From: Xylographa opegraphella
Taxonomy: Eukaryota
DNA length: 64,000 nt
NCBI GenBank assembly: GCA_022813865.1
Contig: JALDZX010000007.1
Span: 434,001 to 498,000, forward strand
Direction of reading: 5' to 3'
Shown: piece after piece, positions 1-64,000 of the stretch
Position numbering within the stretch: position 1 is the first letter of the stretch
Layout of the letters: every line of letters begins with the position of its first letter
Notes under the pieces: generated by a model
Database searches by the model: none
What the model was told of the DNA's origin: nothing
What the model saw: the letters and a program-made list of their open reading frames with translations, nothing else
Position numbers and translations under genes: made by a program

Positions 1-665
1 CAGATCTGCATCACCCATCCTGGTCCCATTTAGCCAACCTCCTGCCCGAGGTAATCTCGTTTCTGAAGCCAAATCCGCATACCTGCCTCGGATGAGCGTG
101 CAGTAAGCGGCTAAATCCTTCGTACGACGCTTCAGCCCTCAAACCCTCCCCTTTCACGACCTATGCAATTCTCCATCCTCCCTCCCCGCATCCTCCAATC
201 AGCCCCATCATTTTCCTGGCTCGAGCCGGTCATGTTCAAATAGGGTCTGGCTCGGAGGAATCGGGACTTCTGCTGAGCTGTGTTCAGCGATGCGTGTTGG
301 GACGTTCGGTTTTGATAGAGGGACAATAGTCGCGGTTTTATGCTTTGGACCATTGGGTCTGATGAGGGACGTGGGACGTAGGTCGTTCGAGGGTTTTCTT
401 CTGGGGTTCGAGAGGTCTGGTGCATGAGCTAGGGTAGTGGGGATGTAGGGGAGGAGGGGTGTGGTTTCCTGAACTTATTAGGGTCGTCCTATACCTACCC
501 AGAGCTACCAACGGTACTGCGCATTCGCTGAAGCAACTTCCCCAGGCCACGCGCAAATCTCTGCTAAGAGATGCTTCCCTCGCCCCTCTCGCCCACCGTA
601 TTGAGCCCGTTCTTCAGACCGTCTCCCTTGTGCCATCTGTTTATGCACATCGAACACGGCACCTT

Positions 666-1912
666 TCACTCCCGCCACCGCACGCCCCACTCCCCCTTCG
701 CGAAACTCGCCTCCACCACCCGCCCGTTCTGCACGGCTTCGCATTTCCGCCTCTCGTCACCGGCCGCCGGCTGCGGCCCTGTCCGGCTTCGGCCGTGGTC
801 GGGAGCGGGCCCGACGACGAAGCCGAAGGCGACTCCGCGCCTGGCGGCTTGGCGGACGAGTTCGCGCTCTTCGGCCCGCTGCTGGCCCGCGCGGCGGGCT
901 TCGAGATCTGCCGATAAGGGTGGGGAGAGGGGGGGCTGGAAGGGGTTGGTGGGTGTTGTCGGTGGGCCGTTCCTTGTGCTCGGGGCTTCGTGCTCGGGTC
1001 GCTGGCTGGAGCTCTGTGAGGGGGACAGGCGGATCGGGACGCCGGCTACTTCGTCGTCGTCGTCGTCGTCGCTGCTGTAGCTGGCGGTGCTGTCCTGGTA
1101 GGGGCTGAAAGCGCCGTCTTCCATGTCGACGCTCTTCCACTCGGCTGCGTCTTGCACGCCCCGCTTCGGCCTGTTCTTCTGCCGGCCATAAGTCCTGGTG
1201 GGGTCGGGCATGTGGTTGAATACGAGATGCTCGACGTCGCTGCAGAGGACGAGGCGGCGGGGGTCGCCTTTGGACGGTTTGGGTTTTGGGCGGCGGGAAG
1301 TGGACGGTGAAGAGGAAGTCGAGGGGTCGCTGGATAGTAGGGCGACGAATGTGTTTTCGATCTGTCGCTCTAGGCTTTCTGCTGAGGGCCGAGGCCGGTG
1401 GTTGCGGCATCGGTCGGAGCAGTAGCGGGGTGGGGTGTTGGGGTTCTTGGTGTGGGATTTTCGGGGGGCTGGTTCCTTGGGGAGTGGTGTTAGAAGGGTT
1501 GGGAGGGATTGGACGATGGGAAGGGGTGGAGGTGGAGCGTGGGATATGGAAAGCTTATCAAAAACGCAGGCTGTTAAATAATGATACAGGGATATTCCCG
1601 ATGATCGAGGTGAGACTCAGGTCTTAGAATCAGGGCAAAAGCAGATGTAAGAAATATAAAAATTATGATAAATTGATACGAGGGCCGCCGTACAACTATT
1701 TCCTCATCGAGATAATCATGACTATGCCACTCGCTCTTCCACATCGACATGTAAAAGTACAGCACGCATACGTAACAGTACAGTGGGAAATATCACCCAC
1801 ATATCACCCGCCCACACGTCCAGCAATACAGCACTGAACCCTCTCCACCAAATTTGCCGCCAGCTATCGACGGCGGTGGAGCGTCGGCATTCTTGCCAGG
1901 ACGTGTGGACAT
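666..1912 (-). CDS. DUF2256-type Cys4 zinc-finger protein with a DUF3253-like C-terminus (2 exons; intron 1469-1800)
   Basis: Exon 1 (1912-1801) reads MSTRPGKN...YCWTCGRVI and ends at a GTGGGT donor. A CTAAC branch point and CAG acceptor follow. Exon 2 continues in frame SPRKSHTKNPNTPPRYCSDRCR into ORF 666..1211, ending ...VRQAARRGVAFG...EASFAKGEWGVRWRE. The CxxCGR..YCSDRCR pattern resembles DUF2256. Confidence 0.7.
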
Positions 1913-2629
1913 CCTGCTAGTTTGCCGGTTCAAGGAAATTGAACCCAGTGACGAGTTGATGAGAAGCGAGAACCGGTATGGATAGGAGGCGGCTGTAGTT
2001 CTGAGCGTATCTAGGCGGAGCGGCTGCCACTGAATGCGGGAAAGGAGGCCATTTTGGATATGCTGGAAGGATGGAGTGCGAAGAAGGGAGGGTTGACGGA
2101 GGTTCAAGACCATGTGAGAGGGTGCTGGTCCATTTACTACCGACTATTGTAATCTTGACGGTTTGCTGCCTTTCCAATCATCGATGACGCTGCATCTAGT
2201 CTAGCGTGGCTCTGGTCTCACACCCCTTGTAGTGATCATGATTTTACGACTACACAGGAACTGGGTTGAAGATTGTGTTTGTTGAATATTGCGACGATCT
2301 ACACAGCTTCGGATCACATCAACTACGTTGGAGCTTGATTGCCTTAGTGCAAAGGAAGTGTGAATACGTTTGACCCCACTGTCGGTCAGGATACGACTAC
2401 AGGAAGTCACTTGTAGGAACAATGTTTCAAAAACAATTTTATTCTTCAGTTCTATGTCACCGCAGCATCAGTTCATAATACTTGGTCACTTATTTTAAGA
2501 ATGTCTCGATATTTGAAACCCCCTTCAATTGCGGTCTATTCATGTCCTGCACTTTCACCAAGGATCAACGCTGCATACCTACCTTATGGTCTACTACGAA
2601 CAGCCCCATTTGGTACACAGTTATATAAT

Positions 2630-3437
2630 TTACTTTCCATATACCTTGAGTCTTGGCTCCAGAGGCGCAAACTTCTTGTCCACACCCCCTCGGGGTGGAC
2701 CCGCTGGTGTTCCAAAAACAAGCTGGCTGCGCAAGCTCCATTCTTTGGGCACATTCCACTCTCTCTGCACTGCGGCACTGATACCCGGGTGATAGTGCTG
2801 CATATTACAACCGAGGCCTTCAGCACAGAGTGCGGTCCATACTGAGGGTACTGTGTTAGCCTTGCTAGGAGATCGTTTACTATGATCGAGTATTTACTGA
2901 CCGATGAACTGGTTCATACCCTCGGAGTGCTCGTACCCTACTGCTTGTTAGTAGATATTGAAGACAGGCGGTGAAGGCCGAAATTACAGTCAGGGTACTT
3001 CGCTAGCAGGTCTTGGAGCGGAGGCGGGAGTACGGCGGCGGCAGAGGTATCTTCGAAGAACAGAACCTGATGAGGGCAGACAACCGACTGTCAGCCTATA
3101 TTTCTAGACTCTGTTTCCAGACCACACGACAGAAGAATGATCTTACCGTGCCATACGCAGCGCGAAATTCCGCGACCTTGGGCAATATCGTCGCCTGCAC
3201 TGGGGGCGGCATTGTGGCCATCACGCTCTCCTTACCAAAGTCCCACAGCTTCTCGTGCTCCTGCCTGAAGAGCACAATGGCCCTGCAGGACTGTACGTGG
3301 AAGGGGCTGGGTGCGTATTTGATAGCGTGGCCGACGATATTGACGATGGTGTAGTTAGAGATGGGAGAGGTATTGGTCAAGGTAATGGTGGAGCGGCGCA
3401 CTTTGGTTGCTTCGAGGAAGGACATCTTATACGCCAT
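2630..3437 (-). CDS. Nitroreductase, Frm2/Hbn1 family (4 exons)
   Basis: Spliced product RRSTITL...AIKYAPSPFHVQSCRAIVL...HEKLWD...AYGT|VLFFED...WYEHSEGMNQFI|VWTALCAEGLGCNMQHYHP...WNVPKEWSLRSQLVFG...KVYGK* matches the Frm2/Hbn1 motifs. Three GT-AG introns. Start may be 3437 or 3425. Confidence 0.9.
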
Positions 3438-4364
3438 GTTGAATGGGAGAGGGATGACTTGGGATCAGGATATTCAGGCTTGTTGGAGCGAAAGCAATGG
3501 GTTTAACAGATGCACCGGTGAACGCTATGAAGACACCGGAAGGGAAGACAAGAGTTTATATACACCATATCTGCCTCACCCCAGCTCCGAAGCCATCGTC
3601 AACAACCAAAAAAGCAGGCATAGAATGCCACCAGAGCCAAGATCGCCTCGCCGTACTATAGCGACCATAACAGCTGATGATTGGTCACTACCGTTTCTTA
3701 TGCCTTGTTCGAGTGTTGTAGTGTTACCTTATTCATTATTCAGCGTTCGTCGTTGCTCGGAGGCCGAAGCAAAGACGCGATTTCTAAGCCAAGGCCGGAT
3801 AAGGCTATGCCCAAAACGGTATGGCGGGAGTGGACTTGCCACATGCAGCTGGCTTACCGTAGTGGATTAAAGGGGGTTAGCAGCTATTGAAACAAGGGAG
3901 AGCCGGGGCACTGTCCGCTAAGCTACGGGGGTACCTGGCACCTGAAACCACTGAAATACAGGCACCAGACCGCCTAAATACAGAACTTTTAGTCCACACG
4001 TCCCTCTCGCTCCAGCTTCACCCTTGATCTACATCACTTGTACATCCAGACCTGGTCGAGACTACTTATGCATGCTCTTGATCCCGAAACCCTTCATGTC
4101 GCACGGCTAGTCTCATCGATAGAAGGCTGAGAATATCTTGGGAAACACCTGAGGGATGAAGATCTAGTATATCAGATCTCGCTAAGGGCTTTCCTATGGA
4201 TAAATCTCAAATCTCTCGCCAACACCAGAATATATGGCAAGAACGACCCATCCAGAGCTAACGATAGCTGAAGCACTGCAAAATCTCAATGCGAGCATCT
4301 ATGCGCAATCGTGAGTGTGTTTAATCATACGCACCCAACTAAGCATGGTTAGTTCTATGCAGCA

Positions 4365-5969
4365 ATGTCGACCTCATCCAGTCAACAAAGAGGCCGCTCC
4401 AGTCCCAATTCGGACTACGAACATTCGAATCAGAGCAGCGACCAAGCTGCGTCCTCAGACCTGTCGGATGCGGCGACAACCGACGAAGAGGTTATAGGCA
4501 GTAGTGATCATGCGACTGGCAAGCGAAGAGGCCATGGACGACCACCACGGAGCAGATACCTGGGGGCTTATCAGCCGCTGCTGGATGAATTAGTTGCAGC
4601 CGATGCACACGAGATTCACTCCGATCCTGACAGCTGTCTGCGTCCAAGTCAATATGGTCTGACGCTCTGGTCTGCTTTTGAAAAGGAAAAACTTCTTACA
4701 AGCATTGAGAGACGAGGTGTGGATGATCTCCGAGGCATTGCAGATTTAATCGGGAGCAAGTCCGAGCCCGAAGTCTACGCTTATCTGGAGCTTCTGAAGC
4801 AAGCCACGAGGATGTATCACCGATATGAAGCCCGACCGCAACCGGTGGGCTTGTTCCACGTACCAGCCGCATGCGAGATTGGGAGCGACTGTGATGCAGC
4901 ACTTGATGCGATGGCTGACGCGTATCTCCGTAAAGAGACGCAGCTGGAAGAGTCTCGCGAAGAGGAGAAGTATGGTTCATTCTGGCTACTGAACGATGAG
5001 TCGGCAGCACAACTAGAAAGTTTCAAGGTAGGAGATACGTCTGCAGATCCAATGGCTGACAACGCCGACCTTCGGCTTGCTATGGAGCTCCTCGATCTCC
5101 AAGCCCTTCTAAAACTCTCCTCGTGTGTGTTCATGAATTCATCTATACCGGAAGATAACTGGCGACAATTTGCCGACACCGAGCAAGCGCCGAGTCTTTT
5201 CGCGTCCGCATTCTGTGACCTTCATCAACTCGTCGTGGGTCTCACCAAGCGATTGATTTCTTCCGTTATTTTCTTTGCAATGTCACGTCTCCGGTGTTCA
5301 AGGTCTAGCAGCTATCACCATGCCAATATTGTTAGGAAAGTGGATGTCATGGCAGCCCTTGACGTTCTTGGATTAAAGCACGATGCTGACGAATTTTGGA
5401 TTGACTCGGCAAGAAGATGCAAGCTCGATGTGTACGAGAATCCCAAAGCTAAGAACAACAGTGCAGATCGACTCAGTTATGACGAGGTCGAAGGTTACCT
5501 ACGGCAGCCACGCGGCACATCTGTCAGCATATCAAGAGTGTCAAGGAGTCGCTCCCCAAGAAAAGAGGAGTTTAAGGATACGACGGAGTTTGTGACAGGC
5601 GTGGAGAGTATAGAGCGCGAAGCTAATGACATCGCAAGTAGTCCAAGCTGGCACAACGCAGTTTCAGAAAGCTCCGAAGACGCGGTGGCAACCGAAACTG
5701 CTCGCGATAAGGTAGCCAATTCCACTCGAGAGAGCTCTCACGATAGCCAGGAATCATACGCCGATTTTGTAGACCGAGAGCAGGGTCAGCAGGAAGAGCA
5801 AAAGTTGTGGGCCATCCTTAAGCAGGAGATACCGTCAAGTACTAGACACGATTCCGAGCGACCCCACAAGCGGCCGAAGGTTTCACGAAAATCTGAACAG
5901 GAGCTGCGAGATTGGAGAGATACGGTTCAACATAAGAGTGAATGGGAGGAATATGGAGTACGATATTGA
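4365..5969 (+). CDS. RRN5: RNA polymerase I upstream activation factor subunit Rrn5-like (Myb/SANT domain)
   Basis: 534-aa ORF with a SANT-like segment (SQYGLTLWSAFEKEKLL...LRGIADLIGSKSEPEVYAYLELL) and the downstream LSSCVFMNS and DLHQLVVGLTKRLI blocks typical of fungal Rrn5. Confidence 0.75.
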   Translation: MSTSSSQQRGRSSPNSDYEHSNQSSDQAASSDLSDAATTDEEVIGSSDHATGKRRGHGRPPRSRYLGAYQPLLDELVAADAHEIHSDPDSCLRPSQYGLTLWSAFEKEKLLTSIERRGVDDLRGIADLIGSKSEPEVYAYLELLKQATRMYHRYEARPQPVGLFHVPAACEIGSDCDAALDAMADAYLRKETQLEESREEEKYGSFWLLNDESAAQLESFKVGDTSADPMADNADLRLAMELLDLQALLKLSSCVFMNSSIPEDNWRQFADTEQAPSLFASAFCDLHQLVVGLTKRLISSVIFFAMSRLRCSRSSSYHHANIVRKVDVMAALDVLGLKHDADEFWIDSARRCKLDVYENPKAKNNSADRLSYDEVEGYLRQPRGTSVSISRVSRSRSPRKEEFKDTTEFVTGVESIEREANDIASSPSWHNAVSESSEDAVATETARDKVANSTRESSHDSQESYADFVDREQGQQEEQKLWAILKQEIPSSTRHDSERPHKRPKVSRKSEQELRDWRDTVQHKSEWEEYGVRY

Positions 5970-6837
5970 ATCCATCTAGTGCGGTGCCATAGAGGACATC
6001 CAGCAGAGAGTTCCCATTGCTGGATCTTGGTAGGCTCCTGCTACATCGCAACGAAACTTCGAGATGCCTGAAGCAGTAATATGGCCGAGCTCAATGGTCG
6101 TGAATGAATGGCACAAGTAATACAAAACACCAGATCCCAAAAGTCTCATAGGCTACCCTACACAAGAGACGATACGTCCCGATCGTGAGTGTGAATGGAG
6201 ATTTATCATTCTGAGGTCAAACCAACATGAGAGCAAAAGATGGGATGGTAGACCGCAAGGCGAAAAAGCTGTCTCAATCTTGCGGGCTTCAGAGACTGTT
6301 GATTGGAACCAGCGGACAAAGCAATCTCCGCAGCACTCTCATGATTCTAGCTTCTACCTACATGAGAGAATGAGGACATGTAGTAACCCACCAGTGATTG
6401 GCCTCGATCAGCACATCCATTGCTTGACGGGCCGACCACTTCCATTACAGAACCAGAGCATGCTACCAATCAAGGGGATTGCCAGACAATCCCTGAGCCG
6501 AGCTGGCCAAATATCTAGGAATTAGTAGAGAGGACGAGGAATGGATCATACATAACTATAAACATAGACCTGTCAATCAAAAAAAAAACATATCGTCCCA
6601 CGATGGTGTAACTTCATAATGTGTCACATCAATACTGCTGTCGATCTGATATATGTGTACATTTCATGGGGCATGACGAGCTTCGGACCTGCGTGGAAGT
6701 TTCTCTATGCGTTATTACTATAAGGACTTCAGCTCTATGGAGAAGTATCGCGAATGAGGCGCTAGGATACTCAATCGCGCCCTGAATCCCGGCCCAATTA
6801 GCACGTGCTTTAGAGATTAGCGAGGGTCTTGGCACGA

Positions 6838-6860
6838 TTTTCGCGTTCGCGTGCCGCGTC
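6838..6860. promoter_or_regulatory. Cluster of CGCG-core MCB/SCB-like boxes upstream of the LSH-type helicase
   Basis: TTTTCGCGTTCGCGTGCCGCGTC: three CGCG cores in 23 bp about 280 bp upstream of the ATG. One reads CGCGAAA on the minus strand. Confidence 0.45.
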
Positions 6861-7142
6861 CGTTCGTGTCTTAATGACATAATGAAAACTATAGTGGGAA
6901 ACAATGGTCAGCGGCGACGACCTTCAGTAGTCACTCCTGCAATCGAGTCAATTGGACAGGTTGAAGCCGTTGCTCTAGTATTTTATCCTGCGCATCGGCG
7001 GTGACTGGCACAGCTCCCCTCGACCACTTGGCTCTACTTACTGATTTTGTTGCCACATTCGAAGACTCCCTTCTCTCCCAGGTTCACCTGCACCATCTCG
7101 ATCAAACACGTCAACGGCGCTTTTACAGCGTAGAATGCTAAG

Positions 7143-9981
7143 ATGAGCTCCACGCCCCTGACTCCCGTCACGAACTACGATTCCAACGACGGACGCTCAT
7201 CCAGCCCCCCAACTGCCCCTTCCTCGCCACCCGGAGTAGCCATGGATTCGGAAGGGATTGCTTCCGTTTCTAACACTATGGAAGCGGAAGAAAAGCGCAT
7301 GAAAGAACAGACGAAGCTTCGAGAAGCCAGGCAATCGCAAAAGGCACAAGCTGAGGACGACGAGGAGAAGGAAGCAAAGTATCAGACGCTGATGAAACTC
7401 GTCCAAAGTAGCAAGGTAAGCGTTTGATAGAAGCCCACGGCCCGCTGCTGGACATTGATATTTCGACTAACATGCTATATAGCTCTTTGCGTCTATCTTA
7501 CAAGACCGCCTGGCTGCGAAAGAACAGGATCACCAGCGGAAGGGCGAGTCGGAGAAGAAACGTATCGAGAAGAAGGAAGCGGCAGCCGAAGAAGTTGCTG
7601 TAACATCTCAGAGACGTGCGACTCGAGCAGCTGCAACGCAACCAGAAGATGGAGATGGAGATCAGGCCAAGACGAAGAGCGGGAAGATCAGTGCTAAGAC
7701 AATACCCACACGGCTGGAAAAGGAAAAATCCAGGAATAGGTCGATCGCCGATTATATGACTAGGGAAGATTTGCAAAAAGAATCTCGAGGATTGACGGTG
7801 AATGAAGCTCTTGCCGAAGCAGCTGAAGATCACAACGGAACACCAAAGACCATTGGTGCGCAGAATCTTCGCTCAGCAAACCAGCCAAAGGCTATCACTG
7901 GTGGTGTAATGCGAGCGTATCAGCTTGAAGGTCTCTACTGGCTCTCTTCCCTGTATGAGAACGGACTCAATGGTATTCTTGCAGACGAGATGGGTCTTGG
8001 GAAAACAATACAGACGATATCGTTCTTGGCGTTCCTTCGAGAGAAACAGACCTATGGGCCATTCTTGGTTGTGGCTCCTTTGAGTACGTTGAGTAATTGG
8101 ATTGAAGAGTTTGCGAAATGGACGCCGAGTATTCCGACAGTACTCTACCATGGATCCCCTTCAGAGAGGAGTGAGCTCCGACGGAAGAGGTTGGCTTTGA
8201 ACGAGAAGAGTGAAAACTTCCCTGTAGTGTGTACGTCGTATGAAATCGTTATGAACGATCGCAAATACCTTGCCGCGTATCAATGGAAGTATATCATAAT
8301 CGTGAGTAGGCTTTCAAAGTTATTTTTCTACCACTAACAATTGTTAGGATGAAGGCCATCGAATGAAGAACAAGAACTGTCGACTCATCAAGGAGCTGAA
8401 GCAATATCAGAACACCAACCGCCTTCTTATTACTGGGACACCGTTACAGAACAACATCTCCGAGCTCTGGTCCCTGCTCAATTATCTCATGCCAGAGATT
8501 TTCAGCAATGTCGAGAACTTTGAATCCATGTTTGACTTCTCCAGCATTACTGACAAAGATGGGAATAAGGAGGCCCTCGTGAAGCAACGAAAGAGCAAGT
8601 TCGTGGTGGCGCTGCATGAAATCTTGAAACCGTTCCTCCTCCGGCGAGTCAAGACTGATGTCGAAACGGATCTACCGAAGAAGCGAGAGTACATTCTGTA
8701 CGCACCTCTCACTGCACCGCAGAAAGAGCTTTATCGACAGATAGTGGATGGGAACAGTCGTGCTTACTTAGAGCAGCAAGCAATCGACCGCATTGTGAGG
8801 GATGCAAGTGCCACATCAAGCCGTAGCTCGAGTCTCAAGCGCAAAGCCGCGAATGGTACGGTCACACCCAATAAGAGCGCCAAGTCCAGCAGGGCGTCAA
8901 CCCCTGGAAGTATCCGATCCGCAAACTCGAGCCGGAAGAGTGCAAAGCGTAAGAATTATAAGGAAGTCAGTGATCAACAGTACTTCCGGAAATTGGGAGA
9001 AAGCAGCGAAAGCGAATCGATTGACGAGGAAGAGCAGGAAGAAATCGACCGAGCAAAAACGATAGAGCTAGCCAGTAAGTAAACACATGATCACGTAACC
9101 TAGCATTTGCTAACAGTATACTTGCAGAAAAGGAGATCAGTAACAAGAAGCTCCAGAACCCCATCATGCAACTCCGCCTCGCATGCAATTCTCCCCACAA
9201 CTTCTTCTGGCCATGGGACAACGACGAAACGCCGGACGCCACCCTCGTTACCCACTCGGGCAAAATGCTCATGCTCGACCGCCTCGTTCCCTACCTCTTC
9301 GCCGCCGGCCACAAAGTCCTCATCTTCTCGCAGTTCAAAACCCAGCTCGACATCCTCGAGGATTGGGCCTCTTTGCGGCACCACTGGGAAGTCTGCCGCA
9401 TCGACGGCGGCGTCAAGCAGGACGAGCGCCGCCAGCAGATCACCGACTTCAACACGAAGAAACACGTCAAACTCTTCCTCCTCAGCACCCGCGCCGGCGG
9501 CCAAGGCATCAACCTCACCGCCGCCGACACCGTCATCCTCTTCGACAGTGACTGGAACCCGCAGCAGGACCTGCAGGCCCAGGACCGCGCCCATCGCATC
9601 GGCCAAACGCGGCCTGTCATCGTCTACCGCCTCGCCACCAAGGGCACCGTCGAGCAGACGCTGCTCGAGAAAGCAGACGGCAAGCGCCGCCTCGAGAAGC
9701 TCGTCATTCAGAAGGGCAAGTTCCGCAGCCTGCTGCGCCGGAGGGTCGGCGACGACGAGGCCGACGACCTCGCCGACGCGCTGGAGGGTGACGATTTCGA
9801 GGGCTACGAGCCTGGCGAGGGCGCCCAGCAGATGCTCAGTGAGGCTGATCTGAGGGTCTTGACCGATCGCAGCGACGCCGCGTACGAGCGTGCGGAGAAG
9901 GGGCTGGATGCCGGGGAGAAGTTCAAGACAGTGGAGACGAAGAGGGAGGGCGATGGCTTGCTGGCGGATATGGCGGCGTAG
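7143..9981 (+). CDS. SNF2-family chromatin remodelling ATPase, LSH/HELLS/IRC5 subfamily (exons 7143-7415, 7483-8301, 8348-9074, 9128-9981)
   Basis: Motifs LYENGLNGILADEMGLGKT, DEGHR (start of exon 3), TGTPLQNN, LSTRAGGQGINL and SDWNPQQDLQAQDRAHRIGQ. No chromo, bromo or SANT domains, which fits the LSH subfamily. Confidence 0.9.
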
Positions 9982-10340
9982 GGTGGGGCCTGGGGTGTTG
10001 GTATTTGTGTCCTCGGGTAGTTGGCCTTGAGCGAGGAGCTGGAGGTGTTCGGGGGTTGTTTTACGACATGTCTGTTTCTTGAGCAGCAATGGAATATGTA
10101 GCGGTATGATAATGTTTGAAAATCGACCGATGGCCCATCATCAAGATTGTGTGCCTCTGGAACTGGTCTTTATGTCTGAAAGAGATCACTATCATTGATT
10201 ATGCAAAATGTCATTGACAAGGGCGAGTATTCTCCCCCGGGATCCATTCTACATACGCGACCAGCACCATGGGAGTACTCAGATCTTCGAACCCGACAAC
10301 ATACTCCCAGAACTCCAAACCATGCAACGCCCCCTCCACC

Positions 10341-11735
10341 CTACCGCCTCGCCTCCTCCAACTCCCTCTCCAACCCCTTCAGCACCTCCTCCCTCTTCCT
10401 CAGGTACGCCTCCAGCCCCTCCACCTGCTCCCGCACGCTCTGCACCTCCTTCCCCAGCGCCTTCAACCCCTGCCCCACCTTGACGGGCCCCTCCCCCTCC
10501 TGTAACAGCCGCAGCTGCCTGCGCTTCCAATCCAGCATCTGCTCCAGCTCGCGCTTCACCAGCGCCACCTTGCTGCCGTTGCGCCTGCCGCTCTTGGCCC
10601 GCTTCTCCGCCGCCAGCGCCTCCGCGCGCTCGATCTTCGCCACCAGCTCCGCCAGCTGCTTCTTCAGCCGCACTTCCTCCCATTCCGGCGTCATTGTCGT
10701 CCCCGCCGCCGCGCCCCCGGCTGAGAAATCCGTCCCCGTCGCCCGGAACGCTGCCGTGCCACCCCCCAGCCCCAGACGGCTCAGGTACGCGTCCCCGAAC
10801 TTGGCCTTCCGCCCCGTGGGCGTCTCCTCGCCCGCCGCCCAGCGCTGCGCCGGGGCGTCGCCCTGCTGCTGCCGATCGACGGAGTAGTCGAGGGTGTGGC
10901 GGTCGAAGGTGGCGCGCAGGGAGGGCGGCACGGAGCGGGGGATGCGGAAGCCGTCGTGGCGGTTGGCGAGGATGTGCAGGAAGGCGAGAGCGGCGTCCTT
11001 GCCGATGGCGGGGTCGGAGCGCGGGTTGACGAGGTTCCACGCCGAGCGGACGTCCGTGTCCGGCACGTCCAGGGACGCGTACAGCGGCTCCAGCGAGTCG
11101 AAGCTGACCTCCCCGCGCGCCGTCGCGTTCGCGCTGTAGATGGCCGTGTATTTCGCCGTCGCGCTCGGCGACATGTACCAGTCGAAGCCGTCTTTCAGGC
11201 CGGGCGTGTCGGAAGAGTCGGGCGAGTCCGGGCGCTCGAATGCCGGTTGCGTGCCGGTAAGGGCGCGGGCGGCGGCGACGAGGTGCGCTTTAGAGGACGG
11301 GACCAGCCAGTCGGGGAGCGTGGCGGGGACGGTGGGATATTCCTGGAGAGGGGGAGACGTGTGTTAGCGACGGTATAGTTTCGACTTTCATCGTGAGAGG
11401 CAAGCTCGCATCTCATGCTTCGACGTGACAAAAAAAAAACTCCAAGCTCCCCCGTCCCCCGGACACAAGAAGCAACAACATGCCGCGGGACGTACCCCAT
11501 TGACCAGATCGAAGATGAGGCGCATGGCCACGCAGAACTCCTCAAAGTCGAGGCTGCCATCGTTGTCCACTTCCGCGAGGTCCCACACCTTGGCCAGCTG
11601 CTCCTCGGAGAGCTGGCTGTTCTTGAGGACCGTCGCGGCCTGCTCGCCGTTGAGGTGCGTGCCGCCGTTGGAGAGCGAGGAGAAGATCTCCCAGTAGCGC
11701 TCGACCTCCCATTGCTCGATCTTTTTCTCGGACAT
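10341..11735 (-). CDS. END3: EH-domain endocytosis/actin regulatory protein End3 (intron 11343-11495)
   Basis: [21 protein letters not shown]...[35 protein letters not shown] (EH1). A second EH-like domain ([11 protein letters not shown]) and a C-terminal coiled coil ([14 protein letters not shown]) follow. Confidence 0.95.
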
Positions 11736-12139
11736 GGTGGGCCACAATCAATGGGGGCGGATGGAAAGTTGCGGGTTGCCGATGTGGTTGGGATATTTTG
11801 GAGGCGCTTTCGGAAGCTTACGCATGTTTCCGTCATAGTAAACTCGAAGCTTCACAATTCAGTTCATTATTTACAGTTCTAATATGTCACCAATCTACGA
11901 CACGTTTTATGTCCATAACCGCGTGTTACAACGAGTCCCTGATGTCGTAATGGGAACCCGTGTTAGTAGTACATATCTGCCTTTTGGAAAACAATACTGG
12001 CATACAAAAAGCACCCCAGTATCATTGTGCTGGTGAGATGCCTATTCGAAAGCTGCAGGGCACTGTACGTGGTGCTTCCGTCCACTACCAAAGGATTTGT
12101 GCAAGTCTCTCCCGAGAACAGTACACTCACTTTGTCCTT

Positions 12140-14812
12140 CTAGCTGGGATCCATCTCGCCGATCAAGGTCTTGTTTCTCTTCGTCTTAGGCTTGACAATC
12201 TTGACCTTGGCGGTCTCTCTGATTATTTCAGTTGGGTGATCATCTGCCGCTATGAGCTCTGAAAGTGGTGGCACACTTGCTGTCTTCCGTGGTGCCTTTC
12301 CTCCCGAAGAGGGCGGCTTACTTGGTCCCTTTCGTGGTGCTTTGCCTCCGACTTTGCTCATCGCGGGCTCCTTTGCCACGACCGGTTCCGATATCAGCGG
12401 TTTGCTAGGTGCTTTCCGGGGCGCTTTCCCTCCAGATCCTGGCACAACGTTGTTTGAGACTTCTATATTGCTTGCTATAGAATCCATACTCTCTGTTGTA
12501 GAATTCCGTTGTACGCTATCCGGAGGAGATGTTGAAATGAATTCTGGTAGAATTGGCTGTACCGATTGTCTCCTGACTGCCTGCTTCCTCTCTGACTGCT
12601 CGAGACTGGATCGTCGATGCGTATGTGGCTCCAGTGCTGACTCCTTTTGCTCAGATGTGTTATCTGTATGGAGATTCGCCGCTTTATTTCTGCTGCTCAA
12701 CTCGTTGACCCTACTGTAACCGTGATTTGTTTCAGTGCGCGTTGCGACTGCCTGTTTACTTCTCGCTCTGTTCTCCGTAATGGTGTCAGTCGGCGAGGAA
12801 GCATCTGTTAAGCTATCTCGGTACCTTGACGGCTTACGAGTGGCCATGGGACTTCTTGTTGCAGAAGCGGAGCTTGGAAGATCTGGTGTGAACGGAGTGC
12901 TTCGATCCTTTGGCGTTACTGTCGGTGTGATGGCTGTTGCTGTGCTACCTTTCGTTGTAGAGCTCGTACTGCTGGCTCTCCGAACTCGCTCATTTGGTGC
13001 AGTGCGAGAAACTTGAGAAACCCCAACCACGAGTTGTTCCGGATTCTTATCCTTTGCAACGTTCTGGAAATCGGCTGGAACACTTGCCTCCTTCACCTTG
13101 ACCTTTTCTGAGCGATCTGTCATAGATTTTCCAGAATATTTCATGGATTCGATTCTCAACCGCTCCAGAGCTTCGGAGGACTGCCTGCTCACGCTGGGAA
13201 CACCATAAGCAGTCTTCCACATCTCGTGTATAGAATTCCCCACTGCTGGCGTCTGGAGTGCTGCATTGGGGAAAAATGTTGTACGTCCAGGTTTTGCCGT
13301 CCCTGACCAAGTTCTTTTTGGCTGGACAACGATAGTCGTCGGATCAAAGTCTTTCACTGTGTCTGCCTGAAGAGTAGCAGTAGAATTCGGAAGACTGTTA
13401 GGTTGAGCCAAACCTTCGAAGACTGGTGATGCGTCTGAGGTTACCACAGCTGACTTCGATGGTGCCTGCGTTGTTTCACTCTTGCTATTCGCGATGATAG
13501 AGCCTGGGGGTCGCACTTGATATGGCTGATGTCGTGAACGGCTATTCAGCTTGAGAAATGGTACATTTGAAGATGTATTTTTCAAAGCTTGACCTGTGGG
13601 AACAGATTTTGGTGGTGCTGAAGGAGTCACATCGTCTACATGGACGTATTTACGGCGAACCGGGGGTTTTCTTTTCGCAACATTCAACGCTTCTCCAAAT
13701 GTGTTCGTGCCTTTTATTCGCGCAGCATTCTGCCACAAACTTTCCTGACCAATCACGTCAGTAGCGTGGTCTTGTTCTTCGTCGAGCCCGAGCGTTATCT
13801 GTGACCCGTTTTCCTCTGTCAATTTCGGTGCCCCAACGAGCGGCTCCACCCACCGACTAAGTAAGGATAGTGGTAAGCCTCGTGACTTTAGAAAATTCTG
13901 AGCGTAGACTAGTTCTCCTTCAGTCGTTGTGAAAAAGTCCATCTTGCCGGTCGTGAAAGCAGCGAGGTAATAGCTAAGACGAGCTTGATAAGTCGTTGAG
14001 GTTATATTTGTAAGTCCCATACCATTCCGATCAAGGAGCAGCTGGTTCATCTCATGTTGCATATTTGCAATCCTTGAATCCTCTTTACGCTCCAATTTCC
14101 GGCGATGATGATCCCAAACCACAGTCTCCAGCCATTCCTCCGCAGATAAGCCAAGGATACCGATTACTTGTTCCTCTGTTTTATCTTCTGCCAACAGACC
14201 TTGAATAATTTCAATGCGATGAACAGGAGCAAGTCCCTTCCATTGCGGGGCTCGTATCTGGACTAATGAAGACCGCTGAGTTGTTTGTCAGCTCTGAAGG
14301 TAGGCTGAGGTACGTTGTCTTGCCTTCAGAAGCGCGGATTTTCCTTGTCCATGATTCTCATCTTCATCACTTGTTTCCATATCCTGCATATTCCATTCAT
14401 GTTCTTCCTGGATTAGACCGGATTCCAAGCGCGCAAGGCTTCGATAGTAAGCAGGATGATGAGGGTGGATGCCCAAGTTCCAGGTGTGGTTCCCCATAGA
14501 TACCAAGGATGTTGTTGGAGGATGAGCAGCTGGAGGTGCACTTTGTAGACTTGCATAATCTTGGGTTGTAGATTCCGACTGGTCTGGTAGAGGTTGTTGA
14601 CAGCGTTCGCCAAGCTCAATACCACAATCTAATTCGCTTAGGGTTCGGACTGGTTCATCAAGGGTTGGGAACGCGGCTGGAGGAAGGTGCGGATTGAAAT
14701 CTACATATGGTGGACGGAACAGTGCTTTTCGAGCGGTGGGCATATATCTCTCCCCATCAGAAATCTCAGGCTCGTATCTCTTTGGAGGGACGACGCGTTT
14801 TCTAAGCTCCAT
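12140..14812 (-). CDS. Orphan ~870-aa largely disordered protein with three C-terminal GGKAPRK motifs (one intron near 14270-14325)
   Basis: Exon 1 MELRKRVVPPKRYEPE...FRPPYVDFNPHLPPAAFPTL joins the long ORF 12140..14194 across a ~50-nt intron with a GCTGAC branch point. S/T/K/P-rich, with no family recognised. Confidence 0.7.
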
Positions 14813-15262
14813 CTTGGTTATCTGTTTCGGCCACAAGTTCAAAGTTTGTAATGTATCTGGAATAGGCAAACACCAAGTGGAGGTAATATCCGCCAAGCAC
14901 CAGACGTGATTCACAAGAGGCAGAGGCCATACTGCAATGGTGAATGTCGGACAACACTTGGTAACAGCGGACTCGAATTGCGCTGACACATATGTTGTGA
15001 ACTACATCAGTCACATCAAGATCAGTAGTTGCATGTGTCAAGTAATTAAGCCTTGAAAGAATGAGATTCCTGGGCTGATGTCCCAACTTTTGCTACCTAC
15101 CAGCAACAATACAGTGGAAATTTGCTATTGAGAGCCCATAGTGTCCTAGGCAATGCACAAATGAAATTGCAGATTTACCTAGTGCTGCCTGACTGCTCGC
15201 CGATAGTATGAACAATCCACAAGTATTGGCAATGCAAAAGGTCGTGACAAGCTTCTGAAGAT

Positions 15263-16382
15263 TCACTGATCCAAGAATGGAGCGAACTCATCCCGCCTCT
15301 CGAATCTTCCATCGTCGCGTACTTTATCAGCGCTACCCATATCCACGTCATCGTCATAGGATTCATCTAGGGTTCGTTTCGACGACGTTCCCATACGGCC
15401 TTCCGCAGGTGCGTCTGATGATGGTCGGCGGCGGGTATGTGGATGATTATCTCCAGGAACTCCTGTGCAATCTGCCAGTGATTTGGCGACATCGCGCTTG
15501 GCACGGAGTATGGCTTCGTAAGACTGGAGCAAAAATCTTAGTGAGTCGTCGAAGGACACACAGAAGCGCTGTGCTTGAACCAGTTGAATGGCAGGGATAA
15601 GGTCCTTGCAGAACATTGCCATGATGTAAGCAGCAACTACTGTGGCAGATCTTTCATTCCCAGTCTCGCAGAACACGAGCACCCTGCCAGGTAGAGACGT
15701 TTGAGGTGGCTGTCCTAGTGACGACAGCTCAGCATTCCTCTGTTGTTGGTTTTCATAGGTATGGGAAAGATGAGTATTTATGGCCGCGATAGCTCGTGGA
15801 AAGGCAGCAATTAATTCCTGGTTTCCTGCAACATCGATAGTACAGCTCTCTATTCCCAGATTCAGAGCTGCCTTGGTATGCAGTAGATTAGCCCGTGCGG
15901 CCTGGGTATTCCGAACGGCCATAATCATTGTGATCTGTTCACGTTTGAGGAAAGCCACATCTCGAGCTATTGACAGTGGGCCCAAGTACAGGAATGGTAG
16001 GATCTTCTGGGCCATGCGGCGCTCCTCGTATCTCCAGTTCAACATGGAGTCCATGGCGGTTGTGTCTCCGTCTGCATAGGTGACAATTTTGAGAAACTCG
16101 GAGTTGGCAAATCCATTCGACTCAAAATCTATAGGTCCGCCATCGCCAATGTGAACATCTGGGAAGCCTGCTCCATTGGTTTGAGGCGGTGGAACAATGA
16201 CACGTGGAGGTGAAGGCACTCGGTAGCTCCATTGATGGTTGGGAAGATGAGACGGCGGTGAAGACAAATTTGTGTCGTATGAGGTCTGCCTATTGCTAGC
16301 ATGGCCATCAGTCAGATCTGTCGTCATGCTCGAGGAGCCTGAACTGGTGAGCAAATTGCGGCTCGATAACGGATCCCACATG
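15263..16382 (-). CDS. Atypical dual-specificity phosphatase-fold protein (STYX-like group)
   Basis: WRYEERRMAQKILPFLYLGP followed by GRVLVFCETGNERSATVVAAYIM (CX5R loop) and AIQLVQAQRFCV. Start is uncertain (16382 or 16328). Confidence 0.85.
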
Positions 16383-16914
16383 GCTTGAAAGGATACCAGG
16401 CTCGAGTTGTTCTGAGGTTGCTGGTACTTAACACCACCACGGTTACAGCAAGCTCGTTGACAGAATCCAATCAAGAACTACGATGCCCTTTGTATTTTTC
16501 GTGTCATGCATACTTTGGCTTCCTAACAACAGCGCCTAACAGCCTTTGTATTGTGCATGTTGATCACTGCCCTCTCCTCTCGATCACACAAGTAGCTAGA
16601 ATGGTAGTAGAGCAGGACAAGTTTCTCTTTGCCAATCGGGCCAGATTGTGAGCATTCAACGTGAAATGGAAGCTGCAACTTCGCATTGTTGTTGCCTCGG
16701 GCAAGGCTTTGCGCTAGTCTGTGATCAGTTAGCGTCACCGCAAACAACTATCTCTGCCAGATCATTGGACTGCGCAATACTTCGTATAATGAAGTCTTGA
16801 CATGTGTGAAGGGTTGAACTGCTGTCAAGGGTCGTACATTCGGAACTCGTGTATCGAGGGAGGCAAATTCACATAACATTGCCATAGATCCTTCACAGAA
16901 TGGACGAGCTCATG

Positions 16915-18204
16915 CTATGAACGGACCTCATCGCTATCATTGCCAGAGGATAAGCTCGCACTACTTGCACCTCTTGTCAATGGCGACCGTCCTCCAGAAG
17001 TGGAAGTCCCTCCACCGGCTGGTAAATCAGCAGGCGTGAGTCTCGATATCTGCTGACTTCCCAGTGCCATTCCGACTTTGGGTCTCCGGCGGCCATCGGC
17101 GACACTACCACTACTACTTCCACGCCGCATGCGTCCGCCTCCAGGCTGGTCCTCGGTATCCATGTTGCTAGGCGTGCTACTGCGTGATGTGGTTCGTGAA
17201 TGTGAGCTTCGTTTCGTCTCCTTCTCGCTGTAGTGCCGCTGGTGTATTTTCTCGACGTCGCCAACCACTTTCGCTCGTTTCCACCCTCTCCATCCGGTCC
17301 ACCATAACCATCCTCCTTCATCCTTGGCTCTCTGACGCTCTTGCGCTCGCAGGCGTGATAGTAGAGAAGCGCGCCGTTCATTCTCCTTCTCCCAGTAATC
17401 CTCCCTGTAAAGTTCCCAATTTTCTCTGAATTCAGGCGAGAATGGCTTTGGAAGCAGGAGTACCTTGATATGATCCCCACCCGGGGCAAGATCCTCCTCT
17501 CGAATCAAACTCGTGTCGTCTTCGTGGTGACCCGGTTTGTTGATATGATGGCTGCGCTTCTCTATTGATGCATCGATGTAGTGGTATGAAGAACCGTGAG
17601 AAATGTAGAATGAGGTGTATGGGAAGAGGAAGGACAGATGGCCAAGTAGCTCTTTCCACCAAGGGCCCTTGATCACTACGATTTTGCAATTCATGGTCCT
17701 CAAGCCCCTATTAGCGATACCGACAAATCGTCGCGGCCATCGTACACCTCGCTCCCATTGGCCTGTTCCCCAGATCAATATCCCAGTGACAACTCCACCT
17801 AGGAATGCTATCTTCTCCCCAATCTCAATGACCCAATAAACCGAACCGCCAAGCCCACTACCATCCTCCCGAGGATGTAGGAAGAGTGCATAAAAGAAAT
17901 ATGTGATCCATAGCGCAAGTAGTAGCAGGAAGAATGTATTTTGCCTCCGTCTGGCCCGTAGGGTTAAGAACTGCGAGCGGAGAGAGGCTTCGAGGATGAG
18001 TAGGTTCAAGTATATCTGCGGAGGGGCAGATGGAAGGCTGGCGAGTGGATCTGATGCTGGAGTTCCATTCATCGGTGGGGAAGTTGCGGAGGCTGCGCGC
18101 GCTGGAACAGGGGCTGGAGACGCGAGTCTAGACGTGACCGACGAAACTGATGTGCCAGGTGGCGCGGCGCCTTTGACTACCTGATCCAACTTCGATCCTG
18201 ACAT
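16915..18204 (-). CDS. SPO7: Spo7-family regulatory subunit of the Nem1-Spo7 phosphatase
   Basis: SAPPQIYLNLLILEASLRSQ, two TM helices, WPRRFVGIANRGLRTMNCKIV and LLLPKPFSPEFRENWELYREDYWEKE. The 3' end may include a further intron. Confidence 0.9.
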   Translation of the reverse strand: MSGSKLDQVVKGAAPPGTSVSSVTSRLASPAPVPARAASATSPPMNGTPASDPLASLPSAPPQIYLNLLILEASLRSQFLTLRARRRQNTFFLLLLALWITYFFYALFLHPREDGSGLGGSVYWVIEIGEKIAFLGGVVTGILIWGTGQWERGVRWPRRFVGIANRGLRTMNCKIVVIKGPWWKELLGHLSFLFPYTSFYISHGSSYHYIDASIEKRSHHINKPGHHEDDTSLIREEDLAPGGDHIKVLLLPKPFSPEFRENWELYREDYWEKENERRASLLSRLRAQERQRAKDEGGWLWWTGWRGWKRAKVVGDVEKIHQRHYSEKETKRSSHSRTTSRSSTPSNMDTEDQPGGGRMRRGSSSGSVADGRRRPKVGMALGSQQISRLTPADLPAGGGTSTSGGRSPLTRGASSASLSSGNDSDEVRS

Positions 18205-18845
18205 CGTGAGGCCCTGGAGTCTGTCACGGGGCTCGGGTAGCTCAAGGTAGAGGATTGGGTCCAATCGAGCATTTTACCGAGCCTCCTATAGGTCCTACGT
18301 CGTGGAGGCGGGAAGAGAAAGTGAAGATGCCGCGATCTGACATGGCGCACTCCGCACTGAGAATCGTAGTACGTGGTCATGTAAAAGGCTCATTGACATT
18401 GGGATGCTTGTGACGTCGAAGCCCATGGCACCTCGGGGAAGAGTTGTGCCGACGCTTGCTCTTTGCTCGCGGAGATAACAGCGGCGGAGAGCCTAATGCC
18501 AGAGGTGGTCGACGGTGGTGAGTCGTCATCAACCAAAATAGCTCTCAGCTGTCATTATCTTGAACAATACATAAGGCATCAAAGAGGCGGCGTTTGTATG
18601 CGTGTTTTAACACCTTGTGCTGTATGCACAGAGGTTCGTGCTGCGCCATTTATCGTCGTCTTTTTTCTCCTACCCAGCCTTTAATCCCGACCTCTTGTTC
18701 CCCTTTCGTTCGTGTAACTTTCCGCAACAGTGCTGAATTCAGCAGTGGTTTCGCTGGTCCACCTTCACTTATTTCGTACACACGCCTCGGAGCACTTAAT
18801 ACTGGGATCATAGCCGACAGCGCCCCAAAAAGTCATTTATCGACC

Positions 18846-20531
18846 ATGGCGACCGCGGCATCGGGTGGAGACGACGATTATCGGTCGCGATCCCAACAAA
18901 GTCCTCTGGCTTCTCAGCGCGCAAAGCAAGGAAATCACCCCACGGAAGCGAACCGGACGGGTAGATTTAGTGGAGGTTATTTTCCTTTAGGCTACAAAGA
19001 AGGCTTCAGTCAATGGGTAAGCCAGCTGCCTCCGCTGTAAAGATTGTCAGAGGAATACTTTATTGATAATGGTCAGTGGGCAAACGTCCCGGCTGCTGTG
19101 GCTGAGCATAACGTACTGTCTTACATTCCCTATCTACGAAAGCCTCCTACACATACACAGACAGGCACAAGTACGAAATCCACCGACGGGTCTACCGTGA
19201 CCGTGTCAGATCACGACCTGAAAAGAAGCGTCTCTGCCACAAGTCAATCAGAAAATGACCCTCACGGTAGTCGTCAGTGGAATTCGACACTGGTCAAACT
19301 CAGCGGCACCAACCGAGCACTGAATGAATTCTCTGTGGAGAGGGTGGGAGAAGAGCACGACCAGAACTTGGTCATGCTGCACGGTTACGGCGCTGGACTC
19401 GGTTTCTTCTATAGAAATTTCGAAGGATTAAGTAGAGCACCCGGGTGGAAGATATACGCTTTGGATATGCTTGGTATGGGAAGAAGCAGTAGGCCGCCGT
19501 TCAAAATACACGCAAAGGATCGCGAAGGCAAAATCACCGAAGCTGAGAACTGGTTTATAGATGCATTAGAGGAGTGGAGGATCGCTCGCAAAATTGATCG
19601 ATTCACTCTACTGGGTCATAGTTTGGGAGGATACATGGCTGTCGCATACGCCCTGAAATACCCAGGACGTCTCAACAAACTGATACTCGCATCACCTGTG
19701 GGAATTCCAGAAGATCCATATGCGGTCAATGCAGATATGCCCGAGCCAGGAGACTCGACACTGGCCAATGAGTTTAGCCAGGACCAAGGGCAGACTGTAA
19801 ATGATTCGAATCCTGATATCCCCGACTCTGCCAAGACAGGCGACAATAACAACTTCCTGAATGCTCGCTCCAAAGCGTCATCCACATCTTCGAAGGCATC
19901 CGATAAAAGTCCGCCCCCTCGAAAACCACTCCCTAAATGGCTGACCTATCTCTGGGATGCTAACATATCACCTTTCAGCCTGGTACGGTGGGCAGGGCCT
20001 CTTGGACCTCGTTTCGTCTCAGGCTGGACCTCAAGGCGATTTTCACATCTGCCCCCGGAAGAGGCCCAAGCTCTTCACGCGTACTCGTATACGTTATTCA
20101 AGCAACGGGGCAGTGGCGAATATGCTTTGGCCTACATTCTGGCTCCTGGAGCCTTCGCACGTAGCCCTTTGATCAGACGCATTCAGGGCGTTGGTAGGCA
20201 GATCATCACTCCTTCCGGAGCAACCACTTCGACCGTTGAATCTGCTGCAGCACGACGCGAAACCGGCATACCTGTTGTTATGATGTATGGCGAGAACGAC
20301 TGGATGGACATTGCAGGTGGATATGCAGCCGAGCAGAAATTGAAGGAAGCGAAAGAGAAAGCCTTGGAGAATGCGACTGCCGAGGAACGAAAGAAGGAGG
20401 CGGGAGACGCCAGAGTTTTGGTGATCAAGAAGGCTGGCCACCACGTTTATCTGGACGGTTGGGAAGAGTTCAATGAAGTTATGCTGAAAGAGCTGGCGGA
20501 GACGCGGAGCATGGAGAAAAACAGGCAATGA
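18846..20531 (+). CDS. Alpha/beta-hydrolase of the ABHD4/5-Cld1/Ict1 family (lipid deacylase/acyltransferase; intron 19017-19076)
   Basis: MLHGYGAGLGFF, ALDMLGMGRSSRP, nucleophile GHSLGG, RGSGEYAL and a C-terminal GHHVYLD (HxxxxD motif). Confidence 0.9.
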
Positions 20532-21306
20532 GGCTGTTACATCTATAGAAGTTTTGGTTGTATAAGGCATTCCTAGCGCAGGAGTATTATAGTGCTGTCT
20601 CTGAGGCGGTAAAGGTAAAGCATGTTTTTATAGAGGGCGCATTGGTCCAGTAAGTCGTACGAAGGGAGTGCGTGCGCTCTCGGCTCATAGTTACCTTGTA
20701 GCAAGATCAATATGTTTCCAACACAGCGCCTCGCCTTCGGTAAAAGCATTTCAACCTTCATCGTGATGGTATTTAAAGGGATATGTCTAGCTACAGTGAT
20801 CTGAGAACAGTTTTCTTTGCTCGTGTTTGACGCGTCCATGTCTCTGAAGCTTGATCTATCCGAATGACTACTGCAACATACTAACCCGTGACGCCTTTTG
20901 GGGATTGCACTGCGTTCGCTTCCACTCTGTACATGAGCACTTCCGGATCTACGGTAGCTTGCGAGTCGTCACGTCCTCTGAGACAAGAGGAATGAGCATG
21001 GCAAAAGGAATGAATCGCATGCTAGCTATGGTGAATGCACTGGTATTGTCGTAAGTATGTGATAAGCTGGACTCGGCTTAGAGTGTTCCAGGATACAGAT
21101 GATTGATCCGCACGGCAGACTACGCACGACGCCGCTTCAACTCCGATTCCCAAAATGGCAGGACGCGCAGCCCCTCCTCTAGGCTTCAGTCTGTCTTCGT
21201 AATACTTGAAGCAAATATCCCTCGCTGTAATTGATTTGCATGATCTTGCACATGGTCTCTTGCTGTCTGTACATTACTGTAAAAGCCTTTGATATTTGTA
21301 CGCGAG

Positions 21307-23455
21307 ATGGTTGAGAAAGAATCCTTCGTGGTCGAGCCGAGGCCCTCGTCGTATGCCCACAAGAAGCCTGCTGTGCTGATAATCATCGCATTCATTGCTG
21401 TCTTGAGTCTTCAGTGGCTTTGGCAATCGCAGCATGATACACATGTTTTGACTTCTCCGCCTCATGAGGATAAAAAGGGATTTCGGTGGGAGGATGTACG
21501 TGTTCGACTGCTGTTTCTCCACTGTGCCTCGACTGATTGGATGTAGATCACCCCTTCGACAAGTCTAGAATATCATCAATGTTTCACAGACTTTCAGTGT
21601 GCAAGGCTCGAGGTGCCTTTGGACTGGAACGAAACCATCGCTGGAGAGAGTGACAAAGTTGCCATCGCCATTATCAAGAGGCCGGCAAAAGTCGAGATCA
21701 CGGATCCCAGATATGCCGGTGTCATACTCCTCAACCCAGGTATTCACTCTTAGTGCAATGTTATCTTACAACTATTGATACCCTTCAGGCGGCCCCGGCG
21801 GGTCAGGAGTAAGCCTAATGCTCACCAGTGGGCAGTATCTACAGCTCCTTTTAGACTCGGTCCCCCAAGTCACTGATCATCTGGACATTGATGCCGAAGA
21901 CGAGAAGTATTTCGACCTGTTGAGTTGGGATCCTCGAGGCGTCAACAACACCACCCCTGGCCATGGATGCATCCCAGATCCCATTGCGCAGCGGAACTGG
22001 ATCTCTCAGAACAACGCCATTGGCTTCTCCCTGGAGGACGAGGACGTCTTCCGGAATGTCTATTCGCGAGGTCGACTCCTCGGCCAGACGTGTGCCAATG
22101 TAGACGGCGCCAGTGCCGTCAACAGGGTCAACGGAGGCGAGCACTTGGGCCAGTACGTCAGTACTGCCAATGTGGTCCGCGACATGGTCGAGATCGTTGA
22201 ACGCCATGGCGAATGGCGTGAAAAACATGCCAAAGCCCTACTCTCCCGTTCCTGCGCCCGTTCAAAAGATGCTGCTGCCATTCTCGAACGTACCGCCTGG
22301 CAGCAGGGTGAAGAGCAGCTCCAATACTGGGGCTTCTCCTACGGCACTGTAAGTAATAGCAAGGCAAAACTTGGCCTGAATCACACAATTGGAATGAAGA
22401 CTGATGATATCACACCCACACAACAGCTCCTCGGTCAAACCTTCGCCACCATGCAACCCCACCGCGTGCGCCGCATGGTCCTCGACGGCGTCGTCGACGG
22501 CGCCGATTATATGGGCAACGGCTGGCTGAAGAATATCCTCGACATCGACGGCATCACCGCCGCCTTCGCCGCCGCCTGCTTCCGCGCCGGCCCCGTCCTC
22601 TGCGCCGCCCACGACGCACGCGGCCCGCCCGCCATCCTCGCCACCCTTTCCGCCGTCCTCGCCGACGTGCGCAGCAATCCCCTCCCCGCCTTCCACGACG
22701 CCGTCCCCACAACCATCAGCCACAGCGACGTCGTCCTGCTGCTCTTCTCCCTCTGGTACAGCCCGCTCTTCGGCTTCCCCCTCGCCGCCTCCGCCATCGC
22801 CCAGCTCGGCGCCCGCAACGGCACCGCCCTCGCCGCCCTCAAAGCCAGCTACGCCCCGCACATATGCGACCTGCCCGCCGCGCGCGAGCGTGACACCGCC
22901 GGCGCCCAGATCGCCATCCTGTGCTCCGACGGCGACGGCCACGCCCGCGGCGACATCGGCAGCCAGGACGCCTTCCGCGCCTACCTGGACGCGCTGCGGG
23001 CGCAGAGCCCGATGTTCCACGAGCGCTGGGCCCAGGTCCGCCTCCCGTGCGCGGGCTTCGACGTCCGCGCCAAATGGCGCTTCGAGGGCGCCTTCGGGGC
23101 CCGCACCGCGCACCCCGTCCTCTTCACGAGCCAGAGCCTCGATCCCGTGACCCCGCTGCCGAACGCCGCGCACGCCACCCGCCTCTTCCCCGGCAGCGTG
23201 CTGCTCGAGACCAAGGGCCTCGGTCACTGCGCCGTGAGCATGCCGAGCGTGCAGGGCCTGCTGGCAGTGCGGGAGTATTTCCGCACCGGGGAGCTGCCGC
23301 CCAATGGGACGACGTATGAGGTTTACGAGGGCCCGTTTGGGGAGCGGGCGGAGGAGGTGCTCAGGACGGAGGGGGAGAGGAGGGTGGCGGATGCCGGGTT
23401 GCGGCTGGCGGGGTCGTTGTTCGAAGAGATCATGGGGTCGATTTGGAGCCACTGA
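21307..23455 (+). CDS. Secreted or membrane-anchored TAP-like alpha/beta-hydrolase (peptidase S33 family), 4 exons
   Basis: N-terminal hydrophobic helix, then FQCARLEVPLDW, LLNPGGPGGSG (spliced), WDPRGV, YWGFSYGT, VLDGVVD, LDPVTPL and GHC. Confidence 0.9.
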
Positions 23456-23623
23456 GGTATGGCAGGCAAAGCTGTTGGTATCTGGGCATGACAATGTGAT
23501 TTTGGGTACATCGAATGTCATACCTGCCAAGACATCGTTGTGCGATTACGCCATCACAAGAACCACGGACATGTGCAAAAAAGACACGTATTGCCCTTAC
23601 TCCCTTCCTCCACAATCCCTCCC

Positions 23624-26608
23624 TCACAGGCCGCGCATAATGTCCCCCAAACCAACAGGCTTCCGCACCGCGTTCGAGAAGCCCTCATGAAACGTGACCC
23701 AGATGCGATTCGCCACCACCGTCTCCCTGCGCGCCCTCGCCCTGCCCTCCTCCCTACTCACAACCCGCGCCTCATTGACAATCACCCGCCCGAAGAAATC
23801 CCGCTTCACGCCCGCGACGCTGGGCTTCTGCCCTGCCCCGAAGCCCGCTCCATCCAGAGGGGCGTTTTCCTTACCAGTACGGTGGTTCACGCGAGGATTG
23901 TCACAGTCCGCGTTCAGGTCCGGCGCGCCCCCGGCTTGAAAGCGGGCTTGCCGCGCATCGGCCTTTTGGCGCACGCGGTACTTTTGGAATTCCTGATCGA
24001 GAACTTGGCGGACGGCGTAGCGCGTCGGGGCCGTGGCTGTGGATTTCTGCGCCGACGTTTCGAACACGGCGAGCGTGTCGAGAGGCCTGTGGGATGTTTG
24101 GTCAGTGCCGTGACGCTCAAGTATCACATTGGAACGATTAAGAAGAGCAACGTACGGCTCCATGCGGTAGATAAAGCCGCCATAACCCCCTCTCGCATCC
24201 TCGACACGGGCTCGCTCGAACGTTACGCCAACGGCGCCCATGGCTTCCACAGCACGCCGGACCATTTCTTTCTCACTCTCCTTCCTCACGCTGGCTGTAC
24301 CACGTACGTCTCCACTGCCGCCTACGACGACCGGCTTGACGTCTGGGGTCAGCATGCGGAGCAGATGCGGCAGCAAGTCTGTTGCGATTTCCTCAGGGGA
24401 GCGGAAGCTTCGTAGCAGAGGTGCGGAAAGAGAGGATTGAAGACCAAGAAGGATGGCGCGGTTTTGTTTGCCCACCTCGAATGCCGAGAAATCTGCCCTC
24501 GGCCCTGAAAAGGGTTCGGGCTCTTTGTCCTCCTCTGCGCCCCAGGGTTTTTGATCCTCTGGAGTATAGGACTGCTTGGCCGAGGAAGCGAAAAGGGAAT
24601 GGAAGCGCAAGATCGATTGGCTAAGGTACGGAGTCAACTCCCACTCCTGGCCGGCAAAGACTTTCGAGGAGAGAGTATCGTGGAAATGCAGCCAGTCGTA
24701 GGCTGTGTTTGGTCTGGAAAGGAAGGTGTCGTCCTGGAAAGGCTGGGCAGGGTAGTTTGTGAAGACGTCCGTCATGATGCGATCTGGTTCGCCAGAGGTC
24801 TCGATAATGTCGCGTAGTCGAACGATCGCTATACCTTTGTGAGCGTCTACTGTACCAACAGGGGTTCCTAAACCGGTCGAGGACACTATAGGAGCGGCAG
24901 CCACAGTCTTTGGAAAGCCTGCACCCTCTATGAAGATTCGATCGAGGACCTCTCTGGCACCTCCTCGACCGATACATCTTGCGCCACCTCCACCGTGCGA
25001 GAGGTCGTCCAGCATATTCTTTTCGACCCATTGCCTTGTCAATTTTGGAGCACCTCCTGAAGCCGATCCACGAATCTTGCCGGCAACCCATTCCCCAACC
25101 ACCAATACACCACGCATGTCACCCTCGCCCGTGTGGCTAGAATTTGACCGGCTTTCCCTCCTATTGGTAATCCCCCATGTTGCCTCACAGAGACGTCTGA
25201 CGCCGTCTCCATCGCATGCTACACCTTCTTTATCGAAGACGGTCCTCATTCGAGCCACGATCTTGTCAAGAGGTGGCTTCCGGATGTGAACAACTTCAGC
25301 TAGGTTAGAAGCCCTCAATGGTCTCAGAGCAGGATGATAGACATCATTGCAGATAAGAATCATAGGTCGAAGCAATCTGAACCGCTCCCCCTTTTTGCTC
25401 TTTCTGGGTGTTGGTGCACCTGATGTAGTAATGGGCGTATTCTTCTGGTCGAGCATGACCAAGTCGATCAATGCTTTAATAAACCCCCCTTCACCACCAC
25501 CACCGCCGCCGCCGCCACTACTACTACCACTCACAACACCATCGACTTCATCGATCACAACACAGACTGGCCGGCCTGATTTCCTGACTGTTGTGCCGTC
25601 CAATGTCTTTGTATTCACACCTCGCACATTTTCTGTCCCTACACTGTCCTTTATTCTTCCTTTGACGACTTGACTACTCCGCTCGTCGCTGGCGTTTATT
25701 TCCACGATTTCGTATCCAGCCTGTCTGGCGCAGACATGAGCCAACGTCGTCTTACCAAGGCCTGGTGGCCCTGTCAGAAGGAGGATCTTTCGATGCAGCC
25801 GTTCCTCGGAAGCCTCATCGTCCATTTTACTTTTGACTTTGGGCTTGCTCATGCCAGGAAACACAATACTATCCCATCCTTTGAGCCATCGTAGAACTGT
25901 TCGATGAGTGCGCTCATCTCCGACCAGGTCCGTAAATTTTTTAGCACGATACTTTTCCGTCCACATCATCGATCTTCGCTTCTTATTTGCGGGTCCCATT
26001 TCTATAGAGGGCTTGCACGGCTCCAAAGGTGGCCCGAAAGTGACAAGCTTCTTGGCTGCGGCTATCTCACTGGCCTCATCCATCAGCTTGTGCATCTCAA
26101 TGCCATAGTAGCATTTCTGGGCCTTCCCGGGAGCGGTAGTCGATCGATTTGCAATAAGTCGCTCATAACTCAGGGAAGGTTGCGCGATCTTCTTCCGAAG
26201 TGAGAAAGTCTTCCCTGAAGTGGACTTGAACGAAGTGGCTGGATACACATTCCTCTTCGCGGCATGATCGCTTGGCCTGGCCGTTGCAAATTCAATTGAA
26301 AGGCTTTCCGTATTTTCTTCCACAGCCTCAATGTTCGGAGAGTCATCTTCATCCTCAACAAATGGCCCAGGTGTCGCCCTGAACACATGCTTCACCGGTG
26401 AAACTGTAGGAAATAGCTCTTTCGAACAAGCAGCTACTTCCGAGACCTTCTGACTCTTGCGATCTTCATTGAAGAGAGATTGACCAAATAGCTTCCGCTT
26501 GGCAGTGGTGGTATGAAAGTCAGGTGGTGGAGGACGTTTCCGTGGCTCATAGTGCTCTGGTGGTGAAGAGCTCGGGGGATATGCCAATGGGGACGAGATC
26601 AGCGGCAT
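23624..26608 (-). CDS. CTF18: Chromosome transmission fidelity protein 18 (alternative RFC large subunit; intron 24087-24155)
   Basis: MWTEKYRAKKFTDLVGDE, Walker A GPPGLGKTTLAH, EINASDERS, Walker B VIDEVDG, RPMILICND and the C-terminal WVTFHEGFSNAVRKPV (Dcc1/Ctf8-binding tail). Confidence 0.97.
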   Translation of the reverse strand: MPLISSPLAYPPSSSPPEHYEPRKRPPPPDFHTTTAKRKLFGQSLFNEDRKSQKVSEVAACSKELFPTVSPVKHVFRATPGPFVEDEDDSPNIEAVEENTESLSIEFATARPSDHAAKRNVYPATSFKSTSGKTFSLRKKIAQPSLSYERLIANRSTTAPGKAQKCYYGIEMHKLMDEASEIAAAKKLVTFGPPLEPCKPSIEMGPANKKRRSMMWTEKYRAKKFTDLVGDERTHRTVLRWLKGWDSIVFPGMSKPKVKSKMDDEASEERLHRKILLLTGPPGLGKTTLAHVCARQAGYEIVEINASDERSSQVVKGRIKDSVGTENVRGVNTKTLDGTTVRKSGRPVCVVIDEVDGVVSGSSSGGGGGGGGEGGFIKALIDLVMLDQKNTPITTSGAPTPRKSKKGERFRLLRPMILICNDVYHPALRPLRASNLAEVVHIRKPPLDKIVARMRTVFDKEGVACDGDGVRRLCEATWGITNRRESRSNSSHTGEGDMRGVLVVGEWVAGKIRGSASGGAPKLTRQWVEKNMLDDLSHGGGGARCIGRGGAREVLDRIFIEGAGFPKTVAAAPIVSSTGLGTPVGTVDAHKGIAIVRLRDIIETSGEPDRIMTDVFTNYPAQPFQDDTFLSRPNTAYDWLHFHDTLSSKVFAGQEWELTPYLSQSILRFHSLFASSAKQSYTPEDQKPWGAEEDKEPEPFSGPRADFSAFEVGKQNRAILLGLQSSLSAPLLRSFRSPEEIATDLLPHLLRMLTPDVKPVVVGGSGDVRGTASVRKESEKEMVRRAVEAMGAVGVTFERARVEDARGGYGGFIYRMEPYVALLNRSNVILERHGTDQTSHRPLDTLAVFETSAQKSTATAPTRYAVRQVLDQEFQKYRVRQKADARQARFQAGGAPDLNADCDNPRVNHRTGKENAPLDGAGFGAGQKPSVAGVKRDFFGRVIVNEARVVSREEGRARARRETVVANRIWVTFHEGFSNAVRKPVGLGDIMRGL

Positions 26609-26760
26609 GGTGACATGTAATGATCATTGACTTCGGATAGATATGTGGCTCGAAGTAAGAAAACTGACAATATCGAAAATACACGCTTTGATATTCTCCT
26701 GGTACGCAAGATCCAGCTGTCAACTCATATTCCAAGATTTGTCTACAGTGGTTTTCCGCC

Positions 26761-26810
26761 CCGCGTCGCAGAGAACGCGTCGTATCGCGACAGTGCCGCT
26801 AACGGCCGCG
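26761..26810. promoter_or_regulatory. MCB-like element(s) in the CTF18/BTB divergent promoter
   Basis: Perfect ACGCGT at 26775-26780, with further CGCG cores at about 26762 and 26807 and a TCGCGA at about 26785, 150-200 bp upstream of the CTF18 ATG. Confidence 0.5.
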
Positions 26811-27144
26811 AGCTGTGCACTAAGACCAGAAGCTTCTAGCTCCATTCGAAGGCGCACGGGCCTCTTTGCCATCCAGGAGAGAAGCCTGCGTCACAGGGTC
26901 AGCCTCGAGGTCGATCACGGAAGATTGAGATGCTCATCCCCAGCCATCCCAGCGCCCTCGAAGTATTCTTCCTTCTCCATACATCCACTCGCCGCCGAAG
27001 CTCCTGCGATGTCCCGCCCCTTGCATAGTCACATAGCGACTTCCGCAGTACATCCTCCGTGCCATGCGCATGGGTGAACTCGCCCCCGACACCCTACACG
27101 TCTACTACTGCGATTTCGCATACGAGCCTCGGGGCCCATTTCGG

Positions 27145-27931
27145 ATGGCGAGTGCCAATATCGCCGATGCCTCCGCCAGAATCTTCGCCGAGTACGTTTC
27201 TGCTTACTCCAGACCTTCGTTGCGCGAACTTCCAATTGTTGACGCCCAGCTAAGCTAAAGCCGCACGCCCCAGACTCCTCTCCGGCCCAATGGTGGATAT
27301 CTACGTCGGCGAGGCGAGGCGCCATTGGGCTCTGCATCGCAATCTGCTCTGCCACCACTCGGCGTACTTTCAAGAACACATTGGCGACGATGTCAAGAAG
27401 AAGACTGCGAAGCTTGAGCTGCTGGATTCAGACCCCGCCGCGTTTGAGCTCCTGGTCAAGTGGCTATATCAAGGGCGTATCGACGACGTGTCGGCCATGC
27501 CGATGGATAAGAAATGGGACTACGCGCATGCTTGCCAGAAGCTGTACGTGCTATGCGACCGGCTCAGGCTGCCGCAGCTGAAGAACATCGCCATCGATCA
27601 GTTTCGAAAAGGCTGCAATGAGGCAGGCCTGGTTCCAGGTCCGGAGGAGATGAAGCCCATCTACGAGAGCACATCGCCAGGCTCGCCTTTTCGAAAATTA
27701 GTAAGTAAGATAGCAGCACGGCAGATTATGGATCCGGAGAGCACGAGCGATGCAGCAACGTACAAGATGTGTTTCGAGGGCAATGCAGACTTCGCCATCG
27801 ATGTGATCAACGCGATCCGTCAAGGGGCTGGAGGAAAATTGTTCGAGGACCCCACGGAAGAGGTGGGGTGTGCATTCCACGAACATGAGAATGGCGCGAA
27901 CTGCCACAGCGGGAATGGGAATGCAAAGTGA
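27145..27931 (+). CDS. BTB/POZ domain protein (2 exons)
   Basis: MASANIADASARIFAE|LLSGPMVDIYVGEARRHWALHRNLLCHHSAYF...DPAAFELLVKWLYQG...KLYVLCDRL. GTACGT donor at about 27192 and CAG acceptor at about 27273. The start could lie further upstream (27070). Confidence 0.85.
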
Positions 27932-28676
27932 GTCCAACATTACCGTGTGATCGGCTATTTCACGCATCATAAAATCTGACCGGCGGTGTGGCGCCAGAAA
28001 GCGTGTGGCATGGAAGGACGAATGACGGCGTCCAACCCCCGACTCCTGTAACTCCACAACCTGTGGGAGCGGAACGCGGTCAGCGACAGTTGCAAAGGTC
28101 GACTCCGCGTAGAAGACTGTTTCAGAGCGACAGCGTCCCGCCGTCGTCGCATTTCGATGGCTGGGGCTTCGAAAATGTGAGACTGTTTGGTATCAGCAGT
28201 CCCTTGGGCAGATGAGAGGATAAGAGAGTAAGCTATCTCGCTGCCGATGATAATACTCTGACCAGGTGAGAAACCGCATCCAGGGACGCTTCCGCCCTGG
28301 ATTGGCATCAATCTCTCGCAGTCAATTGCAGCCAGGAGCGCAGACACATTGAACGCCTAAAAAAAGGAAGCTATTCGTGTGTGCAACAAACATGCGGGTC
28401 AGATGGAATGGTCTGTTCTGCCAAGAGTGTGGATATACGGAGACTACATATCGCAATTGGACTTGTCGCACAAAGTTTTACGGATTTGAGAATATTTTGA
28501 AATCTACAATCACTGACGTGATCATGGCTCATGATCTCAGAAGTGACAGAAGCAGAGATAATATTTATATCATCGAATCGACAAGCGATAAGCTCGATCT
28601 CTCTGTTTTCTTGGCATGAATCTAATCAGCCACGGCAAGCGTCATGCAGAACACCCACAAGCCCTCCCGAGAGCAC

Positions 28677-29456
28677 TCAATGCTTCGCCTGCTGCGACAC
28701 CCTCGTCTTCTCCTCCAACGCCTTCTTCACCGACGGTCTTGCCATGAGCTTATCCATCCACGCCTTGAAGTTTGCGTTCGTATCCAACTCCTTCTGCAGC
28801 GCTCCGGTCTGATCCAGGAAACCCACCATAGCGTACCACGTCACGAAGGATAGATCAGCATAGCTGCACTTCCCGCCCACCAGATACTCCTTGCCTTGCA
28901 AGCACGCATCTAGCACCTTCGTGATGCGCTTGATCTCGTTCTTATAGCGGTCCTGCGCGGACGGGATCTTCTCCGAGTGGAAGTGGATGAACCACGCGGC
29001 TTGGCCGAAGTAAGGACCCTGGCCGGACATCTGGAACTGCAGGTACTGGTTCTCGTAGTACTTGTCCGGGCTGCTCTTGGAGTGCAGCTTGTACTCGGGA
29101 TCGTAGTTCTCGACGAGGTACTGGATGATGGCGCCGGACTCCCAGAGGGTGATGCCTGTGTTGGGGTCTTCGATGGCCGGGGTACTGGGAGGCAAACCAG
29201 ATGTCAGTCTCGCGATGCTGGCATGGAACAGTGGCCGATGGAGGACCAAGCAAGGAGGTGCATGAAAGTACACGGGATGGGAGGATCGGATCACCTACCG
29301 GCCGTTGGGGTTGATGGGCTCGAACTTGGGGGTGTGCATGTCGGCCATGTCCACGTATACGGTATCGTACTTCACACCCAACTCTTCCAGGATGATGACC
29401 ACCTTCCATGGGTTGGGCCCCGTTTCATGGGAATAGAGCTTGATGGGCTTGGACAT
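28677..29456 (-). CDS. Glutathione S-transferase, Ure2p-like class (intron 29185-29298)
   Basis: MSKPIKLYSHETGPNPWKVVIILEELG...INPNGR|TPAIEDPNTGITLWESGAIIQYL...FQMSGQGPYFGQ...YLVGGKCSYADLSF. Confidence 0.95.
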
Positions 29457-30752
29457 GATGACAGTTGATCAATTGCTATATATAAATTTACAGAAAGGAT
29501 GTTGATTTATGATGTGGATGAATTGAAAATCGAAAGTATGGCAGAGCAGAGAAAAAGTGCGAGGACGTCACTGGCTTTATGTATGTCGTGGGTGCAAGTC
29601 CTATTCAGGGACCTTTTTAGCAGAAGTTTGTATATTTCACACCATCGACGAGCTAGGCCCAAATCAGCTACCGCTATGCCGAAAAGGCTGTCTTCCATTG
29701 GAATCTGCCAACGAACCAAATCCGCTACGACGCAGGAGCGAGGCTTCTTTCGACCCTAGCTTTATGACATTGAGTTTTTATGCTGAAGGGTCCCTCATTG
29801 TTGCCAGCACTCGCGGGATAGAGGGGTAAGGTAGTAAGGTAGCCCTAAAACCCCACTTGGCGTCGATGTCATGAAGGACTAAAGTTAGATATTGAGAAGT
29901 ACATATCAAGGTTAGGTAATGATTGATCAGCTGATTGATCAGCCAGACGACAATGCCATAAGGTACTGTGGTCGAATACCGGCTGAGACATCAGATCCGG
30001 TGCTTTGCTTGGGCCTGACCCGCCTGGCCGGTTCTGGGTGAAGTAAGGTACCTTACATTGGTGCTCCGATGGAATCTTCCAGGATGAAAACGATTGAAAT
30101 CATCTTCTTTGAAATCAAAAGTTTCTGCTTACCTTACACACTTGCCCGGCCGTGTTCCCGTGCGCAAGTGCCGCTTCACGTGACGCGCTTGCCCTAAACC
30201 TAGGTAGGCGAGCCGGGTCCTCCGAGGTCTTACCGTATTTCCTTGACGCAATTATTACGTGCGATAGCTCTGGAATTTGATGATACTGCGAGAAACAGCT
30301 GTTCGGGTTTCTCGCGGGGTTGTTTTGGGACTAGGAGGCGCTGGGATGCGTTGCGTCGGGATGGCAGGAGTTGTGCTCTGGGGTTCGCTCAGGAGCTTTT
30401 TCTTGTTTTTGATGTTACTCTTGATTACTGAACATGTATGATATCGCGACGAATCTGGCTCATACTTGATCATGCATTTGCATTACACTCATCTGCTCTC
30501 TCTATATTACCTGTCGTTCGAAGCATGACCAAGTCCGAGGGGAGTGTGTCACTTTGCAAACATTTCTTGTTACCGTCACGAATTTGCACGTATTTGCCGC
30601 ATCAGACAAAAGTTATGGTAACACCGACCTGAATGATTCACAGGCGAAACCTGCCTCCAATAAAACCCGCAATGCCTGCATCCCCGCGCGCTCCGATCCA
30701 CCCCTGAAATCCATCACTCACCCTCGTCATCCCGTCCACGATATTCGACCCC

Positions 30753-32001
30753 CTATGACTTGTGCACCTCCACAAACCGCTTTGCGCACTCACTCGGCTG
30801 CACCACGCTGCCCTTTTTCTCCACCACCCGCTTCGCCACACCCTGCCAGAACTCGCTCTTGACCTCCTCCACCGCATCTTTCAGCAGCTTATCCATCTGC
30901 TCCTCCCAAACCACAGCTCCCTTTGCGACTGCGGTACGCACGGCTCTTGCCCGCCACTGCGCCTTCTCGCTAGCGCTGAAGTCGCTATCGTTGGCATCCA
31001 CCGTCTCGTCACTGCAGCGACGTCCAGTGGGCCGCTTGCGCTTCTTCGACTTCGCCTGCTGACGTGCGAGGATCTCCGCAGCATCGGCGGCGACGCGGAG
31101 GTGATACTTGGTGCGGATGTAATGCGAGTAGACAGCCGAGGGCTGGAAGGGAGTCGCGAAACTTTCGGAGGTGCTGGTCTCGGGTGGTGGGTGTGTCGCA
31201 GGCTGACTGTTGAGCATGGTGGCAATTTGCATCCAACCCAATTTGGCTTCGTCGCGAAGGTGGACGATGTACTGGTTTGTAGCGTTGAGGTGAGGGGCGA
31301 TCTTCTCGTTGCTCGCAGTGCTGGTGCTGAAGAAGCTATCCTCGACCTTGCTCTTCGTGATATTCATGGGCTGTCCCGTAGGAACTTCAGCGGCTCGGCC
31401 GGATGAAGCTTTGTGATTAGGGGTAGGAGCATTGATAGGATCCGAGAGCACTTCTGAACGAGGCCTCGAGGCAGGAGAGTCAAATGTCAGGCTTGATCCG
31501 CAATACGGTGTCGGACAGGTCGTATCGTCCTGGATGGCGACGTCGACCAGCGTGGTAGAGATCTCAGGAGTCGGAGATGGGATATAAGCAGACTGGAACC
31601 TTGACGGAGAAATACTGAGTGTTGAGCAAGTCGGTGTCGGGCAAGTGCTTGACATATCTCTCGCACGACAAGGAGCCTGTAATATGACATCAATTTCGTG
31701 CTTTGGACCAGGAGCGTTGCCCGTCACAAAATGACAAACCCGACAAAGTACTCACGTCCTCTAGCTTTGTGATGGGTTTTTGGGCGACAATCTTGTTGAG
31801 CAATGCGGCCAGACGGGCGGATGGTTTGAAGGAGCTGGTGTAGAACAGCGGCTCGTCTTTCACCATAGGAGTCGCACCCGCATCTTTGGCTGCCTCGACG
31901 CGGTTGACCGTGGGCGGATCCATGATATCTTCAATCTTTGGTACCAGAACGGCGTTCGTGCTCATATTCTTCTCAACATTATCCGCTGTAAGGGAAACCA
32001 T
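30753..32001 (-). CDS. Hypothetical protein with Myb/SANT-like helical segments (intron ~31677-31754)
   Basis: ORFs 31690..32001 and 30753..31727 are joined by a GTGAGT...TACAG intron. Segments NQYIVHLRDEAKLGWMQIATMLN and WEEQMDKLLKDAVEEVKSEFWQGVAKRV...ECAKRF flank an NLS-like KSKKRKR. Confidence 0.6.
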
Positions 32002-32550
32002 GTTGTGGTGCGGAAAGTGACAGTATCCACGTAGGATCTTGAAGCAAAACGGAAATGAAGTTTGAACTGAGCCTATGTTACTACGCTAGAAAGTGGTGAT
32101 CGAAAGATCAAGTACTGTTCAGATAGTCCTCATCCGTGGAACTTTCTGGCATACAGTTGAGTCAGGCCAAATGAGTGTTATGGACTCAGTGACACACCAC
32201 TACCCTCAGTGTTATAGAGAACTAGCGTTGGGAGTCACACGAAGGTCGTGGCGTGTTGCTTCACATCACTAGGTAGCCAACCAAGCGACACTCCAGGCGA
32301 TCGATTGAACATGGTAATTGCTGACGGGCCGCCGCGGAAGCATCTCTTTGCCTCTCTGCAACGTAGCAGAATGTATTCCAGCGTGTTCCGATCCTGTGGA
32401 ACGTGACTCTTGAAATAATGACAAAGTGCCGACTCTCGATATAGTATATAGTAATAGACGGCTCTGCCGCACGATTTGTAGCTAACAATGAAAGATGTGA
32501 TGATAGACCTCCCTTACGTATTCGGCTATAGTGATCTATATTACTTAGCC

Positions 32551-32630
32551 GAAGACGTTAGCATACACGGGGAAAGCATTAGCATACAAGGGGAAGACGT
32601 TAGCATGCACGGGGGAGACGTGAGCATAGA
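32551..32630. repeat. 21-bp degenerate minisatellite, about 3.8 copies
   Basis: GAAGACGTTAGCATACACGGG / GAAAGCATTAGCATACAAGGG / GAAGACGTTAGCATGCACGGG / GGAGACGTGAGCATAGA. Confidence 0.9.
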
Positions 32631-33826
32631 CTGTCGCGTAAATTCTTAAACCCAGCTCCTTTCTGGACGTTGTAGAGTTTGTCATCCAGATTGTCATAGA
32701 CTCCATCACATAAAAAGACACGGCTGCGGTTTGAAAAACCAGAATTAGACGGCGTGTTTTATCTGTACCCACGGCAGGGGCCCGAATCACCAGATTAATA
32801 TGTCAACATTGTAAAGCGGTGAGCAATATAATACCCTGTGTAATTACGAGAATCTGTTTGGTCTAGGCTTCAACAACAGAGCGAACCATTTCGTCGACGC
32901 TATAACAAGAAAAGATTCCATTTTCTGCATTCAACAGTCGATGAAGCATGTAATGTGTTTGAAAGTTCTATGAATTTATGTCTTCTATCATTTGGCCGCT
33001 GTCGGCCTAAGACGACCACTCAGAAATGGAATCATGTTCGTCTTCTTACACACAACTTCGCTTGATATAGTCTTGTAGTTAAGGCTCTCTGTCTTGTCCC
33101 CATAATGTTTACAAAAAGACGACGGACAATTTCATGGACGTACAATGGAGACACGAGAAATCAAAGACGCAGCATTGAACATACTTGGCTTCAAACTTCT
33201 TATTTCGAACGCAGCAGACAATACATGGAAGGATAGAAATCGATCAAGTACCGAAAGAATGGCAAAGATCTGCTTGTAGTGTACCAGTTTGACAGCATAA
33301 ATAAAGCACCTTCGGCGGGATTGCTTTTACAATGGAGACCTATAGATATGAAAGCATCGTTTCTGGTTCGTGCACCTAAGACTCTGATTGCCAGAGCATC
33401 GCTGACGTGGCCTATTGGATAGGTCTTGCTTAGTGAATCCTATATTTCTGGACCGACTGAAGTCCATACCTACCCATCCTCGCCATATAGATCTAGCTAA
33501 GGTGCGCTTACGCATATCAGGATTAGCGTTATGTCTCAAATGCATCTTTATCGGCTCCGGATGCCGGATGCACGTCACACTCTCTAGCGTGCCGCAATTA
33601 TCCTTGCTCGGCATAAAGCACCTTACCATATTGACATTCATCACTTCAAAGCTCTGCATGGGACTTCATTTCCGAAGTCATCACTTACCTGCTTCAGACT
33701 CGTCACCTACGTGTCTTAACCTCTTCGTTGTATACCCAAACACGATCCCCCTTCATCGTTGCGCACAATATGCTGGATGCCTTCAGTCAACAGGAAAGTT
33801 GACAAGATCCTATCGATCTAGACAGT

Positions 33827-36800
33827 ATGAACAAGCTGCCGGTCGCCTCGCGTCTCGACTCGCAAGGGACCGTGCAGGCACCAAAGAATGGTGAACTTCC
33901 AGAAGACTCTCATTATGCGCTTTCGTCCTTCTCACACCATCCCGATCACGAGTCTTCTTTGCCTCAGACATTGATCACTTCACTCGATGATGTTCACAAG
34001 TCTTCACAAGATCCTCAGACTTCTAACCCTTTCATTTCTCAAACATACGAGTCACTACATCTTCAGACAGCTTCACCCTTGCCCCGGCCTATGCACGAGT
34101 CATCGCCTCTTCTCCTGAACTCTACACCAATGTCTCTATCCAAGACTGCAAGTGTTGACGAGGCTCACACTGCTCCCGAGGTTAAAACAGGCACTATCAA
34201 GCAAATATCCTCCCCCGGCAAGCCCAAGTACGATCCGAAGCAACTCCTCAACCCGAGACTCTTCGAAAATGTCAAAAGTCAGAAACGAGTCGGCCCGGAC
34301 TTCGCCACAGTACCGAGAGAGGTTATGAATCCTTTGGGACCCGCTGGAGCTGTCAACACTCAGTTCGTTTTTGATTCTCCCGGCGATAGGTCGGCTAAGC
34401 ATCTTTACGCTGAGGACGAAAGCGTGGGCATGGGTGGACTCATCGAACGTGTTCATAATGTTTCTGCCAGGGAAGAACGCCCGATCAAGAAATTAAAGAC
34501 ACAACATAACGAGGACGAGATCACTGGAACTAAGGCGGTTTTTGGCGGCAGTGGAAAGGGGGGAGACATCGGAGAATATATGAGAATGAAGAGAAAGGAA
34601 GGACAAGCCGAGGCGGTGCAACCCTTCAGTATTGTAGATCTGACAACAGGTGAGTTTTGAAATGACGACGTAGTAGCGTATACTGACTCTCCATCTTAGA
34701 CAACGACGACGATGTTACTGCCGTGGAGAACATGAACGATAGAGAAGTCTGCTATGGTCGTATTGATAACGCTAAAGTGCAAGCCCACATGGTCCCAACC
34801 CCTAATCCCAAGGCGACATACCTAAGCAAGACTGACTGGCCATCGATTAAACTTCATCTTCAAAGATATCCTGGCAAGAACATGATCATACGCGTCATGG
34901 ATCCAGCTGGAAAGGACTTTGGCAACATCGACGTCCGCACTTCCCTCGGGTTATCGCCAGTGATGGACTCCCACTTCTCCAATGTTCGAATCCAGGCGCG
35001 TCTCGACCCGAGAAAGAAAAAGCCCAATGAGTTTCCCGGCCAATTCTGCTCGGAATACTACAATGCGACAATCAATCTGTACGGACCACGCAGCACCGCA
35101 ATCGGCATTGGTAGATTCTTGAGCCAAAAGCAAGTCTTCCTCCGAGCCCCATTCGGTGTAGATAAAGGCATAGAAGTCTTGAATCCACATGTCATCAAGA
35201 ATCCAGTTCTTCAGCTCCCAACGCTTAATGGGTCTACTGGTGGTGCCACATCTACCGGGTACGCCACCAGAACTGTCGAAGAAATTCGTAACGATGTTGT
35301 GGGAATGTTCGACTCTCTTGAAAAGTCTGAGAATTTACCTGAGATGGAGCCTGACAGTCGGATTACCACTCCGCTTCTAAGTCATCAAAAGCAGGGTCTT
35401 CACTTCATGACAAGCAAAGAACAGGCGAGAGTGTTTGCCGATAAAGAAGAGGACAACAACTCCTTGTGGCGACTGCAACGAAGGGCGAACGGCCAGCCAA
35501 TCTACGTCAATGTTATTACGGGACGAGAAGAGCGGTCCCGACCTCCCGAAGTCCTTGGCGGTATCCTAGCGGATATGATGGGCCTTGGAAAAACGCTAAG
35601 TATTCTTTCATTGATCGTGGGTAGTTTAGATGCCGCTTCTACCTGGGCAGAACAGCTACCGCAACCTGTAGCAAACCAGGGAGGGATTGCACTCAAACGT
35701 AACGCAAAGACAACTTTACTTGTCGCACCTTTGAGTGTAGTAGCGAATTGGGAAGAGCAGATTATCGCTCATATACAACCCGGAACATTGTCATGCTACA
35801 TCTATCACGGAAATAGTCGGTGTCAGGACATTGACGAGTTGGCGAAATACGACGTTGTCATTACCACATACAGCATTGTCTCAAGCGAGTTCAACGGACG
35901 TAGTAAGAAGCGAGATGGCAGTCCACTTCTCCAAACGAATTTCTTTCGTATTGTCTTGGATGAAGCACATATGATCCGAGAACAATCAACCAGGCAATTC
36001 CAAGCGATCTGCACACTCGCTGCACAAAGGCGCTGGGCCGTGACTGGGACTCCGGTGCAGAACCGTCTGGACGACCTCGGAGCCCTGATCAAGTTCCTAC
36101 GGTTCAAACCATTTGACGAGAAAGGTGGCTTCACCCAGTTTATTTTGGCACCATTCAAAAATGCCGATCCTGAAATCCTTCCGAAACTCCGTTTGTTGGT
36201 TGACAGTATCACCCTGCGGCGGCTGAAAGACAGGATTGACCTACCTAAACGTCATGACCGCGTCGTCAGGCTACAGTTCAGCAAGGATGAACGAGAATTA
36301 TATGAGTGGTTCGCTAAAGACTCAGACAATAGAATGAGAATCATTGCAGGTCAGAAGAAGGGCTTGGGCGGTAAAACATATGTGCACGTACTACAAGCAA
36401 TTCTCAGGCTTCGGCTTATCTGTGCCCATGGCAAAGAACTACTAAGTGAAGACGACTTGAAGTTGACCGAAGGCTTCAGCTCAACCAATGCTATCGATCT
36501 GGACGACGAGGATGATGGAAAGCCACTTATAAGCAAACGTCAAGCCTATGAGATGCTGATGCTGTTCAAAGAGACGGATTCTGATACATGCTCGCAGTGC
36601 TTGCGTCGAATCGGAACTCGAGATTCTAACCTTGAAGATGCCAAAGACGAAGTCATTGGTTGCATGCTCCCATGCTTCCAGATTGTCTGCAATGACTGCA
36701 TCGGCGAAGTCAAGAAAACAATCAACGAAAAGGTTAGAGATAATCATTTTACTTGTCCATTTTGCGAACAATACCTTCGCATATCTTATTTCGACTTGAC

Positions 36801-37437
36801 GCAGGGAGGTATTGAGGATGCCGAAGAGGCAAAGATCATGGCGCGGGAAAACCCAAGGCAGGCTAAGATAATGGGCAGATACGGTGGGCCACATACCAAG
36901 ACAACAGCACTGATGGAAGGCCTGCTAGATTCGAAAGTCGAGAGTTTGGAGAACCCAAATGATCCACCAGTCAAGAGTGTAGTATTCTCTGGATGGACTG
37001 CTCACCTGGACTTGATTCAAATTGCTTTGGAGGACAACGGCATTCAGTATGTTCGTCTGGATGGCAAAATGAGTCGAGTTCAACGTTCTGCTTCCTTGGA
37101 AGTATTCCGCACAGATCCAGAGATAGCCGTTATCCTTGTGTCCATCAGTGCTGGTGGCTTGGGGCTGAACCTTACAACTGCATCAAAAGTCTACGTAATG
37201 GAACCTCAATTCAACCCTGCAGCGGAGGCACAAGCAATCGACCGCGTACACCGCCTTGGTCAGAAGCGCGAAGTCACGACGACACGATTCATCATGCACG
37301 ACAGTTTCGAGGAGAAGATGCTAGTGTTGCAGCAGAAGAAGAACAACTTAGCTAGCATGAGCATGAATCGTGGAAAGCTTGACAAAGCAGAGGTCGCGAA
37401 ACAGAAGCTTGAAGAATTGCGCAGTCTCTTCAAGTAG
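33827..37437 (+). CDS. RAD5/HLTF(SMARCA3)-like SNF2 ATPase with internal RING finger (intron 34650-34699)
   Basis: HIRAN-like N-terminal region, GGILADMMGLGKT, RIVLDEAH, TGTPVQN, RING (CSQC...CFQIVCNDC...CPFC) and GGLGLNLT...MEPQFNPAAEAQAIDRVHRLGQ. Confidence 0.93.
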
Positions 37438-37865
37438 TCGCAACGGCCATTCAAAGAATTTTGATCAACTGCCACTGGTAGTGGCTATCGGGCGACTTTA
37501 TCGTCAGGATTTCTCGCTGTTTTTAACCCGAGCAGGTATTTATGTTCGGACACTTGTTTGACCTTCGAAATGATGAGCTACCCACGGATTTATGTGGTGT
37601 TACGGGCACCAGGCGACCATTGTTGCCTTGATGATTTGTTAATAGACACGGGTGGCTTTCTTTTCTGGCTTTCGCCCTTGGGGCTGATCTTGAGCTTCGC
37701 AAATTGTGCTCCAAGCTCAATATCGCGCTCTCTGCAGCCATAGCTCCTCACCTACCGAATAACATGAGCTACAATCGTATCTCATTTCCCAAGCTTGCTC
37801 GATATGTGACTGACGAGCAGTATTCGCGGTAACCTTCCAATCCTTTTGCTCCATTGGTAGAAAGA

Positions 37866-37933
37866 CCTCCCCAACAACGTCCTCCCCAACAACGTCCTCC
37901 CCAACAACGTCCTCCCCAACAACGTCCTCCCCA
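37866..37933. repeat. Perfect 15-bp tandem repeat (CCTCCCCAACAACGT) x4.5 just 3' of MED21
   Basis: Read directly from the sequence. It lies about 30 bp past the MED21 stop, so it is probably in the 3' UTR. Confidence 0.95.
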
Positions 37934-37964
37934 CGTTGAAACCCAACCCCCCCCCCTTCTGCCC

Positions 37965-38484
37965 TCACACCCTCCTCACCGCCCCAATCACCTCCTCCAC
38001 CCTCCTCAGCAACCCCTCCTTCTCCCTCACCACCTCCGCCCTCTCCTCCTCCATCCGGCCCAACTCCCCCTCCAGCCCGCGTATCCGGCTCAACTGCTCC
38101 TCCTCGTTCTTCTCGATCCCAGGCAGCGTCCCGATCAGCGCCTCGATCTGCTTCTGCTTCAGCACCAGATCGCGCGCCAGCTCGCGCGTCGCGTCCGCGA
38201 ACGTGTCCGGCGTGTCGGGGCGCTGGCCCGGCGAGCCCGGCACTTCTTCGTGCGGCGTGTTGGTGATGGCCGTGCTGGCCTCGGGGCCGGGTGCGCCCGA
38301 GGGGGAGCTGGGTCGTGGGTGGAAGGGGAGTGGGTGGTGCGTGGTTATGTAGCGGAGGGAGGCGTAGAATTGTGTTGCGAGCTGGGGTGGGGTGGGGGCA
38401 TTAGTGGGATTGGGGAGGGGAGGGAGCGGGGGGGAGGTGGACCTGGTCGAGGCAGTCGCTGAGTTGGGTGAGGCGGTCGGCCAT
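37965..38484 (-). CDS. MED21: Mediator subunit Med21/Srb7 (2 exons)
   Basis: MADRLTQLSDCLDQ|LATQFYASLRYI...FADATRELARDLVLKQKQIEALIGTLPGIEKNEEEQ. Confidence 0.95.
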
Positions 38485-38858
38485 GAGGGGCGTTGTGGGG
38501 AGATGGATGAGGGAGGAAGGGGGTGTTTGGCGCAGAGCCGCTTGGTTCGTGGAGGCTGGGCGCTGTGCTGGTTTCTGACCTTGGGGGAATGAGAGCTTGC
38601 TATTGTGGAGGTGATGCCAAGCTTGCGGCTATTGGCGGCTACACCTGATAAGGCTGAGGACCCTGAGCCGTCATTGTTTACTTTGCTCAATCAACATTGG
38701 CTTTGCGAGGAGCACATAAAAAGTGCAAGTGAGCTGCAAAGAGCTTTCATGACTTTGCACTTGAAGATTACAGTGTATATTGTACCACAATAATCTTTCA
38801 CAAGTACGGTACCTGCGAATCTGTCTGCGTCTGGAAGCTCCGTTCCGCATACTTCACG

Positions 38859-39609
38859 ATGCTGCTCGACGAGGATCCCGCTACAGTACGCACCACTGCA
38901 ATGGGACGTCGTGTGGGCTATGTATACTGACGATCGTAGCTGATCCACCATACGATAGGCAACTTCAACATCCATCCCGACAAAAGTGCGGTGCTGCGCA
39001 TCAACGAGTCTCTTTCGACGCTGCAACAGGCGCGCGAGCTACGGATCAAGGAGGTTGAATCCGTCTTAAAGAGTGCGGACCATTCATTATCCATTCTGCA
39101 AGCTTCTGATATGTAGCCAGAACTGTCGCGCAATCTACAGACACTTACCAGTCAACACTCCGAGACGATATCCAGCCATTCAAGCACCTCCCACGCTTCG
39201 CAGATCGTGGAGCTTGACACCCAGAAGTTTCGGATAGCGAAAGCTGCTTCAGATTTGGAGATCGAGGGCGAGAAGCTGCAAACAGAATTGGAGTTCGCAA
39301 AAGCGCAATTGCGCGAGTTGGAGATACAAGGGGTGCAGGGCAATGAGATGGAGAGGAGCCGGAGAGAGAGCGAAGATCCTGTGGTGTGAGTACTTAGCGT
39401 GCCCATTTTATGGTGACCAATACTGACGAGTGGGAAGGTTGAAACTGAAGGTCTACCGGTCACTGGGGATCGATACGGAACCAGATGCGGCGGGTAACTA
39501 TACGAAGGCGGTGATTCGAAACCGGCAGAAGGGGGACGTTCATGTTGTGAATATCGAGCCGAAGTTCTCGAGATTTTTCTATGCCGACTACTTTTGGCGA
39601 GGGTTGTGA
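38859..39609 (+). CDS. SPC24: Kinetochore NDC80 complex subunit Spc24 (4 exons)
   Basis: [24 protein letters not shown]...|KLSRNLQTL...[23 protein letters not shown]...|[11 protein letters not shown]...[21 protein letters not shown]. Confidence 0.92.
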
Positions 39610-39772
39610 TGCTGGAGCTTTTGACATTCAAATATCGTGGAATTTTTGGAGTTTGGGGCGTACGACGAACATATGTTTAGATTGGGTTGTTGTCAAACAA
39701 TGCAAACACGGAAGCAATTTGCTCGGAGGGCTTCCTAGCCATAGAACATAACCAAGCCCCCACACTCTTTAC

Positions 39773-40537
39773 ATGCACTCCTCGCTCCGCGCCTCTCCAC
39801 GTCGTTTGTTTTCATCTAGCTATACGGTAAGCGTGGGACGTAAGTCCATAGCAGATATCGCTGCTCCAGCGGCACTTACGACCAAGAATCGCCGCCTTCC
39901 ACGGCAAGCATCAGTCGCTTCTCTGCCACCTTCCAGCCAACATGATTCTCTAGAAAGCTTTCTTGCCTATGCCCAAGATACGAAGCTATCCACATCTTCT
40001 ACAACCTACGTGGGTACTTATTATGAGTACCTGTGCGCCCTTTCTCTCCGCCGCCTAGGTTTCAACCTCACACGGACCGGAGGTCGTGCGGATGCCGGCA
40101 TCGACCTGCTCGGCTCATGGCAGCTCCCAGACTCATCCCATCCACTGCGATGTATCGTTCAATGCAAAAAACTGAAGGCTAAAGCTGGGCCCAACCTCGT
40201 CCGCGAACTCGAAGGAGCATTCGCAGGTACCCCAGCCGGATGGAGAGGCGGAGACGTGGTCGGCGTTCTTTGTGCAGGCCGAGAGGCTACGAAGGGCGTG
40301 AGGGAAGCTATCCGAAATGCAAGGCGAGGGCTTGTCTGGTGCCAGATTGAGGATATGGGGGAGGGCGTGGGCAGGGTTAGGCAGATGCTTTGGAACCAGA
40401 GAGTCGGCGCGCTGGGGGCGGAGGGGGTGAGTGTAGGCGTTAGGCATACGCTTGTGGCTGGGGATGTGGGAGAACGAGGTTGTCATGATGAGGTGGTGCT
40501 GATGTGGAAAGGGGAGGTGTGGAAGCCTAATGAATAG
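39773..40537 (+). CDS. RRG7: Rrg7/DUF2034 family mitochondrial protein (PD-(D/E)xK-like)
   Basis: Arg/Ser-rich mitochondrial-type presequence, then STTYVGTYYEY, TGGRADAGIDLLGSW, IVQCK and GPNLVRELEGAF. Confidence 0.85.
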   Translation: MHSSLRASPRRLFSSSYTVSVGRKSIADIAAPAALTTKNRRLPRQASVASLPPSSQHDSLESFLAYAQDTKLSTSSTTYVGTYYEYLCALSLRRLGFNLTRTGGRADAGIDLLGSWQLPDSSHPLRCIVQCKKLKAKAGPNLVRELEGAFAGTPAGWRGGDVVGVLCAGREATKGVREAIRNARRGLVWCQIEDMGEGVGRVRQMLWNQRVGALGAEGVSVGVRHTLVAGDVGERGCHDEVVLMWKGEVWKPNE

Positions 40538-40862
40538 CAACGGGATGGGTTTGACAACGGGATGCTCTGCCTCCTGGCATTTAAGGTTCCGGCATTAGAT
40601 GTACCTACAGTCTCAATTCAAAGAGACTGAGACTGATTGCTACGTTACAATGTGTAGTTTGCAAAAGTAAATCTACTCTTACTCCTCGGGTACCGTAGTT
40701 ATTCAGCTGATTGCTGTCCCAGGCAGCCTCAGAGTCCTTTTAAGGTCAAAAGTTACCCGGCGATGGTTAACCTTGTCGGATCACGTGCCTAGTGGCGGAG
40801 CTCAACTCCATCATCTCATCGCTCCTCGCGCTCAACGACAGTTGCGAAATAACCTACCCAGT

Positions 40863-42466
40863 ATGGGTGCTCTATTATCTCTTCCGCTTCTGGCATTGCC
40901 CAGTGTCGGTACAGTAAGAAATTCTGGAATAGGACTCCTAAATCCACGGCTCGCTAAACCTCAATAGTTGGTAACATTTGGTGCCTCGTGCTGTGGAGCT
41001 GCAACATGCTCTGCAGTATGCAGTGCCTGCGGCAAGTTCCAAAGCAGGTCCGGTGTCCATATTATCCTTATGCCGTTTGCTTCGCTGACTGTTCTGTAGC
41101 ATGGCCACTCGTATAGCCTACGCGTTCATCCTACTCATCAACTCCATCTTCTCGTGGTTGATGCTTACCCCATGGGCGCTATCGAAGCTTGAGCACCTGA
41201 CACTCGATTATATGAAGATCAAATGTCAGGGGGAAGCCTGCACTGGATATGTTGCAGTTCAGCGCATAAACTTTGCCCTCGGTCTATTTCACTTCATCAT
41301 GGCCTTACTCTTGCTTGGGGTCAAGTCTTCCAAGGACGGCAGAGCTGGCCTTCAGAACGGGTATTGGGGTCCTAAGGTCATAGTATGGCTGGGGTTTATC
41401 GTCCTGACATTCCTGATCCCGGAGAGCTTCTTTCAAGTCTGGGGTCGATACTTTGCCTTTATTGGGGCCATGCTTTTCGTCCTGCTTGGTCTGATACTCT
41501 TAGTGGATCTGGCTCATACCTACGCCGAATTCTGTCTCGAGAAGATTGAAAACTACGACTCAAAGGCTTGGCGGGTCCTTCTTATTGGTTCGACTCTGGG
41601 AATGTACACGGCATCTTTTGCCATGACGATACTGATGTACATTTTCTTCGCGGGCCATAACTGCTCTATGAATCAGGCTGCCATCACGGTATGAACTTGA
41701 TGTCTGACCTTACTTAGATGATCGCTGACATGATCAGGTCAACCTGATCGTACTCCTGATCATTTCCTTCCTCTCGGTGCATCCCGCTGTCCAGGAATCT
41801 AATCCTAAGGCTGGACTTGCGCAGTCGGCGATGGTCGCCATTTACTGCACGTACCTAACAATGTCGGCTGTCTCTATGGAACCGGATGATAAGCAGTGCA
41901 ACCCATTAGTACGAGCGAATGGTGCTCGAACCGCTTCCATTGTTCTTGGTGCCATCGTTACGATGCTCACCATAGCCTACACCACAACTCGGGCAGCAAC
42001 GCAAGGCTTCGCACTCGGAACATCAGGAGGTCATGCATATGCGAAACTGGGAGAGGAGGAAGTGGAGCACGGCATGATCGACCAACAGCCAATGTCTGCC
42101 CGGCGGGAAATGCGGGCCGAAGCCCTCCGCGCCGCAGTGGAAGCAGGAAGTCTACCTGCGAGTGCTCTCAACGACGACGACGACGACGAGTCGGACGATG
42201 GCCGGAACGGCAAGGATGATGAAAAAGGAGGGACGCAGTACAATTACTCCCTTTTTCATGTCATTTTCTTGCTGGCAACATGTTGGGTAGCGACCCTGTT
42301 GACGCAACAAATCAACGACATCGAAATGACGGATCCGAACTTCGCACCTGTCGGAAGAAGCTACTGGGCTAGTTGGGTCAAGATCGTGAGTGCATGGGTC
42401 TGTTATGTGATTTATGGATGGAGCTTGGTTGCACCAGTCGTGCTCCCTGATCGGTTCGGTGCTTGA
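40863..42466 (+). CDS. TMS1: Serine incorporator (Serinc/Tms1) membrane protein (4 exons)
   Basis: MGALLSLPLL...ASCCGAATCSAVCSACGKFQS|SMATRIAYA, LQNGYWGPK, YCTYLTMSAVSMEP, QYNYSLFHVIFLLA and WSLVAPVVLPDRF. Confidence 0.95.
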
Positions 42467-42882
42467 GTGGTCTTGCGGCATTCGCTCTGGAGTTGTATAT
42501 CAGGATCTTTGTTCATTAGCAGGAACGGAATCTCATCGATTTGATCAGCTGTGCACCAACAGATGCACCCATGTGACGGGTCTCATGCTCCTATTTCAGC
42601 TGTTCTTTCACCTCCAAGTTAGTAGCACACGTAGGGTCGCCGGAAAGCCTCCTCAAGGCTACTCGATAATATTTACTCCGAGATTTACGACACTGAATTA
42701 GGGTGTGACCGCAACCTCCAACCCCCTGGTCAATCGTTGCCACTCGTGCTTGGAGGGGTGCTGTCCCGAGCGGCCAACTGTATTTCCGAGGTTTCATCAC
42801 CCCGGTGTATAGTATCCTAGCAATCACGTAACTCATGTAATACCACTCAGTACAGATCCACGATACCAAACTATCTATCATT

Positions 42883-43531
42883 ATGGGAGAGAATTTGCCT
42901 TGTAAGCCATCTGCGTTGTGGAGTTGTCTATAGCACTTCGGATTGTCAAAATTGCTGACACGTCTCTCTGGCTGGCAGATGCTGCAGATGCGGAAAGGCA
43001 AGCCTCGACAACACACACACCACCGATGAATATGTAGTAACAGTCACCTGTATAGTCCTCTGAAGCCCGAAGAGCTCCAGGTCCTCCGTGAGCAGTACGA
43101 GAAGGAAGGCGACTTCGTTGGTGTGCAGACCAAGTTCAACTACGCATGGGTACGAGTCTCTTGACGGACCTACAGCGGACGTTCGCTCACCTTCTCCCTA
43201 GGGCCTGATCAAGTCGAACAATCGAGGCGAACAACAGGAGGGGGTACGCCTGCTGTCGGAGATCTACAGAAACGCCCCAGAGCGCAGACGGGAGTGCCTA
43301 TACTACCTGGCGCTGGGTAACTTCAAGCTGGGGAACTACGCAGAGGCGAGGAGATACAACGAGTCTCTACTGCAGCATGAGCCGGCCAACATGCAAGCCG
43401 CGAGTCTGCAAGGCCTGATTGACGACAAGGTCGCGAAGGAGGGCCTGGTGGGCGTGGCGATTGTCAGTGGGGTGGCGATTGCGGCTGGCGTGATTGGGAG
43501 TCTGATATTCAAGGGGGCCAGGCGGCGGTAG
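42883..43531 (+). CDS. FIS1: Mitochondrial fission protein Fis1 (4 exons; not in ORF track)
   Basis: [50 protein letters not shown]...[18 protein letters not shown]...[34 protein letters not shown] (TPR domain plus tail anchor). Confidence 0.96.
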
Positions 43532-44400
43532 GACGGCGAAGAGGGGAATTTTTCTTGACCGAGAGTAAAAACGTGGAAGGAGTGCTCCTTGTAACGTGTA
43601 GTATTCATTCGGCTGGGTCTGTTAGGAAGGCACCCTGAACTGTGGAGTTATTGGTACAAAGTGCTGTAGGAATGCTTTTAAGTCCAGATAATCCAATCCG
43701 TGCCTTTGATAGAGAAATCCAGATAGCTTCAATATACTATTTCGCAGATCGTCTTTATCGTGGTAGAATTGGTCCGCAGGGTTTGGCAGGAGAGAAAGTG
43801 AAGGAAGTCCGCAGAAGACGTGTTTGATGACACGCTTTCGGTGTTTGCGTGGCTCTTGCTTCACTGGCCCCAGTACTCCGTATATACATAGCGACGTCGC
43901 AGAGAGCGCTCTCTACCATCAACATTCACTACTTACAGCCGTTGATTCTGTGATCGAACGAGATTGTGGTAAAGCACGTGAATGCGCTGAGTGGTGTATG
44001 ACAGGGATTCGATTGGGCAACGTCATTTGACAGCTCCCTCAACGAGATCACTGTGCAACTGGACTGATTCATCGCCATCTCGCGCCTCATCCGCCATCTA
44101 CACAGACATTCACGCAGTGCAGCCTGCCTCATCCGCTCCGGTATCTGTACACAACTACATCATTTCCTCACACTCGATACACGCGAATCTGCCTGTTCTG
44201 TAACCTTGAACACTCCTGCATAAGCATCATTCCGAGCGCCCACCAAGGCAGACAACTAAGAAACCGCGCCACTCCCGCTGTTCCTCTGCGCTGAACGGCT
44301 GCGGGCGTTGCTGGACTACGACTGCCGCTGAGATCGTGTCCAGGCTCATAAAACAAAGAGAATATTCTTCGATCACTTCCATTTCTCGGATAAGGCCATC

Positions 44401-45838
44401 ATGGCGGATCGTGGTAGGGATCCGCGGGAACTTGTCTTTTGCCATCAGTGTGAGAACGAATGGTTCAGAGACGAGCACGGCTTAGAATGCCCTCGGTGCC
44501 ATTCGGAGATTGTTGAAATTGTAAGCGCTTTCTGACGACAATTCTACCATTCCCAAGGCTGTTGATCCACTTTCTAAATAACACCATTCTGACTCTTTAC
44601 AGATTGAGGCAGATAACGATCCACGAGATAACGAACTAAGCCAGCCGCCTCCGCCTTCTGAGCCGCCCAACCCACTGCTCACCCACAATCCCTGGGACCA
44701 AGGTGCGCCGGACCCGGATGAAGGGGACATATCTGAGGTGCAGTGGTCTGGTCCGGGAGGAATGCATTTCACGCGGATATCTGTCCGCTCGGGCCATGGG
44801 CGACGCGATGGCCCTCCTATGGAGAACTTTCCCGCACTCTTCTCCGCAATGCTCGGTGATCCACCGAATGGGGATACACGGCGAAGAGAAGGCATCCCTC
44901 CGCTCGCCGGCTCATTCCGTTCTCCGGCTGATAATGGCGGCCTACGCAGTCCGTTGCAAGAAGGTCCATCACGTCAAGGCTTCAGCACTTTCCATACCAC
45001 ACGCCTCTTTCCCCGTGACGCAAACAGCCCCCAACCACAAGGCTTACCAGTCGATGACCTCTCTGGCATACTCACAACTCTTCTCCAAGGCCTACACGGT
45101 GCAGTAGTCAATGTACCCGCAGGGGGCGCAGCTGCTCCAACGTCACCCCTTACGATTCTTCACCAGCTGCTCAATCCTGCCAATGCCCGGTCCGGCGACG
45201 CTGTTTACACACAAGAAGCACTTGACCGGGTAATAACCCAGCTCATGGAACAGCATTCCACATCTACTGCGCCGGGCCCGGCATCGGAATCCGCTATCTC
45301 CTCGTTACCGAAGGTCAAGCTGGCCGAGTCGCAGCTGGATAGTAACGGGAAGGCCGAGTGCAGTATATGCATGGATAGCTTATCGGTAGGCGATGAAGTA
45401 ACGGAGCTACCGTGCAAGCATTGGTTCCACGAAGACTGTGTGGGTGCGTGGCTACGCGAGCACGACACTTGTCCGCAATGCAGGCGGGGAATCATGCCGA
45501 AGGACGGGGACGGCCGAGCTCCAAGATCACCGGGGCAGATGCCGATGAACATGCAGACGCCATGGGGGGGAGGTTATTTTTCTGGATTGCAGAATATGAT
45601 GGCTACGGGGAGGGGCACCGCTGAGGCCGGCGACTCCGGCAGCGGAAGCCAACAGGAGCCGTATCGTGTCCGAGAGTCTCCGACCCCAGGACCTGCAGAG
45701 TCATCGTCAGGACCGAGTAGGCCGCATCCCGGCAGTCGGAGAACAAGCTCCCACAGCCAACACAGCGGGCGGACAAACGGAGGGGGTATCTCTGGGTGGA
45801 TGGGACGGCACTTTGGTAACGGTAGCGGTAGTCGCTGA
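44401..45838 (+). CDS. RING-H2 E3 ubiquitin ligase, RNF126/RNF115-like (intron 44521-44602)
   Basis: N-terminal Zn finger FCHQC...CPRCHSEIVEI, then GDAVYTQEALDRVITQLME and RING-H2 CSIC...LPCKHWFHEDCVGAWLREHDTCPQCR. Confidence 0.93.
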
Positions 45839-46245
45839 AGTCCTCGTCGCGGACGATTCCTTGTCGATATTACATAACGGAGGTGGCTCACACATGCGCG
45901 AGCAGTCAGTGCGCTGATCTTTTGCTGGCCTGGCGAGGGGCCTTGTCTCGGACTCCCGGTAACAGCAGATGTTTACATATACCCATCAGCGTAAGAGCGT
46001 TGGATACCTGACAGGCTCCTCAGACAATGTCAAGCGCTATGTTCACGCGTCTACCCTATAAAGAACACACAGGCCAGACGCACAGCTTGCCTTACGGTAG
46101 CGCTACGCGTAATGTACGGCTCAACCAACCCAGGACCAGCTCCTTTGCCAAAACCGTTGCCGCCACTCATCGTTTTGAAGAAATTGATGATCTGTGCGTG
46201 GTGACAGGTTGCTCATCGCTGTACGGCTGGCTTTGGGCCACGGGG

Positions 46246-46265
46246 TCTAGTCTAGTCTAGTCTAG
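46246..46265. repeat. (TCTAG)4 microsatellite
   Basis: TCTAGTCTAGTCTAGTCTAG downstream of the RING gene. Confidence 0.85.
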
Positions 46266-46504
46266 CTTTAGGTAGAATCAATCACGAATTTTTTGGTTTG
46301 CAGTGTATAATGAATGACATATGAGGAACTTGGATGCTGCGTCCCGGAATTCCTGCTCGGGGAGGAAAGCGCTGCACGACGACTTTGTATTCGGGATCAG
46401 ATGTGAGGAACTAGAATCTGTGCGATGTGAAGACGTATTTCATTGAAGACCACCTACCAGACTACTGAATAAATCATCCTACATCCAGCCACCACCACTT
46501 TTCA

Positions 46505-46766
46505 TCGAGCCCCACCACATACAGTCTTTCAGAATGGCGAGTGGGTTGTGCTTGAGACACCCCCAAAGATATAAAAGAAATATTCCAAGCACGGTCTCCC
46601 CGGAATGCGTAGAACTGTGCTTGCGATACTTTGAGATATTTGGATTTGTGGCCCAAGCGCAAGTCTTTGAGTGGTGGGCACTGTGCTTGGGGGCTATCCG
46701 GGATATTGGATGGACGAAGGGGTTAATGTGGGTCACTGCCCTTGCGGATGGCGAAGCCCAGTGCCC
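46505..46766 (+). ncRNA. Candidate structured ncRNA: four related tandem hairpin units
   Basis: Units recur every 66-78 nt. Each folds as a stem (e.g. CAAGCACGGT/ACTGTGCTTG; CCCAAGCGCA/TGTGCTTGGG). G-U pairs work on the + strand only. No family recognised. Confidence 0.4.
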
Positions 46767-47422
46767 GGGACGGGGGAAGGATGACGATCGTGTTTGGTGG
46801 CCGGTTGTCAGAGGTAAACGGGAGTGTTCTGGTGGGAAGGCGAGGAGAAATGAAGGAGAGGGTGGTGAACATCGAAGGAAAGCGTGAAGCGGAGTGAAGA
46901 AGAGAGGGATGGTTACCGCAGAATGTTGTGGTGAGAAGAAGAAAACCTGGCGAGTCTCGCGTGAAGATCGCAAGACGAAAAATCACAATCACTGCGCTGC
47001 GGGTCTGGTAACTAGTTCTATGTTAATGATTGCTATTGAAAGCCCACTAGCCGCGTGGCTGCGCAACATTCATTATTGCTAAGCAAATCTATGAGAGCCC
47101 ATACTGAGCAATACCGATATCGTGTCCCCATTTTGGCACCATTAGCAAGGCTCCTTTTATGATATGCTGTATCCGCTCCATCCGGAACTGTATGTTCCCG
47201 GCGAGATTGTTGCAACCACCAAAATAGGTAAGAAATTGCTCCACAGCAAGAGTAGCAAAGCTGGAGAGCGCAACCCTCAGTCCCTTTAGCTTTGTCCCAT
47301 TTCGCCTTTGACGTCCAATAATTGCCTCCTCATGGTGCAGAGATAGCAATAAACATTCACCATCAAAGCCTCACCATTCACGCTGTAGCATTTTCGCTCA
47401 GTCTTGGCGCAGGTCCTACTAA

Positions 47423-50400
47423 TCAAGCGACAGTCAAGCTGGCTCTACTTTCGGGAAGATGTAAATCTGGAGACACGATATCGATAAGGCTTCCCGTTGT
47501 AGCAGTGCTAGTGCTTCTAGCAGATACAGGCCTGATCTCGGGTGATCTCCCACTGGTCACCGAGGTTCCATCATCCTCAGTTGATGCAGGCACTGCAAGC
47601 CGAGACTCCTCCACGTGAGCTTGTTTTCGTAGCTTCAATCGCTCCTCAGGTGGCACTTTCTGCCATTCGGAGCCAAAAGTAATAACAGAGGCTTTTTTAC
47701 CATGGAGAGTGAAGGTGCCCGTGCCTCTCGAGAGTCCTTCACCTTCCGCAGCTGAGGAATTGTCTTCCGTGATGGCGATGCTTGAGGAAGAATCTTTCCC
47801 TTTCCTACTTCGATGATGATTTGGTAATTTCCGATGAAGGCTGTGCCGCACTTTCGTTAGACTGTCGTTCCCGTCCGTATCTTGGCCCTTTGTCTTGTCA
47901 TCCTCGGACGGTAGCTCTGAGGTATTGTTTACATCTGAGGTCGTAGATTCGCGCGAGACCAAGCCAACCTCCACGAGTAAGCCGTGCTCTGCATCATCCT
48001 CGCGCTCTGCAGGCATGCTTATCTCCGCAGATACCTTTTCTGCCATAGCGTTTTCTAGTATGGGAGCATGGATTGGTTCTTGGAGCTCAGGTTCGGAAGC
48101 CATGGCCGGATTGCCTGAAGACGTTGTGTGTCTACTTGCCGACAAGGATGTTTTGCGATCGAAGGCTAATTGAGGAAGTTCCCAAGATCCTTGTGCTTTA
48201 TGCTGAGATAATAATCTCGTTGGGGATCGAAAAATATCTTCCATACTGAAGAGCCGACCACCAGACGGCTGAGTACCAGGACGAGAGTTGCGAGATATAT
48301 TTTGGGCCGTGGTACTGCCTTTGGAGTTGAGGCGGCTGAAACCTGCTCTGTTCTGAGCTTTACTGGAGGACGGGGACAGTGCGGTATGGTGAGGAACTTC
48401 CACTGGCTTTGCTTCCCCCCCAGAGCTCAATCCCACGTCCTCTTCCAGATCCATTGAGAGGATGTCGCGATAACATCGAATTCTCCATGACTCCATCCTC
48501 GCCCACCGAACGTTTGCTGCGAGTTTTAGAGCAGCCGATACTACATCCTCACGAGTCCTCAATTGAATCGGAGCCAAGAGTTGCAGATGCCTGGCATTTC
48601 GTAGTTGGCCATCCAATTGCTTCTCTGCAGCAGCCAATTTCTCGTTTGCCTCTAAGATCTTTTGACTCATGATCTGTCGACGAGCCACCATAACTTGCTG
48701 AGCTAGCTCGTCATCGAGCCGGCCTTTTCTGATCTCGACTTCACCAACGGGTCCATTGACGGAATGTGAAGAGGGTGCTCGATTTTGTGTCTGCGAATCC
48801 GAACGTTGTATTCCGTCTGCGAGACCACCAACCACGCCTCTCATGCGCACGCCAGCTGTGCGGAAAGCTGCGGCATAATTTAGCTTCGCTAGCCAATCAT
48901 GCATATCAGCGTCTGAATCAGCAAGGAGTACTTCTTGAAAGACGTTTTGCCTTGTGAATACGAACGCATGTTTGTGTTTTTTGTAATTAGAGTCTACTAG
49001 AGCAACAACATCTTCGGTAGACAGTAAGAAATCAGGTTTAAACTGCTCCAACGGCGGTTTAAATACAACAGGCGTGCCCGACCTCCCTTGTTTATGGTGA
49101 GTGTCGTGCTGACTTATTAACGACTTGATCCATGAGGTATTTCGAAAGAAGTACAGCTGGGAGCCAGTAAGGATAGCCCCCCATTCTTGCCAAGGTGATC
49201 GGGCCTTCTTTTTCTTGGTATCTTTTCTCCACAGGATTCCAACCTTGGTAACCTTCATATCAACAACCCCAACTTGAGCTTCCAGTGGATTTGTGATTGT
49301 TGCTTGTGTCATAAACGCATCTGGACGAGACCTCGAGGAAACAATTTGAATGATGCCAGTTTTGTAGAATGTTCTTTGAAGTTCGGCAAGATTCATAGAT
49401 ACCCCAGAGCAAAGGTAGTTGAATGGATCTTGCATTTCGAGAATTTCGTCTAGCGATGGTCTGATAGTGTCCAGTTTACCGTCTAAAATCAGCGCGTAGG
49501 GATCTACAGGACCAGTTCCACTTTTTTTGATTGAGCTCTTGCCTGGGCCCTTGAACCCAGAATTACGAGACTTTGCCGCAAGGATTTTGTCTCCGGTAAT
49601 CTCAACATCATCCTCGACATGAATGAAAGGCGTGTAGACGATGTTATCATAAAAGCATTCGAGTATCTCTTGAGGTACACCTTGACCTCTGGTATTCTTG
49701 GTGTAGTCACTCTTTTGCATTTTATGTTTGTTGTTCTTGTTAAAGACGTCGGTATGTAATATAAGTATAGAAAATGCGATGAAGTAGGCCTCGTCTGTTC
49801 ATATGTCAGTCGAATGCTTATCGATGTTTTGGAGGAAACAGACCTGGTGACAGAAAAATTCCTGGGTTACATTCATGATACCGGTCGGCAAAGGACTGGA
49901 GTGTCCGATCAATGTGCTGAGTTTCTTTGGGCAGTTCAACATGCATTAACATCTTTCGAACAGCCATGTCTAAGGGGTCCTCAAAGAATTTGAAGCGCCG
50001 CATGTAACTTCGCAAAACATTTCTGGAGAACTCGTCATCGGACTTTGAGAGCAACGCGGCTATTGCACCACGATTTACGACTTCTTCAAGACGTGCAAGA
50101 TATTTGGCAGGCGTGTCACCTTCTTGGCGCTCAGGGATCACCACCGGAGGCTCTCTACTTAAGCTGAAAGAGTTTTGCTTCGAGCCCGTGGAGCCTGGTG
50201 TTTCCGGTGTCCCGCCTGTGTTCAAACCACTACGTCCAAACATTGGTTCAGAGCTCTGCCTGAGACGGGACAAATTGAAGATCCCGCCCAGACTTGTTCT
50301 CCCAGATGTAGATGTAGATGTTCTAGTAGACTGTGGTATGGGTGGTGTGGGAAGTCCATCGTCCTCTATAGCTCTTCGAAGTGAACTCATCGTTGATGAC

Positions 50401-51549
50401 CTCCCACGCAACTGGAGACCTGCTGGACGTCCAGTAGTGATCGAAGATCTTGCAGATCGATGCGATGCAGATGAGTCACTCCTTAATAAAGTCGATCCTG
50501 GTGCAGCAAATGTTAGGGATGTAGCGGCGAGCGCTGTGTGCGTGGGAGAAGATTGCCCCTTTGGTCGATGAAATAGATTAGGCATATCGGGATATTCGGT
50601 AGCGGTAGAAAAAGAGTGACGAATCGGTGACTCGGACGGGCGACCACTTGTTGAAAGACGAGGAGTGCTGGCTGCAGAAAGATCTGAAGTGATTACTCGT
50701 GGGGGCAAAGGAAATAGTGGACCTCTATCCTTTTTCCGCCGAGGTAAACGGAAAAAGGTAGTAGTTGTAGATACAGTGTGAGTGGTAGTTGTGCTTGCAA
50801 AAACTCCATGATCACTCCCGTCTGACCTTGAAGAATCCGACAACCGTGATAGTGGAAGAGCTAAGGCTGAGCTCGACTCGTCTCCATACGCAGGCGGAGC
50901 AGTGGTTGCACGAGATGTAACAGATCCGTCATTGACGACTGGCGAAATTTGTGGCCGCTTTGAATCTTCACCGGTAGTGGGTTCTCTACTGAAGGATGTT
51001 CTTGAGGGCTTGAATGCAAAACTTCGACCAGGAATAGGTACTTGAGGCGATTTCAACCGTCGAGGTAACGTGTGAGCTTGCTTACGCCGTGGTTCATCAA
51101 GGTTATCTTGTGTAGGTGCAGTTGTGATGATTGCTGGGGTCGAGACTGCCGCAATTTAACCATTAGCATCCTATTCCTAAACCTTCGCCCAGCTGATGCT
51201 TACATGGCACAGGAGGAGCTTCCGAACTAGCCTGCTCCTTTGCAGTTTTGGATAATTGTGAGTCTGATGCATGTCGGAACTTGAGCATGCTGAAGGGACG
51301 ATGCTTTGGTGTTCTGGCAGGTACCGGAGGACTGCCAGCTCTTTCCCCGGAAGATCCATCATTTACAGCGCTCAAGGACACAACGGAATCGCGAAAACGC
51401 CTTGGAGTGTCAGACGGACGCTTCGATTGGGTTTGAAAACCGTAATCAATGGCTGAAAAGGGAACAATGGGTGGTAAAGGATCAAGAGCACTGCGCCGGC
51501 GAAGGTCTTTCTCGCTGGGTTTCTCAAGGCGTGAGCGATTCCACGGCAT
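47423..51549 (-). CDS. Sec7 plus PH domain ARF guanine-nucleotide exchange factor, Syt1-like (3 exons)
   Basis: Sec7 motif DPLDMAVRKMLMHVELPKETQHIDRTLQSFADRYHECNP|...AYFIAFSILILHTDVFNKNNKHKM, then PH domain KVGILWRKD...WQEWGAILTGSQLYFF...DWLAKLNYAA. Confidence 0.92.
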
Positions 51550-52027
51550 AGTACATTGATTGTCAACTGGATATCATCGATATATCTCGGATGCCATAAA
51601 TCTGGTGCGTGGGAAGATCGCAACAGAAAGGGATTGAGCAAATACACGGCAGGCAGCAAGCGGCCAGAATGTTTTGAATGAGTGACTGAGCGTAAGTGTG
51701 ATAGATACGTGTATGGTGTCCTTACAGATCACCAGAAGAGATTTCAACAGTGATGGGAGATGGACGTGAACCTCTCTAGCCTGTACTGTGTAGAATCCAT
51801 AGACTTTTGGTTCCTGATTTCCAGCACCAGGGCTGGCTTGGCTGCTACTTTAGCCTCTTTTAGCGGCGGAACCGTGCAACGTCAGCTCCCCGGCATTAAT
51901 CGGCATTAGTAGCCCTACGGAAAGCCATCCCCAGGCAGCGGTTCTGTATAACTCGACACCACACGCGACCATCGCTGGCTTCTTCTGTTTCAATATGAAG
52001 GCCTGACGGTCCTCAATTGTGCTCATT

Positions 52028-53889
52028 ATGCGTTTCATACTACAATTGCACTCGCTTCTGTCCGTTCTGGTGTGGAGTGTCGTGCTGCAGCCAGTAGCAA
52101 TTGCAAGTTCTTGGCCTGTGAATGCCCCCCAATCCCCTGGTCTACCTTTCCAGCTTCCACGTTTCCAACAAAAGACTGTGGACCATCGAGCATTTCTCAC
52201 AAGGTTAAGGGATGGCATTGTACAGAGTATCTGGGGATTATCCTCGAGAACTGGGTCGGAAAGTCGCGTAAAACCAGCATCGTCGCCCATGTCGAGTCCT
52301 CCTCCAAGAGTGTTAGCGCGGTACGGAGGAGATGTTGTACTTCGTTTCCGTATACAAAAAAAGGACGAGGCCAAAGCATTAGCCGAGGCCGTGAACGTGT
52401 TATTCTTGGATGTTTGGGAATTCAACACAGATTGGGTGGATATTCGATTGGCAAAAGACGTTGTGCGTCGAATCCTCACCTTCTTCGGAGAGAGTATAGC
52501 TAAGTATGGTCCTAGATACCATCTCTACTGGGACTACTTCCAGTATGTCTTCACAAGTCACACACCCCACTTATGCATGACCTTGCTCAGACTATTTTCG
52601 AATCATATCCTTCTCATTTTTCCGATGAACCACAACAACCGTCTCATCATATCCATCGTGGCTTCACTCCATCCATCCAAAAGACACCGGACGAAACAAA
52701 CATTTTCTTCCAGCAGTATCAGCCATTATCCGTCATCCAGCCATGGTTACGGCTCATGGAGTCGCTCTTCCCTACCCATGTCCGTCTTATCAATGTTGGG
52801 ATTACATATGAGGGCCGTGATATAACCGCGCTTCGCGTAGGTGTGCATCCGACGAACGCAGAGAAACCAATGGACCCTAGAAAGACCATAATAGTGGCAG
52901 GGGGCTCACACGCTCGAGAATGGATCAGCACGAGCTCAGTTAACTACGTAGCTTTCTCTTTAATCACGGAATATGGAAAGTCAAAGCAAATGACAAAGCT
53001 AGTGGAAGAATTTGATTGGATATTTATACCCACTTTGAACCCGGATGGATATCTCTACACATGGGAGAACGATCGATTGTGGCGGAAGAATCGTCAACAG
53101 ACCAATCTGCGTTTCTGTAAAGGACTAGATCTCGACCGGACTTACGGCTTTGAATGGGATGGGCATGCTACTAAAAGTAATCCATGCTCTGAAAGTTTTT
53201 CGGGAGAAGAGCCTTTTCAAGGCGTCGAAACAAGCAGATTTGCAGGCTGGGTTAAGAATGAGACAGAGCAGAACAATGCCAAATTCGTTGGATTTCTAGA
53301 TCTGCATTCATATTCTCAGCAGATACTGTACCCATACTCTTACTCGTGCAGCTCTGCTCCACCATCCCTCGAGAATCTTGAGGAGCTTGCCATGGGTATG
53401 GCCAAAGCTATTCGCCATGTGAGTGGCGAAAACTACGACATCGCATCCGCTTGCGAAGGGAGTATTATGGGGAATGCGAAGGGTAAGAAGGAGCACGAGA
53501 TATGGTCGAGAATTGAGGGTGGGGGTGGTAGTGCCCTTGACTGGTTTTACCACGAAGTGAACGTCACATACGCCTATCAACTGAAACTACGCGATACTGG
53601 CAGCTATGGGTTTCTGCTACCGAGTAAGAACATTGTACCATCCGGAAAGGAGATGTTTGCTGCTATCACATACTTCGGGAATTACCTTCTCGGAAACAAG
53701 GGCATCGAAGTGTCTGATACGGTGGAGAATACAAAAAACCAGGTCCCGCTAGATGTCATCTCCTCACAAGTCTCGCGGCCAGTTTCTTTACTCGACGTCA
53801 ATTTGCTTCCTAAATCTCTGGTATCTGAAGCACTCAACGAAGAGGACATACCCGAGGAGTCCAACTGGGAGCTCGGACGAAAGCGGTAG
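52028..53889 (+). CDS. ECM14: Ecm14 inactive M14 metallocarboxypeptidase (intron 52463-52515)
   Basis: Signal peptide and prodomain, then HAREWI, NPDGY, WRKNR, DLDR and [23 protein letters not shown] has Lys in place of the catalytic Glu270, the Ecm14 hallmark. Confidence 0.93.
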
Positions 53890-54276
53890 GATTGCATGTA
53901 GTAACATTGGTAGGCGTTATTGGCTTGGCAACGGCGTAAATGGATGGCATAGCCAGACATGGCTGGTTGGGCATGTGTTACGATCTCCGGTCGGGATTTT
54001 CAAATACACTCTTACAGCTTGTATATCATTATGTACGATCTACGGAGCAACATCTCCAAGCATCTTTCGCCGCAAGCGCAATCGAGCACATTAACCATTT
54101 CCATGCACACTTCGATATCCCATCGTGTGCGAATACCGCAAATAAACTCGATCAGAGATGTCCATGTAGATCAGTACTATTTATCAAATACCCAGAACAG
54201 TACTCTCCTCCCACGGCACTTATTCCCCTCCCAAATGCTACAAACCCAAAAACACATCAAACACGAAGAACTTCTC

Positions 54277-55800
54277 ATGGCCCACGACAGCAAGCCCCAC
54301 GTCCTCGTCATCGGCGCCGGCGTGATCGGGCTACAAACCGCCGTGACGCTCCTCCGCGCCGGCTACGCGGTGAGCATCGTGGCCGAGTACTGGCCCGGAG
54401 AGGGGCAGCCGTTGTATACCAGTGATTGGTAAGTACGACGGCATTGATTGTGCGTCCGACTATGATTGGCGGCTTGAGTTTCAAATCATTGGGAGTTGGG
54501 ATGACGTTCATCAGGGAAAATACTTTATCAGGAAAAGAGCTATCAGGAGAGGGCATGGTTCTTGTTTTTTACGGGCGTTTTATATAGCTTTACTCTTGTC
54601 ATTCAGGAGGCGTAATGGATGAATGGGAGAGACGCGGTGGCTAACATGTCCTCAGGGCGGGAGCACACTGGCGGACGCACGCCTCGGCAGAGGAGAAGGA
54701 GCTGTGTGAGTGGGACACGGAGACGTATCGGGCCTGGGGAGAGATGCTCAAGCAGGAAGAGAGGGAGGGGAGGAAGGGGAAGAGTGGCTTGGGGGTGAGT
54801 TACTGCGCTGCTTTGTTCGTCGCTAATAGGGTCATCTACTGCACGGTTCATATGAATGAGGATGTTCGTTGGACTTTGCTGATTGCTCAACAGGTCTATA
54901 CCTCGCTCCACTACTGGTAACCGATTTCCTACACTTTGTTGCGGGAGTGTGACTAAGTGCTAGAATAGGGACACCCACGCTCCCGAGATTGCTAACGGTG
55001 CGTCCTCCCTCTGGTGGTCCTCCGTGGTCTCGGACTTCAAGGTCATTCCGCCAACTGAGTTGCCCGATGGTGTCCATTTGGGTGTATCTTTCTCCACATT
55101 TGCAGTAAACGTACCCAAATATCTCCAGTACTTGCTCTTTTGTGTAGTGGCTCATGGTGGCCGCCTTTATCGCGCTCGAATACCAACCCAGAACGGTATT
55201 GGAGCTACAGTAGACAAGGCCCGGGCCTTGGTAGGTGGGTCGAAAATCCACGCATACGTGAATGCCTCAGGCATTGGAGCAAGAAATATTGCAAAAGATG
55301 AGGCTGTAGAACCGATAAAAGGCCAGACTTTGCTAGTGAAAGGGGAGGCAAAGTGCATAGTTACACGGCTTGGTAAAAGCAAGGGGGAAATTCGTATTGT
55401 TATCCCAAGGCCGGGTAGTGGAAGTAGTATCATCGGCGTGACAAAAGAGCAGGGCATATGGGATACGACAGTAAGCGAGAGTTCAAAGCAGAACTTTCTG
55501 TCTGGATGTAAGGAGTTGGCACCGGAGTTGCTGGCAAAAAACGGAGAATTTGAGCTTTTGGGTGTACAAGTAGGACTACGGCCAGCACGTAAGGGTGGTC
55601 CTTGTGTTGCTGCCGAGGTTCTAGGAGGAGGAGAACTCATTATTCACGAATATGGCCATTCCGGCGCTGGGTAAGTAACGTTTCTCTGGTGTTGACATCT
55701 TTGACGAGCTTACCATGCGCGGCACAGGTACCAGAACTCGATTGGAAGCGCAAACAAAGTGCTGAGGCTTCTTCGACAGCACAAAACCGCAAAGCTGTGA
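54277..55800 (+). CDS. D-amino-acid oxidase family FAD oxidoreductase with PTS1 (multi-exon)
   Basis: VLVIGAGVIG (FAD-binding GxGxxG), YTSDW|AGAHW, VNASGIGA, PIKGQTLLV, VGLRPAR and HEYGHSGAG|YQNSIG. The C-terminus is -AKL* (peroxisomal PTS1). Confidence 0.93.
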
Positions 55801-55820
55801 ACAAGTCCTTGAAAATGGAT

Positions 55821-56705
55821 TCATGAATTCAGCTCAAGATCAGTCACGACAGCTCTGTGATCCGAGTTAAACACGCCGTCGTCAAAGCGGTTCTCTAAGA
55901 CAGCGTAGCTTTTCACAGACCATGGGTCTTGTACGCCTTTTTGACAAGACTCAAGATTCAATTTAACGAAGATGAAATCGATTCTAGTAAGTGGCAGAAC
56001 CTCATGGCCAAACCCTGTAAAGGTGTTCGAATGACCATACCGAAGCTGAGAAGGAACAAGGTTATGAACATCGTACATAGGGGAGTGGTCCGCCAGGTAA
56101 CGATATGCTTCCATGTTAGTTTCGCTGTTCAAGTCGCCGGCCAGGAACGTTGCTATGTCTGCTCGACCAGCCCGATGCGACATATCATGAGCTTGAGTTG
56201 CTATTATCTTCGCAGCTTCCAACCGTGACTTGCTTCCTTGATCATCCAAATGTGTGTTCATGGCAATCAGCTCCACTTTGGTCTGTCGGTGCTGGAACTT
56301 GCCTATGGTCAAAATTCTGATGGAAGCAGCATCCCAGCTCTTGGAAGGCTTTCTGGGAGTTTCGGACAGCCAAACAGTCTTGAAATCTAGCAAATTCCAT
56401 ACAGCGGGGCGGTAGAATATTGGAGAGTATTCTCCAGCTTGTTTCCCATCGTCTCGTCCCACACCGATGTACCGCCATTGATCATCAGTTTCGTTCAGTA
56501 GCGAAGAAATGTGTAGTAGCTGCTCGTGCAAGACTTCCTGAAGACATATAAATGCTTCCGGACTATTGAGCGTGTGGAACTTAAGCTCATTCACAAGCTT
56601 TGCCTTGCGAATCACCCAGAGCTCTTCTCCCTCGAATGGAGACTGGGTAGCGTACCGAATGTTATGTGTGAGAACTCGTACCGGTGTAGAGATGGGGGAC
56701 TTCAT
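55821..56705 (-). CDS. Endonuclease/exonuclease/phosphatase (EEP) family protein
   Basis: THNIRY, LQEV, GVGRDDG...GEYSPIFY, NTHLD, GDLN, RIDFIF and SDHRAV. Confidence 0.93.
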   Translation of the reverse strand: MKSPISTPVRVLTHNIRYATQSPFEGEELWVIRKAKLVNELKFHTLNSPEAFICLQEVLHEQLLHISSLLNETDDQWRYIGVGRDDGKQAGEYSPIFYRPAVWNLLDFKTVWLSETPRKPSKSWDAASIRILTIGKFQHRQTKVELIAMNTHLDDQGSKSRLEAAKIIATQAHDMSHRAGRADIATFLAGDLNSETNMEAYRYLADHSPMYDVHNLVPSQLRYGHSNTFTGFGHEVLPLTRIDFIFVKLNLESCQKGVQDPWSVKSYAVLENRFDDGVFNSDHRAVVTDLELNS

Positions 56706-57056
56706 AGCCGTAACTATGGTTTTTCGAAGTAGTATTCCTGAACAAGATGGAAGGCAGATGGCCGAAAAGATAAATATGAGGAAGACGTTCTATGGCCGAA
56801 GTTACGTGAGTTCTTTAGCAGCTGTACGGTATCCTAACGATTCGGTAAATCTATTGGCCGAGACCGGCCGCCGGTGATGGCTAACCGACTCCAGTCACCC
56901 CACCAAGAGAACCCCTCCAATTTAGAAAGGATATTGTGAATTGCGCAGAACGAGTGCTCCAACGGTCCCTGGTGTGTTGTTGCAGCTTCCGAGAGGAAAA
57001 TAGGGCCATAGGATACGTTCGAAAAAACTCCCGTCAGCTATCGGCATTCCGACATA

Positions 57057-58565
57057 ATGGCGGAAGAAACTCAAGTCGGTACGCACATGTTTCATTTGTG
57101 ATCGTGTGACGGTTATGTGGATATCACAGCTACACCGGAGTGCATTGGAGAACAGCAGAAGATCTCTAGAGCTTACTTCATGTCTAGATTACTCCTTGTC
57201 CAACTCGGATACCCTCACCAAGTATAAGACTGCTGCTCGAATTGCACACCAAGTCCTCGAGACTGTAACCGGTGAACACCACACTGGCGGAAGCAGGGAC
57301 GTGCTGATTTTTTCTAGGATGGTGTGTCGAAGGCGAAAAAATTCTGACGATATGCGAGCGCGGAGACAAGCTTCTGGATGAAGAAGTCGGAAAGGTTTAT
57401 AAAGGCAAAAAGATCTCCAAGGGTCTGTTCAACCGCGCATGTAATAGCGGAATATGCAGGTTTTGATATTCGCCAGGAATTGCACATCCTACAACTGTCT
57501 CACCGAGTTCTTTCGTCACACCTTATACTCCACTAGCATCCGATCCTGTGGATGCTGCGGTCGTGCTCAAGCCCGGAGAAGTTGTCAAAATCCAACTCGG
57601 AGCCCAGATCGACGGATTTGGGACTATTGTTGGTGACACAATCATTATACCCTCGAAGGAAAACGAAAACAACGAGATACCGGGCCGTGAGGCAGATCTC
57701 CTTCTTGCAACCCATTATGCTAACGAGCTTTTGTTGAGACTCATGATTCCGCCCGGGTTAATGTCATCAGGATCCGAGGAAGAGAAGAAGAAAGCTGCAC
57801 TGGAGAAACCGATCACGCAATCCAAAATAACGCAACTACTCGAGAAGGTCGTTAAAAGTTACGATTGTAACTTAGTCGAGAACACAACCTCGTGGGTCTT
57901 TGAAAGAAATGAGATTGAAGGAAAGAAGAAAATAGTACTCGCTCCAAGCGAAGGACAGAAGGGTGAAGGGGTGCCAGAAGTGGGAGAGGCTTGGGGTGTT
58001 GAAGTAGGAGTCAGTCTGGGAAGCGGGAAAGTCAAGACGCTGGAGAACAGGCCCACACTGCATCGAAGGACGACGACAACATATGGTTTGAAAAGACCGA
58101 GCTCAAGGCAGATCCTGTCAGAAATTGTAAAGAAATTTGGAACCTTCCCTTTTAGCCTCCGACAATTGGACGACGAGCGTGCGGCTAAGGTTGGCGTTGT
58201 TGAGTGTGTCCGTTCAAATGTCGTAAGACAGTATGAGGTAATTGCAGACAAGGATGGGGCAGCGGTATCTAGGCTATTCACAACCATAGGTATAATGACT
58301 AACATAACAATATCAAAAATTGAGCAATCACTGATAGTAACTAGCAATCACAAAGAACGGCTTGATGCTTCTCAGCGCTCCGCCAGGCCCGGACCTCACA
58401 AAATTCAAGACAGACAAGAAGATCACGGATACTGAAATATTAATGATCCTCGAACAGCCTATATCAAAATCGACAGGCACAAAGAGCAAGAGTAAGAAGA
58501 AGAAGAAGAAGCCTACCAAAAAGGCTGTCGAGGAAGAGTCTGAAGAGAGTAGCGAAGAGGAGTAA
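57057..58565 (+). CDS. CDB4: Curved-DNA-binding protein Cdb4 / PA2G4 (EBP1) homolog, inactive M24 fold (5 exons)
   Basis: DYSLSNSDTLTKYKTAA|...ICERGDKLL...VYKGKKISK|GIAHPTTVS, KIQLGAQIDGF, FGTFPFSLRQL and a Lys-rich tail KSKSKKKKKK. Confidence 0.93.
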
Positions 58566-59360
58566 GTATCATTGGAGGCGAAAAGGGAAGGCTGCATGGT
58601 TGCGTAAGATGGAAGCACTCTGACCGGATCTGCTGGTGAAAGTGGGGCGGCATTAGGACGACTTCTCGGGGCATACTCGACCGAGACCTGTTATTGCTTC
58701 AAGGTGAGCCTGTCAGTCTTCAAGGCCATCATTTGGTGTTCAGTCAGCCGAACAACACTAGGTAGAGAGCGGGAAGAGCAGCCTTGGCCACACAAAAGTT
58801 GCTTCAGGGAATTCACACTGCAATACCTATTGTGTGTTCATAGTCTATTGTGAATCTCGTCAATACACCTGCTTTCCGTCATTGCCGCCTTCCCCATGTC
58901 TCCTCCTCTCTTCATACACTAAACGTCGCCCCTTTCTTATGGTCTTGGTGATATTATTTGAAGCCGCGTCCACCTCATTGCGGTCGCACAGAGTCTTGGC
59001 CAGCGGGTCTCTTTTCATTCATCACTCTCGTAAACAGTGACGCCGATCTGATCCCTCCCAAACTAAGAAGAGTAATCAAGTCATAAATTAGACTCACGCT
59101 GGTGATTGAAAGGCATTTAAGAAGGGTAGCTGACCCCCTCCCCTGCTGCTCGCTTCGGGCCGCGGTCTTCTTACTTTCCAAAACCAACACCCAAACCCCC
59201 AGAGATCCACGCGACGGAAAGCGTGATCTGACCTCCGTGCAGCCCAAAGAACCTCTGTAAATTGGGCCCGTAAGTCATTACTTTCGTGCCTTGATGTATA
59301 TGAGGTTGCCCTGAACTGACAAGTCGCAGTACACGGTGGCTTCTCCCCGGCGATTCCGCC

Positions 59361-62300
59361 ATGGCCTCGTCAAGGTCCATGCGCAACTCGCCCCGTACGG
59401 CCAGTCCTCTGGAAGCCGCCCGGAACAATTTATCAACTCCGGAGAACGAATTAGTGATGCAGCAGGAGAAGCTCGCTGGGCCAAGCGAATGGAAGGAACC
59501 GCCATTACGTGCCCCAGCTCCAAGTTTCGAAGACTATAAGGGGCTTGAGCGGCATGGAGTCTTGGAGCATATGGCTCCATTAGGTGCGATGCCAAACCAG
59601 AGAGTCAGGTTGAGAATCAAGCAACATGAGCCATCTCGGCGGAGTATGCTGGGAAAGAGTACGGAGGCCGCCGCCGCTTCCAAAGAGCCCAGTAAAGCTC
59701 CAGAGGTGCTTGGTGTGAGGAGGCGATCGGAGTCTCGGAAAGTTGAAGAGCGATCATCGAAGGCACAAATACAGCGGGAGAAAGACGAAGATCAGGATTA
59801 CACTCCAAAGACTATACCAACCAAATCGGCCACAGCAAAGGCAGCATCGATGCGCAACGCTCACGCACCCGTGCCCAGTTCACAGACGACCGCAGGGCAA
59901 GAGAGACTTAGGCAGGTAGTTGTCTCAGCAGTAGAACGTGCGAAAGAGTTAGGGAATGAGCATCTAGGACTTGCTATGCAAAGGATCTACGAGGAAAGTC
60001 TGCACAACCGCACTCTGGCGGAACTTCTGGACGCTGTGCTCTCTCAACGACCAACACCTCGCCAGGCAGCTGATTTTCAGGCGTACATCAAAATTGCAAG
60101 GAAGAAGATCAAGTCGGAGAAAAGTCGATCCAGGAGATCCTCTATGGTTGGCATTAACTCTTCATCGAAGTCTACTTCAAAGTCGCCATCCAAGAGTGTA
60201 GGGCCTACGGGCGCACGCAAGCCGGAAAGTCTTTTGGACAGTATGGAGATTGAGGCCACAACAAACCCTAATCAAAGTATTCATTCACCATTATCTAAGG
60301 CCAGGATCAATAACATGCCTGGGACCCATGAGCCGCGTATCAAACGTATCAAACGCTCCAAAAGTGTGTCAAGCACTTCATCTTTATCTTCGCTTTCCTC
60401 CACCGATCCCGCTATTGATCTCGACCACGAGCATGACCACAACAACAATCAACCTTCCTCCTCTCCTAGACCTCTCCACTCTAAAATGGCTCGCGGTGAA
60501 GCTCGTGCATCTCAAGGGCCAAAGATGCATACCTTTGCTACCGGCCGCACTCCATCAACTCGCCGCCAATCCGCTCCTGTGGTGAAGGTGCAGCCCGTTG
60601 ACCTATCTCTCCCCGAGGACGAGCTTGCAGTCAAGCGTAAACAACTGACAAAAGTCTTTCCTGACTACAAGGTCGAAGAGAGCAACCTCCGCACCGAGGT
60701 AGCTCCTGAGCTCTGTGCAGCCTCTTCACCCGGACCTGCTCAACTTTCACTACAATTTTCTTCTATGAGACGTGATGACTTCGACGACACTCGTTCACCT
60801 GTATCATCTACACAGGGTGATTTTCTTGTTCCTCCTCCTCCAGGAGCACAACGACCTTCGCGTGGTGCAACACCAAATCAAATTCTCACTCGGCCGAAGA
60901 AGGAGCTACGCAAAGGGGCTCGTATCAAGAACTCGTAAGTCTACTCTGCCAATGCTATGCCTCAAGCTATTGCACAGAAGATAAACTGCACATCCTCTGT
61001 TGGTGATTTTTGGGGCTGTGTTGCTTTCGAGGCAGCCGTTATTCGGATCACCTGTTATGATCCTCAATATTGCGCCCGTGACAACAACAAAGACTAAGCA
61101 TGTTTTTACATTTTTACGCGCACCGCTGACTCTTTGAATACTCCTAGACCCCTCAAAAAGAAGTCTGGAGTTGTTGCTGGTATTGCACGCAAGAGTGGAG
61201 GTAGAGACAGCCCGGTCGGCTACGGGCACACTGGAGATAATGGAGAGGTAAGACCAAGAAAATTCGCCCAGCTTTGTTTCTTCCCTTCCAACATTTTTCT
61301 GCTTCGTCGCACATACTTTCGCGTTCATCGATCGACGTCTTGCTTTGCTTCCATATTTGTAATTACTGATCATCTATCCCTTTCTATTCATTACAATATA
61401 TTCTTTGCTTGGATTGTAGCATGGCTCAATGGCTAACATCGTTGTCCAGGTTGACAACAATGATTACTGCAATTCATGTGGGGGCAGTGGCCAGCTTCTC
61501 TGTTGCGACGGATGTATTCGCTCGTTCCATTTCAAGTGTTTGGATCCACCAATGAACCCGCGTAATCCACCGGAAGGAGAATGGTATTGTCACGTCTGCG
61601 TAGCTGAGCGGGTGCCTCCAACCCGAAGGCCTCGAGGGTTATTCTCATTATTGATGGGCAATATTGAGAACCACAACCCCATTGCCTTCAACCTTCCTCT
61701 TGATGTTCGGCATTCATACGAAGGAGTCAAAACGGGCGAGGATGGCGAATACGTCGATACCACAATATATAGGGCAAAGTAAGTCTCTTGCCAACACCGA
61801 ACACGTGTCACGTGGGTAGACGACTAAACTCCTTAGCAGACCTCGAGAAGATGGCTCCGTCACCCATGAGTTGCAAGACAAAAAGGGGAACCTCATCATA
61901 TGTTGCAAATGCGAGAAATCGGCCATTGGTCACCGTACGATTATCCAGTGCGACTATTGCAATAAGCAATATCACTTGGACTGCCTCGACCCGCCAATGG
62001 CGAATCCTCCATCCAAGCTTTGCAATTGGAAGTGCCCGGCTCATTTTGATGAGGAACTACTAAGCTTCAAGTACCCTGGTGGCGATCGCGTCATTAAAGT
62101 AAGACGCCCAAAGCATCCAAAAATTATCGACACTGCTTTGCGCCGTGGTCATAAGAACAACGGCCTGATTGAAATCGAGAACGAAATCACCGACGAGGAA
62201 GGGGAGCAGCCACATACCGTCCCTCGAATCTCGGAAATGCAGATCAAGCTTGACTTTATAGACCGTGCTAAGAGGTATTTACTCTCCGCTTGTGACTTGC

Positions 62301-62911
62301 TTCCTGATATTAATTGCTGTCTACCTATAGAGCCAGGGAACAATGTGCTGCATATAATAGGCTCAACGAGCGTTTTGCTCAGCATGCAACGGAGAACTTC
62401 CCAGAAGCTACAATTGCCCGTAGCATTGAATCTACCAACCCCCCTGTTTCGCTAAACGCTGTGGCAACTGAGAAGACGTTCGGCGTCTTAGCTGCAGGAG
62501 AACAAGATGCTGTTCTGTCTCTTCTTAATCTCAGCAAACTGATTTCACAACCACGCGTTACCGGGATGCAGTCCAGTGCTACTCCTGTCATTCCCGTTCA
62601 GAATCTTCAGAATTTGGTTACTACTTTAATGGTCAGTGACACACTTCGAGAAACACTGCTGTTTGTGTACCATGTCTAACATATTGTAGGCCGAAGCTCC
62701 ACCTGAGGTTCTGAACATGGTCCGTAAGGATGAAGTCAGAGTTAGCAAAGAGGCAAAGGCTGCGAATGCAAAAGCCCCTAGTGTATCTCGTACTTCTCCG
62801 CGGAGGAGCACTTCACAGAGCAACAAGATCAACACCGGAGAAGTCCAACAGCTTCTGATGCTTCAAGAGCTTATCCGTCTTCGTCTTGAGGGCTTTGGTG
62901 CAGCTAAATAG
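59361..62911 (+). CDS. Double PHD-finger chromatin protein (Rco1/Cph1-2-like; multi-exon)
   Basis: PHD1 [32 protein letters not shown]...WYCHVC followed by [12 protein letters not shown]2 ICCKC...[19 protein letters not shown]...WKCPAH followed by KNNGLIEI. This layout resembles the Rpd3S subunit Rco1. Confidence 0.85.
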
Positions 62912-64000
62912 ATACCCCCCGTCACAGTCGCGCTTATCATCAAGCAAGCATCCTTCTATCGCAGTTACATCTGCTCTCTTTCAGGCTCACAGCCTCTTTC
63001 TGTATCTTGTTACCAGCATACCCGGCAAACCTGCATGCATCATGGCGTTTTTGGAATTAATCGTGCGAACAAGCTGTTATGGCAAACAGTAGAAAGTTGA
63101 TGCAATGCCATTCTCTTACGTTAATACTATGTCTTGACTTGCAACGGGTCATCGACATTTCATCAATAACGCATGCCGTCAAGAGCATGTGTGGGTCTTT
63201 TTGCGGCCTAGTTGCTGTTTTTGCGGATCACTGTCTACAACGACCGCGAAGAGTGGCACTTCTCAACAGTGTTTTTTGTAACAATACGAGTTATGCCTCG
63301 TGGCTCGGTCTACCATCTTCTATCTTCTCGTGATAACTGCTAGCGTGCGGTCGAAGGGACCTGTCAGACGCCTAATTCTACACAGTGGGCTGGAAATCCT
63401 CCGCTCGCGCACTCGCTGGCTGCGGCTTTCAATTCTCCGCTGGCACAAGATCAGTTGATGAAGGTTCTACATTACACCACCTATCACTCAACCGTCTACC
63501 ACGTTGGAGAATACTGGATATCCACCTATCCCTAATCGTCCATGGCTGTCGCCTTTCACCAGTTCCGGTCTCCGCTCCTGGGTCGTTCAACCGTCAGCGA
63601 CACCGGACCCTTCCAAAGCAGATTCCTAGCTCTCTTGATTCCCCCCAAGGCTCCCCTACGAATGGCCACTCCTCTACGAGGTCCCCCCACCACTTATCCA
63701 AACGGTCAACCGGCTCTGCCGGGGCCCAATGCGCATGCTAGAAGAGCGCACTGCGTGCTGTTTTCCAGGGTTTCACTTACATAGAAGAGTAGCTCCAGCG
63801 ATAGAAATGCAAACATCGAACGAGGAACCCCCATATACGCGCCGTGATGCCCCAAGCGGGCGCTGTCACACCAAGTCATGCCCAGCGTATGCTGTGCTAC
63901 TCTTTTGCTTGCCCCGATGCGTGAATGCTCCACAGCCCAGGACATCCGGGTCCGAGTCCCGTAACGCAAGTCTGCCACGTCACGTTTCCCTTAGCGCCGC

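What the first reader, a model, noticed from the sequence alone, without database searches (positions are those of the whole stretch)
12284..12433. Orphan protein with three exact histone H3 K14/K18 tail motifs (GGKAPRK): candidate histone mimic
Seen: the C-terminal tail reads SGGKAPRKAPSKP...VGGKAPRKGPSKPPSSGGKAPRKTAS. The three copies use different codons (gga ggg aaa gcg ccc cgg aaa / gga ggc aaa gca cca cga aag / gga gga aag gca cca cgg aag) yet give the same peptide, which argues for selection at the protein level. Established: GGKAPRK is H3 residues 12-18, the Gcn5 substrate site, and H3K14ac is read by bromodomains and double-PHD fingers. No histone fold is present. Inference: an undescribed disordered nuclear protein acting as a multivalent H3-tail decoy or substrate for acetyltransferases, deacetylases or readers.
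Basis: partly seen in the sequence, partly recalled or inferred. Interest (0 to 1): 0.75.

Follow-up and report, generated by a model that had tools for sequence, protein, structure and literature searches.

The report
Histone-H3-like repeats in fungal protein tail
A lichen fungus protein carries three conserved copies of a seven-residue stretch identical to part of the histone H3 tail in its floppy basic end, most likely a nuclear-import or chromatin-docking signal rather than a proven histone decoy.

Summary
Three exact GGKAPRK heptamers, identical to H3 residues 12-18, lie at window 12413-12433, 12329-12349 and 12284-12304 on the minus strand. Synonymous sites between copies are near saturation and no amino acid differs.

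Three parts of the reading need correction:
- The protein is not an orphan. It equals an 873-aa Xylographa opegraphella record and belongs to an unnamed Lecanoromycete/Eurotiomycete family (204 representatives at E<=1e-3). The family shares an N-terminal motif and a helical domain.
- The selected unit is a 12-mer, GGKAPRK-x-PSKP. It forms conserved islands in a disordered basic tail.
- Eight Xylographa-type orthologues keep two or more copies. Two unnamed relatives have one near-copy and Lambiella has none.

Relatives end in AT-hooks, an HMGN-like RRKSARL motif or an acidic motif.

Best reading (0.45): a lineage-specific nuclear-targeting or chromatin-docking array of short motifs, possibly using the importin pocket that binds H3 12-18. 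The decoy or substrate idea is not excluded (0.15) and is untested. The tail shows no alignment-level similarity to H3. One exact histone-tail heptamer per fungal proteome is roughly expected by chance.

Earlier scan notes report H3 12-23 copies on giant-virus HMG proteins, not on this family.

The parts
12140..14812 (-). Whole gene. Exon 1 is 14314-14812, the 51-nt GT-AG intron is 14263-14313 and contains an in-frame TGA, and exon 2 is 12140-14262 with the TAG stop at 12140-12142. It encodes 873 aa.
   Evidence: The spliced translation equals P0003 exactly. P0003 is the 100% hit named 'Mucin-12 [Xylographa opegraphella]'.
12398..12433 (-). Repeat copy 1, GGKAPRKAPSKP (protein residues 777-788). 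The H3-identical heptamer is 12413-12433.
   Evidence: Mean pairwise identity among 8 Xylographa-type proteins is 0.82, against 0.48 for the following spacer.
12314..12349 (-). Repeat copy 2, GGKAPRKGPSKP (residues 805-816). The heptamer is 12329-12349.
   Evidence: Mean pairwise identity is 0.82.
12269..12304 (-). Repeat copy 3, GGKAPRKTASVP (residues 820-831). The heptamer is 12284-12304. The second half is degenerate in this species; most orthologues have TPSKP.
   Evidence: Mean pairwise identity is 0.77.
12170..12193 (-). Basic cluster KPKTKRNK (residues 857-864). It is the only K-[KR]-x-[KR] pattern in the protein and is a classical-NLS-like pattern.
   Evidence: Regex scan. Coordinates were worked out by hand from the gene model. 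Whether it functions as an NLS is inferred.
13847..14254 (-). Confidently predicted helical domain (residues about 170-305). It is the conserved core of the family.
   Evidence: AlphaFold2 on alignment A3 gives 10-residue blocks with pLDDT 73-98. Profile positions up to about 300 match in distant relatives. No clear fold match was found.
14657..14812 (-). N-terminal family motif (residues 1-52): MELRKRVVPPKRYE...FRPPYVDFNPHLPPAAFPTLD.
   Evidence: The NP.LPPA.FP-type block is found in 102 of 157 proteins collected; many of the rest are fragments.

Best explanation
The three heptamers are the cores of a 12-residue unit, GGKAPRK-x-PSKP. The unit occurs three times in the disordered, basic last 100 residues or so of an 873-aa protein of the lichen fungus Xylographa opegraphella.

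The protein belongs to an unnamed family of Lecanoromycetes and Eurotiomycetes. All members share an N-terminal motif and a helical domain of about 135 residues, but their C-terminal ends differ by lineage. Some end in canonical AT-hooks (DNA minor-groove binders). Some end in an RRKSARL motif like the HMGN/Dsup motif that binds the nucleosome acidic patch. Others end in an acidic-hydrophobic motif.

I read the Xylographa repeats as this lineage's version of that end module: a multivalent array of short linear motifs that brings the protein into the nucleus and/or docks it on chromatin.

The most specific candidate partner is the karyopherin that imports H3 (Importin-4/Kap123 class). Its acidic pocket holds H3 K14 and needs H3 12-18.

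Shown here: the sequence, the repeat unit, its selective conservation, the disorder, family membership, and the relatives' tail motifs. Inferred: nuclear location, the partner, and any role of lysine acetylation.
For: - **Conserved islands.** The repeat units have mean pairwise identity 0.77-0.82, against 0.44-0.48 for the spacers, 0.50-0.54 for the disordered body and 0.72 for the folded domain.
- **Selection between copies.** pN is 0/15 with pS 0.50-0.83.
- **Disordered tail.** pLDDT is 43-53. The last 103 residues hold 21 K/R against 9 D/E, with one K-[KR]-x-[KR] pattern.
- **Family context.** Among 105 family members of 400 aa or more, the last 120 residues hold a GRP AT-hook in 10, RR[KR]SxR[LIV] in 8 and an acidic-hydrophobic DEMVLLP-type motif in 22. 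The last 70 residues are net basic in 50 and net acidic in 31. Pfam AT_hook matches three of these tails below its cut-off.
- **Positional equivalence.** In alignment A2, copy 1 aligns with TGGKAARKTTT (P0013) and AGKAPRKKPP (P0018). P0019 ends in GRPRGRPRK.
- **Literature, passages read.** An H3 1-18 peptide binds the Importin-4 C-terminal region but 1-11 does not. Residues 12-GGKA-15 are the ones resolved in the crystal, and K14 is the main contact and matters for the yeast H3 NLS (bioRxiv 10.1101/181321). RRSARLSA binds the nucleosome acidic patch (PMC12487698).
Against: - No localisation, binding or expression data exist for any family member. No paper mentions four locus tags searched.
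- This protein itself has no AT-hook and no RRSARL motif. The argument from relatives is positional analogy between tails that do not align.
- 55 of the 105 relatives have none of the scanned tail motifs.
- The strict retention of G-K-x-P-R-K (G 25/25, K 24/25, P 25/25, R 24/25, K 24/25) is tighter than generic charge would need. It fits a specific H3-type partner, which could equally be an acetyltransferase or a reader.
- The PSKP half has no role in the published importin contact.
Confidence: 0.45

Rival explanations
1. One reading: a true H3-tail mimic. The repeats are acetylated at the K14/K18-like lysines by Gcn5/SAGA or NuA3-type enzymes. They then act as a multivalent decoy, or as a recruitment handle, for deacetylases and acetyl-lysine readers.
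For: - The heptamer is an exact match to H3 12-18, three times over.
- The positions that vary among 25 repeat instances are the ones the published consensus motifs leave free. G-K-x-P is kept in 24/25 and K-x-x-R in 23/25; these are hand counts from the list. The 'x' (A15) is A in only 17/25 and G12 is G in 20/25.
- G-K-X-P is described as the Gcn5 recognition motif (PMC3344931, passages). K14ac-X-X-R is the BAZ2B bromodomain motif, and the HDV antigen copies it (PMC6972770 and PMC5663869, passages).
- The H3-like half is more conserved (0.80-0.90) than the PSKP half (0.71-0.76).
- Relatives' tails point to a chromatin context.
Against: - The exact heptamer is kept in only 13 of 25 instances.
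- The PSKP half is also conserved and has no H3 counterpart.
- Lambiella lacks the motif.
- The tail has no alignment-level similarity to any PDB chain, H3 included, at E<=10.
- By composition, about one exact heptamer shared with some histone tail is expected per fungal proteome. This is my estimate from p of about 3e-9, about 4.5 million residues and about 100 tail heptamers; the last two numbers are recalled or assumed.
- No enzyme or reader was tested.
Confidence: 0.15
2. A different docking motif. The unit is read through its second half, as a class I SH3 ligand ([RK]xxPxxP = R-K-x-P-S-K-P) or as a phospho-switch (T-P-S-K fits the CDK consensus, and R-x-x-x-S-x-P resembles a 14-3-3 site). 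The H3 identity is then incidental.
For: - [RK]xxPxxP is present in 2 of 3 copies here and in 17 of 25 instances. TPSK is present in 10 of 25. Both are hand counts from the list.
- P, S, K and P of the second half are kept in 23, 24, 23 and 20 of 25.
- The consensus patterns themselves are recalled, not taken from a call.
Against: - These patterns are less well kept than G-K-x-P-R-K.
- Copy 3 of this species has lost the middle proline. No copy in this species has TPSK.
- Such low-information patterns match many proline-rich basic segments.
- Nothing else about the family points to the cytoskeleton or endocytosis. The End3 gene next door is only a neighbour.
Confidence: 0.12
3. There is no specific partner. 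The unit is a basic, proline-rich low-complexity repeat kept only for bulk properties (charge, polyproline-II stiffness, solubility). It resembles H3 because the H3 tail is built from the same few residues.
For: - The H3 tail and this tail share a K/R/G/A/P/S/T-rich composition (one search gives the tail frequencies).
- Phmmer finds no significant similarity to H3.
- The motif is confined to one genus plus two single near-copies.
Against: Bulk constraints do not explain position-specific invariance (G13 and P16 in 25/25) next to spacers at 0.44-0.48 identity. They also do not explain 0 non-synonymous changes against near-saturated synonymous sites.
Confidence: 0.15

Closest known systems
Histone H3 N-terminal tail, residues 12-18 (GGKAPRK)
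   Same: The heptamer is identical, three times over. It includes the G-K-x-P and K-x-x-R sub-motifs and the R-K pair. The numbering 12-GGKAPRK-18 is as printed in bioRxiv 10.1101/181321.
   Different: There is no histone fold. The motif lies near the C-terminus (residues 777-826 of 873), not the N-terminus. The flanks differ: PSKP follows here, where I recall QLATKA in H3. There is no alignment-level similarity.
Described histone mimics: HDV small antigen K72ac-X-X-R (BAZ2B bromodomain), the BAZ2B interdomain linker, and H3 N-terminal mimicry proteins such as VRK1
   Same: A short histone-like linear motif in a disordered part of a non-histone protein. Two of these concern the H3K14 region (PMC6972770 and PMC5663869, passages read; PMC8166343, abstract read).
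   Different: Those have measured binding to readers and are 4-5 residues long. This one is 7 residues, triplicated, endogenous to a fungus, and has no experimental support.
H3 nuclear localisation signal bound by Importin-4/Kap123-class karyopherins
   Same: The segment needed for Importin-4 binding is H3 12-18, with K14 in an acidic pocket (bioRxiv 10.1101/181321, passages). The same residues are the best-kept ones here.
   Different: Binding was not tested here. The H3 signal works with other tail lysines and with the H3-H4-Asf1 complex.
AT-hook and HMGN/Dsup nucleosome-binding motifs at the ends of chromatin proteins
   Same: A short basic motif at the end of a long disordered protein. Family relatives carry these motifs in the last 120 residues, mostly the last 70 (PMC12487698 for RRSARLSA).
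   Different: This protein has neither a GRP core nor RRSxRL. The link is by position and family only.
Giant-virus HMG-box proteins with a copy of H3 12-23
   Same: The same stretch of the H3 tail is copied onto a non-histone, DNA-associated protein.
   Different: Those are viral, single-copy and longer. They are unchecked AI notes that I did not test. They are unrelated in sequence to this family.

Membership tests
Histone H3 | Histone-fold domain | tested here: not met
   Pfam gives 0 families at E<=1 and E<=10. The tail and the family profile find no histone among PDB sequences. The only confident AF2 domain is a helical bundle at 170-305 with no histone match in fold searches.
Histone mimic (histone-like short linear motif) | Sequence identity with a histone-tail segment in a non-histone protein | tested here: met
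   Exact GGKAPRK three times. The H3 numbering is from bioRxiv 10.1101/181321.
Histone mimic (histone-like short linear motif) | Binding or modification by a histone writer, eraser or reader | not testable with these tools
Gcn5-type substrate site | G-K-X-P consensus around the target lysine (PMC3344931) | tested here: met
   3 of 3 copies here and 24 of 25 instances in 8 proteins (column tallies, combined by hand). The pattern is present; acetylation is untested.
H3-type NLS (Importin-4/Kap123) | A GGKA core with the K14-equivalent lysine | tested here: met
   3 of 3 copies here. Across instances G 20/25, G 25/25, K 24/25 and A 17/25. Only the pattern is met; binding is untested.
AT-hook | A G-R-P core flanked by K/R | tested here: not met
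   There is no GRP in P0003. It is present in the last 120 residues of 10 of 105 relatives.
HMGN/Dsup nucleosome-binding motif | An RRSARLSA-like arginine-anchor motif | tested here: not met
   It is absent from P0003. RR[KR]SxR[LIV] is present in 8 of 105 relatives, for example QRRKSARLNPP in P0050.
Unnamed Lecanoromycete/Eurotiomycete family (no Pfam entry) | An N-terminal PPKRY...NP.LPPA.FPTLD motif plus a helical domain of about 135 residues | tested here: met
   The profile of A1 finds 204 representatives at E<=1e-3, matching profile positions 1 to about 300. The N-terminal block is in 102 of 157 collected proteins.
Mucin-12 (the name on the public record) | Mucin tandem repeats or SEA-type domains | tested here: not met
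   Pfam gives 0 families. The name appears to rest on S/T/P-rich composition (S 10%, T 8.5%, P 8.7%).
Class I SH3 ligand | [RK]xxPxxP | tested here: met
   2 of 3 copies here and 17 of 25 instances (hand count). This is a low-information pattern and the consensus is recalled.

The most novel reading that the evidence does not exclude
A chromatin-associated fungal protein family swaps its C-terminal chromatin anchor between lineages: an AT-hook, an HMGN-like acidic-patch motif, or an acidic SIM-like motif. In Xylographa the anchor has become a triplicated exact copy of H3 12-18. That copy plugs the protein into the histone H3 machinery: import by the H3 karyopherin, acetylation at G-K-x-P by Gcn5-type enzymes, and capture by K14ac/K18ac readers. 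This would be an endogenous, multivalent, acetylation-switchable mimic of the middle of the H3 tail.
Probability: 0.15. Interest if true: 0.7.

Novelty: new variant of a known kind. Interest (0 to 1): 0.4.

Why it matters
If the repeats really engage H3-specific factors, this would be the first cellular, multivalent mimic of the H3 K14/K18 region. It would also be a natural experiment in how a disordered tail acquires a histone-like signal.

Even on the conservative reading, the work defines an uncharacterised protein family of Eurotiomycetes and lichen fungi. Its C-terminal ends appear to exchange different chromatin-docking motifs. One of these is an HMGN-like motif in fungi, where canonical HMGN proteins are not known. 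That can be tested in model Aspergillus or Talaromyces species.

The case also warns that a single exact histone-tail heptamer is not strong evidence of mimicry by itself.

Tried and rejected
- **Own genome.** None is held, so the fungus's own H3 and a proteome-wide count of histone-tail heptamers could not be obtained.
- **RNA evidence.** No RNA holder is listed. One DNA run holds the stretch and may be its source.
- **ESM Atlas** with residues 1-320: no usable hit.
- **Fold searches with the whole model.** Foldseek's best E was 0.54. The best VIA-align wide score was Z 5.1 with 90 residues aligned at rmsd 5.4, which is within the noise for helical models. No fold is assigned.
- **Domain-only structure prediction** (alignment A4). 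It was never accepted: the queue was full or the machine did not answer. I do not claim the domain has no known fold.
- **PDB sequence searches.** The tail gave 0 hits at E<=10. The family profile A3 gave only a 32-residue match to a 'CAP REPEAT' chain and two E 0.46 rows.
- **Search for other proteins with such tails.** Residues 600-711 of P0001 found only 7 Xylographa-type proteins among lengths 391-1245 and none among lengths 30-390. Longer proteins were not searched.
- **Histone-like pentamers in 148 non-Xylographa family proteins.** There is no general enrichment. KAPRK occurs once (P0018) and KAARK once (P0013). The excess of KAPR (21 against 1.8 expected) seems to come largely from the N-terminal family motif: 5 of the 8 sites printed lie at residues 8-15.
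- **Literature on four locus tags of relatives:** 0 papers.
- **Earlier scan notes** by place and by sequence: nothing.
- **My first splice guess** (a GC-AG intron at 14323..14276) was replaced by the GT-AG model that reproduces the public protein.
Those counts are therefore hand counts.
Full report
**What is there**

The finding lies in the last exon of a minus-strand gene. Exon 1 is 14812..14314. A 51-nt GT-AG intron at 14313..14263 carries an in-frame TGA. Exon 2 is 14262..12140. Together they translate to 873 residues, identical to the public protein P0003. P0003 is labelled 'Mucin-12 [Xylographa opegraphella]', so the window comes from a lichen-forming fungus.

Pfam finds nothing in the protein, so the mucin name has no support. 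The surrounding 64 kb holds ordinary fungal genes: two SNF2 helicases, End3, a dual-specificity phosphatase, Spo7, Med21, Serinc, a Sec7-PH protein and others. None of them bears on the finding.

**The observation**

The tail reads ...PGSGGKAPRKAPSKPLISEPVVAKEPAMSKVGGKAPRKGPSKPPSSGGKAPRKTASVPP....

At the DNA level the copies are a 38-nt unit only 63-76% identical. Tandem Repeats Finder sees no array. Within the heptamers, Nei-Gojobori counts give pS 0.50-0.83 and pN 0 of 15 sites.

GGKAPRK is printed as H3 residues 12-18 in bioRxiv 10.1101/181321 (passages read). That fungal H3 carries the same heptamer is my recollection. I could not fetch the fungus's own H3 because no genome is held.

**Not an orphan**

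A first search found nine Xylographa-type proteins, counting P0003 itself, and Lambiella insularis at 32% identity. Seven of the nine are named species and two are unnamed ENA records.

A profile of these ten, run against 1.84 billion representatives, found 204 proteins at E<=1e-3 and 79 at E<=1e-10. Most of these, beyond the close relatives, match only profile positions 1 to about 300. That region holds an N-terminal PPKRY...NP.LPPA.FPTLD motif, an acidic METSDED patch and a helical domain.

Named members come from two groups:
- Teloschistales and Acarosporales lichens.
- Eurotiomycetes: Talaromyces, Aspergillus, Paecilomyces, Malbranchea and Onygenales, including Coccidioides.

All are 'hypothetical'. 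None of the 24 scanned has a Pfam family at E<=0.01. No paper mentions four of their locus tags.

AlphaFold2 with a 112-sequence alignment gives one confident domain, residues about 170-305, with block pLDDT 73-98. It also gives a helix at 120-146 and another at 527-541, and disorder elsewhere (563 of 873 residues below pLDDT 50). The tail scores 43-53. Fold and sequence searches against solved structures gave no clear match. A domain-only prediction could not be run.

**The real unit and its history**

In 25 repeat instances from 8 Xylographa-type proteins the consensus is x-G-G-K-A-P-R-K-[T/A]-P-S-K-P. The counts for the twelve positions from G12 onward are 20, 25, 24, 17, 25, 24, 24, (T 12/A 9), 23, 24, 23 and 20 of 25. 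The exact H3 heptamer is kept in 13 of 25.

The units are islands of conservation. Their mean pairwise identity is 0.77-0.82. The spacers score 0.44-0.48, the disordered body 0.50-0.54 and the folded domain 0.72. The H3-like half (0.80-0.90) is somewhat better kept than the PSKP half (0.71-0.76). Spacing is fixed at 28 and 15 residues, and X. pallens has a fourth copy.

The X. soralifera protein seems to lack the motif. Its C-terminus, however, corresponds closely to the +1 frame of the same repeat DNA, so the DNA is there. The frame shift is either real or an assembly or annotation error.

Outside the genus, two unnamed relatives have one near-copy at the position of copy 1: TGGKAARKTTT in P0013 and AGKAPRKKPP in P0018. 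Lambiella has none. No other protein of 30-1245 residues in the 5.8-billion-protein collection has a similar tail at E<=10. Longer proteins were not searched.

**Is the H3 identity meaningful?**

By alignment statistics it is not. The 112-residue tail finds no PDB chain at E<=10, although that set holds many H3 chains.

By composition, p(GGKAPRK) is about 3e-9 to 1e-8 per position. With about 4.5 million residues per fungal proteome and about 100 histone-tail heptamers (both numbers assumed), roughly one exact match to some histone tail is expected per proteome. A single origin of the motif therefore does not reject chance.

What does need explaining is its retention. The pattern of retention fits the published H3 consensus motifs:
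- G-K-x-P in 24/25, the Gcn5 recognition motif (PMC3344931).
- K-x-x-R in 23/25, the BAZ2B bromodomain motif that the HDV antigen copies (PMC6972770, PMC5663869).
- The GGKA core that Importin-4 holds, with K14 as the main contact (bioRxiv 10.1101/181321).

It fits these better than a class I SH3 pattern (17/25) or TPSK (10/25).

**Family context**

Among 105 family members of 400 residues or more, the last 120 residues carry the following:

| Tail motif | Members | Example lineages |
|---|---|---|
| Canonical GRP AT-hook | 10 | Teloschistales, Talaromyces, Malbranchea |
| RR[KR]SxR[LIV] | 8 | Onygenales, Paecilomyces (e.g. QRRKSARLNPP) |
| Acidic-hydrophobic DEMVLLP-type | 22 | Aspergillus and others |
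| GKxPRK-type | 11 | 8 Xylographa-type, P0018, 2 loose matches |
| None of these | 55 | |

One protein is counted in two classes. The last 70 residues are net basic in 50 members and net acidic in 31.

RRSARLSA is the HMGN/Dsup motif that anchors on the nucleosome acidic patch (PMC12487698, passages). AT-hooks as minor-groove binders is recalled knowledge; Pfam's AT_hook model matches three of these tails below its cut-off. So the family seems to end in interchangeable chromatin-docking motifs. This is an inference from motif content, since nothing is known experimentally about any member.

**Verdict**

- **Best reading (0.45).** This is the Xylographa version of the family's nuclear-targeting or chromatin-docking end. 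The H3-type importin pocket is the most specific candidate partner.
- **Decoy or substrate reading (0.15).** It is not excluded, and the retention pattern fits it, but it has no direct support and must also account for the conserved PSKP half.
- **Other docking motifs (0.12) and a bulk-property repeat (0.15).** Both remain possible.

Earlier notes of this scan describe H3 12-23 copies on giant-virus HMG-box proteins. I did not test those and they concern other DNA.

The finding is a new variant of a known kind (a histone-like or basic tail motif). It is moderately interesting. Its main value is that it points to an unstudied chromatin-type family that could be tested in model Eurotiomycetes.

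Noticed in passing
proteins P0050, P0057, P0080, P0042, P0047, P0035, P0118, P0044 (C-terminal 120 residues; not in the window): Eurotiomycete relatives of the family end in RR[KR]SxR[LIV], for example QRRKSARLNPP in Coccidioides and Emydomyces. This is close to the HMGN/Dsup nucleosome acidic-patch motif RRSARLSA. Canonical HMGN proteins are described as vertebrate-only (PMC12487698).
   Followed up: partly
proteins P0019, P0038, P0046, P0062, P0069, P0089, P0105, P0108, P0119, P0139 (C-termini): Ten family members carry a canonical AT-hook (K/R-G-R-P-K/R) in their last 120 residues, mostly within the last 20. They include Teloschistales lichens, Talaromyces stipitatus and Malbranchea.
   Followed up: partly
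22 of 105 family members, e.g. P0031, P0039, P0041, P0052 (C-termini): A conserved acidic-hydrophobic end motif, (D/E)n-[MV]-V-L-[LV]-P, is found in Aspergillus and other members. It looks like a SUMO-interaction-type motif; that resemblance is recalled and untested.
   Followed up: no
protein P0008 (Xylographa soralifera), last 18 or so residues; compare window 12360-12470 minus strand, frame +1: The annotated C-terminus LEGRRPGKHLANRYSQDH corresponds closely to the +1 frame of the repeat DNA. The published model therefore shifts frame just before copy 1, through a true frameshift, an assembly error or a wrong intron.
   Followed up: partly
window 12140-14812 (-): The public record names this protein 'Mucin-12'. 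No mucin-type domain is found, so the name appears to be an automatic label from S/T/P-rich composition.
   Followed up: yes
window 12252-12719 (+): A 155-aa ATG ORF runs antisense to the tail and repeats FRGAFPP-like peptides. It mirrors the repeats on the other strand. High synonymous divergence in the sense frame argues against constraint from it.
   Followed up: partly
window 14263-14313 (-): The single intron is 51 nt, a multiple of three, and holds one in-frame TGA. The two exons therefore appear as one frame broken by a single stop.
   Followed up: yes
window 22001-24000: G+C rises to 0.64, against about 0.50 for most of the window, with long ORFs on both strands (21779-23452 + with a TAP-like hydrolase domain; 22265-23545 -). 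A second G+C-rich stretch (0.61) covers the End3 gene at 10001-12000.
   Followed up: no
window 7483-9978 (+) and 34687-37434 (+); 61820-62452 (+): The same 64 kb holds two SNF2-family helicase genes and a PHD-finger ORF. These are chromatin genes but are tens of kb away, and there is no evidence of a link to the finding.
   Followed up: no
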